Below, piece by piece: positions 1-64,000 of a DNA stretch of 64,000 bases. Position 1 is the first letter of the stretch, and each line of letters starts with the position of its first letter. The notes under the pieces are model-generated. The model was not told the DNA's origin and searched no databases. It saw only the letters and a program-made list of their open reading frames with translations. A program made the translations under genes and the position numbers. This DNA is from an uncultured Gaiellaceae bacterium (GTDB taxonomy: Bacteria > Actinomycetota > Thermoleophilia > Gaiellales > Gaiellaceae), in the NCBI GenBank assembly GCA_963820635.1, contig CAWGAN010000003.1, positions 583,459 to 647,458 of the forward strand, in the 5' to 3' direction.

Positions 1-337
1 CCCGCGATCCGCGTAGAGCTTCGCGCGCGCCGGGTCGAGCACGCGGACGACGACGGTTCCGATGTCGTACCGCTTCTGCAGCACCTGGCCGATCACGATG
101 TTCGTGTTGTCGCCGTTCGTCGCGACGACGACGGCGTCCGCCGTCTGCGACGCCGGCGCGCTCGAGGACGGTGACGTCCATCCCGTGCCCGACGACGAAG
201 CCCCCGCGCCACACCTGTCCGAGTCGTCCGAGCGCGTCCTCGTTCTCGTCGATCACGGTGACGTCCCAGCCGTCGGCGGCGAGACCCTTCGCGACCGAGG
301 ATCCCACGCGTCCACACCCGATCACGACGGCGTTCAC
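1..337 (-). CDS. trkA: TrkA-N NAD-binding potassium-transport protein, N-terminal part (gene runs off the window start)
   Basis: Reverse translation from GTG 335-337 gives VNAVVIGCGRVGSSVAKGLAADGWDVTVIDENEDALGRL...VVVATNGDNTNIVIGQVLQKRY. This is a Rossmann GxGxxG TrkA-N fold. It is absent from the ORF track because it is truncated by the window edge. Confidence 0.75.
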   Translation of the reverse strand, partial: MNAVVIGCGRVGSSVAKGLAADGWDVTVIDENEDALGRLGQVWRGGFVVGHGMDVTVLERAGVADGGRRRRRDERRQHEHRDRPGAAEAVRHRNRRRPRARPGAREALRGSR

Positions 338-348
338 GGCTGCGCAGC

Positions 349-2239
349 CTACTCCTCGAAGGTTCCGTCGGGGAACGCCACCACGAGGACCTCGCACGGC
401 GCGTTGCGGAGGACGAAGTCGACGGTCGGCGAGAAGAATCGCGACTGCCGACGCCACCGCGGCGACGAGCCGAGGACGATGAGGTCGGCGTCGCGACGCT
501 CGGCCTCCTCGACGATGGCGTGACCGATCGATCGCGCGCGAACGACGTCCCCGTGCACCTCCACTCCGTGGTCGGCGCCGAGCGCTCGCGCCTCCTCGAG
601 CGACGCGTCGACTCGGGCTGCGACCTCGGGCGGGAGCTCGCCTTCGAGCGCGAACCTCCGCGGGACGCGCACGACCGTGATCGCCTCGATGGCCGCATCC
701 CGCTCCTTCGCGAGCGCGATCGCGGTCGCCACCATCTCCTCACCGATGTCGCCGAGCTTCATGGGCACGAGAATGCGCTCGAACTGCGAGCTCGTCGGAA
801 GCTCGGCGACGGGCGTGACCTGCTCGAAGAGGCCACGTCGCCTGGTTCGACGAACGGCCACGAAGACGGCGAGCCCCGCGAGGAGCCAGACGGGGCCGGC
901 GTAGCGCGCGCCCGGGTGGGTGATCATCGCGAGGACGAAGATGGCGGCGGTGAGCGGCGCTCCGACGAGCGCCGCAACCGGAAGCCGGTGCCCGCCGATC
1001 GAGACGTTCGGCCAGCGCGCGATACGGGCGCGCGAGATCGGGCTCGCGCATCCGGAGACGAACGACGGCGAGCTGGGCAGCGGTGAAGGCGATGAGGACG
1101 CCGAACGAGTAGAGGCTCGCGAGGAAGGCCGGGTCGCCGCCGGCCGCAAGCTCCGTCAGCAGCGATGAGCCCGATCGCAAGCGCCGCGGCGATCGCGATC
1201 GCCTCGCTCGAGACGACGGATCGCGGCGCTCGAGACGCGCGAACTCGCGCGGCAGCGACCCGTGCTCGGCCAGTGAGTAGGTCAGGCGCGTGATGCCCGA
1301 GAACGACGTCGTCGCGGCACCGACGAGGATCAGCGCACCCGAGATCCCGACGCGACCTCGAGCGCGTCGACGAGGAGCGCCGGGAGCGACCCGTCGAACG
1401 ACGCCGCGATGCCGACGAGCGGCGCCTCCAGCCACTCGCTCTCCGAGCGCGGTCTCTCCGTTCGACACGGGGTAGGCGGAGAGACCGATCGCACCGATGA
1501 GCACGGTCACCACGACGACGAGCCCGATCGCGGAGAAGAGCGAGCGCGGCAGCGTGCGACCCGGCTCGGTCGCCTCCTCGGCGAGGTTCGCGACGGTCTC
1601 GAGGCCCGTGTACGCGAGCATCGCGAGCGGCAGCGCGAACGCGAGGTCGCTCCAGTCCTGGCCGCTCGCGAAGCCGAGCCCTTCGCCGAGCGTCTCCGGC
1701 GAGAGCAGGAAGCGCGAGCCCGAGCACCACGAGGAGTGCCCTGCACGAGCAGGTCGAGCAGCGCGACGGCGAGCGCGCCGAGATGGAGCCGCGTCCGACG
1801 AGCGATCCGCACGCCCGCGATCGCGGCGATGAGCGCGCAGCCGACGACGCGCATCCCACGGCGACTCGCGAAGCGACGACTGGCCGACCGCGCCGGCGAG
1901 GTAGTGGGGCACGAAGAGCGCCGAGAGCGCCATGACGATGAGGAAGTCGAGGAAGAGCACCCAGCCCGTCACGAATCCGGCGAGGTCGTTGAACGCACGG
2001 CGCACGAAGGTCGCCGCACCGCCGGTCTCCGGCAGCGCGGCGGTGCCCTCCGCGTACGAGAGCGAGACGAGGACGAACACCGCGCCGGTGACGAGGAGGA
2101 CGAGCGGCGTGAAGCCGAGCGCGGTCGCCGCGACGATCCCGAGCGCGATGTACAGCGACGAGGCGATCTCCCCGTACGCGACCGCGAAGAGCGACGGAGC
2201 GTCGAGGACGCGCTCGAGGCCGCGGAGCTTGCGGGCCAC
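349..2239 (-). CDS. APC-family amino acid permease fused to a C-terminal UspA domain (paralog 1), several apparent frameshifts
   Basis: Stitched minus-strand frames give VARKLRGLERVLDAPSLFAVAYGEIASSLYIALG...LPLAMLAYTGLETVANLAEEATEPGRTLPRS (permease core). This is followed by ILVPMKLGDIGEEMVATAIALAKERDAAIEAITVVRVP...LIVLGSSPRWRRQSRFFSPTVDFVLRNAPCEVLVVAF (UspA). GTG 2237-2239 overlaps the TAG of the upstream micro-ORF. Confidence 0.7.
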
Positions 2240-2415
2240 TACCTGACCCTCTTCCGCTCGAGCGTGAACCGCGCGACCCCGAGCACGACGAACAGCGCGC
2301 CGAGGACGTAGCCGACGACGCCACCTCCGGCCGCGGCCGTGCGCACGAGGAGCGCGACGCCGATCGCGACGAAGAGCGCCGCGAACACGATCACGGCGAC
2401 CGAGTACGGCTTCAT
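2239..2415 (-). CDS. 58-aa two-helix membrane micro-protein between the two permease genes
   Basis: MKPYSVAVIVFAALFVAIGVALLVRTAAAGGGVVGYVLGALFVVLGVARFTLERKRVR. Its ATG overlaps the upstream stop (ATGA) and its TAG overlaps the downstream GTG (TAGTG). Confidence 0.5.
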   Translation of the reverse strand: MKPYSVAVIVFAALFVAIGVALLVRTAAAGGGVVGYVLGALFVVLGVARFTLERKRVR

Positions 2416-4280
2416 GCCGCCTCCGCAGCGGTGACGAGCACGCGACAGCTCGCGTGCTTGAGGACGTAGTCGACGGTCTTGCCGAAGACCGCCGCCTGCC
2501 GCGCCGTGAGCTTCCGGCGCGGCGAGCCGAGGACGATGATCTCGGCGTTTCGGGCAGTCGGCCTCGGCGACGATCGCCGGTCCGGCGGCGTGCGCCCGCT
2601 CGAGGCGAGTGAGCACGCGCACGCCGTAGGAGTCGCCGATCGCGACCGCCTGGTCGAGCCTCGAGTTGGCGGCCGCCTCGAGCTCGGGAGAGCGATCCGT
2701 CAGCGCCTGGTCGAGCGGAACCTCGACGACGTTCAGCGCGACGATCCGCGCGCGGCGCTCCGCGGCGAGCCTGCAGGCCATGTCCATGGCGGCCTCGGAC
2801 GACTGTCCCGGCGATGACGGGGACGAGGAGGTTGCGGTACTCGAGCGCCAGCGCTGCCCCGAGCGCGGGCGGCGCCTTCTCGACCGCGCGCAGCCCGACG
2901 TGCAGGAAACGACGCCGGTAGATCGCGTAGCCGACGAGGCCGGCGACCATCCAGCCGAGGCCGACCCAGCGCGTGAGCGGGTTCTGCACGACGAGGACGA
3001 GGAACGAGACGCCCGTCGCCAATCCTCCGAGGAGCGCGAACAACGGCCAGGCAGTGGCGCCGATCCGGACGTTCGGCCGCGCGCGGTAGGGGATCTCGGC
3101 GTCGACCGCGTCCTGCATGCGCAGCCGGACGATCGACGCGTGCGCGATCGTGAACGAGAGCGTCGCGCCGAGCGAGTAGAGCGTGCCGACGAAGTTCACG
3201 TCGCCCGGGAGGATCACGAGGATCGGCGCGACGCCCGCGAACAGGACGAGCGCCAGCCACGGCGTCTTGAAGCGCGGATGCAGCCGCCGCAGCACCTCGG
3301 GCAGCTGCCGGTAGGTCGCCATCGAGTAGGTGATGCGCGAGGCGCCGATGACGCCCGCGTTCGTCGCGATCAACAGGATCGTCGCCGCGAGGATGCCGAC
3401 GTAGATCTCGGCTCCGTCGAGGAGGATGCCCTCGAGCCCGATGTTCTCGACCACGCCGAGGATCGGGTCGTTCGCGTAGCCGCCCTCCTCGGGAGGAAGC
3501 GCGAGCAGCGTCGTGAGCTCGCCGTCGATCATCGTCACCGGAAGCGCCGAGAGCGCGACGAGCGGCAGCGTGAAGTAGATCGCGAAGACCGCTCCCGCCA
3601 CGAGCTTGTACGAGTTCGGCACGGTGCGAGCGGGATCGCGCGCCTCCTCGGCGAGATTGGAGACGGTCTCGACGCCCGGTGTACGCGAGCATCGCCACGG
3701 GAATGGCGATCGCGAGGTTCGACCAGGTCGGCGCGACGCCCCAGTGCACGTTGTCGACGAGCACGTCGGGGCTGAACACGAGCGCGAAGCCGACGATCAC
3801 GAGCAGGACCTGCGTCGCGAAGTCGACGACCGCCAGCGAGATCGAGAGCTTCGCGGCCTCCTGCACGCCGACGACGTTCAGCGTGACGAGGACGACGATG
3901 ACGATCACGCCGACGACGATGTCCCACGGGTTCGTGTTGAGCGGCTCCCAGAAGATCGAGAGGTAGTGCGGGACGAAGAACGCGGAGACCGCGACCGTCA
4001 CGACGTAGACGAGCATCTGCGCCCAGCCCGCGACGAAGCTCACGAGCTCGTCGAACGCGTGCCGCGAGAAGCTCGCCGACCCTCCCGCCTCCGGGAAGCG
4101 CGCGGTCCCTTCCGCGTAGGTCGCCGCCGTCGCGGCGAAGACGATGCCCGCGACGACGAAGACGAGCGGCGTCAGCCCGAGCGCGTAGACGGCGGTGAGG
4201 CCGAGCGCGTAGTAGATCGAGGAGCCGACGTTGCCGTAGGCGGTAGCGAAGAGCGCCGGGGTGCCGAGCACCCGCTCCAT
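2412..4280 (-). CDS. APC-family amino acid permease fused to a C-terminal UspA domain (paralog 2), apparent frameshifts
   Basis: MERVLGTPALFATAYGNVGSSIYYALGL...AMLAYTG, then a frame change to VETVSNLAEEARDPARTVPNSYKLVAGAVFAIYFTL. The C-terminal UspA module is MDMACRLAAERRARIVALNVVEVPLD... Frame breaks lie near 3676, 2808 and 2545. Confidence 0.75.
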
Positions 4281-4393
4281 CTCGACCTCACGCCTACGGC
4301 GGCGTCCGGGCACGGCGGCGAAGCCTACTCCTGCGGAAAGGACGGAGGGCCGGCTTGCGCCGGCCCTCCGTCAGGTCGTATCGCGATCGTCCG

Positions 4394-7142
4394 TTACGGA
4401 CGGTCGATCGTGATCGTGGGCGACGTATGCGTCTCCCAATGCGCCGGGTTGCCGGGAGTTCCCCCCGCCTTCAGCGCCTTGACGACGATCTTGTACGAGC
4501 CGTCGGGAACGACCTTGCGATGGTCGGCCGTTCCGTTTCCGTTGTCGTGCATCCTCGTCCCGTCCCACGGGAAGGCGAGGACGTTCTCGTCTCCCTCGTA
4601 CGGGCCGCCCGCGGGCGGCTTCGTCGCGTTCCGCGGGAGGAAGTTCCGCTCGAGGTAGTTGTTGAACACCGGATGCACGGGCTTGCCATTCGCGGCGTTC
4701 ACGACCTCGAGCTCGAGCGTCCTCACCTGGTGGTTGAAGTGGAGGACGATGTTCGGGATCTCCCCGGGGTTCTGAAGCGTCCACACCTCGCCCGCCGGTG
4801 CGGCCGTGTAGATCTTCGGTGCGTTGGTGAACGGCACGCTCAGCTTGCCGACGATCGGAGCGTTGGGAAGAGCCACGATCGACTGGTAGTCGCCCTTGAA
4901 CCCTGTGTACGGAACGCTGTATGCAACCTCGTCCGTCGCCGGATCGACGAGGTAGAGGTACCCACCGTACAGACCGCCGGTCGGAATCCCGTCCTCCGAA
5001 GGATCGGCCGTGATCGTGACATTGACCGTGGCCGTGCCGCCTGCGGGAACGACCACGCTCGATGCGCTGAACACGACCTGCGTGTCGGGCAGCCAGAAGT
5101 CGGAGAGCAGCGGGCCGAATGTCTGCGTGCCCGTCGAGATCGCGACCTCGTGGTCGAGGTTGTACGTGACGGGCGAACCCGACGTGTTTCGCACCGTCAG
5201 CGTTGCACTCCCGCCTGACCCCTCGCCGAGCGAGACCTTGCCGGGAGTGATCGCGGTCGTGGCATCGATCGCGCCCGGGATGTCGAGCATGCCGGCACCT
5301 TGCCGGTGGACGATGTCGAGCAACCCAAAGGCCGGGTTACCAGACCACACCGCCGGATCAGCGCTGTTCTGCAGGATGGCGCGGATTGCGGTGGGAGCAG
5401 TGCCCGGATGGTCCTCGAGGAAGAGAGCCACACCCCCCGCCACATGCGGTGAAGCCATCGAGGTTCCGCTGATCGTGGCGTACGCGCCGTCCTCGAGCGG
5501 CCACGTCGAGCGGATCAACCCGCCCGGCGCGCCGATGTCGGGCTTCGTCGTCAGCGTCGCTTCCGTGCCGTACGAGCTGAAGCCCGAGATGAGGCCTCCC
5601 GTCGGGTTCGGTGCAGTGACGGATGCCTGCCACGTGAGCGAGACCGGTCCCGTCGCCGAGCCGGTTGTGGATGAGCTGGCCATGCTGCTGCAGGAGCATC
5701 ACGACGGGAATCCCAACCTGCGGCGTCGCCGCGACGATCGGAGTGAGAGCGCCCGGCGAATGGTTGTAGAGCACCACTGCGACGGCGCCTGCTGCCTCTG
5801 CGTTCTGCGCCTTGACCGTGAATGTGCATGCCGGTGCAGGCGCCGGTGGACCGCCACGCCGGATCAGAGCCACCGTCGCCGGTGAAGTACCCGGCGGGGA
5901 AGGGCGCGCAGCCATCCGGGAAGGTCGTGCCTCCCGGGAAGCATTCGGCGGAACGCGCCGACAGCTGCGGCAGCCGCCGACTCCTTGATCGGGAAGGTTC
6001 CGGACGTCGGTGGGTTCGGCGGATCGGGTGTGCCTTGCCCGACACGAATCCGAATGTGCGATCGGGGTGTCGTCCGGCGTGATGGTGAAGCCCGGAGCCT
6101 GGATGTGGCTGTTGTCGTACGACGCCACGCCGATCACCTTGTCACCGACGCCAGGCGCGCCCGCCGAATAGATCCCGTTCGCTCCGCTGTTGCCGATCGA
6201 CGCGACGACGACCATGCCGGCGTCGACGAGTGCATCCGATGCCGCCGCGGTCGGTGAGGCCGCCCAGTTGTTGAATGCGTCCCCGATCGACATGTTCAAG
6301 ACGTCCATGCCGTCCGCGAGAGCCAACTCCATGGCGGCGATCATGATCTCGTCCGTGGTCGAGCCGTCACAGCCGAAGACGCGGTACGCACCGAACGTGA
6401 CGCCAGGGGCGACGCCTCTGGCCTCAGCCGGAGTGTCACCGTCGGCGCCGACGATGCCTGCGACGTGCGTGCCGTGCCCGTTGCAGTCGTCCGGCACGGC
6501 GTCGGGATGCGGAACCGGCTGGAATGCGGCGCTCGTCGAATCCGCGTTGTAGTCGTCGCCGACGAGGTCGAAGCCGTCGGTGATGCGGGAGTTCGGGAAC
6601 GAGTCGCCGTTCTCCGCGCCGCCCGTGACACCGTCGCCGCCGAGATCTGGGTGATCGACGTCGATGCCGGTGTCCATGACCGCGACCTGAACGCCGGCAC
6701 CCGTCAGACCAGAGGCCTGGGCGATGTCGGCACCCGTCATCTGGATCGCGGTTGCAAGTTCCGGATCGGCTGCGGCTGTCGGCCCGAGCGTGAAGTAGCG
6801 GGCCGGATAGACGTTGGCAACGCTGCCGATTCCGGCGAGCTTGCCGACGTCCTGCGCGCCGATGCGCACCGACATGCCCTTGAAGAGCCGCTTGTAGGCG
6901 AAGCGCTCCGTGTACTTCAGCCCGACCGACTTGGCCTGATTCCGAAATGTCTGTGCCCCGTCCTCGAGCTGGACGAGGAAGATCTCCGAGGACTGGCCGC
7001 CCGTGGCGGCAGTCACCGCTGGCGGCGCGACGGCCGGCAGCTTCCTCCCGGAGCTGGCGGCGCCGACGGCTGTCGGTATCACCAGCGCTGCTGCGAGACC
7101 GAGTACGAGCGCACTCCGTCCCCGCGGAAGTCTGAATCTCAT
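4394..7142 (-). CDS. Secreted subtilisin-like serine protease (peptidase S8) with I9 propeptide and PA-like insert, apparent frameshifts
   Basis: Signal peptide MRFRLPRGRSALVLGLAAALVIPTAVGA. Triad motifs are VAVMDTGID, HGTHVAGIV and GTSMASPHVAG. GGGGAG RBS precedes ATG 7140-7142. Frame breaks lie near 6040 and 5690. Confidence 0.8.
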
Positions 7143-7237
7143 GTGTGCTACTCCCCTGTTGGCGATTTCGGGGCAGTGACGGCGTGCCCGTGCCCCTGAA
7201 GCGCCCGCATCCTATGCAGGTGGTTACCACCTCGCAA

Positions 7238-7270
7238 CACACAAGGGGTGACTTGCATCACCCCTGTGTG
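7238..7270 (-). terminator. Hairpin downstream of hppA
   Basis: CACACAAGGGGTGA-cttgca-TCACCCCTGTGTG lies about 20 nt after the hppA stop (7290-7292). There is no clear U-tract. Confidence 0.45.
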
Positions 7271-7289
7271 TGTCATGTCAGAACGGCGT

Positions 7290-9337
7290 CTACCCGTGGA
7301 TCGAGACGAGCACCGGGATCATGAGGATCGCGACGATGTTCGCGATCTTGATCATCGGGTTGATCGCCGGGCCGGCGGTGTCCTTGTAGGGATCGCCGAC
7401 CGTGTCGCCCGTGATCGCCGCGGCGTGGGCGTCGGAGCCCTTTCCGCCGTAGAGCCCGTCCTCGATCATCTTCTTCGCGTTGTCCCACGCGCCGCCGCCG
7501 GAGGTCATGGCGATCGCGAGGAAGAGGCCGGTGACGATCGTCCCGATGAGGAGCCCGCCGAGCATCTCGACGCTGATGATCCCGACGACGATCGGGATGA
7601 GCACCGGGATGAGCGCCGGGGCCATCATCTCCTTGATCGCCGAGCCGGTGACGATGCCGATCGCGTTCGAGTAGTCCGGCCGGGCGGTGTAATCCATGAT
7701 GCCCGGGTTCTCGCGGAACTGGCGGCGCACCTCCTCGACGACCTGGCCGCCGACACGCCCGACCGCCTGCATCGCGAGCGACGCGAAGAGGAACGGCATG
7801 AGCCCGCCGATGAACAGCCCGGCGATCACCCACGGGTTGTCGAGCGAGAAGAGGGTGTCGAGCCCTTCCTCCCTGAGCCCGCGGCCGTACTCGTCGAAGA
7901 GGATCAGCGCTGCGAGCCCCGCCGAGCCGATCGCGTAGCCCTTCGTCACGGCCTTCGTCGTGTTGCCGACGGCGTCGAGCGGATCGGTGACCCCGCGCAC
8001 GGACTCCGGAAGATCTGCCATCTCCGCGATCCCGCCCGCGTTGTCGGTGACGGGGCCGTACGCGTCGAGAGCGACGATGAGCCCGGCCATCGAGAGCTGC
8101 GCCATGACCGCCACGCCGATGCCGTACAGGCTCTCGCCCGCGGCGTAGTAGGCGCCGACGACGCCGACCGCGATGACGATCACGGGGAACGCGGTCGCCT
8201 GCATGCCGACGGCCAACCCCGAGATGATGTTCGTCGCGTGGCCGGTCTGTGATGCGCTCGCGATGTCCTTCACCGGCTTCCAGCGCGTGCCCGTGTAGTA
8301 CTCGGTGATCGCGACGAGCAGGAACGTCACGCGCGAGCCCGATCAGCGCCGCGCCGTAGAGGTTCCAGAAGCTGAACAGCTCGCTGTCGTACGCCATCGT
8401 GACGGGGATGAACCCGATCGCCGAGAGGATCGTGGCGACGATCACGCCGCGGTAGAGCGCGTTGATGATCGCGTTCTGACCGCTGCCCGACGCGCGTGAA
8501 GAACGTCCCGATGACGGACGACAGGATCGAGATGCCGCCGAGCGCGAGCGGGTAGAGCCAGAGGTCTGCCTGGTCGAAGCCGATCCCGAGCAGCATCACC
8601 GCGACCGCCGTGACCGCGTACGTCTCGAACAGATCGGCCGCCATGCCGGCGCAGTCGCCGACGTTGTCGCCGACGTTGTCGGCGATCACCGCGGGGTTGC
8701 GCGGATCGTCCTCGGGAATTCCGGCCTCGATCTTCCCCACGAGGTCGGCGCCGACGTCGGCCGCCTTCGTGTAGATGCCGCCGCCGAGACGCGCGAACAC
8801 GGAGATGAGCGAGCCGCCGAACGCAAGCCCGATGAGGTCGCGCACCGCGGACTCCGGGCTGTTCCCGATCCAGTCGGTGAGCACCCAGTAGTAGCCGGCG
8901 ACGCCGAGAAGGCCGAGCCCCACGACGAGGAGGCCCGTCACCGAGCCGGCGCGGAAGGCGACCTTGAACGCCGGCTGCAGGCCCTCGCGCGCGGCCTCGG
9001 CCGTGCGGACGTTCGAGCGCACGGCGACGTTCATCCCGATGAAGCCGGCGAGCGCCGAGAAGACCGCGCCGATCAGGAAGCCGAACGCGGTGCCCCACCC
9101 GAGCTGGTTGTAGAAGCCGAGCAGGAAGAACGGCACGATCGCCACGACGGCGATCGTCGTGTACTGCTTGCGGAGATACGCAGCAGCGCCCTCCTGGATC
9201 GCGCGCGCGATCTCCTGCATCTTCTCGTTGCCCGCCGGCTGCTTGAGCAGCCACCAGGTGAGGTACAGCCCGTACAGAACCGCCACGGCCGCACACGCAA
9301 GCGCGAACCCGACGGCGTGATCTACGAAGAAGTCCAT
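7290..9337 (-). CDS. hppA: Membrane-bound proton-translocating pyrophosphatase, apparent frameshifts
   Basis: [23 protein letters not shown]..., [39 protein letters not shown] and [21 protein letters not shown]. The GNTTKA motif (7950-7967) is the Lys form associated with K+-independent enzymes. GGAGG RBS precedes ATG 9335-9337. Frame breaks lie near 8480 and 8335. Confidence 0.9.
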
Positions 9338-9429
9338 GATCCTCCGGTTCTCCCGCCCGTTACAAAGTGAACGCCCGGTCACCCAGGCGCGGCGGATTAT
9401 GTATCACAAGCGGCGAGGACGCCTCGCCG

Positions 9430-9730
9430 TCAACCGCCACTTTCTTCGGCGATCGCGGTCGCGTATGCCAGCTGGAGGTTCGTGCGCGCCTGCTCGAGGT
9501 CGCGGACGATCGCATCGTCCACACCGCCCTCGCGCAGCACCGGCTCGAGCGCGCGCAGCGTCTCGATCGCAAGGCGCGCCTGCTCGAGGTCGCGGGCCTC
9601 GGGCGACACCCGGCGGAAGCCGATCGACGCGACCGCCGAGAGCGCGTTCAGGAGGATGTCCGCGACCCCGACCTTGTCCAGCGCCTCGCGGAGCTCCTCC
9701 TCCGTCGGGAGCCTGCGGCTCGTCAGCCAC
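9430..9730 (-). CDS. Small DUF1844-like protein, one apparent frameshift
   Basis: GTG 9728-9730 overlaps the upstream TGA (GTGGCTGA). After a frame change near 9705 the product reads VADEPQAP then TEEELREALDKVGVADILLNALSAVASIGFRRVSPEARDLEQARLAIETLRAL... Confidence 0.45.
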
Positions 9731-10881
9731 CGATCGTCTCGGTCGCGCGAACCTGCTCCGCGTAGATCTCCTCGAGCGTCGCTCCGTCCTCGAAGCGCTC
9801 GATCTGGCGCTCCGCCGCGTTCTGCTCCGGGACGGCGAGATACGGCGCGGCGCCGATCTCCTCTGCGGCGGGCAGCACCCACTCGATCAGCTCCTCGATC
9901 CGCTGCCGCGCGGGGATGGCCTCGCCGCGGGCGAAGTCGATGAGGTCGCCGGAAAGGCCGTAGCGGATCGCACGCCAGACGTTCTCCTCGATGAGGCGGT
10001 GCGGCAGCGGCTCGACGGGCGCGCCTTCGTCGTACGCCCGCGCGATCCGCGCCGCGAGCGACGCCGCGAGGGCGGCGAGCGACTGCGCTTCGGCGAGCTC
10101 GGGCTGCCCGTCGCAGATCCTGATCTCGACGGTCGGGAACGCGAGGTGCGGCCGCACGCTCCACCAGAGCTGAGTGTGCTCGGTGATCGAGCCGGTCTCG
10201 TAGAGGAACCGCACGAAGCTCTCGTACTCGGCCCACGAGCCGAACGCGTCCGGGACGCCGCAGCGCGGAAAGAACCGCGTGAAGATCTGCGTGCGCGCCG
10301 AGTGGAGCCCCGTGTTCACGTTCTCGGCGAACGGCGAGCTCGCCGACAGCGTGAGCAGCTCGGGAAGGAAGTTCCGCAGTCCGGCGACGACCGCGATCGC
10401 GCGGTCCGGCCCGTTGATCGCGACGTGGACGTGGAGGCCGAACGTGTTGTTGCGCCAGACGACGTAGCGCAGGAGCTCGTCGTTTCGCCGGTAGTGCGGC
10501 GTGTCGATGATGCGCTGCTTCTTCCAGTCGGCCCAGGGATGCGTGCCCGTCGCGCCGAGCAGGAGCCCCATCGGCTCGACGAGCGCTCTGGAGCTGCGCG
10601 CGGCGCTCCGCCATGGCGGCTGGAACGTCCGCGAACGTCTCCTGCTTGCCCGTGCGCACCTCCACCTCGGATGCGATCAGCTCGCCCACGAGATGCTCCT
10701 CGAGCGCCGTTCCGCGCGCGGCCGCCTGCACGTCCTCGAAGCGGTTCGTGAGATCGAGCGACTCCGGATCGAGGATCGCGAACTCCTCCTCGACGGCCAC
10801 CGTGAAGTCGGTCGCAGACTCGAACTGAGCCCGCGCCTGCGCGATCAGCTCGTCGGCGGAGAGACGCTGCTCGTCGCCCAT
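9723..10881 (-). CDS. Carboxylate-amine ligase, glutamate-cysteine ligase family 2 (YbdK-like), one apparent frameshift
   Basis: N-terminus FESATDFTVAVEEEFAILDPESLDL... The C-terminal ORF reads MGLLLGATGTHPWADWKKQRIIDTPHYRRNDELLRYVVWRNNTFGLHVHVAI. A frame break lies near 10575. Confidence 0.8.
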
Positions 10882-10924
10882 CGGCGCACTACAGTAGTTG
10901 AAGTCTTGGGCTGCGACGCTTCGG

Positions 10925-11545
10925 CTACGCCAGGTGGAAGTAGAGCGCGTAGAGCAGATCCCCGGCCGGGTTCGACGTGTGGACGTTGACGTCGGCCGGC
11001 ACGTCGAGCAGCGCCTCCGAGTAGTTGAAGATGATCTTCGCGCCCGCGCCGATGAGGGCGTCGGCGGCGTTCTGCGCCGAGTCCGCGGGAACCGCGATGA
11101 CGCCGACGATGATGTTGCGCTCCCGCGCGATGTCGCCGATGTCGCCGATCGAGCTGATCGTGAGGTCGCCGACGCGCTGGCCGATCTTGTCGGGATCGTT
11201 GTCGAGCACCGCGGCGACCGTGATGCCGTGCTCGGCGAAGATCGGCGAGCTCGCGATCGCGCTCCCGAGCCGGCCGGCGCCGACGAGCGCGATGTTGTGC
11301 TGGCCCTGCGTTCGCAGGATCTGCCTGATCTCCTCGAGCAGCGCGTCCGTGCGATAGCCGACGCCGCGCTTCCCGAACTTGCCGAACGCCGAGAGGTCGC
11401 GCCGGATCTGCGTCGCGTTGATGTTCGTGTACTCGGAGATCTCCTGCGACGAGATCCGCTCCTTGCCCATCTTGCGCGCCTGGGTCAGGACCTGCAGGTA
11501 CCTGCTCAGGCGTGCCGCGACTCCCACGGTGAGGCGTTCGGTCAC
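10925..11545 (-). CDS. rex: Redox-sensing transcriptional repressor Rex
   Basis: Intact 206-aa ORF. It contains RLSRYLQVLTQARKMGKERISSQEISEYTNINATQIRRDLSAFGKFGKRGVGY (wHTH) plus the Rossmann motif ALVGAGRLGSAI. Confidence 0.88.
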   Translation of the reverse strand: MTERLTVGVAARLSRYLQVLTQARKMGKERISSQEISEYTNINATQIRRDLSAFGKFGKRGVGYRTDALLEEIRQILRTQGQHNIALVGAGRLGSAIASSPIFAEHGITVAAVLDNDPDKIGQRVGDLTISSIGDIGDIARERNIIVGVIAVPADSAQNAADALIGAGAKIIFNYSEALLDVPADVNVHTSNPAGDLLYALYFHLA

Positions 11546-11565
11546 GTGTTCCCCCTGTCGAAAGT

Positions 11566-11584
11566 TTGTGACAAAGCGTCACGA
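11566..11584. promoter_or_regulatory. Candidate Rex operator upstream of rex
   Basis: TTGTGACAAAGCGTCACGA has inverted half-sites TGTGA...TCAC, about 22 nt upstream of the rex GTG. The spacer is one nt longer than the TTGTGAA-N4-TTCACAA consensus. Confidence 0.4.
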
Positions 11585-11592
11585 TTGTGCCA

Positions 11593-11623
11593 GCGGTTCT
11601 TCCGACTGCGCCGGAAGAACCGC
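11593..11623 (-). terminator. Hairpin directly after the glutaredoxin-like gene
   Basis: GCGGTTCTTCCG-actgcgc-CGGAAGAACCGC is a 12-bp perfect stem abutting stop 11623-11625. Confidence 0.55.
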
Positions 11624-11877
11624 TAGAGGCGACCGAGGCGTGCCCGGAGCGCGTCGGCGTCCACGAAGTACGTGAACGCCAGCTCACCGTCGATCTCGAC
11701 TGCCGGCAGCAGCTCGCGATACCGCGCCTCGAGCTCCGGCCGCCCGCCGATGTCGATCAGCTCGAGCTCGAACGCGAGCTCGTCGTGCAGCTCCGCGACG
11801 ACCTCGAGCGCACGCGCGCAGAGGCTGCAGTCGGCCGCGTGGTAGACGACGACTCGCGGAGCTGGTTTGTGAGTCAC
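11623..11877 (-). CDS. Glutaredoxin-like (DUF836/thioredoxin-fold) small protein
   Basis: MTHKPAPRVVVYHAADCSLCARALEVVAELHDE...LPAVEIDGELAFTYF, with a CxxC motif in a thioredoxin-fold context. Confidence 0.65.
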   Translation of the reverse strand: MTHKPAPRVVVYHAADCSLCARALEVVAELHDELAFELELIDIGGRPELEARYRELLPAVEIDGELAFTYFVDADALRARLGRL

Positions 11878-11880
11878 ACC

Positions 11881-11959
11881 GCCGCGGCCGCGAAGCGGAC
11901 GCCTTCAGGGATCGTCTGCGACCGGAGATTCCGCGCTAGCGGATCTCCGGTCTGCGGAC
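11881..11959. repeat. Structured intergenic repeat, single copy of the family also seen at 57425 and 59195
   Basis: CCGCGAAGCGGACGCCTTCAGGGAT module followed by the long hairpin GACCGGAGAT-TCCGC-GCTA-GCGG-ATCTCCGGTC. It lies between the gdhA stop and the start of the glutaredoxin-like gene. Confidence 0.7.
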
Positions 11960-11962
11960 AAA

Positions 11963-13234
11963 TCACGGATAGAGACCCCGCGTGGTGGTCGCCTCCGCGA
12001 CGCGCTGCACCGCGATCCCGTACGAGGCCATGCGAAGGCTCGTCGCATGGCTCTCGCGCGTGTGCCAGGCGTCCTCGAACGCACGAGCGACGATGTCGTG
12101 GAGCTTCGCGTTGACCTCGTCCTCCCGCCAGAAGTACTCCTGCAGTCCCTGCACCCACTCGAAGTACGAGACGACGACCCCGCCGGCGTTGGCCAGGACG
12201 TCCGGGAGGACGAGGACGCCGCGCTCCTCGAGGATCGCGTCTGCGCTCGGCGTCACCGGACCGTTCGCGCCCTCGCAGATCACGGTCGCCTTCACGCGAT
12301 CGGCGTTCGCCTCGGTGACGACCTGCTCGAGCGCGCACGGCGCGAGGATGTCGCAGGGAAGCTCGATGAGCTCCTCGTTCGTCACGGCATCCGCATTGCC
12401 GAGACCCGCGAGCACCCCGTGCTCCTGCTTGTGCGCGAGCGCCGCCGGGATGTCGAGCCCCGCCGCGTTGTAGACACCACCCTGCGAATCCGACACGGCG
12501 ACGACCTTCGCGCCTTCGGAATGGAGCAGTCGCGCGAGGTTCGAGCCCACGTTCCCGAAGCCCTGGATCGCGACCGAGTACTCGCTGAGGCGCCGTCCCT
12601 GCTTCGTGGACAGGGCCTGGATGCAGTAGAGGCTGCCGCGGGCGGTCGCCTCCTCGCGACCGAGCGAGCCGCCGATCGAGAGCGGCTTGCCGGTGACGAC
12701 GCCGAGCACGGAGTACCCCTTGTTCATCGAGTAGGTGTCGAAGATCCACGCCATGACCCGGCCGTCCGTGCCGACGTCCGGCGCGGGGATGTCCCGCTCG
12801 GGGCCGATGTCGTTGATGATCTCGCTGGTGTAGCGGCGCGTCATCCGCTCGAGCTCGCCCGCGGAGAGCGTCTTCGGGTTGCAGACGACGCCACCCTTGG
12901 CACCGCCGAACGGAAGTCCCATCAGCGCGCACTTCCAGGTCATCCACATCGACAGCGACTTGACCTCGTCGAGCGTGACGTCCGGGTGGTAGCGGATGCC
13001 CCCCTTCGACGGGCCGCGCGCGATGTTGTGCGTCACGCGGTAGCCCTGGTACACCTCGATCGACCCGTCGTCCATCGACACCGGGATCGAGACCTCGACG
13101 GCCTTCTTGCACTGCGAGAGGACGCGAATCAGGTTCGGATCGAGGGCGAAGATCTCGCCGACTCGGCGGAGCTGCGACTTCGCCAGCTCGAAGGGGTTCT
13201 CGCGGAGATGTGACTCCGCCTCGGCGGTTGACAT
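11963..13234 (-). CDS. gdhA: NAD(P)-specific glutamate dehydrogenase
   Basis: Intact 423-aa ORF with KGGIRYHPDVTLDEVKSLSMWMTWKCALMGLPFGGAKGGVVCNP and the nucleotide-binding motif IQGFGNVGS. Confidence 0.92.
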   Translation of the reverse strand: MSTAEAESHLRENPFELAKSQLRRVGEIFALDPNLIRVLSQCKKAVEVSIPVSMDDGSIEVYQGYRVTHNIARGPSKGGIRYHPDVTLDEVKSLSMWMTWKCALMGLPFGGAKGGVVCNPKTLSAGELERMTRRYTSEIINDIGPERDIPAPDVGTDGRVMAWIFDTYSMNKGYSVLGVVTGKPLSIGGSLGREEATARGSLYCIQALSTKQGRRLSEYSVAIQGFGNVGSNLARLLHSEGAKVVAVSDSQGGVYNAAGLDIPAALAHKQEHGVLAGLGNADAVTNEELIELPCDILAPCALEQVVTEANADRVKATVICEGANGPVTPSADAILEERGVLVLPDVLANAGGVVVSYFEWVQGLQEYFWREDEVNAKLHDIVARAFEDAWHTRESHATSLRMASYGIAVQRVAEATTTRGLYP

Positions 13235-13283
13235 CGAGGTGCGCCTCCCTGGCTCGACTGGACGGTCGCGAGTATACGACCGG

Positions 13284-15808
13284 CTAGCGGACGCGATACT
13301 CGATCGTGTCCGCCTGCCGTCGTGTCCCGTCTCCTGGATACGCCACGACGCGGATCGTGAAGACTCGGCGCCCGAGGCGCTCGCCCGTCGGGCCTCGCCC
13401 GGTGAGACCGAACGTGTAGCGGCCAGGGAGGAGCTCGCGCCGCCGCGCGAGCAGGCCGATCCGGGTTCCGCCTCGCCACAGCTCGACTTCGAGAAGCTCG
13501 ACCGACCGGACCTGCGGATCGGGTGCAGCCGTCACGGAGCCCGCCACGAACGAGAGCGCCGCCGGCGTGGCGTCGGAGATGCGCGTCCCTGTCGTCTCCA
13601 GCGTGAGCCTCGACACGAGGTCGACGCGAGGAGGCACGGCGACGGTCCACGGCACGTGCACCTCAGGCGAGTCTCCGACCCGGAGGACGAGCTCGCCCGT
13701 CGCCGCGCCCGCTTCCTCCGAGAGGTCTCCGGTGTCGGCGCGAACGACGACGGTCGTCGTTCGACCCGGGCCGCAGGCGGAAGCGCTGCGGATCGACGGT
13801 GATCTCCACGCCCTTCGGCGCGATCGCGGCGTTCCCGACCGTGACCGAGAGACGGCGCGTCGAGACGTTCGTGATCGACGATCCTGCGCTCGGCGCCGAA
13901 CGGCCCCGAGACCGCGCCGAACGACAGCAGCGCGGGCTCGGCCAGCAGCTCCTGCTGGACGGCGGCGCGCAGATCGACCAGGCCGGCCCCCGACGCCGTC
14001 GGGTCGAGGTCGGCGCGCTGCGCCGATCCGACGAGCAGCCCGTGGAGCGAACGGGCGCCCAGCGACGGCCGCCCTTGCGCGAGCACCGCTGCGACGCCGG
14101 CGGTCACGGCCGCGGCGGCGCTCGTCCCGCTGATCGTCCCGAACCGCACCTCGCCGTCGTCGCCGCGCCCCGGCTCGGACGTCGGCACCGAGACTCCCGG
14201 CGCGGCGAGGTCGGGCTTGAGCGTGCCGTCGAGGACGAGGCCGCGCGACGAGAACGCAGCGATCGACCCACCGGCCTCACGACTCGCCACCTCGACGTTG
14301 CCGATGGCAACCGTCACGGGAATCCCCGCAGCGAGCATCGCCCTGATCTCGGCCACGACACCCTGGGCGAGGCCGACGACCGGCACGCCTGCAGGGACGT
14401 CGAGACTGAAGGCGCCCGCGGGAAGCGGGCCGTCGACGAGCACCGACAGCGCGCCGGCCGATGTCGCCTCCTCCACGGTGTCGTCCGAGAGCGCGGCACG
14501 CGGAAGGAGCACCGCGTTCCCGGCGACCGAGCTCACGCCGTCCTCGGAGAAGAGCCCGGCGATGCCGCCCGCTGCCGTCCGACGGTCGACGAGCACGACG
14601 TCGGCGGTCACGGTCTCCGTCGGGGCGCCACCGAGCGGGACGTCGTCCTCGTAGAGGACACGGAGGCCGGCGCGCACGTGCACGCGAACGGTCGGCGCCG
14701 CGAGGCGGCCGTCCGCGGCGCCCACCGTGACGGCGTCGACCGCGCCGCCGGGTCCCGCGATGCTCCCGTAGCCGGGCCCTGCCTGCCCGTCGTTCCCGGC
14801 GGGGACGATCGTGAGCATGTCGAGATCTGCCGCTCCGGCGATCGCGCGTGGCAGCGGGCCGTCCGCGAACGACGCGTACGGCTCGACCATCCCGATGAGG
14901 GCGATGCGCGCGGCGTCGAGCACGTCGCCGTCGTCGTTGGGATCGACGGCCGCCTCGAGCCCGGCGAGGATCTGATCCGTGCGCGAGTAGACGCTGTAGC
15001 CGCCCTCCGCGTTCGGCTGCCAGCCGCCGACACGGACCGGGAGGATCGAGGCGCCGGGCGCGATCCCGTGCAGCCCGTCCGGACCCTCGGTGCCGGCGAT
15101 GATCCCGGCGAGCTCGGTCGCGTGCCGCTCCGGCCGACCAGGAATCGTCGGGTGCGGCTGCGCGACTCCGCCGCTGCCTGGGTCGATGACGTCGACACCC
15201 GAGAGCACGCGGCGGCGCAGGTAGGGATGGGACGGATCGACGCCGGTGTCGAGCAGCGCGACGGTCACGCCGGAGCCGTCGAGACCCGCGATCTCGAGAT
15301 CGGCGACCGCCGACGGCAGCACGCCACCTTCCGACTCGGCGGCCTGCGCTGGATAGGCGATCCGCACCGGGTAGACGCCCACGACCTCGCGATCGCGATC
15401 GAGCAACGCAGCCGACGTGGGGTCCAGACGGGCCGAGAAGCCGTTGACCACGCGCGTGTAGCGGTACTCGGGAGCGATCCGGGCTCCGACCGCGGCGAGC
15501 CGCGCGAGGAACTGCTCCTGCTGCGCGACCGCAGCGGCCGACCACGCGCGCATCTCCGCCTCCGTCGCTCGTCCTCCAGCCCCTCGCACCCGCGCTGCCA
15601 GCGACGGAGGCCTGAGCAGCACGATGTAGCGCTGCGCCGTCGAGACGGCTGCGCGCACCCCGAGAACGCCCTGCCAGCCCGCCTCGTCGACCGACTGCGC
15701 CGGCTGCTGCTGCGCGCTCCCTCCCGCGACGCCGAGCGCGAGCGCGACGACGGCCGTCGCGAAGATCGGCAGGGGTCTAGCGAATGGACGCATACGCATC
15801 GAGGTCAC
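13284..15808 (-). CDS. Secreted S8 subtilase-like protease (second copy), apparent frameshifts in the C-terminal third
   Basis: Signal peptide [27 protein letters not shown]. Motifs are [18 protein letters not shown] and [12 protein letters not shown]. The start overlaps the tsaD 3' end. Frame breaks lie between about 13650 and 13900. Confidence 0.7.
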
Positions 15809-16744
15809 GGTAACGAGGGTATGGAAGCGGCTCGACGTACCGTGAACATGAAGCGATCATTGCGGCGTTGTCCGTGCACAGCTCGAGCGGAGCGAACGCG
15901 GCGTCGGGCAACGCTGCGCGAAGCTCCGAGTTCGCGGCGACGCCACCGACGACTGCGAGCCGCTCGAGACCCGTCACGTCGGCCGCCTCGTGGAGACGCC
16001 GCACCAGCGCACGCACGATCGCGCGCTGGTACGACGCCGCGAGGTCGGCCCTGCGGGCGTCGGTCTCGACCGGGCCGAGATCGCGCACGACATAGAGGAG
16101 CGCGGTCTTCAGTCCCGAGAAGGAGAAGTCGAGACCGGAAACGCGCGCCACCGGGAAGTCGAACGCGCCCGCGTCTCCCTCCTGCGCGAGCCGATCGATC
16201 GCCGCACCGCCCGGATAGCCGAGCCCGAGCAGTCGGGCACCCTTGTCGAACGCCTCCCCCGCCGCGTCGTCGAGGGTCGTGCCGAGCCGCTCCGAGCGGC
16301 CGCGTTCGCGCACGGCGAGGAGCAGGGTGTGCCCGCCGCTCGCGAGCAGGCACGTGAACGGCGGCTCGACGGGGCCGGGCTCGAGGTAGAGCGACGCGAC
16401 GTGCCCCTCGAGGTGATCGACGGGGACGAGCGGCAGCCCGCGCGCCCACGCGAGGGCCTTGGCAGCCGAGATGCCGACGAGGAGCGCACCGACGAGCCCC
16501 GGGCCCTGGGTCACCGCGACCCGCTCGATCGCCGTCGAGCGGAGTGTCGGCCCCGGCGAGCGCGTCGCGCACGACGGGCGAGACGAGCTCGAGATGCCTG
16601 CGCGACGCGATCTCCGGCACGACTCCGCCGAAGCGGGCATGGAGATCGGCCTGCGACGAGACGACCGACGACAGCACGCGCCCGTCGTATCGCCACGACG
16701 GCTGCGGCGGTCTCGTCGCACGAGGTCTCGATCCCGAGGATCAC
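15777..16744 (-). CDS. tsaD: tRNA N6-adenosine threonylcarbamoyltransferase TsaD, apparent frameshifts
   Basis: [17 protein letters not shown]..., [52 protein letters not shown] and [15 protein letters not shown] 16742-16744 overlaps the rimI TGA. Frame breaks lie near 16690 and 16540. Confidence 0.85.
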
Positions 16745-17205
16745 GATGCTTGCTCGGAGGGCGCCGGCTCGCGCCACATGATCACCGCGTCCTCGCGATT
16801 GTCCGTGTAGTAGCCGCGGCGGAGACCGCGGGCCTCGAATCCGAGCTGCTCGTAGAGCCGGATGGCACCCGTGTTCGAGACGCGCACCTCGAGCGTGTAC
16901 CCGCGTCGCGGGTCCGTCGCGGTCACGTCGAAGAGCCGTTCGAGGAGGGCCGACGCGATCCCGCGCCGGCGGTACGCGTCCGCGACGGCGACGTTCATGA
17001 CGTGCCAGGCGTCCACGTAGCGCGACACGAAGGCGTACCCGACGAGGACGTCGTCCTCGGCGAACGCCCCGAGCGCCAGCGAGCTGGGCTTGCGGAGCTC
17101 GGCGTCGAACATCGAGCGCGACCACGGCGTCGGATAGGACTCGCGCTCGATCTCCTCGACGACGGCGAGGTCGTGCGTCTCGAGCCTGCGCAGCTCGACG
17201 TTCAC
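16741..17205 (-). CDS. rimI: Ribosomal-protein-alanine N-acetyltransferase (GNAT)
   Basis: VNVELRRLETHDLAVVEEIERESYPTPWSRSMFDAEL...VADAYRRRGIASALLERL...LEVRVSNTGAIRLYEQLGF. The GTGA overlap with tsaB and the position inside the tsaEBD cluster support the call. Confidence 0.8.
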   Translation of the reverse strand: MNVELRRLETHDLAVVEEIERESYPTPWSRSMFDAELRKPSSLALGAFAEDDVLVGYAFVSRYVDAWHVMNVAVADAYRRRGIASALLERLFDVTATDPRRGYTLEVRVSNTGAIRLYEQLGFEARGLRRGYYTDNREDAVIMWREPAPSEQAS

Positions 17206-17790
17206 GTCCGCGGAAGCTCCGCGTCCGGCACGCGCACGTAGATCGGCTCGAGGCGCTCGACCTCGGCGTAGTCGCCGTGCGAGCGAGGCGTGTAGCCGGG
17301 CGTGCGGGAGATGGCGGTCGTCGTCGTCCGGGGGAACCACCGCGCCGCGACGCTCGAGCGTCGCGCGATAGCGAACGGCGCCGCTCCCGACGCAGAGCGT
17401 CCCGGGCTCGAGCTCGAGGTCGTCGGGCGAGACCGCCCGGGGCCCTGCGACGAACACCTCCTGTCGGCGCGCGTCGATCACCGGATAGGCCCCTGGCGAC
17501 GAGGCCGCGAGCGCGTCGAGCGTGGACACGCCGGCGCCCGGGATCTCGAGCGCGAGCCCGAGCCCACGGGCGAAGGCGAGGCCGATTCGCGTGCTCGTGA
17601 AGCTCCCCGGCCCCGTTCCGACGACGAGCGCATCGAGATCGGCTGGGGTCGATCCCGCGCTAACGAGGAGGTCGTCGACGTCGCCGACCAGGGCACGCGG
17701 CGCGCCCGTGCGCTCACCGAGGACACGGCCGTCCAGGACGAGCGCGCTCGTCGCGACATCGGTCGCGGTGTCGAAGGCGAGTACGAGCAC
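17202..17790 (-). CDS. tsaB: tRNA threonylcarbamoyladenosine biosynthesis protein TsaB, one apparent frameshift near the 3' end
   Basis: VLVLAFDTATDVATSALVLDGRVLGER...LVVGTGPGSFTSTRIGLAFARGLGLAL. GTG 17788-17790 overlaps the tsaE TAG. Confidence 0.8.
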
Positions 17791-18233
17791 TACGAAATGC
17801 CTTCTAGCAGCGCGGTCTCGGCCGACGCGAGCACGAGCCGGCGCCGGTCGCCTCCTGCGTGCTCGAGCGACACCGCGACCCGCACCGGCGGGAGCGCAGA
17901 CGCACCCGCTTCCGGCCATTCGACGAAGACCACCGCGTCGTCGAAATACGGCTCGAGGTCTCCCCACTCGGCAGCCGACACCTCGGTAAACCGATAGAGG
18001 TCGAGATGCGAGACGTCGACCGCGCCGACGTAGCGATGACCGATCGTGAACGTCGGGCTCGTCACCGGCGAGGTGACTCCCAGCGCCCGGCTCGCCCCCC
18101 GAACGAATGTCGTCTTCCCCGTCCCGAGCTCGCCCGAGACGGTGACGACGTCGCCGACGGTGAGGCGCTCGGCGAGGACGGCCGCGATCCGCTCGGTCTC
18201 GCCCGCCGAGGCGCTGGCGAGCTCGATGTGCAC
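17790..18233 (-). CDS. tsaE: tRNA threonylcarbamoyladenosine biosynthesis ATPase TsaE
   Basis: Intact 147-aa ORF with VVTVSGELGTGKTTFVRGASRALGV...SPTFTIGHRY...HLDLYR. Confidence 0.88.
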   Translation of the reverse strand: MHIELASASAGETERIAAVLAERLTVGDVVTVSGELGTGKTTFVRGASRALGVTSPVTSPTFTIGHRYVGAVDVSHLDLYRFTEVSAAEWGDLEPYFDDAVVFVEWPEAGASALPPVRVAVSLEHAGGDRRRLVLASAETALLEGIS

Positions 18234-18234
18234 G

Positions 18235-18899
18235 TCAGAACAGGCCGAGCTGGACTGACTCGGGATCGGGCTCGAGCTGGGCAGCTACCAGCTCGTTCGG
18301 CGCTGGTGGCTCGTCGACCGCATTCTCAAGCAAGGCCGGGATGCGCGCGAAGTCCTCCTCGAGCACCTTCAGCATCGAGGGCGTGTAGAGAGCAGCTGCT
18401 GGGTGGTAGAGCGGGTAGAGGAGCACCGACCGCGCGCCGAGCGTCACCTCCTGCTCGTACCCGTGCACCTTCGTGATCCCAGCGGGCTTGCCGGAGAGAA
18501 GCTTCGTCGCGAAGTTTCCGAGCGTCGCGACGAGCTTCGGCTCGATGAGCTCGATCTGCCGGAAGAGGTGCGGCTCGCAGGACGCGATCTCCTCCGGAAG
18601 CGGATCGCGATTTCCCGGAGGTCGGCACTTCAATACGTTCGACCACGAAGACGTCTGCTCGAGTCAGCTCGATTCCGGCGAGCAGCTTGTCGAGCAGCTT
18701 CCCCGCCTGCCCGACGAACGGCACGCCCTGCTGGTCCTCGTGGAAACCCGGGCGCTTCGCCGACGAACATCAGGTCGGCGTCCGGGCTCCCGGAGCCGAA
18801 CACGACCTGCGTGCGGCCTTGCGCGAGCGCGCAACGGGTGCAGCTCGCGGTCTCCTCGGCGTACGCTCGGAGTGCGGAGGCGCGCTCGACGGCGTCCAT
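18235..18899 (-). CDS. Family 4 uracil-DNA glycosylase, apparent frameshifts
   Basis: Stitched product: [32 protein letters not shown], then [26 protein letters not shown], then [44 protein letters not shown]...[12 protein letters not shown]. Frame breaks lie near 18750 and 18640. Confidence 0.8.
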
Positions 18900-18984
18900 C
18901 GGGAGGTCAGTCTACGGCGTGGCGCGGATGGTCATTCGAGCGCCGCGACTTGGAGGGGCGCGGCGCTCGAATCCGAGCAAAGTG

Positions 18985-19236
18985 CTATGCGGAGGCGGTC
19001 GCCGTTCGCTGCGCCTCGCGCGTCGACGCGACGCGCCGCTCGGCGAGCGGATACCAGCCGACGAGCCGCAAGCTCGAGAACCAGACGACGGTCGCACCAA
19101 CAGCGACACCGAGCTTCTGCTCCCAGCCGAAGACGTAGTCGACTGCGCCGATCCCGATCGCATCCGCAGCGACCGACACCATGACGAGCCCCAAACCAGC
19201 AACGACAAGAACCGCGAAGAGCCACTTTCGACCCAT
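18985..19236 (-). CDS. Small membrane protein (83 aa), unknown function
   Basis: MGRKWLFAVLVVAGLGLVMVSVAADAIG...GVAVGATVVWFSSLRLVGWY. GGGAGG RBS precedes ATG 19234-19236. Confidence 0.45.
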   Translation of the reverse strand: MGRKWLFAVLVVAGLGLVMVSVAADAIGIGAVDYVFGWEQKLGVAVGATVVWFSSLRLVGWYPLAERRVASTREAQRTATASA

Positions 19237-19310
19237 GAACGTCCTCCCTTCTGGGTCGGATCGTAGGCCTGGGTGGGCCTTCCTCAATCCCTCGTCTCAG
19301 GGTTCCGCGT

Positions 19311-19538
19311 CTAGCTGCCGCAGCCGCAGGAGCCGCCGCAGCAACCGCCGCCGCCACCGCCGCCCGACGGACCGCTGAACGCCGGCTTCGAGGCTGCGCC
19401 GTGGACGGCGAAGCTCGAGAGCTGCTTCAGGACCTTCGCGGCGCCGCACTCGGGGCAGGTCACCGCCTGATCGCTCGAGCGGACGAGCTCGTCGAAGTGC
19501 GACTCGCACTCCATGCACGCGTACTCGTAGATCGGCAC
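19311..19538 (-). CDS. FmdB/CxxC_CxxC_SSSS zinc-ribbon family small protein
   Basis: VPIYEYACMECESHFDELVRSSDQAVTCPECGAAKVLKQLSSF..., with the Gly/Cys-rich tail that is typical of the family. Confidence 0.8.
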   Translation of the reverse strand: MPIYEYACMECESHFDELVRSSDQAVTCPECGAAKVLKQLSSFAVHGAASKPAFSGPSGGGGGGGCCGGSCGCGS

Positions 19539-19545
19539 GGGCCGA

Positions 19546-20153
19546 GTGTACTGTCGCGTGCGGTGGAAGCGTGGACGGCACCGACCCTCGCAGGGACGTA
19601 TCGTCCGCCTCGAGCCGCTTCGCGCCGAGCACGAGGAGGGACTCTGGCTCGCGTCGCGCGATCCGCGGACGTGGCGCTGGCTCAGCGTCGTGCAACCGCA
19701 GACGCGTGAGGAGTGGCATGCGTTTCGTCGCGCAAGCACTCGCGCGCGGCAGACGCTGGAACGGAGATACCGCTCGTCACGATCAGGGGCGAGGAGATCG
19801 TCGGCTCGACGCGCTTCCTCGCGCTCCGCCCCGAGCACGGCTCCGTCGAGATCGGCTGGACGTGGCTCCACCCCTCCGCGTGGGGCACGGGCGCGAACGT
19901 CGAAGCGAAGTTCCTCCAGCTGCAGCACGCGTTCGAGGCGTGGGGCTGCCGGCGCGTCGAGTGGAAGACGGACGCGCAGAACGAGCGCTCGTGCCGCGCC
20001 CTCGAAGCGCTCGGCGCCACCTTCGAGGGCATCCACCGACAGCACATGCTCGTCCGCGACGGCGAGAACCGCGACAGCGCGTGGTACGCGGTGACCGACG
20101 ACGACTGGCCTGGCGTTCGGGCGCGACTCGAAGCGAGGCTTGCCCAGCGCTAG
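19546..20153 (+). CDS. GNAT N-acetyltransferase (RimJ/RimL-like), apparent frameshift; start uncertain
   Basis: RIVRLEPLRAEHEEGLWLASRDPRTWRWL..., then EIVGSTRFLALRPEHGSVEIGWTWLHPSAWGTGANVEAKFLQLQHAFEAWGCRRVEWKTDAQNERSCRALEALGATFEGIHR. A frame break lies near 19730. Confidence 0.65.
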
Positions 20154-20213
20154 CTGCGCGAGGCACACTTCCTCGTGCCCGGTATCCCGAACGGGAACTG
20201 GAGCCACGAGAAG

Positions 20214-20910
20214 ATGATCGAGAGTATTCAGATCGTCGGCGCGCGCGGGCGCGTCGGCTCGGCGGTGAGCGCACGGCTCGCAGAGCGAGGCGTCGTCCTC
20301 GACGCGGCGACGCCGGAGCTCGTCCTGCTGTGCGTCCCCGACCGCGCGATCGCGGAGGTCGCCGCCGCGACGCCGCTCGGCCCGTGGATCGCTCACGTCA
20401 GCGGCGCGACCCCGCTCGACGCCCTCGACCCCCACGTCGCGGCGCTTCGGCCTGCATCCGCTGCAGTCGTTCTCCAAGGACCTCGGGCCCGAGCAGCTCG
20501 ACGGCGTCTGGGGAGCCGTGACCGCTGAGTCCGACGAGGCTCGTGCGGTCGGACACCGGCTCGCCGAGACCTTGGGGCTGCGTGCGTTCGACCTCGACGA
20601 CGACAGACGAGCCGCCTACCACGCGGGCGCCGCGATGGCCTCGAACTACCTCGTCACCCTTCGAGCCGCGGCGCAGTCGCTGCTCGAGGCGGCGGGCGCT
20701 CCGCCCGAGGCGCTCGACCCGCTGATCCGCGGCGTCATGGACTCTGGCTTCGAGCTCACCGGACCGATCGCGCGCGGCGACTGGGAGACCGTCGAGCGTC
20801 ATCTCGCCGTGATCCGCGCCGAGCGCCCGGAGCTCGAGGAGCTCTACCTCGTGCTCGCGGCCGCGACGGCGCGCATCGCGGGACGCGATCCGCACGAGGT
20901 CCCGGCGTGA
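20214..20910 (+). CDS. Rossmann-like/DUF2520 protein commonly found upstream of panC, apparent frameshift
   Basis: MIESIQIVGARGRVGSAVSARLAERG...LVLLCVPDRAI, then AAYHAGAAMASNYLVTLRAAAQSLL...GPIARGDWETVERHL. The stop overlaps the panC GTG (GTGA). Confidence 0.6.
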
Positions 20911-21688
20911 AGGTCTGTCGCACCATCGCCGAGATCCGCGACGCGCTCGCGCCCCTCCGCAGCGCGTCGATCGGGCTGGTGCCGACGATGGGATCGCTCC
21001 ACGACGGCCATCTCGCGCTGCTGCGCGCGGCCCGCGCGGAGAACGACACGGTCGTGCATGAGCCTCTTCGTGAACCCGGCGCAGTTCGCCGCAATCCGAC
21101 GACCTCGCCCGCTACCCGCGCGACGAAGGCGCGAGATCTCGCGCTCGCACGAGACGAGGGCGTCGATCTCGTCTTCGCTCCGTCATCCGACGAGATGTAC
21201 CCGCCCGGCTTCCAGACCTGGGTCGACGTGACCGAGCTCGGCTCGATCCTCGAGGGACGCTTTCGTCCCGGCCACTTCCGCGGCGTGGCGACGATCGTCC
21301 TCAAGCTCTTCACGATCGTTCGTCCCACGCGGGCGTACTTCGGGCAGAAGGACGCGCAGCAGGCGGAGGTGATCCGAAGGCTGATCCGCGACCTCGCTCT
21401 CGAGGTCGAGCTTCGCGTGCTGCCGACCGTTCGCGACGCCGACGGCCTCGCGCTCTCGTCGCGCAATGCGCTCCTCTCCCGAGAGGAGCGGGACGCTGCT
21501 CTCGCGCTCCCGCGCGCGCTCGCGACGCGCGATCGCGACGCCGCGCTCGCAGCTCCTGCGCGCGTCGAACGGCGTCGAGGTCGACTACGTCGAGGTCGCC
21601 GACTTCGATCCGCCCGTTCTCGCCGGCGCCGTCCGCGTCGGCTCGACCCGCCTCATCGACAACGTCGTCCTCGAAGGAGAGAGCATGA
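20907..21688 (+). CDS. panC: Pantoate-beta-alanine ligase, apparent frameshifts; 3' end inferred
   Basis: IGLVPTMGSLHDGHLALLRAARAENDTVV, FRPGHFRGVATIVLKLFTIVRPTRAYFGQKDAQQ, LALSSRN and the C-terminal VDYVEVADFDPPVLAGAVRVGSTRLIDN. Frame breaks lie near 21055, 21095 and 21540. Confidence 0.8.
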
Positions 21689-22599
21689 GCATCCGCCCGC
21701 AGAGGCCCGCGCCCGCCACGCCCGCACCCGGAAGGCTCCCGATCACCGAGCTCGCGGAGATGAAGGCGCGGCGACAGCCGATCGTGATGGTGACCGCGTA
21801 CGACGCGCCGGGAGGCCGCCTCGCCGACGAGGCGGGCTCCGACCTCGTGCTCGTCGGCGACTCCGCCGCGATGACCATGCTCGGCCACGACTCGACCGTG
21901 CCCGCGACGATGGAGGAGATGCTCGTGCTCACCCGCGCCGTCACGCGCGGCGCGAGCCGTCCGCTCGTGATCGCGGACATGCCGTTCGGCTCGTTCCAGG
22001 TCTCCGACGAGGACGCCGTCCGCAACGCGATCCGCTTCGTGAAGGAGGCCGGTGCCGACGCCGTGAAGCTCGAAGGTGCGGGCGCGATGCTCTCGCGCGT
22101 CCGCGCGATCGTCGGCGCCGGTATTCCGGTGATGGGGCACATCGGGCTCACGCCGCAGTCCGCGACGATGCTCGGCGGGTACAGGGCGCAGGGGCGCTCG
22201 GCGGAGAAGGCGATCGCGCTGCTTCACGACGCGCGCGCACTCGAAGCCGCAGGCTGCTTCTCGCTCGTTCTCGAGGCCGTTCCGGCGCCGGTCGCCGCCC
22301 GCATCACGCGGGAGCTCACGATCCCGACGATCGGCATCGGCGCGGGAGCCGACTGCGACGGTCAGGTCCTCGTCTGGCACGACCTCCTCGGTCTCTACGA
22401 GGGCCGCACGGCGCGCTTCGTGAAGCGCTACGCGGAGATCGGCGACACGATTCGCGCTGCGCTCACGGAGTACGCCGCCGACGTACGCGAGCGCCGCTTC
22501 CCGGAGGAGCAGCACACGTACTCGATGCCCGACGACGAGCTCGCGCTGTTCGAGGCTGCCGCCTCAGATCATCGCGAACACGCCGACGATCGCCGCTAG
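21685..22599 (+). CDS. panB: 3-methyl-2-oxobutanoate hydroxymethyltransferase
   Basis: MSIRPQ...LAEMKARRQPIVMVTAYDAPGGRLADEAGSDLVLVGDSAAMTMLGHDSTVPATMEEML...ADMPFGSF...VKLEG...PVMGHIGLTPQS. GGAGAG RBS precedes ATG 21685-21687. Confidence 0.9.
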   Translation: MSIRPQRPAPATPAPGRLPITELAEMKARRQPIVMVTAYDAPGGRLADEAGSDLVLVGDSAAMTMLGHDSTVPATMEEMLVLTRAVTRGASRPLVIADMPFGSFQVSDEDAVRNAIRFVKEAGADAVKLEGAGAMLSRVRAIVGAGIPVMGHIGLTPQSATMLGGYRAQGRSAEKAIALLHDARALEAAGCFSLVLEAVPAPVAARITRELTIPTIGIGAGADCDGQVLVWHDLLGLYEGRTARFVKRYAEIGDTIRAALTEYAADVRERRFPEEQHTYSMPDDELALFEAAASDHREHADDRR

Positions 22600-23220
22600 C
22601 AGCGCGACGGCAGCGACGAGCGAGGCGAGGCTGCGAAGCCAGCTCCAGCCGTGCACGACGCGCACGCCGATGACGAGCAACGCAAGCGACCACGCCGCCG
22701 CGCCGAGCTGGAGCCCGAGCAGCGCGACCTCTCCCGCACCCTCGTCCGCGCCTCCGCCGCGGAACGTGTCGCCGCCGTAGAGCGCGAGACGGAGCGGCAG
22801 CGTCAGGAGAATCGAGGCTGCGAGCGGCACGAGCGCGAAGCCGACCGTCTGCCGCGCGCGGCGAAAGTCGCCGAGGCTGCCGAGCAGCCGCACGCCGAAG
22901 TACACGGCGAAGCCGATGACGAAGTACCCGACCGAGCCGTAGATCCCACCCGCGATGAACGTCCAGATCGCGAGCAGGATGGCGTCGTATTCAGGGTTGT
23001 CGAGGAGATCGGCCGCGGTCGGCGTCGCAAGCACCGCGGCCATGCCGGCGAGCAGGATGATCGCGAGGAGCGGCTCGCCCCGTGCGGCGACGTCGTCCTC
23101 GTCGTCCTCGCGGAGCGCGAAGAACACCGAGCGCGGGCTCAGCAGCACGGCCGGAACGCGCAGCCACCAGGCGCGCGACGCAGACAGCTCGGCATGGGCC
23201 TCGACGGTCTCGCTCGCCAC
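22564..23220 (-). CDS. Yip1-domain multi-pass membrane protein
   Basis: Intact 218-aa ORF with about five hydrophobic helices and a Yip1-like N-terminus (LLSPRSVFFALREDDE...). Confidence 0.5.
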   Translation of the reverse strand: MASETVEAHAELSASRAWWLRVPAVLLSPRSVFFALREDDEDDVAARGEPLLAIILLAGMAAVLATPTAADLLDNPEYDAILLAIWTFIAGGIYGSVGYFVIGFAVYFGVRLLGSLGDFRRARQTVGFALVPLAASILLTLPLRLALYGGDTFRGGGADEGAGEVALLGLQLGAAAWSLALLVIGVRVVHGWSWLRSLASLVAAVALLAAIVGVFAMI

Positions 23221-23278
23221 GCGCGCAGCGTAGCCGCACCGGATTGAGCGACCAGCGGCATGACACTAGAGTTGGGCT

Positions 23279-26200
23279 GTGCCCGACACCGTTTCGTGCG
23301 CTGCCTGCGGATCCGCAAACGAAACAGGGCGGAAGTTCTGCGGCGAATGCGGTAGCCCGCTGTCGAGCGCCTGCCCTTCATGCGGCACGCCGAATGCTCC
23401 GGAAGTCAAGTTCTGTGGCGAGTGCGGGACGTCGCTCGCAGCGGCGGCAACACCTCCAGCCGCTCCGACGCCGGCTGCAGCCCCTGCAGCCGAGCGCCGC
23501 CTCGTCTCCGTCCTGTTCGCGGACCTCGTCGGCTTCACGGCCGCCTCCGAGGGACGCGACGCAGAGGACACCCGCGAGCTGCTCACCCGCTACTTCGAGC
23601 AGGCGCGCACGACCATCGAGCGCTACGGCGGCACGGTCGAGAAGTTCATCGGGGACGCGGTCATGGCCGTCTGGGGCGCACCCGTCGCGCAGGAGGACGA
23701 CGCCGAGCGCGCCGTCCGCGCTGCGCTCGACCTCGTCGCCGGTGTCCCCGACCTGGATGCGGCACTGAGCGCTCGCGCCGGGGTGCTCACCGGGGAGGCT
23801 GCCGTCACCGTCGGGGCCGAAGGGCAAGGCATGGTCGCCGGCGATCTCGTCAACACCGCCTCGCGCGTCCAGTCCGAAGCGGACCCGGGGAGCGTGCTCG
23901 TCGGGGACACGACGAAGCGCTCGTCCGAAGCAGCGATCGCGTACGTGAGCGCCGGCGAGCACGCAGCTGAAGGGGAAGAGCGAGCCGATGGCGTTGTGGC
24001 GTGCGCTCCGCGTCGTCGCTGCACGGAAAGGTGGGGGTCGCGCCGCAGGCCTCGAGGCGCCGTTCGTCGGACGCGAGCGCGAGCTCCGCCTCGCCAAGGA
24101 GCTCTTCCACGCGACCGCCGACGAGCGCCGCGCGCACCTCATCTCCATCGTCGCGGTGCCCGGCATGGGGAAGTCGCGCCTTGCCTGGGAATTCGAGAAG
24201 TACCTCGACGGCGTCCTGGAAACGGCGTGGTGGCACCGAGGGCGCTGTCTCGCCTACGGAGACGGGGTCGCCTACTGGGCGCTTGCGGAGATGGTCAGGA
24301 TGCGCGCGCGCATCGCCGAGGACGAATCTGCGGACGAGTCGCTCGCGAAGCTTTCCGCCGTCCTCTCCGAGATTCGTCGTCGATGCGGAAGAGCGGGCGT
24401 TCGTCGAGCCCCGGCTCCAGCACCTCCTCGGGCTGACGGATCGCGTCGCGCCGGACCGCGAGGACCTCTTCTCGGCGTGGCGTCTGTTCTTCGAGCGGAT
24501 GGCCGAAGCAGAACCCCGTGATCATGGTGTTCGAGGACATCCACTGGGCCGATGCCGCGCTCCTCGAGTTCGTCGAGTACCTGCTCGACTGGTCGCGCGC
24601 CTATCCCATCTACGTGATGACGTTGGCGCGTCCCGAGGTCTCGGAGAAGCATCCGGGTTGGGGTGCGCACATCCGCAACTACACCTCGCTCACGCTCGAG
24701 CCGCTGCGGGACGAGGCGATCGACGACCTCTTGCGCGGGCTCGTGCCTGGCCTGCCTGCGGACGCCGTGGAGCGGATCCGGACACGGGCAGACGGCACGC
24801 CGCTATACGCCGTCGAGACCGTTCGGATGCTCCTCGACCGTGGGCTGCTCAAGCGCGCGGAGGCCGGGTACGACGTCGCCGGCGACCTGGCCACGCTCGA
24901 CGTTCCCGAGACGCTGCACGCGCTGATCGCGGCGCGCCTGGACGGCCTCGAGCCGGACGAGCGACATCTGCTCCAGGACGCGGCGGTGCTCGGCAAGACA
25001 TTTGCACCGCGCGGGCTCGCTGCGATCGGTGGAACCGCGGAAGAGACGCTCGAGCCGCTCCTCTCCTCGCTCGTGCGCAAGGAGATGCTCGTGCTCGACT
25101 CGGATCCGCGCTCCCCCGAGCGCGGTCAGTACGGGTTCGTGCAGGCGCTGATCCAGCGTGTCGCGTACGAGACGCTGAGTCGGCGCGACCGGAAGGCCAA
25201 GCACCTCGCGGCGGCCGCGTATCTCTCAGGAGACTCGGGAATCGACTCGGACGAGATCGCCGAGGTGATAGCAGCACATCTTCTCGACGCCGTGCGCGCC
25301 GACCCGGACGGCGCGGACGCCGTCGAGGTCAAGGGACGAGCGCGTGAGTGGCTCGTGCGGGCAGCGGAACGTGCAGCCGCGCTCGCCGCACCCGAAGACG
25401 CACAGCGCGCGTTTGAGAGCGCGGTCGAGTTTGCCGACGACCCGCTCGAGCGCGCACGTCTCCTCGAACGCGCAGGCGAGCTCGCACGTGCCGCCGATCG
25501 GGTCGAGATGGCCGAGGCACATCTCCGCGCGGCGTTCGAGCTCTGCGAGGAGACAGGCGCGACCCACGACCGAGCGCGAATCGCAGCTGCTCTGGGTGGA
25601 GTGCTCTACCTCCGTGGAAGCACGGACGAGGGCCTCGAGCTCATGGAGGAGGCGTTCTCCGTGCTGGCCGAAGACGAGCGCGATGCCGACGTCGCGGCGC
25701 TGGCCGCCCAGCTCGGACGGCTGCACTTCTTCTCCGGGAATCGCGCCGCAGCCGCCGAGCGGGTCGAGCTCGCACTCGAGATCGCGGAGGAGCTCGGCCT
25801 GCCCGCCGTGCTCGCAAGCGCACTCAACACGAAGAGCCTCGTCCTCTTCCACAGGCCGCGCGAGTCCGAGGCGCTCCTGCGGCAGGCGCTCGCCATCGCT
25901 CTCGAAGCCGACCTCGTGAGCGAGGCGCTCCGCGCGTACAACAACATCCTCGTCGCGCTCGACAGCCTCGACCGCGTCGAGGAGATGCGGCCTGTCACGG
26001 AGGAGGCGCTCGCCCTCGCCCGTCGCCGCGGAGACCGTTTCTGGGAGACCCGCATGGCGGCAAACCTCATCGATGACTACCGGTTGCTCGGCAAGTGGGA
26101 CGAAGCCGTAGCGCTCGGTGAGACGCTCGACTTCGGCGGTGGCACGGCAGACGTCGGTCTCGCGGTCGCGGTGAGTAGCCTCCTCGAGATCGCGGTAGAC

Positions 26201-26805
26201 CGCGGCGACGAAGGTCAGGCGAGGTCGCTCGTCGCCCGCCTCCCGACGGATGTCGAGTCGGGCGATCAGCAGGCGCGTGGCCTCGCCGTGTATCGCCGTC
26301 AGATGGAGGCCGAGCTCGACGGCGAGTTCCAGCGCGCGCTCGCCGATGTCCACCTCGGAGTCCGACAGGCGCTGGAGGTGGTGAACGCGGGAATCATCGC
26401 CGCCCTCCTCGCCCGCGGGGCGCTGTATGCCCACGAAACCGGAGATCACGCGGCGGCGCTGGCCGCGGCGTCGGCGATGGACAGCCTGCCCGCGAACAGA
26501 CACACGCGCGCCATGGACTCACAGCTCTACCTGCTCCGCGCGAATGCAGCCGCCGCCGTCGGGGACGAAGCGGCTGCCGCCGAGGCGTTCGGCATCGCGC
26601 TCGCGAATGCCCGCAACCTGAACTACGGCTACTGGCTCGCGCCCGTCCTCTACGACTACGGACGCTGGCTCATCGCCACCCGGCGTGAGGAGGAGGGACG
26701 GCCGCTGCTCGACGAGGCGCGCGAGCTCTTCGAGCACATGGGCGCTACGTCCCGGCTCGAGCGACTCGACGCGCTGGCCGACACGACGCAAGTGACGACG
26801 CGGGC

Positions 26806-26809
<4 letters not shown>
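23279..26809 (+). CDS. Double zinc-ribbon / class III adenylate-guanylate cyclase / AAA (STAND-like) ATPase / TPR protein, apparent frameshifts
   Basis: [44 protein letters not shown] (zinc ribbons). [16 protein letters not shown]...[11 protein letters not shown] (cyclase). [16 protein letters not shown] and [12 protein letters not shown] (Walker A/B). A long TPR-like C-terminus follows. Frame breaks lie near 23975, 24385 and 24515. Confidence 0.8.
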
Positions 26810-29650
<2,841 letters not shown>

Positions 29651-29743
29651 AGGCGCGTCATTGTACCGAGGCGAACAGACGTTCGATAGCAGCTCTCTTG
29701 CTGAGTTGTCATTCTCCCCACGTCAGCTACTTGGAGGTGGGGA

Positions 29744-30100
29744 ATGGCAGATGCCGGAATCTTCATCGGCTGGGGCGAGGTAGTACGCGGCCGCGAAGCC
29801 GAGGCGGTCGAGACGTTCAACGCGATCATGGAGTACTTCGGTGGACTTCAGGCGGACGGGACGATCGAGAGCGTCGAGCCGGTCTTCCTGGAGCCGCACG
29901 GGGGCGATCTCCAAGGCTTCTTCTTCCTCCGCGGCGACGCGGAGAAGCTCGCGGTGCTGCGCGTCGACGACGAGTTCCAGTCGACGATCATCCGCGCTGG
30001 GCTCATCGTGGACAACGTCGGCGTCGTCGGCGCGAGCATGGGCGGGCGCCTGGAGCGCCTCATGGGCTCGTACACCGAGCAGATCGCCGCATTCGCGTAG
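29744..30100 (+). CDS. Hypothetical 118-aa cytoplasmic protein
   Basis: Intact ORF with a GGAGG RBS (MADAGIFIGWGEVVRGREAEAVETFNAIMEYFGG...). I recognise no family. Confidence 0.45.
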   Translation: MADAGIFIGWGEVVRGREAEAVETFNAIMEYFGGLQADGTIESVEPVFLEPHGGDLQGFFFLRGDAEKLAVLRVDDEFQSTIIRAGLIVDNVGVVGASMGGRLERLMGSYTEQIAAFA

Positions 30101-30122
30101 GCGGCTCAGCTACAAAGGCGGC

Positions 30123-30579
30123 GTGCGCATCCATCGCGTACGCCGCCTGCCTCCTCGCCGTGCTCGTGCTGCTCGCCGGCTGCGGCTCCGATGTCGACGT
30201 CGAGCTCGTCTGGGGAGGCCCACCGGACGCCGCGACGGGTGGCGCCGTCTCGACCGACGGGTTCTCGGGCTTCCAGCAGGAGGTCGACGAGGCGTGGGAA
30301 CGCTCGCCCGCGATGGCTGCAGGCGTGTTCCTGCGCCTCGACGAGCGCAAAGCGGTACGCACGACGATCGACGCGAAGGCCGGGCCGGAGGGAGGTGGCG
30401 GCCAGACCGTCGTCGTCACGCTCGACGGCATTCCAGACGACTCGGTTCGTACGGAACGCTGGACGCTCGGGTTCGAGGAGGCGGCCGACGGCGTCTACGC
30501 GCTCACCGGCGCGCTGCGGGAGCTGCGCTGCCACGAAGGACGCGGGCACCAGGGCTTCGCAGGCGAAGTCTGCCTCTGA
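30123..30579 (+). CDS. Putative lipoprotein, start inferred across an apparent frameshift
   Basis: VRIHRVRR (GTG 30123) shifts into LLAVLVLLAGCGSDVDVELVWGGPPD... This gives a positively charged n-region, a hydrophobic core and an LAGC lipobox. Confidence 0.4.
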
Positions 30580-30619
30580 GTGAACGCCGCCCGGCCCGAC
30601 GCGCTGCTTGGAGAACCTG

Positions 30620-30907
30620 TCAGGCCTTGCGCCAGCGGCCGAACACGAGGCCGCCGACCGTGAAGCCGAGCCCGAAGGTCCCGAGCGAGAATGCGCCGAC
30701 GGCGATCGTCTTGCGCCACAGCGACAGACGCCGCCAGCGGCTGATCGCCTCCTCGTCCTCGTTCGAGAGGGGCTCGCCACGCCTCTGCTTCCGAGCCGCT
30801 CCACCGGCCCGAAGCCCGAGATAGATGTCGTCGAACAGCTCCGGCGACTCTTCGGCCACGGCTCGAGTGTATAGCCTGCCCCGGCGGTGACCGCGCGGTT
30901 TCTCCAC
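30620..30907 (-). CDS. Small membrane-anchored protein (up to 95 aa)
   Basis: The ORF ends in the hydrophobic segment TIAVGAFSLGTFGLGFTVGGLVFG. The start is uncertain. Confidence 0.35.
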   Translation of the reverse strand: MEKPRGHRRGRLYTRAVAEESPELFDDIYLGLRAGGAARKQRRGEPLSNEDEEAISRWRRLSLWRKTIAVGAFSLGTFGLGFTVGGLVFGRWRKA

Positions 30908-31037
30908 CTCTCGACCAGCACATGAGCCATTCGGTCGCAGATGCCGCCACGGTCACGGTGCGAACCTTCTCCTGGGCAGGGACGAGGTTTCTGCAGGTCG
31001 GCGAGCGCCAGTTCCTGCGCCGCTAGAGTCCGCCGCC

Positions 31038-32528
31038 ATGGAGCAGCCCCTCGCCGAGCTCAAGGAGCGCCTGGGCAAGCTCACGGACCTCCGCCGCACC
31101 GAGGCAGTCCTGCTCTGGGACATGACGGTGTTCATGCCGCCCGGCGGGGCGCCGACGCGGGCGGCTCAGCTCGGGACGCTCGAGGAGATCGTCCACGCGC
31201 ACGTCGTCGACGAGCGGTTCGGCGAGCTGTTCGAGGAGCTCGAGCCGTACGCGAGCTCGCTTCCGCACGACTCCGACGACGCCTCCCTCATCCGGGTCGC
31301 GCAGCGCGACTGGAACCGTGCGCGCCGCGTGCCCTCCGAGCTCGCGGTCGAGTTCGCCAAGACGGCCGCCGAGTCGTACGAGGTGTGGGTCAAGGCGCGC
31401 GAGGAGTCGGACTTCGCAGCGTTCCGGCCCGTCGCTCGAGCGGATCGTGGATCTGCGCCGGCAGTACATCGAGTGCTTCGCGCCGTACGACGACGCGTAC
31501 GACGTGCTTCTCGAGGACTACGAGCCCGGGATGCGCACGTCCGAGATTCGCGAGGTCTTCTCGGTGCTCGGTCCCGAGCTCCGCGCACTCGTCGCCGAGC
31601 ACGCGACCGACGAGGACGACGCGTTCATGCGCGGGCCGTTCCCGATCGCCGACGCAGGAGGCGCTCTCACGCGAGCTGGTCGAGGCCTTCGGCGCGACCT
31701 GGGACCAGTTCCGCCTCGACAAGACGGTGCACCCGTTCGAGGTCACCTTCGGGCTCGGCGACATTCGCCTGACGAGCCGCTACGCGGAGGACGACCTCCT
31801 CTCGCTCTTCACCGCCATGCACGAGACCGGGCACGGCATCTACGAGTGGGGCGTCAGCCCGACACTCGAGCGAACGCCGTTGTGCGCCGGAGTCTCCGCG
31901 ACGCTGCACGAGTCGCAGAGCCGGCTCTGGGAGAACGTCGTCGGTCGCTCGCTCCCGTTCTGGCGCTGGTTCTACCCGCGACTGCAGGAGACGTTCCCGG
32001 GCCCGCTCGGCGACGTGTCGCTCGAGAGCTTCCACCGCGCCGTCAATCGCGTGCGCCGCTCGTTCGTCCGGGTCGACGCGGACGAGACGAGCTACGGGCT
32101 CCACGTCATCCTCCGCTTCGAGCTCGAGCAGGAGCTCATCTCGGGGCGGCTCTCCGTCGCCGATCTGCCCGGACGCGTGGAACACGCGTTTCGAGGAGCT
32201 CATGGGGATCTCGGTGCCGAACGACTCGCTGGGCGTCCTCCAGGACGCGCACTGGTCGGGAGGCGGCTTCGGGTACTTCCCGACGTATCTCCTCGGCACG
32301 GTGCTCTCGGTTCAGATCTGGGACAAGGCGCGCGCCGCGATACCCGACGTCGAGGAGCAGATCGAGCGCGGCGAGTTCGGCCCGCTGCACGCATGGCTGC
32401 GCGAGAACATCTACGCGCTCGGCCGCAAGCTCACGCCGGCGGAGACCGTCGAGCGGGTCGTCGGCGGCCCGATCGACCCGCAGCCCTACCTCGCGTATCT
32501 CCGCGACAAGCTCGCAGCGTCGAACTAG
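31038..32528 (+). CDS. Carboxypeptidase Taq-like metallopeptidase (M32), apparent frameshifts
   Basis: MEQPLAELKERLGKLTDLRRTEAVLLWDM..., HPFEVTFGLGDIRLTSRY, the zinc motif AMHETGHGIYE, HESQSRLWEN and DAHWSGGGFGYFPTYLLG. Frame breaks lie near 31430, 31650 and 32190. Confidence 0.85.
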
Positions 32529-33925
32529 ACGGCGAGCGCGAGGTCGGCGCCCCGCTCGCGCGCGAGCACGTCCGCAAGCGCCTCGACGCACGACCCGTAG
32601 AACAGCGTGTCCGCACCTTCTCGAAGATGCTCGAGCGCACGTTCGTGCGTCCAGGCCGGGCGGTACACGCGCTCCGAGATGAGCGCGTCGTAGACGTCGC
32701 AGACGGCCAGGATGCCCACGTCCAACGGGATCGGATCGCCCGCGACGGCGCGGCGGATAGCCCGATCCGTCGAGTCGCTCGTGGTGGCCGCGGACGAGCC
32801 GGTGCACCATCTCGGAGAACCCTCCGAGCTCGCGGAGCAGCGCGGCGCCCGAGTGGACGTGGCCCATCACGACGTGGAACTCCGCGCCCGTCAGAGGACC
32901 CGGCTTCTTGAGGATCGCGTCCGGCACCGTCAGCTTCCCGATGTCGTGGAGGAGGCCGCCGACCGCGAGGTCGCGGAGTCGCTCGGGCGCCAGTCCCAGC
33001 TCGTCGCCGACCTGCGCAGCGCGCAGTGCGACCCGGCGCGTGTGCTCCTCCGTGTACGCGTCCTTCTCGGCGAGCTCGACGAGGAGCGCACGGATGTGCG
33101 ACCCGAGGAACACCTCGGCGTCGGCCACGAGGTCGGCGCCCTTGAGATCTCCGAGCAATGGCCGCGAGCGAGCGACCCCGCGGCGCAGGTCGTGCGCGAC
33201 GGTGAAGCCCACCGCGGCGATCCCGACGATCTCGAAGCCGTGACCGAGCCACCAGCCGAGATTCCGGTAGTTGAGGAGAAGGGCTGCCGGAAGGGCCACG
33301 GCGAGCCACGCGATGCCGACGGCAACGAGGAGATCCGCACCACGCTGTGTGAGCCGATACGTGCGCAGCGCACGCCAGAAGAGCACGGAGTAGAACGCGA
33401 GCCCGGCGCACAGCACGATCCAGGCCGCGGGGCTCCGCGGACTCCGGAACCGCCGGCACCAACCCGGGCTGGGCGATCGCCGCGAAACCGAGGCCGAAGA
33501 TGAAGACGACGCCCGCCGCGAGCAGCCAGAGCAGCGGCTTGACGGCGGCGGGCCTCCGAACCGCCGAGAGCGCACCGAGCGCGAGGATCGCGCCGCCGAT
33601 CGGAAGCGTCGCGCCGCCCGTGAAGGCCGCCACGCCGATCTCCGTCGACGAACACGCCAGGCGTCGCGAGCCCGTGGAGGCAGAGCAGCGCCGCCATGAC
33701 GGAGAAGGCGCTCCCCACGAGAACGGCATAGCCGTCTCGCTGGCGCGCACCCGCGACCGTCAGTGCGACTGCGCAGACCGTCGCGACCCCCGCACCGACC
33801 GCGACCCCGGCGAAGTGGATCCAGCCGTCGATGAGGACCTTGTCGCGACCGACGAAGTGGAGAAGCGCTGCAGGCACGATCGCCGCGAACGCAGCCGCGG
33901 CGAGGAGCGGAATGCGAGTCGGCAC
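32525..33925 (-). CDS. Membrane-anchored HD-GYP phosphodiesterase-like protein, apparent frameshifts
   Basis: Multi-helix N-terminus (MPTRIPLLAAAAFAAIVPAALLHF...). HD-GYP core: HTRRVALRAAQVG...LLHDIGKLTVPDAILKKPGPLTGAEF..VMGHVHSGAALL...GHHERLDGSGYP...CDVYDALISERVYR. Confidence 0.8.
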
Positions 33926-33975
33926 TGACGATGTATCGGCACGAGGCCGACGATCTTCAACCCTGCGCGGGGGTG

Positions 33976-34251
33976 TTACGCGGCCTGGCCGAAGCGCTTC
34001 TCGGCGCGTGCGCGTGCGCGTGCCGCCTCGACTTCACGGTCGCGCGGCGACGCCGCCGTCACGAGGTCCGCGAGCAGATGCTGCGTCACATGCGCGATCT
34101 CGTCGACTGCACGCTCGAACACAGCTTCGTTCGCCTTCGACGGCTTGGTCGAGCCGCTCACCTTGCGCACGTACTGCAGCGCAGCGGCTCGGACTTCCTC
34201 GTCGGTCGCGGGCGGCTCGAAGTTGTGAAGCGTCTTGATGTTCCGGCACAT
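33976..34251 (-). CDS. DUF2277 family small protein
   Basis: MCRNIKTLHNFEPPATDEEVRAAALQYVRKVSGSTKPSKANEAVFERAVDEIAH... is the characteristic N-terminus of the family. Confidence 0.7.
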   Translation of the reverse strand: MCRNIKTLHNFEPPATDEEVRAAALQYVRKVSGSTKPSKANEAVFERAVDEIAHVTQHLLADLVTAASPRDREVEAARARARAEKRFGQAA

Positions 34252-34266
34252 GGTGTCCTCCCTTGG

Positions 34267-36273
34267 CTACGTCGTCTGTGCGAACGCCATCAGCTCGCGG
34301 CGCAGCTCCTTGATCTCGTCGCGGAGCTTCGCGGCGTACTCGAAGCGGAGCTCCTCGGCCGCAAGGTACATCTCCTCCTCGAGCGTGATGACGAGCTTCT
34401 CGAGCTCGTCCGGCGACATTCCCTCGACCTCGGCCTTGCCGCGTCGCCGCCGCGACGACGGAACGTGTGGAGACTCGAGCGACAGGAGCTCGGAGATGTC
34501 GGAGACGCCCTTGACGATCGACTCGGGCGTGATGCCGTGCTCCTCGTTGTAGGCGACCTGGATCGCGCGGCGACGTGACGTCTCCTCCATGGCGCCGATG
34601 ATCGCCTCGGTGCGCTTGTCGGCGTACAGGATGACCTTCCCTGCCGTGTTGCGGGCAGCGCGGCCGGTCGTCTGGATCAGCGCCGTCTTGCCGCGCAGGA
34701 AACCCTCCTTGTCGGCGTCGAGCACGGCGACGAGCGACACCTCGGGCAGGTCGAGCCCCTCGCGCAGGAGATTCACGCCGACGAGGACGTCGTAGTCGCC
34801 GAGGCGGAGCTCGCGGATGATCGCGATCCGGTCGAGCGTGTCGATCTCGGAGTGGAGGTAGCGCGCGCGGACACCGGCCTCGAGGAGGTAGTCGGTCAGG
34901 TCCTCGGACATCTTCTTCGTCAGCGTGGTGACGAGCACGCGTTCGCCAGCCTCCTCGCGATGGCGGATCTCGTTGAGGAGGTCGTCGATCTGGTTCTTCG
35001 TCGGGCGCAGCTCCATCTCCGGGTCGACGACACCCGTCGGACGAATGAGCTGCTCGGCGATCACCTTCGAGCGCGAGAGCTCGAACGCGCTCGGGGTGGC
35101 CGAGACGAAGACGAGCTGCTTCACCTTCCCGAGGAACTCGTCGAACCGAAGCGGGCGGTTGTCGAGCGCCGAGGGAAGTCGGAAGCCGAAGTCGATGAGC
35201 GTCTGCTTGCGCGAGCGATCGCCCTCGTACATCCCGCCGAGCTGCGGGATCGTCTGGTGCGACTCGTCGACGAAGCAGACGAAGTCGTCGGGGAAGTAGT
35301 CGATGAGCGTGAACGGGTGCGAGCCGACCGGACGGCCCTCGAGCGCTCGCGAGTAGTTCTCGATCCCGTTGCAGAAGCCGAGCTCCTTCATCATCTCGAG
35401 GTCGTACTCGGTGCGCTGGCGGATCCGGTGCGCCTCGAGCATCCGCCCCTCGGCCTCGAACTTCGCGACCTGCTGCTCGAGCTCTGCACGCAGATCGTCG
35501 ACCGCGCGCTCGATCGTCGGGCTCGAGGTGACGTACTCCGTCGCGGGCCAGATGACGAGGTTGTCCAGGTGCGAGTAGACCTCGCCGGTGAGGGAGTCGA
35601 AGTGCGTGATCTGCTCGACCTCGTCGCCGAAGAACGAGACGCGATAGGCCGTCTCGATGTTCGCCGGCTGGATCTCGACGAGATCGCCCTTCACCCGGAA
35701 GCGGCCGCGGCCGAGCACGGTGTCGTTGCGCACGTACTGGCTCTCGATGAGCTTACGGAGCACCTCGTCGCGGTCGTGCGTCTCCCCCACCTCGAGCATG
35801 AGCACTCGCTCGCGCCACTCCTCCGGCGAGCCGAGGCCGTAGATGCACGAGACGGACGCTACGACGACGACGTCGCGGCGGGTGAGGAGCGACGACGTGG
35901 CCGACAGCCGGAGCCTCGCGATGTCGTCGTTCCGCGACGAGTCCTTCTCGATGTAGAGGTCGGCCTGCGGGATGTACGCCTCGGGCTGGAAGTAGTCGTA
36001 GTACGAGACGAAGTACTCGACGGCGTTGTCCGGGAAGAACTCGCGGAACTCGTTGCAGAGCTGTGCCGCGAGCGTCTTGTTGTGCGCGATGACGAGCGCG
36101 GGGCGCTGAAGCTTCTCGATCGTCCAGGCCATCGTCGCCGTCTTGCCGGTTCCGGTCGCGCCGAGGATCGTCTGGAAGCGGTTTCCGGCGGAGACCGAAT
36201 CGGCGATCTCACCGATCGCGCGCGCCTGATCGCCCAGCGGCGAGTACAGATCGGAGGCCTTGAACGGGCGCAC
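34267..36273 (-). CDS. uvrB: Excinuclease ABC subunit B
   Basis: From GTG 36271-36273: [53 protein letters not shown]..., DESHQTIPQ, helicase motifs and the C-terminal UVR domain ([25 protein letters not shown]). The frame is intact. Confidence 0.95.
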
Positions 36274-36330
36274 CAGCCCAGCGTAGCCGCCGTGCCTCGG
36301 CTCTTCTCCCTCAGGTGGAACGAGCGCCAA

Positions 36331-36352
36331 TGTTGAGGGTTTCTTGAGCGGC
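36331..36352 (+). promoter_or_regulatory. Pair of 11-bp-phased TTGAG-type direct repeats upstream of the 36376 gene
   Basis: TGTTGAGggtt TCTTGAGcggc. The second heptamer ends 27 nt before ATG 36376. Confidence 0.5.
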
Positions 36353-36375
36353 CCGTCGGATCGTGAGGCGATCGG

Positions 36376-37696
36376 ATGGCTCTGCGATTCCTCATCTACG
36401 CCGCGTTCGCGGCACTCACGATCGGCTTCGCTCTGTCGCCGCTCGAGGGTTCGAGCGGAAAGCGAGTCGAGCCGACGCCCGAGGGCCGAGCCCCGACGCG
36501 GGCGGAGCTCGTGCCGGCAGTAGAGGCCGCATTCGCGCTCGAGAGCTACGCGCCGAACGAGACGGCGAAGCTCGTCATCTCGAATCGAGCGCGGGGAATC
36601 CGGCTGCAGATCTTCCAGTCCGGTCCCGAGAGCATCGTCACGCGCAGCAATCTCACGATGAACGGCGTGCCCGTGACGGAGACCCGATCGATCGGGTCTA
36701 GCGGCGGACAGCGGGTCGTCCGTGTGCAAGTCGGCGCGTGGCCGAGCGGTCTCTACTTCGCCCGGCTACGCGCCGCCGACGGACGCGTGGGCTTCGCGCC
36801 GTTCGTAGTCCGCCCGCGCTGGCTGGGCGTACACCGAGTCGCCGTCGTCCTGCCGACCCTCACGTGGCAGGCATACAACCTCCGCGACGAAGACGGCGAC
36901 GGCATCGGCGACTCCTGGTACGGAGACTGGAAGGTGAAGTCCGTTCGGCTCGGTCGCCCGTACCTGAGCCGTGGCGTGCCGTACAACTACCGCCGGTACG
37001 ACCTTCCCTTCCTCCACTGGCTCGCGCGAACGGGGAAGGATGTCGACGTTCTCTCGCAGTCCGACCTCGAATCGGCGCGCAGTGCGAGCGTCCTCGCCTC
37101 GGCCTACGACCTAATCGTCTTCCCCGGGCACCACGAATACGTCACGCTCCGGGAGTACGACCTCGTCGAGGGCTATCGCGACCTTGGAGGGAACCTGATG
37201 TTCCTCTCCGCGAACAACTTCTTCTGGCGTGTCGAGAAGCGAGGCGACGTTGTCACGAAGACGAGGCTCTGGCGCGACCTCGGACGTCCGGAGGCAATGT
37301 TGATCGGCGTCCAGTACCTGGCCAACGGCAAGGCGCCGCGTCGCCCGTGGATCGTCCGGAGCTCCCGCGCCGGGAGCTGGATCCTCGCCGGCACCGGCCT
37401 ACGTGCCGGATCGAAGCTGGGCCGCGGGGGTGTGGAGATCGACCGGCGCTCACCCGCGTCGCCCGCGGGACTCGAGGTGGTGGCCGAGATCCCGGATCTC
37501 TTCGGCCCTGGGATGACCGCACAGATGACCTACTACGAGACGAAGGGCGGCGCGAAAGTCTTCGCCGCGGGTGCCTTCTACTTCACGCGGCTCGCGCACG
37601 TCGACACGACGACGTCGCGCATTCTCGACAACCTGTGGGCGACGCCTCGCACGCCGGTGACCGTCGTGCGCATCGGCACTAGCATCCAGCGGGTGA
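36376..37696 (+). CDS. N,N-dimethylformamidase large-subunit-like (DUF6605-type) protein; 3' end inferred
   Basis: N-terminal hydrophobic segment, then VAVVLPTLTWQAYNLRDEDGDGIGDSWYG...DLIVFPGHHEYVTLREYD...GGNLMFLSANNFFWRV. The frame runs into the next gene. A GTGA junction at 37693-37696 would be restored by one indel. Confidence 0.5.
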
Positions 37697-38417
37697 CGAG
37701 GTACGTCGGCGTCCTCGCTGTGACTGTTGCCGTCTTGGCGCTCGGATCCGCCGCAGAAGCCCAGACCGCCGCTTCGCCGACTCTCCTCTGCAAGCCGCCT
37801 GCGGGCGTGCAGAAGCTGCCGCGGACCGCCCGGCATGGCGTGATCGACCACCTGCTCCAGTACCCGGCCGTGAACCTTGCGACGCGTGCCCAGCGCGGAC
37901 GCGCACGCGGGATCCTCGGCCAGCTCGTGGCGGCCGCGGATCGAGAGCGCTGGCGAAACCCCGCCGCCGCCGGGCGTGCCGGCTACGACATGGGGACGCG
38001 ACCGCGCAAGGCAGGCGACCGGGCCGTGTACTTCTTCCACGCGGAGCGAGACCAGGAGCGCAGGCGGGGCTCGATCTTCGACGCCGCGCGCCCGAAGGCG
38101 CTCATCTACGCGAACGCTCCCGGCCGGCCGCTGATCCTCGTCGGAGCAATGTGGAGCACGCGCGACGGCGAGCTCGGGCCGACACCTGCCGGGCCGATCC
38201 TCCGCTGGCACTCCCACATCGTCTGCAAGAGCGGGGCGAAGCGCGGCCTGAAGCCACCGCCGAGCGGGACCTGCCCAGCGGGCTCGCGGCTCACCCAGGG
38301 TACGAGCGAGATGCTCCACGTCTGGTTCACCGGGACCTGCGCAGCGCGTTCGCCATCAGCGCTCCGAGGCCCGAGCTGTGCGCGGTCGAGCTCCTGCCGC
38401 GCGACTCGTGCGGCTGA
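37693..38417 (+). CDS. Secreted protein of unknown function, apparent frameshift near 38330
   Basis: VTRYVGVLAVTVAVLALGSAAEAQ signal peptide, then a Cys-containing domain (LLCKPP...HSHIVCKSG...GTCPAGS). I recognise no family. Confidence 0.4.
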
Positions 38418-38421
38418 TCGG

Positions 38422-41400
38422 CTATCCGCCCAGATAGCGCTCGCGCTCGACCTCGGTCAGCTCGCGACGCGTCCCTGCGAGCCGGCGACCGGCGAGCTCG
38501 ACGAGCTCGTCGACATCTCCACAGGGTTCGCATCGATAGGTGCGGACAGTTCCATCGGCACCACCGGTCACGATGATCCGCCCGGACGGGTCGAACGCCA
38601 CGGCGGTCACGGTTCCCTCGTGGCCCCGGAGCCGGAGGATCAACTCGCCGTCGGTGGCGTCCCAGAGGCTCGCGCGAAGCGCGGCGGTGACGAGCCAATG
38701 ACCGTCCGGGCTGAAGGCGGCGTCTCTCACCGCGGTGTTGTGCTGGAGAGCGCGAGCGAGCTCGTTTGCCGGAAGGCTCCAGATGCGGGCGACGTGGTCG
38801 AGGCTCGTCGTCGCGAGGACGGTGCCGAATGGCGAGAACGCCACGGACGTGACTCGGTCGCGGTGCCCCGTCAGCGTCTCGGCCTCACCGTCCTGCCGGA
38901 CGATCACGACCCGCCCGCGCATCGTCGCGCTGCTGCCGTCGGGGCCGGTCACCCGGCGAGGCTTCCGCCTCGGGGCGCTCTCCGTGCTCACCTCGTCTCC
39001 GGTCGCGGGGTCGAGAACGAGCTTCCTACCCTCGCTCGTCCAGACGTTCACGCGATCGTCCACCGCCAGAGCCGTCACCGGCGCGCCGACCCGAGCGAGC
39101 TCCGTCAGCTCCGGCTGGAACACGCCGTCCCAGATCCTGATCGACTCGTCCTGGCTCGCGGTCACGATCGGGCTGCCCGCCCCTCCGCTGAACGCGGCCG
39201 ACTCGACCCAGCCGCGATGTCCCGAGAGCACGAACAGCTCGTCGCCGCTCTCCGCGTGCGACACGCGCGCGGTGTTGTCCTTCCCGGTGGTGACGACGTG
39301 CTCGCCGTCGGCGCTGAACGACACGTTCTTGAGAGCGTTCGTGTGGCCGGTGAGCGCAGAGGCCAGCCCCCAGTCGGCCGTGCGCCACACGCGGCCGGTC
39401 CCGTCCGTGCTCGCGCTCGCGACGAACTTCCCGTCGGGACTGAACGCGACCCCTACCGCGTTGCCGGCGTGCTCCGTCAAGACGTGCACTCTCCGCCCGC
39501 TCTGGCCCGACCACACGCGCACCGTGTCGTCGACGCCTCCTGTCAGCACGCGTCGGTTGTCGGGCGAGATCGCGGCGGACTGCGCGCCGGGGTGTGGGTA
39601 CGTGTAGAGGGTCCTCCCGGTCGAGACCTCGACGAGGCGCACGCCACCGGGCTGGACGACTGCCACCACCGTCGCATCGGGCGAGATCGCGGCCGCCACC
39701 GCGTCGCGCGCACCGGCGAGAGTGGAGACGGCGCCGCCCGCCGTGACGACGCGCACGAGACCGTCGCTGCCCGTGATCGCGGAGGTCCCGTCGTCGGCGA
39801 ACGCCGCCCCGCGCGCCCGAGCGCCCGTCGAGAACGTGTCGACGACAGCCCGGTCGACCGGCGTCACGATCATCACCTCACCTTCCTCCGTGACCGCGAC
39901 GACCTCGTGTCCGCGCACGGTGGCAGCGAGCACCGGCGCGCCGAGCTCCACGACGGCTCGCACGCGTGACTGGAGCAGCGCGTGCCGCAGCGCCTGCTCG
40001 GACGACTCGCTCGGGACGACGCGAGCCGCCTCGCGTGCGAGGACGAGGCTGAGCTCAGGGTCGCGATCGAGCTCGGCGTCGGCGCTCGCGACGAGCTCGT
40101 TCGCCTTCGCCTCCCGCGCCTGCTCGCGCGCCTCCGTCCGCTGGGAGAGCGCGTAGACCGTCACGGCACCCATCACCGCGAGCAGGACGGCGCCCACGAC
40201 GATGATCGCGAGCAGTTGCCGATGTCGTCGGTCGGACGCCTCCTGCTGCCGTTCGAGCTCCCGCTCGGCCTCGTGACTCGCGCGCCAGGCGACCACAGGC
40301 TCCGCGAGGACGTCGTGGAAGATCTCGTAGCGGACGGCGCCGCCCTCGTCGAGTGACCGGAGGATCCTTCGATCGGCGAGGATCGCGAGTACCGGCCGAA
40401 GCTCGTCGAGCGGGACGCGCCCGAAGTCGGCGAGATCGGACAGCTCGTGGGCGATCTTCGTGCCCGACGGCGTGACGAGATGGTCGAAGAGCCGTGCGGC
40501 GATGTCCTTCTGATTGTGCGACAAGGCGTCCATGGCGCTCTCGAAGTGCTCCTCGACGATGCGCTGCGCGCCGCCCAGGCTTTCGAACGTGGACAGACGA
40601 AGGATGCTCGAGCCCGCTTTCCGCTCCTCTTCCCACAGGCGCTGCATCACGAGCTGGAGATACGGCGCCTCGATGCGCGCGGTGTCCTCGACGCCTTCGA
40701 TCGAGCCGCGTCCCGCGAGCGCGGTCTCGATCCGACCGGCGCCCACCTCGTCGAGCACGCGCTCGACGAGCTCGGGCTCGATCTCGACTCGCACCCCGGC
40801 CAGCTCGCCGTAGCGATCGACAGGCCCCACGATCGCGGCGCGCGCGGCCTGACGGTCGAGCCGATCGAGTCGTAGTGTGTTCGCGAAGAGTCCCGGCACG
40901 CGCCCGGTGAAGCGATCGAGCTTCGCCAGGGAATCCTCACGCAGCGAGACGAGCACGTTGACACGCGACTGCGCGGCGAGGATCGACGGAAGAGCCTCCG
41001 CGAAAGACCCCGGACCACTGTCGTCGGCGTGGTACAGGAAGTACTCCTCTGCCTGGTCGAGAACGAGGTAGACGTCGCGCTCCGACTGCGCGTTTCGAAG
41101 CGCCGCGACGGCGGAGCCGTTCGACGTGTCACCCGTGGCTTCCGCGACCGCCTCTGCCACACCGACGCTCGGGTCGTCGCTCCAGCTCGAGAAGACGACG
41201 ACCAGCGGCCGCTCGGGCAGAGCGCGGAGAGAGCGCGCCACTGCAGCGCCGAGCAGCGACGATTTGCCGACCCCACTCGGCCCGTAGAGGACGGTGAGCC
41301 GCGATGCGATGAGGTTCGCGACGACGATCTCGGTCTCGCGCTCGCGCCCGAAGAAGAGGAGTGCGTCGAGCTCGGAATCCTCGAAGGCGGTGAGCCCCTT

Positions 41401-41433
41401 GTACGGCGACTCGGGTATCGGGCTCTCGTTCAC
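38422..41433 (-). CDS. STAND-type P-loop NTPase / single TM helix / WD40-repeat protein (1003 aa, intact)
   Basis: GTG 41431-41433 overlaps the TGA of the upstream gene (GTGA). Walker A is LYGPSGVGKSSLL (41260-41283) and Walker B is VYLVLDQAEEYF. The hydrophobic helix LLAIIVVGAVLLAVMGAVTVYAL lies at 40150-40215. About 530 aa of WD40 units follow (LTEHAGNAVGVAFSPDGKFVASASTDGTGRVW, LTGHTNALKNVSFSADGEHVVTTGKDNTARV, LTGHRDRVTSVAFSPFGTVLATTSLDHVARIW, LRGHEGTVTAVAFDPSGRIIVTGGADGTVRTY). Confidence 0.85.
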   Translation of the reverse strand: MNESPIPESPYKGLTAFEDSELDALLFFGRERETEIVVANLIASRLTVLYGPSGVGKSSLLGAAVARSLRALPERPLVVVFSSWSDDPSVGVAEAVAEATGDTSNGSAVAALRNAQSERDVYLVLDQAEEYFLYHADDSGPGSFAEALPSILAAQSRVNVLVSLREDSLAKLDRFTGRVPGLFANTLRLDRLDRQAARAAIVGPVDRYGELAGVRVEIEPELVERVLDEVGAGRIETALAGRGSIEGVEDTARIEAPYLQLVMQRLWEEERKAGSSILRLSTFESLGGAQRIVEEHFESAMDALSHNQKDIAARLFDHLVTPSGTKIAHELSDLADFGRVPLDELRPVLAILADRRILRSLDEGGAVRYEIFHDVLAEPVVAWRASHEAERELERQQEASDRRHRQLLAIIVVGAVLLAVMGAVTVYALSQRTEAREQAREAKANELVASADAELDRDPELSLVLAREAARVVPSESSEQALRHALLQSRVRAVVELGAPVLAATVRGHEVVAVTEEGEVMIVTPVDRAVVDTFSTGARARGAAFADDGTSAITGSDGLVRVVTAGGAVSTLAGARDAVAAAISPDATVVAVVQPGGVRLVEVSTGRTLYTYPHPGAQSAAISPDNRRVLTGGVDDTVRVWSGQSGRRVHVLTEHAGNAVGVAFSPDGKFVASASTDGTGRVWRTADWGLASALTGHTNALKNVSFSADGEHVVTTGKDNTARVSHAESGDELFVLSGHRGWVESAAFSGGAGSPIVTASQDESIRIWDGVFQPELTELARVGAPVTALAVDDRVNVWTSEGRKLVLDPATGDEVSTESAPRRKPRRVTGPDGSSATMRGRVVIVRQDGEAETLTGHRDRVTSVAFSPFGTVLATTSLDHVARIWSLPANELARALQHNTAVRDAAFSPDGHWLVTAALRASLWDATDGELILRLRGHEGTVTAVAFDPSGRIIVTGGADGTVRTYRCEPCGDVDELVELAGRRLAGTRRELTEVERERYLGG

Positions 41434-43043
41434 GCGGCCTCGAGCCGTCGCTCGAGCAGCTCGACGTACGACAACGGATCCACGTCGAGCGCGGCGACGT
41501 CGAACCGGCGCCAGAACGCCTGCGCGAGCGGGCTCGGCGAGCGCTGCACCGCCCACGAGCGGTACGCGACGGGTCGCTCGCCCCAGATGCGGTTGAGGAT
41601 GAGTCGCAGGTTCCAGTCGGCCATCTCGTAGCCGAGGAAGAGGAAGTGGCTGCGGCGAAGCCTGGCCGCGAGCGCGACCGGCACGACGGCAGTCAGCTCG
41701 GAGCGGCCGAGGTAGTCGATGTAGTCGTCCTCGGTGATGACGAAGCTCTCCCACTCGCGCTCGGGCAGCGGATCGACGGCGCCGTGGAGCTTCAGCAGGA
41801 TCGTGCGCCGGTCGAGGTCGAGCTCCGTCGCGTACGTGTTCGGAACGTCGATCGGGCGCGGCGGCTCTCCCGGCGGTCGGTGCCAGAAGCGCCCGCGGTG
41901 AGTCCCGGTTGCGACGTAGGCCACGATGTCGAGCTCCTCGCCGGCCTCTTCGAAGGCGCGCTCGAGGGCGAGGTCGTAGTTCGTGGTCACGATGAGCTGG
42001 TGGGGCGCACCGTGCTCTCGTAGGAGCGTCGGAAGCCGGGCGAGGAACCGCTGGAGCGGTCCCGGTTCCACCGCCGCCTCGAACCGGGTGTGAAGTTCGT
42101 CGTAGAGCGGGCCTGATCCCTGCATCGTCGCGACGTACTGGGAGACGCGCGCGAGGTCGACCGGGCGATCGTCCGGAACTGCAAATGCCCGGGCGAGATG
42201 CTCCGCGAGATCGCCCGCCCCGTCGAGACCGATGACGGGCACCACCCGGCCCGAGAGAAGAGCCTTGACGATCTCCCCCTCCTCGTCGGCGGGCGCCGGC
42301 CCGCCGGAGACAGTGAGCCCCGACTCGTGGCGAAGGATCTCCGCCTGGAGCCGCTTGAGCTCCGGGCCTGGCTCGATCCCGAGCTCGTCGAGGAAGCGGG
42401 CGCGAGCGTCGTGGTACACCTCGAGAGCTTCTGCTTGCCGACCCGCGCGATACAGCGCGAGCATGAGCTGCCTGCGAAACGTCTCACGAAGCGGGTGGTC
42501 GCCGGCGAGTCCCTCGAGCTCGCCGATCACGTCGCCGTGCCGCCCGAGCTCGAGCTCGGCGTCGATCCGCTCGCCGATCACGACGAGTCGCAGCTCCTCG
42601 AGCCGTCGGATCTCCGCCTGTGCGAAGTCGTCGAACGCGAACTCCACGAGCGCGGATCCACGCCACAGCGCGAGCGCGGACTGCAGCAGCGCGCTCCGCT
42701 CCTCTGCAGGAAGCCGCCGCGCGTCGGCGAGCGCCTGCTCGAACCGACGCGCATCGATCTGGTCAGCTCCGGCGTTGAGCACGTAGCCGGGTGCGCGGGT
42801 GTCGAGGATGTCGGTTCCCAGCGCCCGGCGCAGGCGTCCGACGGCGTTCTGGAGCGACGCAGTGGCCGTCTTCGGCGCCTCCTCGCCCCAGAGCGAGTCG
42901 ATGAGCCGATCGGTCGGGACGACCCTGCCGGCCTCGAGAACGAGGATGGCGAGGAGCGCGCGCTGCTTGGGGCCTCCGAGCGCGACATGCCCGGTCTCGT
43001 CTGAGACCTCGAGCGGGCCGAGTATCCGGAACTCGAGCGTCAC
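41430..43043 (-). CDS. SARP-type DNA-binding regulator (OmpR-like wHTH + BTAD) fused to a SIR2_2 (SIR2-like NADase/deacetylase) domain (537 aa, intact)
   Basis: VTLEFRILGPLEVSDETGHVALGGPKQRALLAILVLEAGRVVPTDRLIDSLWG... (wHTH). ALALWRGSALVEF...RRQLMLALYRAGRQAEALEVYHDARARFLDELGIEPGPELKRLQ (BTAD). SIR2_2 motifs are QLIVTTNYDLALERAF (TTNYD at 41973-41987), ILLKLHGAVD, FVITEDDYIDYL and HFLFLGYEMADWNLRLIL. An alternative GTG lies at 43097. Confidence 0.85.
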   Translation of the reverse strand: MTLEFRILGPLEVSDETGHVALGGPKQRALLAILVLEAGRVVPTDRLIDSLWGEEAPKTATASLQNAVGRLRRALGTDILDTRAPGYVLNAGADQIDARRFEQALADARRLPAEERSALLQSALALWRGSALVEFAFDDFAQAEIRRLEELRLVVIGERIDAELELGRHGDVIGELEGLAGDHPLRETFRRQLMLALYRAGRQAEALEVYHDARARFLDELGIEPGPELKRLQAEILRHESGLTVSGGPAPADEEGEIVKALLSGRVVPVIGLDGAGDLAEHLARAFAVPDDRPVDLARVSQYVATMQGSGPLYDELHTRFEAAVEPGPLQRFLARLPTLLREHGAPHQLIVTTNYDLALERAFEEAGEELDIVAYVATGTHRGRFWHRPPGEPPRPIDVPNTYATELDLDRRTILLKLHGAVDPLPEREWESFVITEDDYIDYLGRSELTAVVPVALAARLRRSHFLFLGYEMADWNLRLILNRIWGERPVAYRSWAVQRSPSPLAQAFWRRFDVAALDVDPLSYVELLERRLEAA

Positions 43044-43106
43044 GGGCGACCTTAGAACGCCGCGCAGGCTGTGTCCAGCATCCGGGCCACAGATCACTCG
43101 AATGCG

Positions 43107-43128
43107 CTCAAGACCCGCTCAAAGAGTG
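43107..43128 (-). promoter_or_regulatory. Pair of 11-bp-phased TTGAG-type repeats facing the SARP-SIR2 operon
   Basis: Read on the minus strand: CTTTGAGcggg TCTTGAG. The proximal heptamer lies 63 nt upstream of GTG 43043. Confidence 0.5.
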
Positions 43129-43172
43129 GTTAGCGAGCTGTTGGCCACCCGTTGCCGGCCGGTTGGAGACCC
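43129..43172 (+). promoter_or_regulatory. Four 11-bp-phased GTTAGC-type direct repeats facing the deacetylase gene
   Basis: GTTAGCGagct GTTGGCCaccc GTTGCCGgccg GTTGGAGaccc. They are in continuous 11-bp register with the two TTGAG-type units at 43107-43128. ATG 43190 lies 21 nt after the last heptamer. Confidence 0.55.
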
Positions 43173-43189
43173 CTCCGACCGTGCCGGGC

Positions 43190-43987
43190 ATGACTACCTC
43201 ATTCGCTCGTCTCGTCCGGCGGCTCGGACTCGCAGCCGCTATTGCGCTCGCCGCGGCGGGTGCCTCGACGGCCGACTCCACTCGCGGGCTGGATTCCGCC
43301 GCGGCCGCAGTCACCCCGACGACGCCTGTTCCGATCCTGATGTACCACGTGATCGCCGATCCTCCGCCGGGAGCCCCGTACCCGGAGCTCTTCGTCAGCG
43401 AGGCTGACTTCGCAGACCAGATGCGGTGGCTCGCGCGCCACGGATATCAGGCGGTTACGCAGCGCGATCTGTGGCACCACTGGCACCGCGGCGCCGCTCT
43501 CCCGCCGCGGCCGATCGTGCTCTCGTTCGACGACGGCTATCGCAGTGTTGCCGACGCGGCGTTCCCGCACATGCAACGGCGCTCCTGGCCCGGAGTCCTG
43601 AACCTGACCGTCAAGAACCTTCGCGTCTCGGGCGGACTGAGCGAGTCGAGAGTGCGGAGGCTGATCTCGGCCGGGTGGGAGCTCGCCTCCCACACGCTCA
43701 CGCATCCTGACCTCACGACTCTCAGTGGGCGTGCACTCGCGCGTGAAGTGAGCCGCTCGAGGATCGAGCTCCGATCGCGCTTCGGCGTCCCCGTCGACTT
43801 CTTCTGCTACCCGGCGGGACGGTACGACTCGAGCGTCATCCGGGCGGTTCGTCGCGCTGGGTATCGCGGCGCGACGACGACGGTGGAGGGCCTCGCACGG
43901 CCCGGCAAGCCGTACGAGCTTCGGCGCGTCCGGGTGAACGGAAGCGACGGCGTGGACGAGCTCGCCGCCAAGCTGCGTACGAGTTGA
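43190..43987 (+). CDS. Secreted polysaccharide deacetylase (NodB-homology/CE4) family protein
   Basis: MTTSFARLVRRLGLAAAIALAAAGAS signal peptide. Motifs are PILMYHVI, IVLSFDDGYRSV and LASHTLTHPDL. The ORF track starts at an upstream TTG (43163). Confidence 0.8.
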   Translation: MTTSFARLVRRLGLAAAIALAAAGASTADSTRGLDSAAAAVTPTTPVPILMYHVIADPPPGAPYPELFVSEADFADQMRWLARHGYQAVTQRDLWHHWHRGAALPPRPIVLSFDDGYRSVADAAFPHMQRRSWPGVLNLTVKNLRVSGGLSESRVRRLISAGWELASHTLTHPDLTTLSGRALAREVSRSRIELRSRFGVPVDFFCYPAGRYDSSVIRAVRRAGYRGATTTVEGLARPGKPYELRRVRVNGSDGVDELAAKLRTS

Positions 43988-44003
43988 GCAGGCCTTGAGC
44001 GAC
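43982..44003 (+). promoter_or_regulatory. Pair of 11-bp-phased TTGAG-type repeats upstream of a small ORF
   Basis: AGTTGAGcagg CCTTGAGcgac. The first heptamer contains the deacetylase TGA. ATGs follow at 44007 and 44022. Confidence 0.45.
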
Positions 44004-44006
44004 GTA

Positions 44007-44204
44007 ATGAACGCTGCGGCCATGTTCGAGCAGAACACCACGCCGAAGCTCATCGAAGAGATCGATCGCTATCTCGCGGCGATCGATCTCTTTCGCGCCG
44101 AAGGCTGCGAGCCGGCGTGGCAGCCTGAGCTCGAGCACCGCACTCCCTCGGCATCGTCCACGCCGGCGCCCGATCGCTTGCCTTCGGACATCCGGCTCCA
44201 CTGA
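44007..44204 (+). CDS. Small hypothetical protein (about 60-65 aa), start uncertain
   Basis: MNAAAMFEQNTTPKLIEEIDRYLAAIDLFRAEGCEPAWQPELEH... I see no recognisable domain. Codon usage is only weakly gene-like. Confidence 0.3.
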   Translation: MNAAAMFEQNTTPKLIEEIDRYLAAIDLFRAEGCEPAWQPELEHRTPSASSTPAPDRLPSDIRLH

Positions 44205-44323
44205 AGGTGACGTTCTAGGCGATCGCGACGATCGTCGGCGCACGAGACGCGTTGCCCACGGACAACGAGGCCGTCTTCGCCCAGACCAGTCGACAGGTGG
44301 GCTCGACGTAGACCACTCCGGCG

Positions 44324-44367
44324 GTTAGCCAGCTGTTAGCCGCTCGTGGTCGGGCGGTTAGGGGTCG
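44324..44367 (+). promoter_or_regulatory. Four 11-bp-phased GTTAGC-type direct repeats upstream of the 37-codon ORF
   Basis: GTTAGCCagct GTTAGCCgctc GTGGTCGggcg GTTAGGGgtcg. The last heptamer ends exactly 50 nt before ATG 44414. Confidence 0.55.
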
Positions 44368-44413
44368 GATCGAGCGTGACCGGCGCACACACGAATCCCG
44401 AGAGGAGGGAATC

Positions 44414-44527
44414 ATGCGCCAGGTCACTTCACTGCACCGCACGCTCGTCGTGCTCGCAGTCGGTCTGCTCGCGCTCGCGGCTCCGCTGCTCGCTTCGGCG
44501 GGCGGCCCAGGCCCCGGCACCGGGTAG
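44414..44527 (+). CDS. 37-codon ORF that is essentially only a signal peptide plus a Gly/Pro tail
   Basis: MRQVTSLHRTLVVLAVGLLALAAPLLASAGGPGPGTG. A strong RBS (GAGAGGAGGG) lies 5 nt before the ATG, and a terminator hairpin follows directly. It is absent from the ORF track because it is too short. Confidence 0.5.
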   Translation: MRQVTSLHRTLVVLAVGLLALAAPLLASAGGPGPGTG

Positions 44528-44547
44528 TCGTGTCCGAATCGACGACA

Positions 44548-44575
44548 CCAAGGCCCGCGTCCGAGCGGGCCTTGG
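44548..44575. terminator. Bidirectional hairpin between the 37-codon ORF and the convergent SARP-cyclase gene
   Basis: CCAAGGCCCGC-gtccga-GCGGGCCTTGG (11-bp perfect stem) followed by TCTTTCC. Confidence 0.7.
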
Positions 44576-44587
44576 TCTTTCCGTGCC

Positions 44588-47500
44588 CTACACCAATGCC
44601 ACGTCGTCCAGAAGAGCGCGCAGTTGGCGGAGTCCAACGACGTTACCCTTGGCCTCGTACAGCTCGAGTGCGTCGACGTAGGCAGCGCGCGCGTCTTCCG
44701 TTCGCCCTGCACGTGTGAGGATCTCACCCAGATCGCGGCACGCTTTCGCATGCTGATTGAGCGCATCGGTCGTCTCCGCAAGCTCGACGGCGGCGGCCGC
44801 CAGCTCCATGGCATCCTCGAGACGGTCAAGATGCGCCAGGACCTTTGCCCGAACGGGCATCCAGAGCACACGGGCGTCAACGTCATCGGCGGCCGAGTGC
44901 CGCTCTGCGACATCGGTCCAGGCCGAAGCTTCGTCGAAGCGCGCCAGCCGGTAGAGCGCCTCGGCACGGTCGCCCGCGCGGCTTGCGAGATGGCTGAACC
45001 CCCGAGTCTGCTCTAGCTCGCCACAGAGCCAGCGGAGCGTGGCTTCCGCCGCGATGACATCGCCCGCGAGGAGCTCGACATCTCCGAGGATCGCCGCGCT
45101 GAACGTCGCCGCCGAGGCCCGCTGTCCCAGCTCATCGAACGTCGCCCTGGCCGACGAGACGAGCGAGCGAGCTCGGTCGAAATCGCCCGTCTGCGCAACG
45201 AGACCGCCCAGGTACACCTCGATATTGGCTTGTCCGTATCGGTTCAGTGCCTCCGTCTCAATCAGCGCGTCACAGCGATCGATGGCATCCGCCACGCGTG
45301 TGGACCCGTAGTACAGCGCCTTCGCGATCTCGCCGGTCGCTGTCGAAGTCGGCCAGGTCGAACGCATGTAGTGGGTGAGTGCGCGCTCCGCCGCCGTCAG
45401 TCGCACGTCGTGATGGCCGCGATGCCCTCCCTCGATCCAACCAGCCAGAAGCAGCGCTCGGCCAACTGACCTGTCGTCACCTGCAGCCTCGAACACCGGG
45501 ATCGCGTCCGCCGTGATGGAGAGCAGGTCGTCGCCGGTGTCCGACCGAAGATGGATCCCCACATACGCGCCCTCCATCCGCGCATGGAGCTCGGTCGTCC
45601 TGTCGCCCACGGCGGTCGCGAGCCCGATGGCGCGCTCCACCGACGCGAGCGATGCCTCGAGATCTCCTCCTGCCCGCAGAGCGATCGCAAGCTCGGTCAG
45701 GAGCTCAGCCTCGAGCGCCGAAGGCAACGGGATCGCGGTCGCACGGCGAAGCAGGCCGATCGCCGCCGGTACGTCGCCTCGCTTCGCTGCACGGACACCG
45801 GCTTCACCCAGGCGGCGGCCCGCGTCGTCCGCGAGGCGCTCGGTCCTTCGATCCGATTCGCCAAGCTCGCTCCGCAGCCGGTACGCCCGCTCGAGGTGGT
45901 GGCCGACGAACTCGTCGAGCTCGGTGAGCTCCGCGTGGGCCTCCTCCAGCCTGTCCGCGTAGCGCTCGTGGAGGTCGGCGCGGAGCCGTTTTGGTGCCGC
46001 GCGATAGACCGCCTCTTGCACGAGGACGTGACGGAAGCTGAACGCCGTCTCGCCGCGTGGCCGTACAAACCCGCGATCGGAAAGAGTGCGCAGGTGAGAG
46101 TCGGCGGTCGGAGTCGCCTCCGGCTCGAGGAGCGATGTCAGGTCCTCGGCACTGAAGTCCTTGCCGATCACGGCGCCGCGTTCGAGCACCGCGCGCTCGC
46201 CGGGGCCGAGGCGGTCGAGACGTGCAGCGAGCAGCGCCTGGATCGTCTCCGGCAGCACACGCTCGGCGAGGCCACCTTCCAGCGCGAGGGCGAGGAGCTG
46301 TTCGAGGAAGAGGGGGTTTCCCTCCGCGGTCTCGGCGATGCGTACGCGCTGGTCCGACTCGAGCGTCGTCCCACCGAGGCCCTCGAGCAGCGCGTCCGTC
46401 TCGGCGGCGGAGAGCGTGTCGAGGAGAATCCTGTCCGCATTCGCGCGTCCCTCGAGGAACGTCGGCCGCTCCTCGAGGAGCTCCTCACGCGCGAGACACA
46501 CCACTGAGATCGCACCCGTCCCCTTGTCCACGAGGTGCTCGAGGAGCTCGAGGAACGTCGGCTCAGCCCAATGGACATCGTCGAAGACGAGGACGAGCGG
46601 CCGCTCGCGCGCGCTCGCTTCGCAGAACCGGCGGAAGAGCCAGGCGAGCTCGGGCGCGGGCGGCGGCGTCTCGGCGTCGAGCGAGGCGAGAACGGCGCTG
46701 CGCTCCTCGCTCGCTCCCGCGCGGTCGAGAACTTCGCGCAGCGGCCAGTACGTGATGCCCTCGCCGTACGAGAGACATCGGCCCCAGAGGGTCGTCACGC
46801 CCTTCGCGCGCCGGGTCAGCTCGGCGGCGAGGCGCGACTTCCCGACGCCGGGCGAGCCGACGACGACCGCGACGCGCATGACTGCACCGTCTCTGGAGCG
46901 CTTGAGCGTCCGTCGAAGCGCCGCGAGCTCGCGCTTGCGGCCGACGAGGCGCGCATCCTGCCGCTGCTGGAAGGCCGGCGCGATCGGGCTCAGCTCGAGT
47001 AGCCGATACGCGAGCACCGGCTCGCGCTTGCCCTTGATCGCGACCTCGCCCAGCGGATCCAGCACGGCGACGTGGTCGATCAGCCGCGCGGCGAGCGCGC
47101 CCACGACGATCTCGTTCGCGGCGGCGGCGGCTTCGAGCTTCGCGGCGATCCCGACCGCCTCGCCCGTGACGAGGCGCTGCCGAGCCTCGGTGGGGGTCGC
47201 GACGACCTCGCCCGCCTCGATCCCGATGCGGATCTCGAGCCCTACCGCGTGCTGTCGCGCGAGCTGCTCGTTGAGCGCCGCGATGCCGACGCGAATGTCG
47301 AGCGCCGCGCGGGCCGCGCGCAGCGCGTCGTCCTCGTGCGAGACGGGGATTCCGAACGCAGCCATGACCGCGTCGCCCGCGTACTTCTCCACCGAGCCGT
47401 CATGGCGCGCGATCGCCGCCGAAACCGTCTCGAAGTAGCTCCGCAGTACGGTGCCGAGCGCCTCCGGATCGAGCGCCTCCGCCAGAGCCATCGACTCGAC

Positions 47501-48340
47501 CACGTCGACGAAGAGGATCGTGACGAGCCGGCGGAACTGCATCGCCGGCCGCGCGAGCGGAGCCTCCTCTAGGAGCAGCGACTCGTCCTGGCGCAGGATC
47601 GCGGCCTCGAGCTCGCGCAGCTCGGGCCCGGGGTCGATCCCGAGCTCCTCGACGAGTGTCTCGCGTGCGGTGCGGTAGGCGGCGAGCGCGTCCGCCTGGC
47701 GACCCGAGCGGTAGAGCGCGAGCATGAGCTGCGCGCGAGGCCGCTCGCGAAGAGGCTGAGCGGCGACAAGCGCCTCGAGCTCGGAGACGAGCTCGGCGTG
47801 GCGGCCGAGCGCGAGGTCGGCTTCGATCCGCTCCTCGACGGCGACCGTGCGAAGCTCCTCGAGCCGGGCGATCTCGGTCTGCGCGAACGGCTCGTACAGG
47901 AAATCGGCGAGCGCGGGACCGCGCCAGAGCGCGAGCGCCTCACGGAGCGCACCTTCGGCCGCAGCAGGGTCCCCGCCCTCGAGAGCCGCCCGTCCGTCCT
48001 GCGCGAGACCGGCGAAACGGTGGACGTCGACGCGCTCAGGGGCGAGCTCGAGCTCATAGCCGGGCGCGCGTGCGGCGATCACGGGGCCGAGCGCCTTGCG
48101 GAGCTGCGAGACGTAGACCTGGACGGCGTGCGCGGCGGTCTCGGGTGGGTCGCCGGGCCATAGCGCCTCCACGAGCTTGTCGACGGAGACGACACGGCCC
48201 GGCTCGATTGCGAGCACGGCGAGGAGCGCGCGCGGCTTCGGCCCTCCGAGTGTGGCGGGGACGCCGTCCCGCTCGGCCTCGATAGGGCCGAGGAGCCGTA
48301 CGTCGAGCTCTGGGGTGCCTGCCCCGCTCGCTCCGTCCAT
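44588..48340 (-). CDS. SARP (wHTH+BTAD) / class III adenylate-guanylate cyclase / AAA-STAND ATPase / TPR protein (1250 aa, intact)
   Basis: LDVRLLGPIEAERDGVPATLGGPKPRALLAVLAIEPGRVVSVDKLVEALWPG (wHTH). RAQLMLALYRSGRQADALAAYRTARETLVEELGIDPGPELRELE (BTAD). VTILFVDVVESMALAE...GDAVMAAFGIP (cyclase). VVVGSPGVGKSRLAAEL and LVLVFDDVHWAE (Walker A/B). A long TPR-like C-terminus follows. Confidence 0.88.
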   Translation of the reverse strand: MDGASGAGTPELDVRLLGPIEAERDGVPATLGGPKPRALLAVLAIEPGRVVSVDKLVEALWPGDPPETAAHAVQVYVSQLRKALGPVIAARAPGYELELAPERVDVHRFAGLAQDGRAALEGGDPAAAEGALREALALWRGPALADFLYEPFAQTEIARLEELRTVAVEERIEADLALGRHAELVSELEALVAAQPLRERPRAQLMLALYRSGRQADALAAYRTARETLVEELGIDPGPELRELEAAILRQDESLLLEEAPLARPAMQFRRLVTILFVDVVESMALAEALDPEALGTVLRSYFETVSAAIARHDGSVEKYAGDAVMAAFGIPVSHEDDALRAARAALDIRVGIAALNEQLARQHAVGLEIRIGIEAGEVVATPTEARQRLVTGEAVGIAAKLEAAAAANEIVVGALAARLIDHVAVLDPLGEVAIKGKREPVLAYRLLELSPIAPAFQQRQDARLVGRKRELAALRRTLKRSRDGAVMRVAVVVGSPGVGKSRLAAELTRRAKGVTTLWGRCLSYGEGITYWPLREVLDRAGASEERSAVLASLDAETPPPAPELAWLFRRFCEASARERPLVLVFDDVHWAEPTFLELLEHLVDKGTGAISVVCLAREELLEERPTFLEGRANADRILLDTLSAAETDALLEGLGGTTLESDQRVRIAETAEGNPLFLEQLLALALEGGLAERVLPETIQALLAARLDRLGPGERAVLERGAVIGKDFSAEDLTSLLEPEATPTADSHLRTLSDRGFVRPRGETAFSFRHVLVQEAVYRAAPKRLRADLHERYADRLEEAHAELTELDEFVGHHLERAYRLRSELGESDRRTERLADDAGRRLGEAGVRAAKRGDVPAAIGLLRRATAIPLPSALEAELLTELAIALRAGGDLEASLASVERAIGLATAVGDRTTELHARMEGAYVGIHLRSDTGDDLLSITADAIPVFEAAGDDRSVGRALLLAGWIEGGHRGHHDVRLTAAERALTHYMRSTWPTSTATGEIAKALYYGSTRVADAIDRCDALIETEALNRYGQANIEVYLGGLVAQTGDFDRARSLVSSARATFDELGQRASAATFSAAILGDVELLAGDVIAAEATLRWLCGELEQTRGFSHLASRAGDRAEALYRLARFDEASAWTDVAERHSAADDVDARVLWMPVRAKVLAHLDRLEDAMELAAAAVELAETTDALNQHAKACRDLGEILTRAGRTEDARAAYVDALELYEAKGNVVGLRQLRALLDDVALV

Positions 48341-48405
48341 TCGTCGTCCCTCGATCTTGTGTGCCGTCGCACCTTCTCACGGTTGTCTGCGAATTTCCAT
48401 CCCCG

Positions 48406-48427
48406 TCTTGAGCCGTTCTTGAGAGGG
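48406..48427 (+). promoter_or_regulatory. Pair of identical 11-bp-phased TCTTGAG repeats upstream of the 127-aa ORF
   Basis: TCTTGAGccgt TCTTGAGaggg. The second heptamer ends exactly 50 nt before ATG 48474. Weaker TTCTCA/TGTCTG units lie upstream at about 48373-48405. Confidence 0.55.
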
Positions 48428-48473
48428 CGCGCGCACGCTGTGGCCATGCGAAACCCCAACCACGGAGGTCCTC

Positions 48474-48857
48474 ATGACTGCCCTCGTCGTCACCGTCTCG
48501 CCCGCGAACGGAATGTCCGACAAGGAGGGACGCATCGGGATCTTCCCAGGAGGGGCGACGACGACGATGTACCCGGCGAGCACGCCGTTCTGGGTGGGCT
48601 ACGGCTTTGCAGCCGACTCGGTCGGAGGCGTCGATCTCGAGGTCGACACGACGCGGTTCGAGCTCGACGTCGACGGGGAGCCCGTCTCGATGCTCACCGA
48701 CGTGCACACGGAGTCCGGGCTTCCCGTGCGCAAGACGAACATCGCCGAGTTTCCCGACGGCCTTCCCGCCGGCTGGCACGACTTCACCGGGCGCTGGTAC
48801 GACGGCGGGCGCCTGATCCTCTCGAGCCGCGCGGCGATCCAGTTCGTCGAGCCTTGA
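48474..48857 (+). CDS. Hypothetical 127-aa protein
   Basis: Intact ORF with a GGAGG RBS: MTALVVTVSPANGMSDKEGRIGIFPGGATTTMYPASTPFWVGYGF... I see no signal peptide and no recognised family. Confidence 0.5.
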   Translation: MTALVVTVSPANGMSDKEGRIGIFPGGATTTMYPASTPFWVGYGFAADSVGGVDLEVDTTRFELDVDGEPVSMLTDVHTESGLPVRKTNIAEFPDGLPAGWHDFTGRWYDGGRLILSSRAAIQFVEP

Positions 48858-48895
48858 GCGTTTCTTGAGCGTCGTCTCGCACGGTTCTCAACACC
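48852..48895 (+). promoter_or_regulatory. Four 11-bp-phased units (two TTGAG-type, two TCTC-type) upstream of the 159-aa ORF
   Basis: CCTTGAGcgtt TCTTGAGcgtc GTCTCGCacgg TTCTCAAcacc. The last heptamer ends exactly 50 nt before ATG 48942. The first unit contains the upstream TGA. Confidence 0.5.
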
Positions 48896-48941
48896 ACAAC
48901 GCGTCGATCCGGATGGTCGGCGCACGAAAGCGAGGTTCGGA

Positions 48942-49421
48942 ATGAACGGACTGAAGATGCGGCGCCCGAGCCCGGCACTCGTCGTTGCGACCGTCGCGCT
49001 CTTCGTCGCACTCGGTGGAACCGCAGGTGCCGTCGTGACGCAGGCGGTGCCGCTCGCGAAGCGGGCGCTCGTTGCCGAAAACGCGAAGAAGCTCGGCGGC
49101 CAGACCGCTGCACAGGTCTCGGCGCAGGCGGTCAAGGCTGCGCAGGCCGCGGCGGCGGCTCCGGGGCCTGCCAGCACGGCGGCCGGCCTCGTGAGCACGA
49201 AGACGCAGTCGGCGTCCATCGCCGCCGACGACGCGCAGCTGTACAAGGTCAGTTGCGACGCGGGTCAGAAGGTGATCGGCGGAGGATTCTCGTCCGACGG
49301 GCCGGTTCAGGAGTTCGTCGAGTCCCGTCCCGAGAACGACACGACGTGGTCGATCGGGCTCATCAACTTCGACTCGGGCGCAGGGCACAGCGTCACGCTG
49401 TACGCCGTCTGCCTCAAGTAG
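48942..49421 (+). CDS. Membrane-anchored or secreted 159-aa protein, unknown function
   Basis: N-terminal helix PALVVATVALFVALGGTAGAVV, an Ala-rich linker, and a C-terminal two-Cys domain (YKVSCDAGQKVIGGGFSSDG...VTLYAVCLK). Confidence 0.5.
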   Translation: MNGLKMRRPSPALVVATVALFVALGGTAGAVVTQAVPLAKRALVAENAKKLGGQTAAQVSAQAVKAAQAAAAAPGPASTAAGLVSTKTQSASIAADDAQLYKVSCDAGQKVIGGGFSSDGPVQEFVESRPENDTTWSIGLINFDSGAGHSVTLYAVCLK

Positions 49422-49434
49422 GGGAGGGAAGAAC

Positions 49435-49470
49435 GACCGCCGGCGCGCACTCCGTCCCGCGCCGGCGGTC
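49435..49470. terminator. Bidirectional hairpin between the 159-aa gene and the convergent MFS gene
   Basis: GACCGCCGGCGCG-cactccgtcc-CGCGCCGGCGGTC is a 13-bp perfect stem. Confidence 0.65.
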
Positions 49471-49473
49471 GCT

Positions 49474-50688
49474 CTACGTCACGGCGAGCTCGGTCACGGG
49501 CTCGCCGTCACTATGCCGCCACGTGATCGCCGCGAAGACGATCGCCATCCACGTGATCCCGAGGACGACGGCAGTGAAGAGCGGCACGACGCCCCAGTTC
49601 TCGAGGACCTGACCGGCGACGAGGAAGCCGAGCGGCGCGGCGAGCGTGTTGACCGAGATGACGGCGGTCATCACCTTCGCCCGGAGGTTCGCCGGCGTGC
49701 GAGCGGTGAGGACGGCGAGCGTCGGCCCGTTCACGAGCGGCGTGAAGAACGTCGCTGCGAAGAGGGCGACGAAGACGACCGGCCACGGAGGGAGGAACGG
49801 CAGTACCCACAGCGGGACCGCGAACGCCAGGATGCCGAGCGCCGCCAGCCGCAGAGGTGGGATCCTTCGCACCGCAAACACGGCGACGAGGCTTCCCACG
49901 AGCGCACCGGCTCCGAGCGCGCCGTAGAAGAGGCCGGCGATCCACGCGCTTCCGTCGAACTCGTCGAAGGCGTACACGGGAAGTCCGGCCGACATACCGG
50001 CGCTGAGGAATCCGAACGCCACAACCGTCGCGGCCATCGGCGCGAGCAGCCTGTCCTGGAGGACGAAGCGAATACCCGCGAGCACGCCGTGCTGGACGGC
50101 CTCGGCCACGGGCTTTCTCCGCGGCACGAACGCGAAAACGAGGACGAACGCGACGAGATACGTGGCCGCATCGACGTACAGGACGTTCGGCGCGCCGATG
50201 AACGGGATGAGCACGCCCGCAAGCACCGGCCCGATCAACGCGGCGAAGGCCGTCCCACCCTCGATCGAGCTGTTCGCCTGCGACATGCGCGTCTCGTCCT
50301 CGCCGACGAGCTCCGGCAGGATCGTCCGCTGTGACGCGAAGTACGGCGGCATGAAGCAGCCGAGCAGGGCGACGATCGCGAGCAGCAACCCGAAGCTGAG
50401 GATGCCCGCCGAGTACAGGAGCGGGATCGAGGCGAGTATCGGAGCGCGCGCGAAGTCCGCGACCAGCATCGTCGTCCGCGACCCGAGCCGCTGAACGACC
50501 GCCCCGCTGGGAATGCCGAGGATCGCCATGGGCAGGATCTCTGCCGCGAGAACGAGGCTCATCTTCCCGGGCGAGCCCGTCGTGACGAGCACGAACCACG
50601 GCAGCGCGAGGTACGTCATCCGCGTGCCGAGCACCGAGATCGTCTCGGCGAGGACGAGCGCGCTCACCGCACTGCGCTTGACCGGCAT
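49474..50688 (-). CDS. MFS transporter (EntS/macrolide-efflux-like)
   Basis: Intact 404-aa ORF with about 12 hydrophobic helices (LALPWFVLVTTGSPGKMSLVLAAEILPMAILGIPSGAVVQRLG...). It is divergent from a TetR gene. Confidence 0.8.
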   Translation of the reverse strand: MPVKRSAVSALVLAETISVLGTRMTYLALPWFVLVTTGSPGKMSLVLAAEILPMAILGIPSGAVVQRLGSRTTMLVADFARAPILASIPLLYSAGILSFGLLLAIVALLGCFMPPYFASQRTILPELVGEDETRMSQANSSIEGGTAFAALIGPVLAGVLIPFIGAPNVLYVDAATYLVAFVLVFAFVPRRKPVAEAVQHGVLAGIRFVLQDRLLAPMAATVVAFGFLSAGMSAGLPVYAFDEFDGSAWIAGLFYGALGAGALVGSLVAVFAVRRIPPLRLAALGILAFAVPLWVLPFLPPWPVVFVALFAATFFTPLVNGPTLAVLTARTPANLRAKVMTAVISVNTLAAPLGFLVAGQVLENWGVVPLFTAVVLGITWMAIVFAAITWRHSDGEPVTELAVT

Positions 50689-50713
50689 GAGCTCGAGCAG
50701 TCTCCATCGCCGA

Positions 50714-50750
50714 GTAATATAAAACGTCTGTACGGTTTTGTAAAGTAGAA
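50714..50750. promoter_or_regulatory. AT-rich divergent promoter/operator region between the MFS and TetR genes
   Basis: GTAATATAAAACGTCTGTACGGTTTTGTAAAGTAGAA stands out against GC-rich flanks. It contains the imperfect palindrome AAAACGT-ctgt-ACGGTTTT (50721-50739). Confidence 0.4.
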
Positions 50751-50759
50751 TCTCCTGCG

Positions 50760-51323
50760 ATGCCGAAGATCACGACCGAGCGCCGAACCGAGCGACGCGA
50801 AGAGATCCTCCACGGCGCGCGCCGCTGTTTCGCCGAGCACGGCTACGAGGGCGCGACGGTGGTGAAGCTGGAGCGTGAGATCGGCCTGTCGCGCGGCGCG
50901 ATCTTCAACTACTTCTCCTCCAAGGACGACCTCTTTCTCGAGCTCGCGCGACGCGACAACGAGCGGTTGATCCAGCTGTGGATGCAGAAGGGCTGGGAGG
51001 CGACGCTGCGCGAGGTCGTCGAGGAGGATCCCGACTGGATCGGCGTCTACCTCGAGCTGAGCCGCAAGGAGCGGACGAATCCCGAGCTCAGCCGGCTGCA
51101 CCGCGCGCAGGCCGAGGAGCTCGCGCCCGCGCTCATCGAGCACGTCCGAGACGAGCAGGCACGCGGCGACCTCCGCGACGACGTACCGGCCGAGAAGATC
51201 GCCGGCTTCGTCAGCATCGTCGCAAACGGAATCGCGGTGCAGCTGGGAAGCGGCGAACGGATCCGCGACGTCGACACGCTCGTCGCGTTCGTCCGAAGCG
51301 CGGTCGGACCGCCTGCTACCTGA
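50760..51323 (+). CDS. TetR-family transcriptional regulator
   Basis: RREEILHGARRCFAEHGYEGATVVKLEREIGLSRGAIFNYFSSKDDLFLEL is the TetR HTH signature. The 187-aa ORF is intact. Confidence 0.88.
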   Translation: MPKITTERRTERREEILHGARRCFAEHGYEGATVVKLEREIGLSRGAIFNYFSSKDDLFLELARRDNERLIQLWMQKGWEATLREVVEEDPDWIGVYLELSRKERTNPELSRLHRAQAEELAPALIEHVRDEQARGDLRDDVPAEKIAGFVSIVANGIAVQLGSGERIRDVDTLVAFVRSAVGPPAT

Positions 51324-51861
51324 GCTCGTCCGGGTACGCCTTCGCGTACACGCGCCGGACGCGCTCGACCTCGTCGACGTACGCCCTGGTCTCCGGAAAC
51401 GCGATCCCACTGCCGTCCGCGAGCCACCGATCGACGTTCCCCTGCCCGGCGTGGTACGCGGCGAGCGCGAGCCGCGTGTCGCGGTCGTAGCGATCACGAA
51501 GGTGGTCGAGGTACCACGAGCCGTAGCGCACGTTGATCTCCGGATCGCGGAGATCCGACAGGACGAACTCGTCTCCGCCGGTGCGCAGCGCAATGCCTTT
51601 CGCGGTGTCCGGCAGGAGCTGCATCAGACCGACTGCGCCCGCCTCGGACTCCACATCCGGATCGAATCGGCTCTCCGCGTAGATCACGGCCGCGAGGAGC
51701 GCCGGGTCGAGATCGTAGTTCCGTGCATGAGCGCTGACGATGTGCTCGTACTCGAGCGGATAGCGCGCACGCAGGAACCAGTCCGGCTCGGCCTCGACGA
51801 CCCAGGCCGCGACGCCCGCGAACGCGAGCAACGCAACGGAGACTCCAACGAGGAACCGCAT
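51316..51861 (-). CDS. Lytic transglycosylase (SLT domain) with N-terminal anchor
   Basis: MRFLVGVSVALLAFAGVAAW...AVIYAESRFDPDVESEAGAVGLMQLLPDTAKGIA...AAYHAGQGNVDRW. Confidence 0.85.
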   Translation of the reverse strand: MRFLVGVSVALLAFAGVAAWVVEAEPDWFLRARYPLEYEHIVSAHARNYDLDPALLAAVIYAESRFDPDVESEAGAVGLMQLLPDTAKGIALRTGGDEFVLSDLRDPEINVRYGSWYLDHLRDRYDRDTRLALAAYHAGQGNVDRWLADGSGIAFPETRAYVDEVERVRRVYAKAYPDELR

Positions 51862-51871
51862 GGGGAGTGGC

Positions 51872-52463
51872 TCAAGAAGCCTGAGTCAGCGTAGCCATCA
51901 CCTCTGCCACCCACGCGTCGAGCTGCTCGGGGGTGCCGGTGTTGACGTACGTGAAGTCGGCACGCTTCGCCTTCTCGCGGTCCGGCAGCAGCCGTGCCTC
52001 GCGGTCGTCCGCGCGTCCCCGGCGAGCCTCGCGGAGCTTGGACGGGCGCCGTGACCACGACCACCTTGTCGAAGCGCGTCTCCGCTCCGACCTCGTAGAG
52101 AAGCGGCACCTCGGTGACGCAGACCTGCGGCGGGCTCGGAAGGTCCGCGAGCTGCTCGCGCCAGGTCATGTACTCGCGCGAGACGAGCGGGTGGAGGAGC
52201 TTCTCGAGGAAGTCGAGCGCTTCGCGGTCCCGGAACACACGGAACGCGATGCGCTCGCGGTCGGGTGCGCCGTCCTCGCCGAGGATCTCCTCGCCGAGGC
52301 GCTCGACGAGCGCGCGCTTGACCTCCGGGTCGGTCGCGAGGAGGTGGTGGACGATCTCGTCGCTCGACACGGTCGCCGCGCCGTGCCTGCGGAACGACTC
52401 GAGCGCCGTCGACTTGCCGGCTCCGATCCCGCCGGTGATCGCGACCGCGAGCGGGCGGGTCAC
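51872..52463 (-). CDS. coaE: Dephospho-CoA kinase, one apparent frameshift at 52044-52046
   Basis: VTRPLAVAITGGIGAGKSTALESFRRHGAATVSSDEIVHHLL...VTEVPLLYE...FDKVVVVTAP. After removing one base the frame continues SKLREARRGRADDREARLLPDREKAKRADFTYVNTG... Confidence 0.85.
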
Positions 52464-52473
52464 GAGACGATTG

Positions 52474-53988
52474 TTAGCGGGAGTCGGTGTGCTGCTCGGC
52501 AGCGACTTCGACTGCGGGCTCGCCGTCGGTGTCGGGCTCGGGCTCGGTCGCTTCCTCGGCCGAAGCGTCCTCGAGCTCGGCTTCGGCGATCTCGACCGTG
52601 GCGACGATCTCCTCGGCAACCTCCTCCGCCTCGGTCTCCTCGACCGCGACCTCGGCGACGATCTCCTCGGCTGCATCCTCCGTCTCGGCTTCCTCGACCT
52701 CGGCGACGATCTCGTCCGCCTCAGCGACCTCGACCTCAGACTCGGCTTCGGCCTCCTCGGCTTCCTCCAGCTCGACAGGGGGTGCCGACGTCGTCGGGAA
52801 CGCCTCCTCGGAGAGCCTCAGGTCGGGCATCGTGTGCACCGACTCGGCGCCGTCCGCACGCGGGACGGGCTGGTCGCCCTCCTCGACGCGCTTGAGCGAG
52901 AGCGAGAGGCGCCGGCGATCGCCGTCGATCTCGAGGATGCGCACGTTCACCGCGTCGCCCTGCGAGACGACCTCGCGCGGGTTCTCGACGTGATGCGGCG
53001 CAAGCTCGGAGATGTGTACGAGGCCCTCGACACCCGGAAGGATCTCGACGAAGGCGCCGAACGTGACGACCTTCGCCACGCGTCCCTCGACGACGTCCTC
53101 CTCGCGGTAGCTCTCGACGACCTGCTGCCACGGATCCGTCTGGGTCTGCTTCAGGCCGAGCGAGATCCGCTGGCGGTCGCGGTCGATGTCGAGCACCTTC
53201 ACGCTGACCGTCTGGCCGATGTCGAGCACCTCGGACGGGTGGTTGACGTGGCTCCAGCTGAGCTCGGAGATGTGGATGAGGCCGTCCATTCCGTCGAGGT
53301 CGACGAACGCGCCGAAGTCGACGATGTTCGAGATCTGGCCCTCGATGACGTCGCCCGGGCTCAGGCGGTCGAGGATCGCCTGGCGCATCTCCTTGCGCTC
53401 GTCCTCGAGGACGGCGCGACGGGAGAGGACGACGTTGTTGCGCGAGCGGTTGAGCTCGATGACCTTGCAGCGAAGCTCCTTGCCGAGGAACTCGTCGAGG
53501 TCCTGCACGCGCCGGATGTCGACGAGCGACGCCGGCAGGAACCCGCGTACCCCGAGGTCGAGGATGAGCCCGCCCTTGACGACCTCGATCACCTTGCCGT
53601 TGACCGGCTCGCCGGACTCTGCTGCGGCCTCGATGCGCTTCCACGCAAGCTCGAAGCGGGCGCGCTTCTTCGAGAGGATGAGGCGCCCCTCGGCGTCCTC
53701 CTTCGTGAGGACGAGCGCGTCGATCTCCTCGCCCACAGCTACCTCGTCGGCCGGATTCACCGACCGGCGAATCGTCAGCTCGGCAACGGGGATGACGCCT
53801 TCCGACTTGTAACCGATGTCGACGAGCACCTCGTCCTTGTCCACGCGCACGACCGTGCCGTGCACGACCTCGCCCTCGTTGATCTCCGGGAAGGCAGCGT
53901 CGTAGTCAGGGATGAGATCCCCGTCGGGGCCCGTTATCCAGACGCCCTCTTCGGCGGCAGCAGGCTTTTCGGCGATGTCGTTCGCCAT
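52474..53988 (-). CDS. rpsA: 30S ribosomal protein S1 with a long acidic C-terminal tail
   Basis: MANDIAEKPAAAEEGVWITG... There are four S1 domains (VVHGTVVRVDKDEVLVDIGYKSEGVIP, VNGKVIEVVKGGLILDLGVRGFLPAS, VIEGQISNIVDFGAFVDLDGMDGLIHISEL, VVEGRVAKVVTFGAFVEILPGVEGLVHISEL). ATG lies at 53986-53988. Confidence 0.95.
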   Translation of the reverse strand: MANDIAEKPAAAEEGVWITGPDGDLIPDYDAAFPEINEGEVVHGTVVRVDKDEVLVDIGYKSEGVIPVAELTIRRSVNPADEVAVGEEIDALVLTKEDAEGRLILSKKRARFELAWKRIEAAAESGEPVNGKVIEVVKGGLILDLGVRGFLPASLVDIRRVQDLDEFLGKELRCKVIELNRSRNNVVLSRRAVLEDERKEMRQAILDRLSPGDVIEGQISNIVDFGAFVDLDGMDGLIHISELSWSHVNHPSEVLDIGQTVSVKVLDIDRDRQRISLGLKQTQTDPWQQVVESYREEDVVEGRVAKVVTFGAFVEILPGVEGLVHISELAPHHVENPREVVSQGDAVNVRILEIDGDRRRLSLSLKRVEEGDQPVPRADGAESVHTMPDLRLSEEAFPTTSAPPVELEEAEEAEAESEVEVAEADEIVAEVEEAETEDAAEEIVAEVAVEETEAEEVAEEIVATVEIAEAELEDASAEEATEPEPDTDGEPAVEVAAEQHTDSR

Positions 53989-54078
53989 CGGATCGCGGAG
54001 TATAGCCGGATGCAGCGCAAATTCCGGCCAACACTGGTACCCGTCGGAGCACCCCTTCCGATGCGCTAGAAACACCGG

Positions 54079-54792
54079 GTGCGCCTCACTCTCGTCCGCA
54101 GCGCGACCGTCATCGTCGAGATCGCGGGAAAGCGGATCCTGGTGGATCCGATGCTCGACGACGTCGGCGCGCGGCCGCCGATCGAGCAAACTCGCAACCA
54201 GGTTGCCAACCCCACGGTGCCGCTCCCGTTCCCCGCGGAGGACGTCGTCCGGGGAATCGATGCGGTGATCGTCACACACCGACATCGCGACCATCTCGAT
54301 ACGCGCGGCGAGGAACTGCTCCCGCGCGACATTCCGGTGTTCTGTCAGCCCGAGGACGAGGAGGCGCTCCGCGGACTCGGGCTCGACGCTCGCGCGATCG
54401 CGGACGAGCTCGACTGGGACGGTCTGACGATCACGCGGACGCCCGCGCGACACGGGAGCGGACGCGTTGCCGAGCTGCTCGCCCCCGTCAGTGGATTCGT
54501 CCTCGACGACCTCTACCTCGCCGGCGACACCGTCTGGTACGACGAGGTCGAGTCGACGATCGAGCGGCACCGTCCACGCGTCGCCGTCGTGAACGCCGGC
54601 GGAGCCGAGTTCGTCGAAGGCGGGCTCATCGTCATGGGAGCCGACGACGTTCGGGAGGTCGTGGCGCGCGTGCCGACGGTGATCGCGGTGCACATGGAGG
54701 CCCTGAACCACTGCTTTCTGGAGCGCGAGTCACTGCGCCGGGCGGTTCCGGGCGTCCTCGTGCCGGAGGACGGCGAGACGCTCGAGGTGTAG
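54079..54792 (+). CDS. MBL-fold metallo-hydrolase
   Basis: Intact 237-aa ORF with the HxHxDH motif VIVTHRHRDHLD. UlaG/Zn-hydrolase-like. Confidence 0.75.
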   Translation: MRLTLVRSATVIVEIAGKRILVDPMLDDVGARPPIEQTRNQVANPTVPLPFPAEDVVRGIDAVIVTHRHRDHLDTRGEELLPRDIPVFCQPEDEEALRGLGLDARAIADELDWDGLTITRTPARHGSGRVAELLAPVSGFVLDDLYLAGDTVWYDEVESTIERHRPRVAVVNAGGAEFVEGGLIVMGADDVREVVARVPTVIAVHMEALNHCFLERESLRRAVPGVLVPEDGETLEV

Positions 54793-54818
54793 GGACGCGG
54801 ACGAGGCAAGTCTCGCCC

Positions 54819-57386
54819 CTACGACTTCGCCTCCGCCCAGTCGTCGCCGACGCCGATGTCGACGGCGAGCGCCGGATCGAGCGGATACGCCCCCACCATC
54901 TCCTCGCGGACGAGCTCGCGCACCTTCGACACCTCGGTCTCCGGAACCTCGAGCAGGAGCTCGTCGTGCACCTGCAGGACGAGGCGCGCGTTTCGCCCTT
55001 CCGCCCGCAAGCGATCGTGGATCGCGACCATCGCGACCTTGATGATGTCGGCGTTCGAGCCCTGCATCACGAAGTTGACCGCGACGCGCTCGCCGAAGCC
55101 CCGCGTCTGGCGATTCATCGCGCGAAGCTCCGGGACCGGACGGCGCCGGCCGAGCAGGCTCGTCGCGTAGCCGTCCTCGGACGCCTGCACGATCGTCCGC
55201 GCGATGAACGCCTGGACGTGCGGGAAGCGCGCGAGGTAGGCGTCGATGTACGCCTGTGCCTGCTCCTTCGGGATGTCGAGGTTCTCCGAGAGCCCGAAGG
55301 CCGAGATCCCGTAGACGATCCCGAAGTTGATCATCTTCGCGACGTTTCGCTCGTCCTTCGTGAGCGTCGCAGGATCCTTCCCGAGCACCTCGGCGGCAGT
55401 CGCCGTGTGGATGTCCTCGCCGCGCGCGAACGCCTCGCGCAGCTTCGGCTCGCCGGAGACGTGCGCGAGGATGCGCAGCTCGATCTGCGAGTAGTCGGCG
55501 GAGAGCAGACGGTGTCCGGGCTCCGCGACGAACGCCGAGCGGATCTCGCGCCCGAGCTCGGTGCGAATCGGGATCGCCTGCAGGTTCGGATTCGTCGTCG
55601 AGAGACGTCCGGTTGCGGCGACGGTCTGGTTGATCGTCGTGTGCAGGCGGCCGTCCTCGCCGATGAGCGTCGGCAGCGGCCCGAGGTACGTGTTCACGAG
55701 CTTCGTCAGCTCGCGCCACTCCTCGATCACCGGGACGATCTCGTGGTCGTCGCGGATCCGCTGCAGCACCTTCGAGTCCGTCGAGTAGCCCGTCTTTCCC
55801 TTGCGCCCTGGCGTGAGCTCGAGCTTCTCGAAGAGAACCCGGCCGAGCTGCTGCGGCGAGCCGATGACGAACTCCTCGCCCGCGAGGCCGTACGCGCGAG
55901 CCTCGAGCTCTTCGATGCGATCGCTGAGACGCGCGGTGATCTCTCCCATGCGGTACGTGTCGATGCGAACGCCCGCGTCCTCCATCGCGGCGAGGACGAC
56001 GCTCAGCGGAAGCTCGACGTCGCGGTACAGGCTTTCGGAGCCGCGCTCGGTCACCTTCGCGAGGAGCGGCTCCGCCAACCGGCGCGCGGCCTCGGCGTGT
56101 CGCACGAGTGCAGCCGTCTCCTCCTCGGCGGGCGGGTCGGGCTCGAGCTCGACGCCGTACTCGGCCATGAGATCGTCGAGCTCGTACTCGGCGCGGCCGG
56201 GATCGATGAGGTACGCGAGGATCATCGTGTCGTCCGCGGCAGGCTCTCCCAGCCGCAGCCTCTTGGCATCGTGTGCGATCACGTCGAGGCCCGACGCTCG
56301 TGGCAGAGGCGCTGGCGCGAGGATCACCTCTCCCGTCCCGGCCGCGAGCGCGACTCGCTCCGCGTCGGCGGCGACACCGACGCGCCCGCGAAGTCCCTGC
56401 AGGTCGCCTTCGCGCCAGGACACGTTCTCCGACTCGGTCTCGGGACGCTCCGCTGCAGGCAACGCCTCGTCGAGCGTGTCGACGCGCCCGAGCAGCCCGC
56501 GGAACTCGAACCGCCGGAAGATCTCCTTGAGCTCGGAGCGGTCGGGAGGCTGAAGCACGAGCCCGGCGGGATCGACGCCGAGGTCGAGATCGCGCCGCAT
56601 CGTCGCCAGGAGCTTCGAGGCCCGCGCCTGCTCGGCGTTCTCGGCGACCGCCTTCGATCGTGCGGGCGAGAGCTCCGCAGCGTGCTCGACGACGTCCTCG
56701 AGCGAGCCGTACTGCGCGATCAGCTGCCCTGCCGTCTTGTCCCCGATGCCAGGGATGCCGGGGATGTTGTCGCTCGTGTCGCCCTTCAGGCCGATGAAGT
56801 CCGGGATCTGTAGCGGGCGGATGCCGTACCGCGCCTCCACGCGCTCGGGTGTGTAGACCTGCACGTCCGCGACGCCGCGCGGCGTCATCATCAGGCAGAC
56901 GTTCTCGGAGACGAGCTGGAACGCGTCGCGATCGGTCGAGACGACGCACGTCTTGATGCCCGCCTCGTCGGCGAGCGTCGCGAGCGTCGCGATCACGTCG
57001 TCGGCCTCCCACCCCTCGAACTCGAGGTTCTGGTAGCCGAACGCCTCGACGATCGGCCGGAAGTGCGGGAACTGCTCGCGCAGGAGATCCGGCATCGGCC
57101 GGCGCTCGGCCTTGTACTCGGCGTCGATCTCCTTGCGGTGCACCGGCCGCGTGTCCCAGGCCACGGCGACGCCACGCGGCCGGTAGTCCGAGAGCAGCTT
57201 GAAGAGCATGTTGGTGAACCCGAGGAGCGCGTTCGTCGGCTGCCCGTCGGTCGTCTGGAGCTCCTCCGGGAGTGCGAAGAAACCGCGATAGGCGAGGTTG
57301 TTGCCGTCGACGAGGAAGAGCTCCGAGTCGCGCACGGGGCCGTCGTCGAGGACGAGCTCCTCCCCGGTCAGCGTCTTCGGACTCAC
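54819..57386 (-). CDS. polA: DNA polymerase I
   Basis: Intact 855-aa ORF. The 5'-nuclease N-terminus is FLVDGNNLAYRGFFALPE... The polymerase motifs are LLSADYSQIELRILAH, RNVAKMINFGIVYGISAFGL and LQVHDELLLEV. Confidence 0.96.
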   Translation of the reverse strand: MSPKTLTGEELVLDDGPVRDSELFLVDGNNLAYRGFFALPEELQTTDGQPTNALLGFTNMLFKLLSDYRPRGVAVAWDTRPVHRKEIDAEYKAERRPMPDLLREQFPHFRPIVEAFGYQNLEFEGWEADDVIATLATLADEAGIKTCVVSTDRDAFQLVSENVCLMMTPRGVADVQVYTPERVEARYGIRPLQIPDFIGLKGDTSDNIPGIPGIGDKTAGQLIAQYGSLEDVVEHAAELSPARSKAVAENAEQARASKLLATMRRDLDLGVDPAGLVLQPPDRSELKEIFRRFEFRGLLGRVDTLDEALPAAERPETESENVSWREGDLQGLRGRVGVAADAERVALAAGTGEVILAPAPLPRASGLDVIAHDAKRLRLGEPAADDTMILAYLIDPGRAEYELDDLMAEYGVELEPDPPAEEETAALVRHAEAARRLAEPLLAKVTERGSESLYRDVELPLSVVLAAMEDAGVRIDTYRMGEITARLSDRIEELEARAYGLAGEEFVIGSPQQLGRVLFEKLELTPGRKGKTGYSTDSKVLQRIRDDHEIVPVIEEWRELTKLVNTYLGPLPTLIGEDGRLHTTINQTVAATGRLSTTNPNLQAIPIRTELGREIRSAFVAEPGHRLLSADYSQIELRILAHVSGEPKLREAFARGEDIHTATAAEVLGKDPATLTKDERNVAKMINFGIVYGISAFGLSENLDIPKEQAQAYIDAYLARFPHVQAFIARTIVQASEDGYATSLLGRRRPVPELRAMNRQTRGFGERVAVNFVMQGSNADIIKVAMVAIHDRLRAEGRNARLVLQVHDELLLEVPETEVSKVRELVREEMVGAYPLDPALAVDIGVGDDWAEAKS

Positions 57387-57424
57387 CGAAGCAACTTTAC
57401 GGGCGCTGGCCCAGCCGAGGAGAA

Positions 57425-57691
57425 GTGCGATGCGACCGCGAAGCGGGCGCCTTCAGGGATCTTCGCGCGATCGTGATCCACACTCGTGGATCGGGATCTT
57501 GCGCCTGGAAACCGTGCGATGCGACCGCGAAGCGGGCGCCTTCAGGGATCTTCGCGCGATCGTGATCCACACTCGTGGATCGGGATCTTGCGCCTGGAAA
57601 CCGTGCGATGCGACCGCGAAGCGGGCGCCTTCAGGGATTTTGCGCGATCCCGATCCACACTCGTGGATCGGGATCTTGCGCTTAGATAGAG
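57425..57691. repeat. Three tandem copies of an 89-bp structured repeat between polA and the LarA-like gene
   Basis: The unit is GTGCGATGCGACCGCGAAGCGGGCGCCTTCAGGGATCTTCGCGCGATCGTGATCCACACTCGTGGATCGGGATCTTGCGCCTGGAAACC, starting at 57425, 57514 and 57603. Copies 1 and 2 are identical. Copy 3 carries a few changes that perfect the central stem GATCCCGATCCAC/GTGGATCGGGATC. Confidence 0.9.
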
Positions 57692-57695
57692 CGCC

Positions 57696-59180
57696 GTGGC
57701 CGGCGTCCCGCTCCTCTCGGGCTCGCGGATCGTCACCGTCCCGGTCGGCGCCGACGACGTGATCCTGCGCCCACCTCCGCCGCCCACGCGCGTGGTCGAC
57801 GTGGCCGCAGCGGTGCGAGACGCACTCGCCTTCCCGCTCTCCGGTCCTCCGCTCGCCGCGCTCGCGCGCCGAGGCAGGCGCATCACGATCGTCGTCGAGC
57901 CTCCGGCACTCCCGCTCCCGGGAGCGCAGGTCGATCCGCGACCGCTTGCGCTCGCGACGGTTCTCGACCAGCTCGAGAGCCATGGCGTCGCCGACGAGGA
58001 CGTCACGCTTCTCGTGGCAGGAGGGCTCGCTCGACGGGTCGGGAGAAGGGAGCTCGAGCGGCTCCTTCCTCCTCCGCAGGCGCGCGCATTCCGCGGCAGC
58101 GTCGTCGTCCACGACGCCGCCGCTGCCGACCTCGTCGCCATCTCGGCCGACACCCGGATCAATCCGGCCGTCGTCGAGGCTGACCTCGTCATCGTCGTCT
58201 CGTCAGCCGAGACCGTCGTTCACGGTGGCCCGGGCGCCCTGCTCGCGGCGTGCGATGCGGCGACGATTCGACGCGCCGCCGCCGCGCGGTCGCTCGTGCA
58301 GGCGTCGCGCGAACCGGTCTGGGAGCTGGCACTGGCGATCGAGGCGGCGGTCGCCTCGCGGGTCGGGCTCCTCGCCGTCTCGCTCGTGCTCGACCACCCG
58401 CGACTCGCGGGACGGTTCCGCGGCTACCCCCACGAGGAGGCGGCTCTCGAGCACGTCGCGCGCTCGCCGTTCCGGCGTCTTTACTCCCTGCTCCCTGCGG
58501 CCGTGCGGCGCGGCGTCCTCAGCGACCAGAGTCGCCTCCTCGCAACGACCGCCGTCTTCGCCGGCACTCCGTCGGTCGCACACGCCGAGGCACTCGTTCG
58601 GGCGGTCGAGCTCCGCGGGACGCATCTCGACGAACCGCTCGACGCGATCGTCGTCGGCGTCCCGTGGGTCGGTGCACACGTGCCACGCGAGTCGCTCAAC
58701 CCGATCACGTCGGCCGGCGTCGTGCTGGGACTCGCGCTCCGGCAGTGGCGCGACGCATTTCCGGTCCGAGACGGCGGAACCCTCGTCCTCGTCCATTCGC
58801 TGACGCGCTCGTTCGCGCACGGGACGCAGAATCCGTACCGCTCGCTCTTCGACACGCTGCGCGTCGGCGACGCGAGCCTGCTGGCCGACGCCGAGACGGC
58901 GGCGGCAACCGACCAGCGGGCGCTCCGCGCGTACCGCGCAGGGCGTGCGTGCCATCCGCTGCTCCCGTACGCCGACTGGGCGGGCTGCCAGCCGGCGCTC
59001 TCGCGGCTCGGTCGGGTGATCGTCGCCGGCAGCCGCGACGCGAACGCCGCGCGGGCGCTCGGGTTCGTACCCGGTCACTCCGTGTCGAGCGCGCTCGAGA
59101 TGGCGCACGGCGTCGCGGGTGGGCGCGCGCGCGTCGGCGTCCTGCTCGCCCCTCCGTACGCGCCGCTTCTGGTCGGTTGA
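57696..59180 (+). CDS. LarA/DUF2088-like (lactate racemase N-terminal domain-like) protein
   Basis: Intact 494-aa ORF. RRITIVVEPPALPLPG..., DVTLLVAGGLARRVGRRELERLL and EADLVIVVSSAETVVHGGPGALLA resemble the LarA N-domain layout. The assignment comes from remembered family features only. Confidence 0.4.
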   Translation: MAGVPLLSGSRIVTVPVGADDVILRPPPPPTRVVDVAAAVRDALAFPLSGPPLAALARRGRRITIVVEPPALPLPGAQVDPRPLALATVLDQLESHGVADEDVTLLVAGGLARRVGRRELERLLPPPQARAFRGSVVVHDAAAADLVAISADTRINPAVVEADLVIVVSSAETVVHGGPGALLAACDAATIRRAAAARSLVQASREPVWELALAIEAAVASRVGLLAVSLVLDHPRLAGRFRGYPHEEAALEHVARSPFRRLYSLLPAAVRRGVLSDQSRLLATTAVFAGTPSVAHAEALVRAVELRGTHLDEPLDAIVVGVPWVGAHVPRESLNPITSAGVVLGLALRQWRDAFPVRDGGTLVLVHSLTRSFAHGTQNPYRSLFDTLRVGDASLLADAETAAATDQRALRAYRAGRACHPLLPYADWAGCQPALSRLGRVIVAGSRDANAARALGFVPGHSVSSALEMAHGVAGGRARVGVLLAPPYAPLLVG

Positions 59181-59194
59181 CGGAGAAGCAAGCA

Positions 59195-59276
59195 CGCGGC
59201 CGCGAAGCGGACGCCTTCAGGGATCTTCGCGCGAGCGGAAACTCCGCGCTAGCGGATTTCCGCTCTTGCGCAAGAT
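59195..59276. repeat. Structured intergenic repeat, single copy of the same family
   Basis: CCGCGAAGCGGACGCCTTCAGGGATCTTCGCGCG module plus the hairpin GAGCGGAAA-c-TCCGC-GCTA-GCGGA-TTTCCGCTC. It lies between the convergent LarA-like and livF stops. Confidence 0.7.
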
Positions 59277-59286
59277 CAGCGTCGCC

Positions 59287-60024
59287 CTACCCCTCGCCAA
59301 GGTAGGTCTTGCGGACCTGCTCGTTCGTCTTGAGCTCGGCGGCGGGGCCCTCGAGGGCGATGCGTCCGGTCTCCATGACGTAACCGCGCTGCGCGACGTC
59401 GAGCGCCATCAGCGCGTTCTGCTCGACGAGGAGCACCGGCGTGCCCTGCTTGTTGACCTCGATGACCGTCTCGAAGATCCGCTCGACGAAGATCGGCGCG
59501 AGGCCCATCGACGGCTCGTCGAGGAGCAGGAGCTTCGGCCGCGCCATGAGCGCGCGGCCGATCGCGCACATCTGCTGCTCGCCGCCGGACATCGTCCCGG
59601 CCTTCTGCGTCCGCCGCTCCTTCAGGCGCGGGAACAGCTCGAAGACGCGCTCCATGTCGTCCGCGAAGTTCTCCTTGTCGTCGCGCTGGAAGGCACCCAT
59701 CTCGAGGTTCTCGGTCACGCTCATGCGCGGAAACAGCCGGCGCCCCTCCGGGCTCTGCGCGATCCCGCTCTTCACGATCGTGTGAGGCGCACCGCCCGTG
59801 ATGTCGTCTCCCTGGAAGCGGATCCGCCCCTGCCGTGGCTTGTTGATGCCGTTGATGGCTCGGAGAGTCGACGACTTCCCGGCACCGTTCGCGCCGATGA
59901 GCGTGACGATCTCTCCCGCGCCGACGGTCAGCGAGACCCCTTTCAGCGCGTGGATCGCACCGTAATAGAGGTGGACGTCCTCGATCTCGAGAATGTTCCC
60001 GGCGGTCCCGCCTGTAGTGGTCAC
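59287..60024 (-). CDS. livF: Branched-chain amino acid ABC transporter ATP-binding protein LivF
   Basis: LEIEDVHLYYGAIHALKGVSLTVGAGEIVTLIGANGAGKSSTLRAI...MSGGEQQMCAIGRALMARPKLLLLDEPSMGLAP. GTG 60022-60024 overlaps the livG TGA. Confidence 0.9.
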   Translation of the reverse strand: MTTTGGTAGNILEIEDVHLYYGAIHALKGVSLTVGAGEIVTLIGANGAGKSSTLRAINGINKPRQGRIRFQGDDITGGAPHTIVKSGIAQSPEGRRLFPRMSVTENLEMGAFQRDDKENFADDMERVFELFPRLKERRTQKAGTMSGGEQQMCAIGRALMARPKLLLLDEPSMGLAPIFVERIFETVIEVNKQGTPVLLVEQNALMALDVAQRGYVMETGRIALEGPAAELKTNEQVRKTYLGEG

Positions 60025-60806
60025 GCAGCCGCTCCCCGCCCCAGGTACGCCTCGATGACCCGCTCGTTCGCCTGGATCTCCGCCGGTGTCCCCTCGGCGA
60101 TCTTCTCGCCGTACTCGAGCACCGTGATGCGCTCCGACACGCCCATGACGACCTTCATGTCGTGCTCGATCAGGAGCACGGTCAGCCCCTTCTCGTCGCG
60201 CAACCGGTGAGTGAACGCGGTGAAGTCCGCCGTCTCCTGCGGGTTCATGCCGGCGGTCGGCTCGTCGAGGAGGATCAGCTTCGGATCGGTCGCGAGCGCA
60301 CGGGCGACCTCGAGCCGTCGCTGATCGCCGTACGGGAGTGTTCCCGCGTACTCCTCGTGCCTGCGTGGAAGCCCGCAGTAGCTGAGTAGCTCGCGCGCAC
60401 GCTCGCGTCCCTCCGTCTCCTCGCGCCTCACGCGCGGCGTGCGCAGGATCGATCCGAAGATTCCACCCTTCATGCGACAGTGCATTCCGACGAGGACGTT
60501 CTCGATCGCGGTCATCTGCGCGAAGAGGCGAATGTTCTGGAACGTCCGCCCGATACCGAGCTCGACGATCGCGTGCGGGGGCTTGCCGACGACCTCGGTC
60601 CCGTCGAAGACGATCGACCCGGAGGTCGGAACGTAGACACCCGTGATCTGGTTGAAGAACGTCGTCTTGCCTGCGCCGTTCGGTCCGATGAGCGCGACGA
60701 TCGAGCCGCGCGGAATGGTGAAGTCGACGTCGTTCGTCGCGACGAGCCCGCCGAACTCCTTCCGCACCGTGTCGGCGACGAGCAGATTGTCGACGGCGGC
60801 CGCCAT
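60021..60806 (-). CDS. livG: Branched-chain amino acid ABC transporter ATP-binding protein LivG
   Basis: [56 protein letters not shown]...[33 protein letters not shown]. The ATG overlaps the livM TGA (ATGA). Confidence 0.9.
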
Positions 60807-62006
60807 CAGTCGTCGCTCCTGTCGCGATCGGTGAGCGTGCCCTCGGTCTGCACGTCGTAGAACGGCGTGTCGTGCACACCCTCCTCGAGCTCGATCTTGT
60901 GTCGACGCTCGGGTATCAGGCCGACGGGACGGAAGAGCATCATCACGACGATGATGAAGCCGTAGATGCCGAACTGGTACTTCGTGGGATCGAAGTTCAG
61001 CCCGGCCTCCTGGATCTTGGATCCGGTCGCGGCGAGACCGTGGATGTTCAGGTAGCCGAGGATCATGCCGCCGGCGAACACGCCCCAGATCGAGCCCATC
61101 CCGCCGAGGATGACCATGCAGAGCAGGAAGATGGAGATGTTGAAGTAGAAGTCGGCCGGGAACGCGCCCGCCCGGTAGCTCGCGAAGAAGGCACCCGCGA
61201 TCCCGCCGAAGAATGCGCCGATCGCGTACGACCAGGTCTTCGTCCTCATGAGCGGCACGCCCATCGCGGCAGCAGCGGTCTCGTCCTCGCGGATCGCGAT
61301 CCACGCGCGGCCGAGCCGCGAGTCGCGGAGCCTGACGCAGCAGAAGACGGTGAACAGGATGAGCCCGATCACCGCCCAGTAGTGGAGGTCGTCCTTGTTC
61401 GACTGCTCGCGGAACACGAAGCCGCCGATCGCGAACGAGTCGATCGGGGCGATCCCGAACGTCCCGCCCGTCAGGTTGAAGCCGCCGAGCGAGTCGGCGT
61501 TCCGTACGAACTGCGGAACGATCTCGCCGAATCCGAGCGTGACGATCGCGAGGTAGTCGCCGCGCAGTCGCAGCGTGGGCAGGCCGATGGCGATACCGAC
61601 AGCCGCCGTGAAGGCACCCGCGATGACGAGGACGAGCCACATCGAGATGTGGATTCCCGGGCAGGTCACCCGACACCGCGGAGCCGAGGTGGAACTTGAT
61701 GTCCTCGAAGTGCAGCGACGCGAGCCAGCCGGCGACGTACGCCCCGGCGGCATAGAACGCGACGTAGCCGAGGTCGAGGAGACCGGCGTAGCCGACGACG
61801 ACGTTGAGGCCGAGCGCCATCATCGTGAAGACGAGCATCACGACCATCGATCCGGTCGTCGGGACGAAGTCGCCGATGAGCGGCAGCTCCTGGAGCGTGT
61901 CGACGATGAACGGATAGATCAGGCCAACCACCAGCACGGCCCCGAGCGCCCACCATCCGCGGTCGGTGCGTGCTCGTCGCGCGAACCCGGAGAGCGCCTC
62001 GCTCAT
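60806..62006 (-). CDS. livM: Branched-chain amino acid ABC transporter permease LivM, one apparent frameshift at 61655-61657
   Basis: [33 protein letters not shown]...[23 protein letters not shown], then [13 protein letters not shown]...[19 protein letters not shown]...[37 protein letters not shown]. Confidence 0.85.
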
Positions 62007-62013
62007 GGGCGGC

Positions 62014-63054
62014 TCAAGCCCCCTCTGGCGTCTGCTCGCCGAGAATGCCCTGGGGCCGGAAGACGAGGACCGCGATGAGGATTCCGAACACGATCGAGCG
62101 CGTCCAGTCGCCGCCGGGGGTTCCGTCCAGGCCCTCGTTGAAGGCCTGGACCATCCCGATCATCAGCGCTCCGAGGACGGCACCGGAGAGGTTGCCGATG
62201 CCGCCGAGCACCGCAGCGGTGAACGCGACCAGGCCGAGCTCGAGCCCCGTGTCGTAGCGAATGTTGAACTGCAGGAGGTAGACGAGCCCGGCGACCGCGG
62301 CGAGACCGCCCGCGAGGAAGAAGGTCACGGAGATCGTGCGGTTGACGTTGATGCCCATCATGGCCGCCGCTTCGGTGTCCTGCGCGACGGCGCGCATCGC
62401 CTTCCCCTGGCGCGTCGAGCGCACGAACCACGTGAGCACGACGAGGACCGGGATCACGATCAGGAACACCCCGATCTTGTTCCACTGGATCGCGATCCCC
62501 CCGATCGTGATCGCGTCCGTCCGCGGGATGAAGTTCGGCACGGACTCGAAGTCGACGCCGTAGAGCGCGAGCGAGATGTTCGAGACGATGAACGACATCC
62601 CGACCGCCGTGATCAACGGAGCCAGCCGCGGCGCATTTCGAAGCGGCTTGTACGCGATGCGCTCGATCGTCGCGTTGACGATTGCGAAGAGCGGAATCGT
62701 GACCGCGAGCGTCCCGAGCAGGCCCAGGATGATCATGAGCACGGCCGTGTTCTCGTCGAGGCCGAAGACCGAGATGATCATCGTGCTCGCAACGAGGCCG
62801 GACAGGGCGAAGACGTCGCCGTGCGCGAAGTTGATGAGCTGGAGGATCCCGTAGACGAGCGTGTAGCCGAGGGCGATGAGTCCGTAGATCGCGCCGTTCG
62901 TGGCGCCGATGATGCCGACGTTGACGAACCTCGTCGGGTCCTCGAAGAACTTGACGACGAGCCAGATGACGACCAGAGCGAGCAGGAGCAGCCCGATCGC
63001 GTCGATGAGGCTCGAGCCTCGTATGCGATGCAGTGCGGCGGTCGCCGTCGCCAT
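62014..63054 (-). CDS. livH: Branched-chain amino acid ABC transporter permease LivH
   Basis: Intact 346-aa ORF with NGAIYGLIALGYTLVYGILQLINFAHGDVFALSGLV...MRAVAQDTEAAAMMGINVNR. Confidence 0.9.
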   Translation of the reverse strand: MATATAALHRIRGSSLIDAIGLLLLALVVIWLVVKFFEDPTRFVNVGIIGATNGAIYGLIALGYTLVYGILQLINFAHGDVFALSGLVASTMIISVFGLDENTAVLMIILGLLGTLAVTIPLFAIVNATIERIAYKPLRNAPRLAPLITAVGMSFIVSNISLALYGVDFESVPNFIPRTDAITIGGIAIQWNKIGVFLIVIPVLVVLTWFVRSTRQGKAMRAVAQDTEAAAMMGINVNRTISVTFFLAGGLAAVAGLVYLLQFNIRYDTGLELGLVAFTAAVLGGIGNLSGAVLGALMIGMVQAFNEGLDGTPGGDWTRSIVFGILIAVLVFRPQGILGEQTPEGA

Positions 63055-63074
63055 CGAGAGGCGACTCTAAACCG

Positions 63075-63111
63075 AAAAGGGGCGGAAGGGCAATGCCCTC
63101 CCGCCCCTTTT
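63075..63111 (-). terminator. Strong hairpin with flanking A/T tracts between the binding-protein gene and livH
   Basis: AAAAGGGGCGGAAGGGCA-at-GCCCTCCCGCCCCTTTT lies just downstream of the SBP stop (63129). This is the classic attenuating terminator position in SBP-permease operons. Confidence 0.7.
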
Positions 63112-63128
63112 CCAGCGGTTACTCCTTG

Positions 63129-64000
63129 CTAGGCGCCTGCAGCCGTGACGGTCGCAGGATCCGGCGAGAAGTTGTCCGACGTCTCCAGCTTGTCGGTCGC
63201 CACGTACATCGTGAAGCCGACGACCGCACCCGACGCGTTCGTCGGGTCGCCGTTCTCGTTGAACCCGAAGTCGCCGAGCAGGCCGTTCTCGACCTCGGTC
63301 GCGAAGATCTTCGCGATGATGTCCGAACGCGAGCCGTCGGACTCGCCGATCGCGTCGAGCACGATCTGCGCCGACTGCGCGCCGTAGATCGCGTACGGGT
63401 CGATCGCCTTGCCGGCGAGCGGGCCTTCCTGCAGCTGCTGGATGTACTCCGCTGCAGCTCCGGTGAACGCGTCGATCGGCACACCGGCGACCGACAGGAA
63501 CATGCCGGCGGCAGCCGCACCGGCCTCGTCGATCGTGGCCTGCGTCGCGAAGCCGTCCGGTGCGAACAGCTTGACGGCGCCGTCGTTCGGCCCGAGCACG
63601 GCCACCTTGTCCTTGATCACCTGGGCGCCGTTCTCGTCGATGAGTCCTCCGAGGAAGACCGCGTCGGCGTCGGTGCCCTGGATCTTCTTCATGGTCGCCT
63701 CGTAGCTCGAGGCCTTCGGATCCCATGCCTCGAAGCCGGCGATCTTGATCCCGAGGTGCTCCGCGGCCTTGCGCGTCGTCGTCGCGACGCCGAGGCCGTA
63801 GGCCTCCTTGTCGTTGAGGATGTAGACGCTCTTGACGCCCTGCTTCTGCATGAACTCTGCCATGGAACGCGCCCTGGTAGTCGTCCGCCGGGGCGACGCG
63901 TGCGTAGTTGCGCGAACCGCTCGGGTAGTACTTCGCGGGCTCGCTGGCAGCGCATCCGCCCGGCAGGTTCACCGTGAGGCACGGATACGTGTTCGCCGGC
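63129..64000 (-). CDS. Branched-chain amino acid ABC transporter substrate-binding protein, partial (runs off the window end), apparent frameshift near 63865
   Basis: MAEFMQKQGVKSVYILNDKEAYGLGVATTTRKAAEHLGIKIAGFEAWDPKASSYEATMKKIQGTDADAVFLGG... (type I periplasmic-binding fold). The upstream frame contributes PAKYYPSGSRNYARVAPADDYQG. Confidence 0.8.

Follow-up and report, generated by a model that had tools for sequence, protein, structure and literature searches.

Do the phased TTGAG repeats in the genome of an uncultured actinobacterium mark promoters under the control of a SARP-family regulator, and if so, which protein is likely to bind them? SARPs have been studied almost entirely as activators of antibiotic pathways in Streptomyces, where heptamers of the form TCGAGXX with 4-bp spacers have been described (PMC6510168). 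The sequence analysed here, a stretch of 64 kb referred to as the window, comes from a member of the Gaiellaceae, an abundant lineage known here solely through metagenome-assembled genomes. A first-pass annotation had noticed pairs of TTGAG-type heptamers in exact 11-bp phase upstream of five transcription units, and had read them as operators for one of two SARP-domain proteins encoded among them.

All five pairs were found where that annotation had placed them, with the first T of the first TTGAG at 36333 (plus strand), 43122 (minus), 43984 (plus), 48408 (plus) and 48854 (plus). The arrangement TTGAG-N6-TTGAG occurs five times in the 64-kb window against an expectation of 0.03, and none of 100 shuffled sequences reached five; TTGAG itself is present 48 times, both strands together. 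An exact 11-bp period is the sole same-strand TTGAG spacing of 60 nt or less anywhere in the window. A weight matrix trained on related loci only, with the window sites left out, scored 33–46 bits at the five sites and never above 8 bits in the rest of the window. It recovered exactly these five, in agreement with the earlier impression that the window holds no further phased pairs. A one-mismatch match at 62002-62017 was considered as a site and rejected, as nothing besides the five exceeds 8 bits. The boxes, with the promoter elements predicted downstream of each, are:

36331..36352, plus strand: box 1, tgTTGAGGGtttcTTGAGCG, 34.6 bits, upstream of the DMFA2_C-like gene; -10 hexamer GATCGT at 36359-36364, predicted start site ~36371, ATG at 36376 (5-nt leader)
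43103..43124, minus strand: box 2, ctTTGAGCGggtcTTGAGCG (minus-strand reading), 34.2 bits, upstream of the SARP-SIR2 / nSTAND1-WD40 operon; -10-like hexamer TGATCT at 43096-43091, predicted start site ~43084
43982..44003, plus strand: box 3, agTTGAGCAggccTTGAGCG, 33.1 bits, overlapping the TGA stop of a polysaccharide deacetylase gene; -10 hexamer AACGCT at 44010-44015, predicted start site 44022, the A of the small-ORF ATG
48406..48427, plus strand: box 4, tcTTGAGCCgttcTTGAGAG, 46.2 bits, upstream of the 127-aa gene; -10 hexamer CACGCT at 48434-48439, predicted start site 48446
48852..48873, plus strand: box 5, ccTTGAGCGtttcTTGAGCG, 41.7 bits, overlapping the TGA stop of the 127-aa gene, upstream of the 159-aa gene; -10 hexamer CACGGT at 48880-48885, predicted start site ~48892

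Some details of the earlier description needed amendment. Every pair had been called intergenic; boxes 3 and 5 are not strictly so, the stop codon of the upstream gene falling within the first TTGAG (43985-43987 and 48855-48857, respectively). The minus-strand pair had been drawn as reaching 43128; its span starts at 43124 (43124-43107). The two further 11-bp units reported after 48852 are not repeats and correspond to the 8-nt spacer and the -10 hexamer of box 5.

The common structure of these sites was derived from a geometry set of 150 unique sites from 45 related loci, chosen solely by TTGAG-N6-TTGAG. The consensus reads, in order, TTGAGNN-N4-TTGAGNN, 8 nt, an nAnnnT -10 hexamer, 6 nt and a purine. 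The hexamer occupies alignment positions 27-32, exactly 8 nt past the second heptamer (positions 12-18), with A at position 28 in 132 of the 150 sites (88%) and T at position 32 in 145 (97%). Position 39, 7 nt past the hexamer and the predicted start site, is a purine in 105. Given the 8-nt gap to the -10 and the purine 7 nt beyond it, the box is predicted to span -40 to -19, with start sites placed from the -10 hexamers and from leaderless start codons. At every pair in the window the 3′ heptamer stands 8 nt from a -10 hexamer of the nAnnnT type, bearing out the proposed association with promoters; the hexamer of the SARP-SIR2 promoter, TGATCT, departs from this consensus and counts against the reading. 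The heptamer spacing is invariant at the five window sites and at 147 exact sites within 698 kb of 42 related loci, where they are located at orthologous promoters. The TTGAG pairs are a promoter module, far beyond what chance would produce.

No TTGACA-like hexamer lies 16-18 nt from the -10 in the 150-site set, the two TTGAG copies having spacers of 20 and 9 nt. A simple sigma-70 consensus scan of 36.0-49.5 kb returned no promoter; such a scan is uninformative because these promoters appear to have no -35 element. A third repeat upstream was rejected for want of conservation at alignment positions -10 to -6, and repeats past the second heptamer were rejected as the 150-site matrix shows no conservation there. 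The string CTGYGGCCATG shared by sites 2-4 was first taken for the -10; according to the matrix the -10 is nAnnnT, and the CATG belongs to the start-site region.

The start codon is placed exactly at the predicted start site in all six members of the small-ORF family, which suggests that this conserved ORF of ~60 aa is leaderless, and in both members of another family. In one related locus (L001), the independently called start of the small-ORF gene, 5365, falls on the predicted start site. Read together, the aligned promoters show that the nAnnnT -10 consensus and, as far as start sites can be predicted, leaderless initiation hold in these Gaiellaceae promoters.

These features can be set against those of known SARP sites. 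The published rule sets 8 bp between the 3′ repeat and the -10 element and a repeat spacing of 11 or 22 bp (PMC10936776); here, heptamers of 11-bp period lie 8 bp from the -10, and a SARP protein is encoded with the targets. The afs box of the S. coelicolor afsS promoter, for which there is a cryo-EM study of the SARP transcription initiation complex (PMC10936776), spans -40 to -19, and the published coordinates leave a 20-nt gap between a poor -35 element and the -10. The Gaiellaceae boxes resemble it in their length of 22 bp, made up of two 11-bp direct repeats, in a predicted position of -40 to -19 with apparently no usable -35, and in the 8 bp that separate the 3′ repeat from a weak -10. 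AfsR itself, like one of the proteins encoded here, is a large SARP whose SARP domain is followed by ATPase and TPR modules. In contrast, the repeat is TTGAGNN and not that of the afs box, the base-contacting T88 and R92 of AfsR are V and Q here, and the C-terminus carries a cyclase-homology domain and AAA_16 where AfsR has a NOD. The host also differs (Gaiellaceae, Thermoleophilia), and the targets are mostly secreted proteins, not an antibiotic pathway. The small ORF of ~60 aa beside the regulator gene is presumably reminiscent of afsS, with no sequence similarity claimed.

The ActII-ORF4 and DnrI promoters carry 5′-TCGAGXX-3′ heptamers, according to PMC6510168, which cites Wietzorrek & Bibb 1997 and Tanaka 2007. 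They share with the present sites heptamer direct repeats with 4-bp spacers upstream of the -10, and TTGAG differs from TCGAG by one base. Their regulators are small SARPs encoded within antibiotic clusters, and the repeats often number three. The Gaiellaceae sites, unlike these, always have exactly two repeats (there is no conservation at alignment position -10), and large multidomain SARPs are the candidate regulators. From sequence alone, the whole SARP promoter grammar is recovered in Gaiellaceae (two heptamers 11 bp apart, 8 bp to the -10 hexamer, and a box predicted at -40 to -19), and the ~170 aligned natural promoters form a specificity data set for the SARP domain (TTGAGNN versus TCGAGXX).

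The boxes recur at the same genes in related genomes. Orthologues of all five units bear them: the DMFA2-like gene, the SARP-SIR2/STAND operon, the small ORF, and the genes for the 127-aa and 159-aa proteins. Box 1 is kept 43 nt 5′ of the orthologous ATG in three loci (L043, L044 and L045), box 2 is found in the gene's own orientation at 18 of 21 orthologous SARP-SIR2 promoters, and box 4 is kept ~65 nt 5′ of the orthologous ATG in most of 42 loci, down to 49% protein identity. Another 27 boxes lie upstream of 159-aa family members in related loci. Relatives add box-bearing genes for an S8 protease, RTX-like proteins and other secreted proteins. Of the small regulon described earlier, five units are seen here; in relatives the putative regulon is larger and more variable.

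Neither 51 kb of window flanks nor ~135 kb of downstream flanks in 25 related loci (5-10 kb downstream of the 127-aa gene) contains a pair. The expected confinement of phased pairs to the cluster therefore held in both sets of flanks, where housekeeping genes have no boxes. Calling the cluster an island proved inapt, as GC content is flat and related genomes keep the cluster in synteny, flanked by uvrB and coaE/rpsA/polA. Because dozens of related genomes have these boxes in front of the same genes, the comparative evidence indicates a real regulon of a known kind, that of a SARP, encoded locally and conserved across these relatives. All of the sequence-level tests that the first-pass annotation had proposed for the SARP-operator reading came out in its favour.

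Two proteins with SARP domains (Trans_reg_C and BTAD in Pfam) adjoin the sites, as had been reported. The genes of the cluster that concern us are:

36376..38416, plus strand: DMFA2_C-like gene, box 1 target, running in-frame into the homologue of a 241-aa gene
38422..41433, minus strand: nSTAND1 NTPase with WD40 repeats (Pfam), second gene of the box-2 operon
41430..43043, minus strand: SARP-SIR2 protein, 537 aa (Pfam Trans_reg_C, BTAD, SIR2_2)
44022..44204, plus strand: conserved small ORF, 60 aa, box 3 target, predicted leaderless
44588..48340, minus strand: SARP-cyclase-AAA_16-TPR protein, 1250 aa, a large SARP of SARP-LAL-like type
48474..48857, plus strand: 127-aa protein, box 4 target, with a GGAGG ribosome-binding site and a 28-nt leader
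48942..49421, plus strand: 159-aa protein, box 5 target, with an N-terminal signal or anchor sequence

The DMFA2_C-like gene seems to continue to 39969 as a 1197-aa ORF, but this longer ORF is artefactual, a stop codon having been lost and the frame having changed. Judging by aligned orthologous promoters, the true start of SARP-SIR2 is probably GTG 43043 ('VTLEFRILGPLEV'), and in orthologues the nSTAND1-WD40 gene overlaps its upstream neighbour by 4 nt. Small-ORF orthologues of 58-64 aa are called in L001, L004, L043 and L045; the ORF matches no Pfam family, and an Rfam search of the window found no RNA family. The 1250-aa protein contains Trans_reg_C, BTAD, Guanylate_cyc, AAA_16 and TPR but no LuxR domain in Pfam. 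Its cyclase-homology region matches positions 8-179 of the 183 in the Guanylate_cyc profile (E = 2e-18), and its SARP domain, searched against solved structures, matches the AfsR SARP domain (E = 1e-51). The two SARP domains of the cluster are 51% identical to each other, with different recognition helices.

We consider it probable that the five TTGAG pairs serve as activator boxes in promoters that depend on a SARP, with the SARP-cyclase protein as the likeliest binder. Each of the 40 mapped starts of the SARP-cyclase gene has a divergent box at a distance of 61-78 nt (68 nt for box 4 in the window), and the recognition helix of the protein, HA[VI]QVYVSQLRK, is invariant. The alternative that SARP-SIR2 binds the boxes, activating its own operon and the other units while SARP-cyclase recognises something else, appears unlikely to us. 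SARP-SIR2 does have a complete Trans_reg_C and BTAD module (Pfam), the orientation of box 2 at its orthologous promoters would suit such a role, and positive autoregulation is frequent among activators. Against this, its recognition helix varies between orthologues though the box is invariant, and ~12 loci that lack a SARP-SIR2 gene within 10 kb still have boxes at the 127-aa gene and at genes downstream of it. In L044 the SARP-SIR2 promoter has lost its box and other boxes are kept. The fusion to SIR2 and the shared operon with a STAND NTPase also suggest an effector and not a dedicated transcription factor. The SARP-cyclase protein is therefore favoured over SARP-SIR2 on these comparisons.

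Binding by a non-SARP response regulator of the OmpR/PhoB family, encoded elsewhere, would also account for the geometry, since direct repeats in 11-bp phase at the -35 position are also used by regulators of the PhoB/PhoP type. Their pho boxes share with the present sites 7-bp direct repeats with 4-bp spacers in place of the -35 and activator-dependent promoters, so the architecture alone is not specific to SARPs, and one distant locus (L036) has a box 5′ of a 127-aa homologue with no SARP gene within 10 kb. We nonetheless regard this explanation as very improbable. The sequence of the pho-box repeat differs from TTGAGNN, which is one base off the classical SARP heptamer TCGAGXX. The distance to the -10 is ~10 nt for the E. 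coli pho box, versus the 8 nt of the SARP rule seen here. Of the cluster genes examined, in the window and in its annotated relatives, none was found to encode a Response_reg (receiver-domain) protein, and the boxes are confined to a cluster that always has a SARP gene 61-78 nt from a box.

We give still less credence to the idea that the pairs are not regulator sites at all, and represent a lineage-specific -35-type sigma element or a dispersed repeat (a REP or MITE remnant). TTGAGC does resemble the TTGACA -35 hexamer and a -10 hexamer always accompanies the element; neither TTGAG copy, however, has the 16-18-nt spacing to the -10, and a general promoter element would be expected at housekeeping promoters too, whereas the flanks contain no such pair. 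No repeat extends past the 22 bp and there are no inverted ends, and the sites, unlike mobile repeats, are orthologously conserved and oriented with the genes.

With the SARP-cyclase protein as the binder, the following mechanism may be envisaged. The 22-bp box at about -40 to -19 would take the place of a usable -35 element and would be occupied by a side-by-side dimer of SARP domains (OmpR-type winged helix plus BTAD) on both repeats along one helix face. By analogy with AfsR, the bound dimer would recruit RNA polymerase holoenzyme through sigma region 4 and the core enzyme ('sigma adaptation'), acting by activation rather than repression. The 1250-aa protein, whose gene is divergent to box 4, would have its SARP domain gated by the C-terminal cyclase-like, ATPase and TPR modules as they respond to a signal. 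Its activity would switch on the local regulon, comprising the DMFA2-like gene, the SARP-SIR2/STAND-WD40 operon, the leaderless 60-aa ORF and the 127-aa and 159-aa proteins, with the S8 protease, RTX-like and other secreted proteins added in relatives. As the comparative data favour the cyclase-ATPase-TPR SARP, the SIR2/STAND operon looks like a target in a cascade rather than the source of the binder. The autoregulation of this operon proposed earlier is not required, and would hold only if SARP-SIR2 were the binder.

A bolder scenario, to which we assign only a slim chance, treats the large SARP, with its apparently intact cyclase-homology domain, as a signal-gated master switch that transcriptionally licenses a defence-like SIR2-NADase/STAND-WD40 operon together with variable secreted hydrolases and surface proteins. 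SARP-SIR2 would then be no transcription factor; by tethering to these or related boxes, or competing for them, it would link an NAD-depleting effector to promoter DNA. If true, this would amount to a stress or immunity programme under SARP control, fixed in the chromosome of an uncultured actinobacterial lineage and lying outside the regulation of antibiotics. A search of the literature on SARPs in Gaiellales and on BTAD-SIR2-STAND proteins found nothing relevant. The predicted start sites and the concrete regulator-target pairs can be tested in a heterologous host.

The candidate regulator also invites comparison with the SARP-LAL proteins PimR, SanG, PolR and FilR, which have an N-terminal SARP domain, a guanylate-cyclase-like region and an ATP-binding region (PMC3367932, PMC5930380, PMC10972967). 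The 1250-aa protein has this architecture without the LuxR HTH, its gene is likewise divergent to a target, and the operators are in both cases heptamers with 4-bp spacers. The heptamer of the SARP-LAL operators is CGGCAAG as opposed to TTGAGNN here. SARP-LALs regulate antibiotic biosynthetic gene clusters, whereas the present targets are secreted or uncharacterised proteins, a protease and the SIR2/STAND operon; the cluster genes examined yielded no biosynthetic enzymes, those for polyketides or nucleosides included, and the putative SARP regulon is a conserved chromosomal cluster. PimR, the best-studied SARP with a cyclase-like/ATPase C-terminus, recognises CGGCAAG without overlapping the -35 (PMC3367932). 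Its operator lies ~55 nt upstream of the -35 and it has one target. It also lacks a cyclase signature, unlike the 1250-aa protein with its nearly complete Guanylate_cyc match. We counted the different heptamer and position of the PimR site against the SARP-cyclase explanation.

Beyond the related loci, a metagenome scan with an 18-position pattern gave at least 120 matches, which are a sample and not a census; about half of those listed from high-GC contigs are in front of genes that belong to none of the families defined here, so boxes may also exist elsewhere in the genome, a point that tells against the explanation. On viral contigs a 14-base pattern, too short for counting, gave scattered matches, nearly all one per contig, and rescanning the listed viral matches with the matrix revealed no viral locus with more than one match above 25 bits. 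An AF2 model of the 127-aa protein is an Ig-like beta-sandwich of mediocre confidence (pLDDT 64), and its comparison with the PDB returned generic matches only, which give no function. The exact sequence of the window's 127-aa protein was matched once, on a 1.3-kb contig. Contig CAVUTA010000017.1 (bin MFD00962.bin.2.84) encodes the nearest homologue found, at 97% identity. The protein has 596 homologues, the best 120 of which are 78-91% identical to it, and the few with a source name among the matches listed are labelled Gaiellaceae.

The window contains five direct-repeat pairs of the form TTGAGNN-N4-TTGAGNN (hereafter boxes), at 36331 (+), 43124 (-), 43982 (+), 48406 (+) and 48852 (+), confirming all five of the 11-bp-phased pairs that the first-pass annotation had claimed. 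Only 0.03 TTGAG-N6-TTGAG occurrences are expected in 64 kb, and none of 100 dinucleotide-preserving shuffles reached five. TTGAG is scarce in this sequence (69% GC): the two strands together have 48 copies, of which ten make up the five pairs, and 11 bp is the only spacing up to 60 nt that occurs between copies on one strand of the window. A weight matrix trained without the window scored the five sites at 33-46 bits and the rest of the window at 8 bits or below, with a mean maximum of 2.3 bits in shuffled sequence. A one-mismatch search of the window returned a single extra match, 62002-62017, which the weight matrix ruled out as a site. The 48852 box had been described as continuing into two further 11-bp units; each box in fact has exactly two repeats. 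The genes of the region are as follows.

34267 to ~36290, minus strand: uvrB
36376 onward, plus strand: DMFA2_C-like gene
38422-41433, minus strand: nSTAND1-WD40
41430-43043, minus strand: SARP (Trans_reg_C + BTAD) fused to SIR2_2, true start GTG 43043 (SARP-SIR2)
43190-43987, plus strand: polysaccharide deacetylase
44022-44204, plus strand: 60-aa ORF
44588-48340, minus strand: SARP-Guanylate_cyc-AAA_16-TPR, 1250 aa (SARP-cyclase)
48474-48857, plus strand: 127-aa protein
48942-49421, plus strand: 159-aa protein with a signal or anchor sequence
49474-50688, minus strand: MFS transporter
50760-51323, plus strand: TetR
51316-51861, minus strand: SLT
52474-54711, minus strand: rpsA-like S1 protein
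54819-57386, minus strand: polA

The region had been called an island, a description that did not hold up: GC content is flat throughout the window and the cluster is syntenic in relatives, bounded by uvrB and coaE/rpsA/polA, and it is therefore a conserved chromosomal region with variable cargo. Judging by the names that homologues carry, the organism belongs to Gaiellaceae (Thermoleophilia).

Related loci were gathered in three sets: four by exact protein look-up, 38 from species-representative genomes with the 127-aa family as query (49-97% identity) and three around DMFA2-like homologues. The first 42 loci (698 kb) contained 147 exact TTGAG-N6-TTGAG pairs, where the chance rate of the window would give ~0.3, and a matrix scan added 13 matches above 10 bits, most of them one-mismatch variants (TTGAAC, CTGAG) with good -10 hexamers. 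In most loci a box lies ~65 nt 5′ of the 127-aa gene. Others directly follow that gene, ahead of a Peptidase_S8 or the 159-aa gene, precede genes for RTX-like (HemolysinCabind) and other signal-peptide proteins, precede the small ORF, or lie on the opposite strand upstream of SARP-SIR2. The DMFA2-like ATG has a box 43 nt upstream in all three loci fetched around it (L043, L044 and L045), as in the window. The proposed regulon is conserved, and larger in relatives than in the window. In the 25 loci with full flanks, every box fell between -10 and +5 kb of the 127-aa gene, and the housekeeping stretch from +5 to +10 kb (~135 kb in total) had none. L044 also has back-to-back boxes, 9945(-) and 9958(+), ~13 bp apart, predicted to drive divergent polysaccharide deacetylase and DMFA2-like genes. 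In the distant relative L036, labelled ‘Actinomycetes bacterium nzgw110’, a box at 9934(+) precedes the 127-aa homologue right behind a Peptidase_S8 gene, and the 10 kb to either side contain no SARP gene.

We aligned 150 unique sites, selected by the two pentamers alone and numbered from the first T of the first TTGAG. The consensus is c-C-TTGAG-C-g-k-T-y-C-TTGAG-C-G, followed by unconstrained positions 19-26, A at position 28 (132/150) and T at position 32 (145/150); position 38 is C, and position 39 a purine, in 105 sites each. In the promoter that this predicts, exactly 8 nt separate the heptamer TTGAGNN from an nAnnnT -10 hexamer, and the start site follows 7 nt later; the 22-bp box would then lie at -40 to -19. 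The two TTGAG copies lie 20 and 9 nt from the -10 hexamer; neither spacer is 16-18 nt, and the promoters would therefore lack a usable -35. The proposal that the pairs are SARP operators overlapping the -35 region was supported by every available sequence-level test. The upstream gene often has its TGA stop inside one of the TTGAG pentamers (29 of all 161 sites, including 43985-43987 and 48855-48857 in the window), so that the next promoter starts within the last codons of the preceding gene; promoter packing is very compact.

Typical predicted leader lengths are 5 nt (DMFA2-like gene), 21-27 nt (S8 protease), 26-29 nt (127-aa gene), ~41 nt (SARP-SIR2) and ~50 nt (159-aa gene). In 6/6 members of the small-ORF family the predicted transcription start falls on the start codon itself, and an independent gene call in L001, one of the related loci, agrees on the start; this backs the register and points to a leaderless mRNA. 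The small ORF (44022-44204 (+), ~60 aa) is conserved, has no Pfam family and sits past the 3′ end of the large SARP gene. Its position and size call to mind afsS beside afsR.

The published rule for SARP-dependent promoters sets the repeats 11 or 22 bp apart, with 8 bp between the 3′ repeat and the -10 element (PMC10936776). The afs box of AfsR likewise consists of two 11-bp repeats, spanning -40 to -19 and centred at -29.5 (PMC10936776), and the TTGAG heptamer differs by one base from the TCGAGXX heptamers of ActII-ORF4 and DnrI, which have 4-bp spacers (PMC6510168). In the 1250-aa protein, the SARP domain has matches to AfsR (E = 1e-51) and EmbR (E = 4e-45). The protein's domain order is SARP-LAL-like, as in PimR, SanG and PolR, whereas the heptamer of those regulators is CGGCAAG and the PimR operator does not overlap the -35, unlike the predicted position of the boxes here (PMC3367932, PMC10972967). 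The predicted arrangement follows the textbook architecture of SARP promoters, here in a new lineage and with non-antibiotic targets.

Two SARPs are encoded here, with SARP domains 51% identical. At the positions equivalent to the base-contacting T88/R92 of AfsR the cyclase-type SARP has V/Q and SARP-SIR2 has N/R, so the two probably read different DNA sequences. The likely binder of the boxes is the large SARP. At all 40 mapped starts of its gene, a divergent box lies 61-78 nt from the start codon, with none in the gene's own orientation (0/40), and where an extra gene separates the regulator from the 127-aa gene (loci L035 and L039) the box remains beside the regulator. Its recognition helix, HA[VI]QVYVSQLRK, is invariant in all orthologues, paralleling the invariant TTGAG. 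SARP-SIR2 could instead bind its own promoter, as autoregulation would have it, but its recognition helix varies between orthologues while TTGAG does not, about a dozen loci keep boxes with no SARP-SIR2 found in the 10-kb flank, and in L044 its promoter (15910-16000) has lost the box while the other boxes are kept. On these grounds we consider autoregulation distinctly the less probable reading, and favour a cascade in which SARP-cyclase would activate the SARP-SIR2/STAND operon.

Boxes may also occur outside the cluster. Viral contigs gave scattered matches to a 14-base pattern, nearly all one per contig among the matches listed. An 18-position pattern matched at least 120 stretches in metagenome contigs, ~95 of them, among the matches listed, on high-GC contigs; 58 of 113 downstream ORFs, again among the matches listed, belong to cluster families. 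Representatives examined of the remainder were mostly signal-peptide proteins (PD40 propeller, Big_3_5, hydrolases), and on several of these contigs there are two to four boxes or a SARP gene. The cargo of the regulon is therefore variable.

The 127-aa gene always adjoins the large SARP gene. Its product has 596 homologues; the best 120 of 596 are 78-91% identical, and Gaiellaceae is the label on the few of these that come with a source name. The protein matches no Pfam family and lacks a signal peptide; AF2 models it as an Ig-like beta-sandwich (pLDDT 64) with no informative structural match. Directly 5′ of the box at 48406 lies a block, GAATTTCCATCCCC (48391-48404), whose CCATCCC core is kept in most orthologous SARP-cyclase/127-aa intergenic regions and at no other box; it is probably a promoter or operator of the divergent SARP-cyclase gene, which lacks its own TTGAG box.

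The 1197-aa ORF at 36376-39969 (+) is not a single gene. It begins with a DMFA2_C homologue (36376-37641) whose stop codon is lost; the Gaiellaceae homologues listed for this part are mostly ~420-430 aa. Reading continues in frame into a stretch homologous to a separate 241-aa gene (37693-38331). A frame change follows at ~38304-38331, the true end is near 38416, and what remains is the antisense frame of the WD40 gene, which is open. The cause is an assembly indel or else a real fusion, and fused homologues of 660-667 aa exist.

The predicted start site of the SARP-SIR2 promoter lies within an inverted repeat, CTGTGGCC-N8-GGACACAG (43069-43092, minus strand). Of the related loci, L018 and L037 have the repeat in perfect form, L001 and L004 show compensatory variants and L043 lacks it; its conserved core is GCTGGACAC. 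It could be a repressor operator, adding a second control layer on the SIR2/STAND operon. That operon (38422-43043 (-)) encodes the SARP DNA-binding/BTAD-SIR2-like fusion and then the nSTAND1 NTPase with WD40 repeats, with a 4-nt gene overlap. It is conserved in many Gaiellaceae loci and resembles an NADase/STAND conflict system under predicted SARP-box control.

Follow-up and report, generated by a model that had tools for sequence, protein, structure and literature searches.

A coupled SARP-SIR2 and nSTAND1-WD40 gene pair of Gaiellales that looks like an immune-type module turned signalling pathway

Within a stretch of 64,000 nucleotides from a soil actinobacterium of the Gaiellaceae (hereafter, the window), we analysed two adjacent genes, one encoding a SARP-SIR2 protein (gene 1) and the other a membrane-anchored nSTAND1 NTPase with a WD40 sensor (gene 2), and found that they look like an immune-type module turned signalling pathway. 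Tentatively, and with a little less than an even chance of being right, we read the pair as an Avs-like cassette of SIR2 and STAND that now serves as a pathway from a transmembrane receptor to transcription, in which SIR2 would act as the coupling domain and its NADase activity would be optional. The features of the two genes are as follows:

41430..43043, minus strand: gene 1, SARP-SIR2 protein, 537 aa from GTG 43043 (ORF and translation, Pfam, homologues)
42777..42974, minus strand: Trans_reg_C, OmpR-type winged helix of gene 1 (Pfam PF00486, E 9.5e-11; Foldseek)
42333..42758, minus strand: BTAD domain of gene 1 (Pfam PF03704, E 9.6e-43; NCBIfam AfsR/SARP models)
41433..42251, minus strand: SIR2_2-type domain of gene 1 (Pfam PF13289, E 4.4e-22; PDB matches; Foldseek)
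41979-41981, minus strand: SIR2 Asn codon, in TTNYD (sequence)
41784-41786, minus strand: SIR2 His codon, in LKLHG (sequence)
41430..41433, minus strand: GTGA stop/start overlap of gene 1 and gene 2 (sequence and conservation)
38422..41433, minus strand: gene 2, nSTAND1 NTPase, TM helix and WD40, 1003 aa (ORF, Pfam, orthologues)
40246..41406, minus strand: nSTAND1 NTPase module of gene 2, residues 10-396 (Pfam PF20703, E 1.4e-47)
41260-41283, minus strand: Walker A GPSGVGKS of gene 2 (sequence, conserved in orthologues)
40156..40212, minus strand: single predicted transmembrane helix of gene 2, residues 408-426, after an Arg-rich segment (hydropathy)
38425..39816, minus strand: helical linker and WD40 beta-propeller, the fast-evolving sensor region of gene 2 (Pfam WD40, PDB WD40 matches)

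Both ORFs of the first-pass annotation were confirmed, and so was the stop/start overlap from which it had claimed translational coupling: in GCCGCGTGAACG, gene 1 ends with the TGA at 41430-41432 and gene 2 begins with the GTG at 41431-41433. Of 83 related loci, 65 share this 4-nt RTGA overlap, more than chance would give, and it is also found in cassettes with a standalone SIR2 or a kinase-SIR2 gene; as read from the sequence, the two genes are coupled through it. Gene 1 could alternatively start at an upstream GTG (43097), yielding 555 aa, and its homologues range from 537 to 555 aa. GTG 43043 is the likelier start, since an AAGG Shine-Dalgarno sequence lies 6 nt 5' of it (43050-43053) and many homologues have exactly 537 aa. 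Orthologues of gene 2 span 953-1289 aa.

The adjacency of the two genes, whose conservation the first-pass annotation had left to be checked, held in 83/83 related Gaiellales loci, and uvrB lies downstream of the pair in 57 of them. The neighbours are non-defence genes, in which PADLOC detected generic cyclase homology only, and the viral contigs searched contained no relative of the pair. These loci, neighbours and contigs do not display the patchy, island-type distribution typical of defence genes, and, as judged from the genomes compared, the pair is a core, vertically inherited Gaiellales operon rather than a defence-island gene.

The Pfam families Trans_reg_C, BTAD, SIR2_2, nSTAND1 and WD40 were all found in the two proteins. 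In gene 1, an OmpR-type winged helix is followed by BTAD, the arrangement of the SARP family, as assigned by Pfam, NCBIfam and Foldseek, the last of which matched the SARP domain of AfsR (8k60/8hvr) at 40% identity and also EmbR. The remainder of the protein has a SIR2_2 (DHS-like Rossmann) fold by both Pfam and Foldseek; Pfam and the TTNYD and LKLHG motifs agree with the SARP plus SIR2_2 make-up claimed earlier, the two residues being Asn355 and His420 when counted from GTG 43043, or Asn373 and His438 from GTG 43097. Sequence matches in the PDB (ThsA, DSR2 and KomC) align both motifs, and an AF2 model (pLDDT 69) matched KomC, ThsA, DSR2, SIR2-HerA and EfAvs5 in Foldseek with E-values of 1e-7 to 1e-4, such that the nearest folds to the SIR2 domain are those of defence NADases.

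Gene 2 matches nSTAND1 over positions 1-363 of the 379 in the model. The P-loop STAND NTPase with WD40 repeats that had been proposed was thus upheld by Pfam and by conserved motifs, Walker A (GPSGVGKS) and Walker B (LVLDQAEE) being retained in orthologues as GPSGVGKS and hhhDQ(A/F)EE. Intact Walker motifs and a C-terminal repeat sensor (Pfam WD40, E 9.5e-56) are features that the protein shares with antiviral STAND proteins. Of 54 full-length sequences (the window and 53 orthologues), 53 have their hydropathy maximum at one and the same place, and the 15 residues before the helix carry on average 5.8 K/R, compared to 3.0 after it; by the positive-inside rule only, the WD40 sensor is therefore probably on the outer side of the membrane. 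Median identity to orthologues was 86% for SIR2, 65% for nSTAND1 and 39% for WD40, versus 87% for UvrB, making SIR2 the most conserved segment of the operon, evolving at a pace like that of UvrB.

The earlier proposal of a sensor/switch joined to an NAD-consuming effector held in its first part, a sensor/switch plus SIR2, and needs changing in its second; the expected conservation of the catalytic residues was seen for one of the two. While the His was retained in 69 of 72 Gaiellales orthologues, the Asn was kept in 41 and replaced in 31 (by Arg, Ser, Ala, Gly or His). Clades lacking the Asn still possess an intact and coupled gene 2, and so NAD consumption, as far as these sequences tell, is excluded as the pair's conserved function. 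In the window's own subclade the Asn was present in 120/120 homologues, and SIR2 catalysis is thus probably under selection there. Raw counts that ignore phylogeny gave both residues in 169 of 174 standalone SIR2 proteins and in 18 of 40 kinase-SIR2 fusions, and, among 56 further SARP fusions, an Asn that was kept in 2 and replaced in 54, with the His mostly retained.

The first-pass annotation had not recognised the arrangement as any named system, and PADLOC likewise named none for the pair: gene 1 gave weak ThsA/SIR2-domain matches (the best at 4.8e-14 over 76 residues) and gene 2 nothing meaningful. The arrangement is nevertheless not unique. Related members of the SIR2 subfamily lie directly upstream of nSTAND1 genes whatever their N-terminus (none, SARP, kinase or HTH), as observed in 4/4 contexts of standalone SIR2, 2/2 of Pkinase-SIR2 and 1/1 of HTH_31-SIR2; direct nSTAND1-HEAT-SIR2 fusions exist, and fusions of the subfamily to kinase, CHAT protease and nSTAND1 domains occur as well. 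By its domain organisation, the window pair is the SARP-fused branch of this wider cassette, a SIR2_2 subfamily upstream of a repeat-bearing nSTAND1 NTPase.

The intergenic sequence upstream of gene 1 carries the following elements:

43129..43166, minus strand: four direct repeats, core (C/T)NAAC, spaced by exactly 11 nt (pattern search)
43091..43122, minus strand: two TTGAGCG boxes, 8 nt and TGATCT (a -10-like hexamer), in phase with the array (sequence)
43116-43122 and 43105-43111, minus strand: the TTGAGCG boxes (sequence)

The four-repeat array has a single match in the window, with 0.00 expected. Of the 80 upstream regions of orthologues, 58 had at least three phased cores, while spacings of 9, 10, 12 and 13 nt were found in 0-1 regions and the 11-nt phasing in 0.3% of shuffles. 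The TTGAGCG boxes and the -10-like element are conserved in the Gaiellaceae subclade. In SARP promoters, direct repeats are spaced by 11 or 22 bp and the one at the 3' end lies 8 bp from the -10 element (PMC10936776); the array and boxes fit this geometry as candidate sites for the SARP of gene 1. A SARP-cyclase-AAA-TPR gene is located 1.5 kb away, and TTGAGCG pairs also occur upstream of many unrelated genes.

Under the receptor-to-transcription reading, gene 2 would be a membrane-anchored NLR-like receptor whose hypervariable WD40 domain, probably on the outer face, binds a rapidly varying cue, upon which the cytoplasmic nSTAND1 NTPase would form an NTP-dependent oligomer. This oligomer would engage the SIR2 of the co-translated partner, a conserved coupling and oligomerisation module, and the partner's N-terminal domain would set the output, here a SARP activator acting on the 11-bp-phased repeats of the divergent promoter region of its own gene, and perhaps on nearby TTGAGCG-pair promoters too. 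Since SIR2 keeps its Asn and His in the window's subclade, the pathway may there have NAD+ hydrolysis as an additional output, dispensable in sister clades. This reading draws on the invariant adjacency and frequent RTGA overlap, on the same nSTAND1 partnership with other SIR2 N-termini, on catalytic residues that track architecture while Asn-less clades keep the coupled gene 2, and on a SIR2 that evolves as slowly as UvrB next to a less conserved nSTAND1 and a far less conserved WD40 region. It is further favoured by the conserved TM helix with its positive-inside bias, the likeness of the SARP domain to that of AfsR, the phased repeats conserved across the order, the TTGAGCG boxes and -10-like hexamer in the layout of the SARP rule, and the core position by uvrB among non-defence genes. 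Several observations weigh against it: the invariant Asn of the window's subclade points to selected catalysis; the outside location of WD40 comes from the positive-inside rule only, and one related cassette (L084) is without a TM helix; the repeats could serve another SARP, such as the one 1.5 kb off, and TTGAGCG pairs are widespread; the architecture counts ignore phylogeny; and hypervariable sensors are a hallmark of genuine immune receptors too.

Among known systems, Avs5 (AVAST type 5, SIR2-nSTAND3-TPR; EfAvs5, PDB 9jap, and PaAvs5; domain make-up described in bioRxiv 10.1101/2025.07.08.663546) shares with the pair a SIR2_2-type domain, a novel STAND and a C-terminal repeat sensor. Avs5 is, however, one chain with an nSTAND3 NTPase and a TPR/Sel1 sensor, whereas the window system consists of two genes with an nSTAND1 NTPase and a WD40 sensor behind a TM helix; Avs sensors are cytoplasmic, while this one is predicted outside the membrane, and the pair differs in its extra SARP module, its core-genome location and an Asn that is dispensable in many orthologues. 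In Avs the effector is N-terminal in the same chain, but here nSTAND1 takes up gene 2 from residue 10 onwards and the effector is encoded by a gene of its own; the PADLOC Avs models did not match the pair.

AfsR-type large SARPs (SARP-NOD-TPR, Streptomyces coelicolor) have in common with gene 1 the OmpR-type wHTH and BTAD, and with the pair a STAND NTPase tied to a SARP and 11-bp-phased repeats, the last 8 bp from a -10-like hexamer. SARP activity in AfsR is gated by the NOD and TPR domains through ATP (PMC10936776). There the STAND lies within the SARP chain and the sensor is TPR; here SIR2_2 occupies the place of NOD-TPR, the sensor is WD40, and the STAND is a separate membrane-anchored protein of the nSTAND1 clade, such that no NOD (NB-ARC/AAA_16-type) plus TPR chain is formed.

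The nSTAND1 family (PF20703) takes its definition from predicted counter-invader systems (Kaur, Iyer, Burroughs, Aravind 2021, eLife; PMC8195603), in which an effector gene lies beside an NTPase with super-structure-forming repeats, a logic that the window pair follows; that paper lists SIR2 as an NAD+-targeting effector in a neighbouring class of systems, not specifically in nSTAND1-centred ones. Those systems couple effector and NTPase via a shared adaptor (EAD or Death-like), whereas Pfam detected only SARP and SIR2 in gene 1 and nSTAND1 and WD40 in gene 2, leaving room for a divergent adaptor; from this domain content, SIR2 itself seems to take the adaptor's part. The text of PMC8195603 and PMC7159879 contains no mention of a SARP/BTAD fusion, and its passages on "transmembrane" or "WD40" describe no NTPase-TM-WD40 receptor.

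ThsA (Thoeris), DSR2, KomC (Kongming) and SIR2-HerA are NADases whose activation depends on assembly; they share the SIR2_2 fold with gene 1 and align with it at the TTNYD Asn and at the (K)xHG His. According to the titles of their PDB entries, these proteins assemble into helical filaments, dimers, tetramers or dodecamers. Their partners (SLOG/TIR, HerA, KomA/B) are absent from the window pair, and the Asn is not conserved across its orthologues. Thoeris combines a SLOG/STALD-bearing ThsA with a TIR protein, ThsB; of the ThsA models only the SIR2 part matched (residues 429-504), and the pair and its scanned neighbours yielded neither a TIR nor a SLOG domain.

One rival reading is a genuine split-Avs5-like abortive-infection or antiviral module, in which nSTAND1-WD40 would sense infection, SIR2 would deplete NAD+ and SARP would only autoregulate the operon. 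We consider this rather unlikely, though a serious competitor: the SIR2 is nearest to defence proteins by both sequence and fold, its Asn and His are intact in the window (the Asn in all 120 close homologues), the sensor is hypervariable, standalone SIR2 and nSTAND1-WD40 relatives share conflict-system architecture, and nSTAND1 itself comes from predicted counter-invader systems. Against it stand the persistence of the pair where the Asn is lost, the fixed position by uvrB among non-defence genes, a sensor predicted outside the membrane, the lack of a PADLOC system match or of copies in viral contigs, and a SIR2 that evolves at a housekeeping-like rate. The first-pass annotation had offered either abortive infection or a transcriptional switch; of these, an NAD-/STAND-linked transcriptional switch fits better and a pure abortive-infection module less well.

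A specific version of the receptor-to-transcription reading is an envelope- or competitor-sensing circuit, whose receptor would detect envelope damage or foreign cells and whose SARP would control a secreted peptidoglycan hydrolase, the divergent M23 peptidase, along with other wall-modifying genes; in our judgement it has a small chance of being correct. Of 83 loci, 39 have a divergent M23 gene less than 400 nt from gene 1, over the whole divergence range, and where divergent it shares the intergenic region that carries the phased repeats. M23 genes also adjoin kinase-SIR2 cassettes. Around the pair in the window there are genes for small secreted proteins and for a polysaccharide deacetylase, and of the window's 7 TTGAGCG-pair sites 5 fall in the segment 36.3-48.9 kb. 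Yet this window has no M23 gene, though repeats and operon persist, and the widespread TTGAGCG pairs may belong to another regulator. Least probable of all is an NAD+/ADP-ribose-sensing transcription factor, in which SIR2 would be a ligand-binding (or protein-deacylase) module tuning SARP to redox/NAD status and gene 2 a scaffold or chaperone: the highly conserved SIR2, whose His and overall pocket are conserved even without the Asn, the SARP domain and the promoter-type repeats agree with it, but it leaves unexplained why gene 1 is coupled in every case to a STAND NTPase of active type, with conserved Walker A/B, why WD40 is hypervariable and why the SIR2 subfamily is found in fusions to kinase, CHAT protease and nSTAND1.

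Finally, the first-pass annotation had pointed to the two genes being intact amid frame-broken housekeeping genes, to which we attach no weight. Frameshifts occur in coaE, an HD protein, an M32 peptidase, a 243-aa gene and uvrA; these breaks look like assembly indels rather than pseudogenisation, since all of the genes are intact in relatives, several of the frameshifts are grouped at 31-34 kb, the gene 1 match itself is split in a 99%-identical assembly (L060), and the closest relatives are metagenome-assembled genomes of one MAG series (isolate names MFD...).

Reading of the ORFs, Pfam searches and a motif check bore out the first-pass description of the locus as two long, overlapping ORFs, since the ORFs, their 4-nt overlap, the domains and the motifs were all present:

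41430-43097 (from an upstream GTG) or 41430-43043 (from GTG 43043), minus strand: gene 1, a long ORF encoding the SARP-SIR2 protein
38422-41433, minus strand: gene 2, a long ORF encoding the nSTAND1-TM-WD40 protein

GTG 43043 is the likelier start of gene 1, because an AAGG Shine-Dalgarno sequence precedes it by 6 nt and 537 aa is the length of many homologues. The two genes overlap by 4 nt, the TGA of the first running into the GTG of the second (GCCGCGTGAACG). Pfam assigned Trans_reg_C, BTAD and SIR2_2 domains to gene 1, which carries the TTNYD and LKLHG motifs and matched NCBIfam only in its AfsR/SARP part. Gene 2 was assigned nSTAND1 (residues 10-396) and WD40 domains; it contains Walker A (GPSGVGKS) and Walker B (LVLDQAEE) motifs and, right behind the NTPase module, a single hydrophobic helix (residues 408-426). 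No DNA-level tandem repeats were found in the WD40 region of gene 2, which is therefore without the high internal conservation typical of fungal NLR repeats, and Rfam and tRNA scans of the whole window gave no match. Past the last WD40 blade, the C-terminal tail of gene 2 (38425-38540, minus strand) holds a C-x-x-C in YRCEPCGDVDELVELAGRRL...TEVERERYL. Spurious run-on ORFs are common in DNA of 70% G+C, which is about the content of the window, and a 1197-aa ORF at 36376-39969 (plus strand) was dismissed as an artefact: just its first ~420 codons match a DMFA2_C-like gene, and the remainder runs through the neighbouring gene region and then antisense to gene 2.

The AlphaFold2 model of gene 1 had a mean pLDDT of 69, with the SIR2 core mostly at 70-90. 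Foldseek against the PDB matched its N-terminal half to the AfsR SARP domain in RNA-polymerase complexes (8k60, 8hvr; 40% identity) and to EmbR, and its C-terminal half to the defence NADases KomC, ThsA, DSR2, SIR2-HerA and EfAvs5. A PDB sequence search aligned the motifs holding the catalytic Asn (TTNYD) and His (LKLHG) with those of ThsA, DSR2 and KomC, and found no solved structure related by sequence to the nSTAND1 module of gene 2.

The first-pass annotation had further set the intact pair against frame-broken housekeeping genes nearby, a contrast that did not hold. The following genes, a 243-aa gene among them, are frameshifted in the window relative to intact orthologues in related MAGs:

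26806-29650: uvrA
31038-32682: M32 peptidase gene
32528-33913: HD-domain protein gene
37699-38411: a further frameshifted gene
51884-52463: coaE

Several of these breaks lie close together, at 31-34 kb of the window, and in a 99% identical assembly (L060) the match is split within gene 1 itself. Most likely they are assembly indels in a metagenome-assembled genome and not pseudogenes, so the intactness of the pair is no sign of selection.

The nearest relatives of the window are metagenome-assembled Gaiellaceae genomes (Thermoleophilia, Actinomycetota), several of them from one MAG series with isolates named MFD.... We scanned one genome per species with a six-sequence SIR2 alignment (A2), which took the place of a 37-sequence alignment (A1) too diverse for a genome scan, and obtained 541 SIR2-domain relatives; the best 80 of the 541, with identities of 59-99%, came from MAGs labelled Gaiellaceae, Gaiella, Thermoleophilia or, more broadly, Actinomycetes/Actinomycetota. 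The two genes proved to be neighbours throughout: in 83 of 83 related Gaiellales loci the SIR2 ORF has a SARP N-terminus and an nSTAND1 gene comes directly after it, with WD40 following nSTAND1 wherever the contig reaches far enough. The RTGA stop/start overlap is kept in 65 of the 83, and loci without it mostly have aberrant ORF lengths suggestive of frameshifts. In 57/83 loci a co-oriented uvrB gene is found a few kb downstream, many other contigs being short, and in two long contigs the pair is flanked by rpsA-coaE and uvrB. A scan of viral contigs returned no relative of the pair. Judged by this order-wide synteny, the pair is an old operon, inherited vertically at a stable chromosomal site, and not a mobile defence-island gene.

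Searching the SIR2 region alone against 1.84 billion representative proteins (E <= 1e-30) matched 663 clusters, the majority of them standalone SIR2 proteins of ~320 aa. Other members carry SARP, Ser/Thr kinase, HTH_31 or CHAT-TPR modules at the N-terminus, nSTAND1-HEAT-SIR2 fusions also occur, and metagenomic proteins supply rare architectures: SARP+Pkinase+SIR2 (P0418, 832 aa), SARP-SIR2-guanylate cyclase (P0488, 751 aa) and Pkinase-SIR2-TIR (P0466, 781 aa). In every readable context the SIR2 gene immediately precedes an nSTAND1 gene, usually with the 4-nt overlap seen in the window, whether the SIR2 is standalone (4/4 contexts), fused to a kinase (2/2, upstream of nSTAND1-TM-WD40) or fused to an HTH (1/1; a metagenome scan for HTH-SIR2 relatives gave mostly generic HTH matches, a single locus, L089, being informative). 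Of the three standalone-SIR2 cassettes with readable DNA, two have the TM helix and one, L084, lacks it. Since nSTAND1 follows SIR2 in every readable context, the unvarying core of these cassettes is, on genomic grounds, the SIR2 subfamily plus nSTAND1, and the nSTAND1-SIR2 fusions provide Rosetta-stone evidence suggesting that the two act jointly. Two genes downstream of one kinase-SIR2 + nSTAND1 cassette (L087 8908-9549, minus strand) there is a Nudix/NrtR-type regulator, a single case that may be coincidence; this family comprises ADP-ribose-responsive regulators of NAD metabolism.

Divergence differs greatly between the parts of the locus. Median identities to the window, taken across 28 well-covered loci and across the subset of 11 loci with UvrB at 90% or more, were:

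UvrB: 87% (28 loci), 94% (11 loci)
SIR2: 86% (28 loci), 89% (11 loci)
SARP: 70% (28 loci), 80% (11 loci)
nSTAND1: 65% (28 loci), 70% (11 loci)
WD40: 39% (28 loci), 40% (11 loci)

The WD40 sensor is thus hypervariable, down to generic WD40 similarity in all except the nearest relatives, as would be expected of a receptor that keeps pace with a variable ligand. The TM helix occupies the same position in 53 of 54 full-length gene 2 sequences (the window and 53 orthologues), and the 15 residues before it contain on average 5.8 K/R, vs 3.0 in the 15 residues after it. Reading this bias by the positive-inside rule, we infer a cytoplasmic NTPase, with the WD40 propellers on the outer side of the membrane; the TM-less relative L084 suggests that the SIR2/nSTAND1 family can also operate wholly inside the cell.

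The first-pass annotation had inferred an NAD-consuming effector from the SIR2 domain with its catalytic Asn and His. Conservation holds for the His, kept in 69 of 72 full-length Gaiellales orthologues, and for the Asn in the window and 120 of 120 close homologues, but the Asn is replaced in 31 of the 72 (Arg 18, Ser 9, Ala 2, Gly 1, His 1), the replacements spanning whole clades in which gene 2 is still full-length and coupled. Retention in the other architectures was as follows:

Standalone SIR2: Asn and His kept in 169/174
Further SARP fusions: Asn in 2/56, His in 56/56
Kinase-SIR2 fusions: Asn and His kept in 18/40
HTH-SIR2 fusions: Asn in 0/3
nSTAND1-SIR2 fusions: Asn and His kept in 4/9

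The state of these residues appears to follow architecture, being conserved where SIR2 is the sole possible output and often lost where another output domain is present, a direction that is clear though the counts are phylogenetically non-independent. Among Gaiellales orthologues, mean column conservation is 0.83 for SIR2 vs 0.70-0.72 for the SARP domains. Because SIR2 is the slowest-evolving portion of the operon despite the Asn losses, its conserved role must, by this argument, be something besides NAD+ hydrolysis, and docking to, or co-assembly with, the nSTAND1 NTPase is the simplest candidate. The main rival to a signalling role is an abortive-infection module resembling a split Avs5, in which the SARP would be self-regulating; Avs5 itself is SIR2-nSTAND3-TPR (bioRxiv 10.1101/2025.07.08.663546). 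This rival is weakened by the clades that lack Asn, by the location in the core genome and by the prediction that the sensor faces outward, but it is still plausible for the window's genome, because there both Asn and His are intact.

The 146-bp intergenic region between gene 1 and the divergent gene contains, in order:

43129-43166, intergenic, upstream of gene 1: four direct repeats, core (C/T)NAAC, at a spacing of exactly 11 nt
43105-43122, minus strand: two TTGAGCG boxes in phase with the (C/T)NAAC array, followed after 8 nt by TGATCT

The four-repeat pattern has one match in the window (0.00 expected). Of 80 orthologous upstream regions, 58 have three or more phased cores and 46 have four or more, vs 0-1 regions at control spacings of 9, 10, 12 or 13 nt and 0.3% of shuffled sequence (three or more cores). 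In SARP promoters the direct repeats are set 11 or 22 bp apart, and 8 bp separate the 3' repeat from the -10 element (PMC10936776), a rule that the TTGAGCG pair upstream of gene 1 fits exactly as a putative site. Around the operon, neither an intrinsic terminator nor a promoter of the sigma-70 consensus was detected. TTGAGCG pairs with this downstream arrangement also lie upstream of many other genes in the related loci: CTTGAGCG-N3-CTTGAGCG pairs stand ~8 nt upstream of an nAnnnT hexamer, mostly ~25-70 nt upstream of the start codons of unrelated genes. The window has seven such pairs with at most two mismatches (1.0 expected), five of them within 36.3-48.9 kb:

36333-36350, plus strand: TTGAGCG-type pair
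43105-43122, minus strand: TTGAGCG-type pair
43984-44001, plus strand: TTGAGCG-type pair
48408-48425, plus strand: TTGAGCG-type pair
48854-48871, plus strand: TTGAGCG-type pair

Two conserved small genes without Pfam matches, both syntenic in L001 and L003, lie downstream of such pairs:

48474-48857, plus strand: small gene, 127 aa
48942-49421, plus strand: small gene, 159 aa, signal-peptide-like N-terminus

In Gaiellaceae the TTGAGCG pairs may represent a large SARP-type promoter class or regulon, with several SARP proteins as candidate binders, so they cannot be assigned securely to gene 1's own SARP. In 39 of 83 loci (L001 8955-9917, minus strand; L003 9359-9916, minus strand; 37 others) an M23 peptidase gene lies divergent from gene 1 within 400 nt, the repeat-bearing region being common to both, and M23 genes also adjoin the kinase-SIR2 cassettes in L087 and L088. 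The gene is absent from the window, where a polysaccharide deacetylase gene (43190-43987) adjoins gene 1 instead; the M23 gene may be a regulated output gene lost from this genome. A deletion fusing the M23 5' end to the deacetylase gene was rejected, the comparison being without similarity.

STAND/NLR-type NTPases in combination with SIR2 NADases are established antiviral modules. Under a signalling role, gene 2 would be an NLR-type membrane receptor that, on NTP-dependent assembly, engages gene 1 through its SIR2 domain, and the SARP moiety of gene 1 would give a transcriptional output at the phased repeats, with NAD+ hydrolysis a possible second output in the window's subclade; that a SIR2-mediated tetramer would suit the four-repeat array is speculation. 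More broadly, and as a tentative reading that we consider rather doubtful in full, this SIR2 subfamily would be a general coupling domain linking nSTAND1 receptors, often membrane-anchored with outward hypervariable WD40, to swappable outputs (a SARP/HTH transcription factor, a Ser/Thr kinase, a CHAT protease or, if standalone, NAD+ depletion); the Gaiellales operon would be a pathway of surface receptor, NLR-type switch and transcription factor derived from an immune cassette, which may control the secreted M23 peptidoglycan hydrolase and neighbours upon foreign cells, phage or envelope damage.

The subfamily, bound to nSTAND1 while its N-terminal partner changes and its Asn decays, would form a natural series from suicide-type effector to signalling adaptor. 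If correct, this would amount to a bacterial transmembrane NLR-like receptor whose output is directly transcriptional, with AfsR and MalT as conceptual parallels, to a non-catalytic role for a SIR2 domain, and to a way into gene regulation in Gaiellales, which are abundant in soil but rarely cultured. The case also cautions against labelling a SIR2 + STAND gene pair as defence by default. The components and the SIR2 + STAND logic are already known from Avs5, from the predicted conflict systems within which nSTAND1 was defined (PMC8195603) and from AfsR, a SARP gated by its own STAND module (PMC10936776). PADLOC gave no system call for the pair, in line with the first-pass view that it matches no named system, and literature text searches (Aravind-laboratory papers, a 2026 STAND survey and wider) returned no account of a SARP-SIR2 or SIR2/nSTAND1-TM-WD40 pair. 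What appears to be new is the obligate SIR2-nSTAND1 partnership with interchangeable N-terminal outputs, together with the apparent loss of the catalytic Asn where SIR2 is fused, the membrane anchor, the pair's fixed place in the core genome and the conserved SARP-type cis element. The pair makes a coherent and testable example of how an immune-type module could be put to use in signalling, in which we infer all functional steps.

A second SARP gene lies 1.5 kb from the pair and is syntenic in several relatives:

44588-48340, minus strand: large SARP gene, 1250 aa, with SARP, class III nucleotide cyclase, AAA_16 and TPR domains

Its cyclase domain gives generic matches to Pycsar cyclase models, and beyond generic cyclase homology in the SARP-cyclase-AAA-TPR protein PADLOC found no match among the genes neighbouring the pair. 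A further cyclase/AAA region, at ~23495-25297 of the window, shares 32-41% identity with the orthologous large SARP of L001.

Follow-up and report, generated by a model that had tools for sequence, protein, structure and literature searches.

Which protein recognises the short tandem repeats that lie in front of two genes of an uncultured soil Gaiellaceae, and what would it switch on there? The question is of interest since nearly all knowledge of SARP regulators stems from antibiotic clusters of Streptomyces, and their targets elsewhere are largely uncharacterised. According to a 2026 preprint, many AfsR-like regulators have unknown targets; a literature search (SARP in Gaiella; BTAD + SIR2 + STAND + WD40) gave nothing relevant. 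The window, i.e. the whole stretch of DNA which was analysed, comprises 64 kb with a GC content of about 69% and originates from a Gaiellaceae-like actinobacterium. In this window, two SARP genes flank the repeats.

Two GTTRGC arrays and their conservation

Array A occupies positions 43129–43172 and array B positions 44324–44367, both on the forward strand. In order, the units of array A are GTTAGCGAGCT, GTTGGCCACCC, GTTGCCGGCCG and GTTGGAGACCC; those of array B are GTTAGCCAGCT, GTTAGCCGCTC, GTGGTCGGGCG and GTTAGGGGTCG. Direct reading thus bears out what a sequence-only reading had proposed, namely two arrays of 4 × 11 bp with units starting in the manner of GTT(A/G)G. That each array points at a downstream ATG is correct as well: array A precedes ATG 43190 of a deacetylase gene, and array B precedes ATG 44414 of a 37-codon ORF. 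Each unit retains GTT and position 5, whereas the spacers of units 1 and 2 are variable. The distal units 1 and 2 represent the GTTRGC consensus best; the proximal units are weaker.

On both strands of the window, GTTAG occurs just six times, and four of these occurrences belong to the two arrays. The pattern GTTRGC-N5-GTTRGC matched the two arrays only, the number expected from 100 dinucleotide shuffles being 0.00. A four-unit score, which counts matches to GTTRGC at offsets 0, 11, 22 and 33 (maximum 24), was 22 and 21 for the two arrays. Apart from register-shifted versions of these arrays, the remaining window scored at most 17, and no further array was found in it. For 200 simulated Markov-1 sequences of 64 kb, the top score was usually 17; a value of 19 was the highest and was reached once. 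Shuffles, simulations and the conservation described below rule out a chance or low-complexity repeat.

The genome and metagenome loci used for comparison were chosen through array-bearing genes or the array itself; with this selection, the search for arrays upstream of orthologues, which the sequence-only reading had suggested as a check, found them in 14 of 14 related genome loci carrying the SARP module. In these 14 related genomes, both arrays are kept 5' of the orthologous deacetylase and 37-codon genes. Array A is retained in 17 aligned arrays (window plus related genome loci), array B in 10 related genome loci and about 50 non-redundant metagenome arrays 5' of orf37-family genes, and conservation sets in sharply at unit 1. 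A scan of soil metagenomes added about 90 non-redundant arrays, all of them directly 5' of a start codon. Within 848 kb of loci, high-scoring arrays were confined to Gaiellales loci, where they lie on the gene strand and 5' of start codons; none was found in 53 unrelated loci. Seven independent loci (L201, L202, L203, L205, L206, L208, L209) were selected by means of the regulator protein alone. In other lineages, the arrays precede genes for M23 peptidases, DMFA2_C-like proteins and other small peptides, and the predicted regulon is wider than the two genes initially named. Two loci, L012 and L013, possess a 3-unit array before a deacetylase homologue and no SARP gene within 6 kb; therefore, a SARP gene need not be adjacent, and the regulator can act in trans.

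One element of the sequence-only reading stood in part. Six consecutive units are indeed present at positions 43107–43172; as a six-unit register they are not conserved, because the distance between the TTGAG pair and the array is 11, 12 or 13 bp in related loci and many lineages have no such pair. The first two (CTCAA) units are the reverse complement of a class 1 TTGAG pair (43101–43122, reverse strand; 8 bp from the hexamer TGATCT), which serves the divergent promoter and is the proposed driver of the SARP-SIR2 gene. As the two parts are opposite in orientation and their spacing is variable, the common register is incidental, and a continuous array of two CTCAA and four GTTRGC units was ruled out.

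Promoter geometry and putative target genes

The gene downstream of array A (43190–43987, forward strand; Pfam Polysacc_deac_1) encodes a polysaccharide deacetylase with a signal peptide. Its start at 43190 is backed by the N-termini of orthologues and by the conserved distance between the -10 element and the ATG. Relative to this ATG, array A extends from about -61 to -18. A -10-like hexamer GACCGT (43177–43182, forward strand) follows 8 bp after the last heptamer GTTGGAG and reads, without variation, GA(C/G)CGT across all type-A arrays. Since the ATG is situated 7 nt after the hexamer, the mRNA is probably leaderless. In the metagenome scan, leaderless starts were found 6 nt after the -10 hexamer in 19 cases and 7 nt after it in 16 cases; start codons at this distance fix the position of the transcription start.

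The hexamer belonging to array B, GAGCGT (44372–44377, forward strand), is found 8 bp after the last heptamer GTTAGGG; in this region, CGAGCGTGA is invariant across the aligned type-B arrays. For this promoter, transcription is predicted to start near 44384, which gives a leader of about 30 nt with a GGAGG Shine-Dalgarno motif. The gene orf37 (44414–44527, forward strand) specifies a precursor of 36–37 aa, in which a signal peptide and an AxA site are combined with a Gly/Pro-rich tail that is variable and comprises 7–9 aa. It is kept in 9 genome loci and in about 46–50 non-redundant metagenome arrays, and it invariably converges on the 3' end of the SARP-cyclase gene. Between these two convergent genes, a GC-rich hairpin can be read from the sequence at 44548–44575, which is probably a bidirectional terminator; equivalent hairpins sit after orf37 in related loci.

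A published rule for SARP operators places the 3' heptamer 8 bp from the -10 hexamer (PMC10936776). The succession of last heptamer, 8 bp and NANNNT holds in the 17 type-A arrays and in L012, L013, L201, L202, L205 and L206, i.e. in sets which were not selected for that rule; the -10 elements themselves were located by conservation and by the leaderless ATGs. A sigma-70-like promoter was not found in the interval 42900–44700. Units 3 and 4 span about -39 to -18 and thereby overlap or replace the -35 region; the afs box of AfsR is found at -40 to -19 (PMC10936776). A location far from any -35 region had been named beforehand as a finding that would speak against the proposal. In silico, the arrays were instead found at the position of a SARP site, 8 bp from a conserved -10-like hexamer.

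The resemblance to the afs box and the classical SARP operators (ActII-ORF4, DnrI, RedD) extends to the repeats proper. In both cases these are heptamer direct repeats which are spaced by 11 bp and lie on one DNA face, the phase of 11 bp being exact in arrays A and B; the 3' repeat of the afs box is likewise 8 bp from a weak -10 element, and its repeats overlap or replace the -35 element (PMC10936776). In these known operators, one protomer binds per repeat (PMC10936776). The arrays differ in the heptamer, which is GTTRGCS as compared to the AfsR repeat (-35 element TTCAGC), and in the number of units, which is 3–4 with the best consensus in distal position, whereas operators of AfsR and the classical SARPs have two. 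Targets and host differ too: leaderless genes of secreted cell-wall enzymes and small peptide genes in Thermoleophilia (Gaiellaceae) here, antibiotic clusters in Streptomyces there. Mechanistically, the arrays would be a further case of SARP action through direct repeats, which is known, and nothing new.

Two other candidates were rejected. An ECF-sigma promoter, which the GTT... and CGT motifs might bring to mind, is at odds with the spacings between the GTT units and the CGT of the -10 hexamer, which are off the 16–18 nt; moreover, four phased units with variable spacers suit an activator rather than a sigma factor, and an ECF sigma gene was found in one locus only (L201). A structured RNA or leader element was dismissed because the arrays lie 5' of the points where transcription is deduced to start, and because no Rfam family matched at E ≤ 1.

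Two SARP regulators and two repeat classes

The SARP-SIR2 regulator (41430–43046, reverse strand, GTG start at 43046) combines, according to Pfam, the domains Trans_reg_C, BTAD and SIR2_2. The next gene (38422–41433, reverse strand; Pfam) encodes an nSTAND1 NTPase with WD40 repeats. Its GTG start at 41433 overlaps the stop codon of the SARP-SIR2 gene (GTGA), thus the pair is translationally coupled; this pair was found in both SARP-SIR2 clades. The second regulator, SARP-cyclase (44588–48340, reverse strand), is a protein of 1250 aa, in which Pfam identified Trans_reg_C, BTAD, Guanylate_cyc, AAA_16 and a C-terminal TPR region and did not find a GerE/LuxR domain. Among the solved structures of the PDB, both regulators match AfsR and EmbR best. 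Wherever arrays and module were found in related genomes (14 loci), both SARP genes are present, the exceptions being L012 and L013; a search of the window and of L001–L027, 27 related loci, found no OmpR-type DNA-binding domain besides those of the two SARPs. An anti-phage defence system made up of SARP-SIR2, nSTAND-WD40 and SARP-cyclase was considered and rejected: PADLOC matched no system, and the similarity that it detected (ThsA SIR2, Pycsar cyclase) was at the level of domains only.

In addition to the TTGAG pair at the SARP-SIR2 gene, the window contains four further pairs on the forward strand. One (48408–48429) is 5' of a 127-aa ORF (48474–48857) and divergent from the SARP-cyclase gene; the others precede a leaderless 60-aa ORF (pair 43984–44005; ATG 44022, end 44204), a 159-aa ORF (pair 48854–48875; ORF 48942–49421) and a DMFA2_C-like gene (pair 36333–36354; ATG 36376).

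The distribution of the two repeat classes follows the two regulators. Among 43 SARP-SIR2 5' ends found by tblastn, 38 scored a divergent array, and at least two of the remaining five (L002, L004) carry slightly degenerate arrays by eye. In a second, distant SARP-SIR2 clade, GTTAGC units are divergent from the regulator in five independent, protein-selected loci, of which four have 3-unit arrays and L203 has a 2-unit remnant; within ±10 kb, neither a SARP-cyclase gene nor a TTGAG pair was found in these five loci. Only about half of the SARP-SIR2 promoters have a TTGAG pair. The 5' ends of SARP-cyclase genes show the complementary picture: of 14 tblastn hits, 13 have a divergent TTGAG pair within 260 nt and none has a divergent array. 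The recognition helices, each conserved within its family, differ as well (SLQN... in SARP-SIR2, HAVQVYVSQLRK in SARP-cyclase). At the positions of the AfsR base contacts T88/R92, SARP-SIR2 proteins have N together with R, Q, H or S, whereas SARP-cyclase proteins have V together with Q. Taken alone, the residues of the recognition helix do not single out the binder: T at unit position 2, which is aligned to the T contacted by AfsR R92, is common to both repeat classes. Distribution and distinct helices support the earlier claim of two repeat classes matching two SARPs. The further claim that these are wired together agrees with the positions of the sites, as a TTGAG pair lies at the SARP-SIR2 gene and a GTTRGC array at the peptide gene beside the SARP-cyclase gene. 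In our reading, the locus is cross-wired: the TTGAG pair would drive SARP-SIR2, and the GTTRGC array would drive the peptide gene.

We therefore consider it probable that the GTTRGC arrays are SARP activator sites, most likely those of SARP-SIR2, which is encoded divergently from the deacetylase, and that the PimR-like SARP-cyclase-ATPase-TPR protein has its operator in the TTGAG pairs. Binding, activation, stoichiometry and the assignment of SARPs to classes are what we infer, as follows. An OmpR-type winged-helix SARP activator would bind the arrays with one protomer per unit, the protomers being placed head-to-tail on the same face of the DNA. Binding probably nucleates with high affinity at the distal units (about -61 to -40), from which the weaker proximal units would be filled cooperatively. 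At the position of the AfsR afs box, the proximal units (about -39 to -18) would replace the missing -35 element, so that the bound SARP would contact sigma region 4 and RNA polymerase (sigma adaptation). In this way, the arrays would switch on the leaderless gene of the secreted polysaccharide/peptidoglycan deacetylase and the gene of the small secreted peptide; in other Gaiellaceae, the same type of array would drive M23 peptidases, DMFA2_C-like proteins and other small peptides.

The 1250-aa protein shares the architecture of SARP, guanylate-cyclase-like domain and ATPase with PimR, SanG and PolR (SARP-LAL; PMC5930380). PimR binds cooperatively as a monomer to operators of three plus two heptamers with 4-nt spacers (PMC5930380). 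The PimR heptamer reads CGGCAAG, and the main operator lies clear of the -35 region; for the SARP-cyclase protein of the window, the associated repeats are TTGAGCG pairs and not CGGCAAG. Furthermore, the PimR-like protein tracks the 2-unit TTGAG class here, and the multi-unit class tracks the SIR2-fused SARP. Known PimR-type SARPs have operators of three or more repeats (PMC5930380), which would fit an exchange of roles: SARP-cyclase-ATPase-TPR might bind the arrays and activate its neighbour peptide gene and the secreted enzymes, and SARP-SIR2 might act on the TTGAG pairs. The activation of an adjacent peptide gene would resemble receptor/pheromone pairs, and the peptide genes of type-B arrays are convergent with the SARP-cyclase gene down to 32–40% identity; by this constant adjacency alone, SARP-cyclase would be favoured as the binder. 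The TTGAG pair at the SARP-SIR2 promoter could then, in the clade of the window, signify autoregulation. We regard this exchange of roles as rather unlikely, as it conflicts with the five protein-selected SARP-SIR2 loci that have GTTAGC units without SARP-cyclase or TTGAG pair, with the absence of the pair from about half of the SARP-SIR2 promoters, and with the SARP-cyclase divergent regions, which carry the pair and never an array.

The likeness of the two repeat classes raises a different possibility, which is that both SARPs bind both classes with different affinity and that strong and weak, or 2-unit and 4-unit, variants of one operator family are seen. The classes share a core KTKAGCS in the same register (the heptamers TTGAGCG and GTTAGCG have T2, A4, G5 and C6 in common), GTGAGC intermediates exist in L012 and L013, and genes for DMFA2_C-like proteins and M23 peptidases have TTGAG pairs in some lineages and GTTRGC arrays in their place in others. 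At a given orthologous promoter, however, the class is stable across species. Moreover, each family has a conserved recognition helix of its own, the two being different at both base-contact positions of AfsR, and TTGAG pairs are missing from loci having SARP-SIR2 only. Shared specificity is thus improbable.

In a third alternative, the arrays would resemble PHO boxes and be bound by a response regulator of the OmpR/PhoB family whose gene lies elsewhere in the genome (e.g. PhoP or a regulator of envelope stress), with the SARPs as bystanders or competitors like AfsR and PhoP in Streptomyces. This would fit the 11-nt units (7 conserved plus 4 variable) of PHO boxes, their variable number, their overlap with or replacement of the -35 element and the Streptomyces consensus GTTCACC, which begins with GTT like GTTAGCC (PMC4415409), and also the arrays of L012 and L013; it is very improbable, as tblastn with OmpR and PhoB found no such response-regulator gene, and hence no receiver-domain regulator, in the window or in L001–L027, phosphate-regulon genes are absent among the targets (deacetylase, M23, DMFA2_C-like and peptide genes), and the arrays, which are strictly linked to SARP genes, cluster tightly with SARP-SIR2 genes in two deep clades and do not recur elsewhere in the 64-kb window.

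A possible peptide circuit and its significance

If SARP-SIR2 acts on the arrays and SARP-cyclase on the TTGAG pairs, the locus could be a new two-regulator signalling loop, which we put forward as a doubtful reading. In RRNPP pairs (PlcR-PapR, Rap-Phr), a small precursor gene adjoins the gene of a TPR-containing regulator. Here, orf37 encodes a precursor with signal peptide and short variable tail and is located beside the gene of a TPR regulator, which is a resemblance only. RRNPP proteins have an HTH-TPR fold; in SARP-cyclase, the DNA-binding domain is of the SARP type and is joined to a cyclase-like domain and a STAND ATPase, and the genes are convergent. In the loop, orf37 would release a short Gly/Pro-rich peptide, which SARP-cyclase-ATPase-TPR would sense; divergent lineages have, as its counterpart, a peptide of 11–15 aa without signal sequence. 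SARP-cyclase would then activate the TTGAG promoters, that of SARP-SIR2 included, and SARP-SIR2, coupled to its NLR-like nSTAND-WD40 partner, would activate the GTTRGC arrays. These would in turn drive the peptide gene and secreted peptidoglycan-active enzymes (deacetylase, M23 endopeptidase, DMFA2_C-like). If true, this would be a quorum-type positive feedback by a peptide via SARP/NLR-like transcription factors, with cell-wall remodelling or lytic enzymes under its control, in a family that ranks among the most abundant actinobacteria of soil.

Independent of this loop, the analysis yields a predicted cis-code and regulon for two very abundant, uncharacterised SARP families of uncultured soil Gaiellaceae, with exact putative operator sequences, a promoter geometry and predicted leaderless transcription starts. 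The diverged SARP domains and their operators constitute a natural pair for the study of specificity. For these bacteria, SARP-type activation would be tied not to antibiotics but to small secreted peptides and to secreted enzymes that modify peptidoglycan.

Repeat arrays and their conservation

The SARP locus is flanked by uvrB and rpsA/polA, in a window of about 69% GC. Based on Pfam and start-codon checks, it contains an nSTAND1 NTPase-WD40 gene (38422-41433, minus strand), a SARP (Trans_reg_C and BTAD) fused to SIR2_2 (SARP-SIR2; 41430-43046, minus strand), a polysaccharide deacetylase gene (43190-43987, plus strand), and a SARP with guanylate-cyclase-like, AAA_16 and TPR domains (SARP-cyclase; 44588-48340, minus strand). 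Start checks further gave a 60-aa ORF (44022-44204) and a 37-codon ORF, orf37 (44414-44527), both on the plus strand. The GTG start of the nSTAND1-WD40 gene overlaps the SARP-SIR2 stop codon in GTGA (41430-41433) and, as judged from this overlap, the two genes are translationally coupled. The pair is kept in two deep clades with thousands of soil-metagenome members; PADLOC found a domain-level likeness to ThsA and nothing further.

Direct reading of the window confirmed both arrays of four 11-bp units which the sequence-only reading had described: array A, in front of the deacetylase gene, is GTTAGCGAGCT GTTGGCCACCC GTTGCCGGCCG GTTGGAGACCC (43129-43172), and array B, in front of orf37, is GTTAGCCAGCT GTTAGCCGCTC GTGGTCGGGCG GTTAGGGGTCG (44324-44367). 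Counting both strands, the 64 kb contain GTTAG six times, four of these inside the arrays, and GTTRGC-N5-GTTRGC is confined to the arrays (0.00 expected from 100 dinucleotide shuffles). The four-unit phase score is 22/24 and 21/24, respectively; the remaining window, with register-shifted versions of both arrays set aside, does not exceed 17, and the top score of 200 Markov-1 simulations was 19, reached once. The second class, TTGAG-N6-TTGAG, is present five times (0.03 expected), at 36333, 43107 (minus strand), 43984, 48408 and 48854, with two units each time; several of these pairs precede leaderless or near-leaderless starts, e.g. ATG 44022.

Thousands of deacetylase relatives exist in soil metagenomes. 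Of the best 27 loci from a scan of species-representative genomes with the deacetylase, 26 were Gaiellaceae, Gaiellales or Thermoleophilia. The proposal to look for the arrays upstream of orthologues was answered positively: all 14 loci with the SARP module (L001-L010, L021, L023, L024, L026) have a four-unit GTTRGC array in front of the deacetylase orthologue or paralogues, and the 10 of them whose sequence extends over the orf37 orthologue have another array ahead of that gene. Where the upstream neighbour changes (L002, L005b, L006b, L023b, all type-B arrays), the flank is unconserved and the conservation boundary is unit 1. Units 1 and 2 keep the GTTRGC hexamer with variable spacers, a pattern that marks recognition by a protein; in units 3 and 4 conservation extends over the full length, as would be expected if RNA polymerase constrains them too. 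Within 848 kb of compared loci, high-scoring arrays were found solely in Gaiellales, on the gene strand and upstream of start codons; 53 unrelated loci contained none.

A scan of JGI metagenomes with an exact pattern of units 2-4 plus the -10 hexamer matched at least 120 contigs; as this pattern imposed the unit-to-(-10) spacing in advance, the set is no evidence for that spacing. Among the matches listed, 17 chance matches (other, mostly lower-GC contigs), 14 duplicates and 3 truncated cases were set aside, leaving about 93 arrays. Of these, about 50 precede orf37-family genes, 13 M23 peptidase-like genes, 13 DMFA2_C-like genes, 6 deacetylase genes, 3 other leaderless genes (one an alpha/beta-hydrolase) and the last 8 other small ORFs.

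Promoter geometry and comparison with known operators

In both arrays 8 nt separate the last heptamer from a downstream NANNNT hexamer, GACCGT (43177-43182) in array A and GAGCGT (44372-44377) in array B. The deacetylase ATG begins 7 nt past GACCGT; for leaderless targets among the metagenome matches listed, this distance is 6 nt in 19 cases and 7 nt in 16. Leaderless mRNAs have a constant -10-to-start distance, and the predicted transcription start is thus fixed without a mapping experiment. With +1 at 43190, the units of array A occupy -61/-51, -50/-40, -39/-29 and -28/-18. [quoted passage not shown] The promoter-proximal position implied by the sequence-only reading is therefore borne out, both by the 8-nt spacing to a -10-like hexamer and by units 3-4 covering -39/-18. 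In sets unselected for it, the spacing recurs in 17 type-A arrays of genome loci and in six further related loci (L012, L013, L201, L202, L205, L206), with the hexamers GACTAT in L012 and GACCAT in L013; the TTGAG pairs follow the same rule, each of the five in the window lying 8 bp from an NANNNT hexamer. No sigma-70-like promoter was detected within 42900-44700, and no Rfam family matched. In L201 (14992) and L203 (14996), an M23 peptidase gene that follows the nSTAND-WD40 gene also has a three-unit array in front of it; there the geometry past the array differs, and the GA(C/G)CGT hexamer is absent at +8.

Of the features that define a standard SARP/OmpR-type direct-repeat operator, all those open to in silico testing were found; by these features the array mechanism is of this type, and we infer binding. 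Compared with standard SARP operators, the heptamer is new, there are 3-4 units, of which the distal ones match the consensus best, the targets are leaderless, the putative regulon consists of secreted cell-wall enzymes and peptides, and the probable partner is a SARP that is fused to SIR2 and coupled to an nSTAND-WD40 protein. Literature searches turned up nothing on this partner or the system. The closest non-SARP look-alikes are PHO boxes (PMC4415409); unlike these, the array loci lack a response regulator and a phosphate gene at any locus. Tblastn with OmpR/PhoB queries found no response regulator in the window and 27 related loci, where the two SARPs are the only proteins with OmpR-type DNA-binding domains. 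AfsR and EmbR are the top solved-structure relatives of both SARP domains.

Proposed assignment of the repeat classes to the two SARPs

Functional statements rest on sequence, conservation and co-distribution. The arrays are very probably sites of one or the other SARP of the locus. The two classes share one register (TTGAGCG versus GTTAGCG), and L012 and L013 have the intermediate form GTGAGC; even so, each orthologous promoter keeps its class from species to species. At SARP-SIR2 5' ends located by tblastn, a divergent array of 3-4 units was scored in 38 of 43 cases, and at least two of the other five (L002, L004) show slightly degenerate arrays by eye; a TTGAG pair aimed at the gene is present in just 20 of the 43. 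The 14 SARP-cyclase 5' ends have no arrays; a TTGAG pair aimed away lies within 260 nt in 13 of them and about 500 nt off in L111. Every SARP-cyclase gene examined has a TTGAG pair in its divergent region.

Since the loci had first been chosen via array-bearing genes, SARP-SIR2 proteins were also sampled by sequence alone. This gave five independent loci of a second clade (L201, L202, L203, L205, L206; about 52% identical, helix SLQNFVAQLRK), each with a flank of +/-10 kb. GTTAGC units are divergent from SARP-SIR2 in all five; four have three units before a leaderless DMFA2_C gene, and L203 has a two-unit remnant divergent from SARP-SIR2 plus an array ahead of an M23 gene. Neither a TTGAG pair nor a SARP-cyclase gene was found in any of them; this absence holds for the +/-10 kb covered and not necessarily for the genome, as metagenome contigs are short. 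L206 also encodes, near its SARP-SIR2, a 1043-aa Guanylate_cyc and AAA_16 protein without a SARP DNA-binding domain (3640-6771), which may be a relative of the SARP-cyclase regulator. The window's own clade is represented among the protein-selected loci by L208 and L209, where 2-3 arrays occur together with 4-5 TTGAG pairs and a SARP-cyclase gene.

The recognition helices are uniform inside each SARP family and differ between the two: at the positions of the AfsR base contacts T88/R92, SARP-SIR2 shows N and then one of R, Q, H or S, against V and Q in SARP-cyclase. The pairing of two repeat classes with two SARPs, proposed in the sequence-only reading, gains support from these differences and from the class distribution. 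Together with the protein-selected loci, they point to GTTRGC units as SARP-SIR2 sites and TTGAG pairs as SARP-cyclase sites, an assignment we favour with some reserve. Against it speak the type-B small-peptide genes, which always adjoin the SARP-cyclase gene, and the arrays in L012 (5885-5917; GTTAGCC GTGAGCG GTTAGAG) and L013 (5849-5881; GTGAGCC GTGAGTG GTTAGCG), where a SARP gene is absent within 6 kb and the regulator must consequently act in trans. These three-unit arrays lie, with the usual leaderless geometry, before a less closely related deacetylase homologue (about 60% identity) among purF/MOSC housekeeping genes.

Putative target genes and wiring

In the window, orf37 and its relatives (L001, L003, L005, L006, L009, L021, L024 and about 50 loci among the metagenome matches listed) encode a conserved 36-37 aa precursor with a signal peptide, a conserved AxA cleavage motif and a variable, Gly/Pro-rich tail of 7-9 aa (GGPGPGTG, DGGPTAG, GDGGPKPG and others). 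In the loci compared, the gene invariably converges on the 3' end of SARP-cyclase-TPR; in divergent lineages (L150, L179, L189), its position is taken by Gly-rich peptides of 11-15 aa without a signal sequence. This arrangement of peptide and regulator genes looks like a pheromone/receptor pair. The domain architecture of SARP-cyclase is known from PimR-type 'SARP-LAL' regulators (PMC5930380). The DMFA2_C-like ORF (36376-39969, plus strand) runs for 1197 codons without a stop, with about 1.5 kb of it lying antisense to the convergent nSTAND-WD40 gene; its long open 3' end may reflect a frameshift or the loss of a stop, or may be a spurious extension.

In lineages without the TTGAG pair (L092, L104, L121, L172, L195 and others), SARP-SIR2 follows a TAGAAC/TACAAC-type -10 element and appears to be leaderless. 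Some 22-30 nt separate this element from the array's distal edge, which places the array at about -41, upstream of SARP-SIR2's own promoter; bidirectional use or autoregulation by SARP-SIR2 is thus possible.

In the window's clade, a TTGAG pair would drive the SARP-SIR2/nSTAND-WD40 operon, GTTRGC arrays would drive the deacetylase gene and the peptide gene beside SARP-cyclase, and the other TTGAG pairs would drive the 60-aa, 127-aa and 159-aa ORFs and the DMFA2_C-like gene. Depending on the lineage, M23 and DMFA2_C genes have either arrays or TTGAG pairs. This swapping of class by enzyme families suggests a single functional regulon under two coupled regulators.
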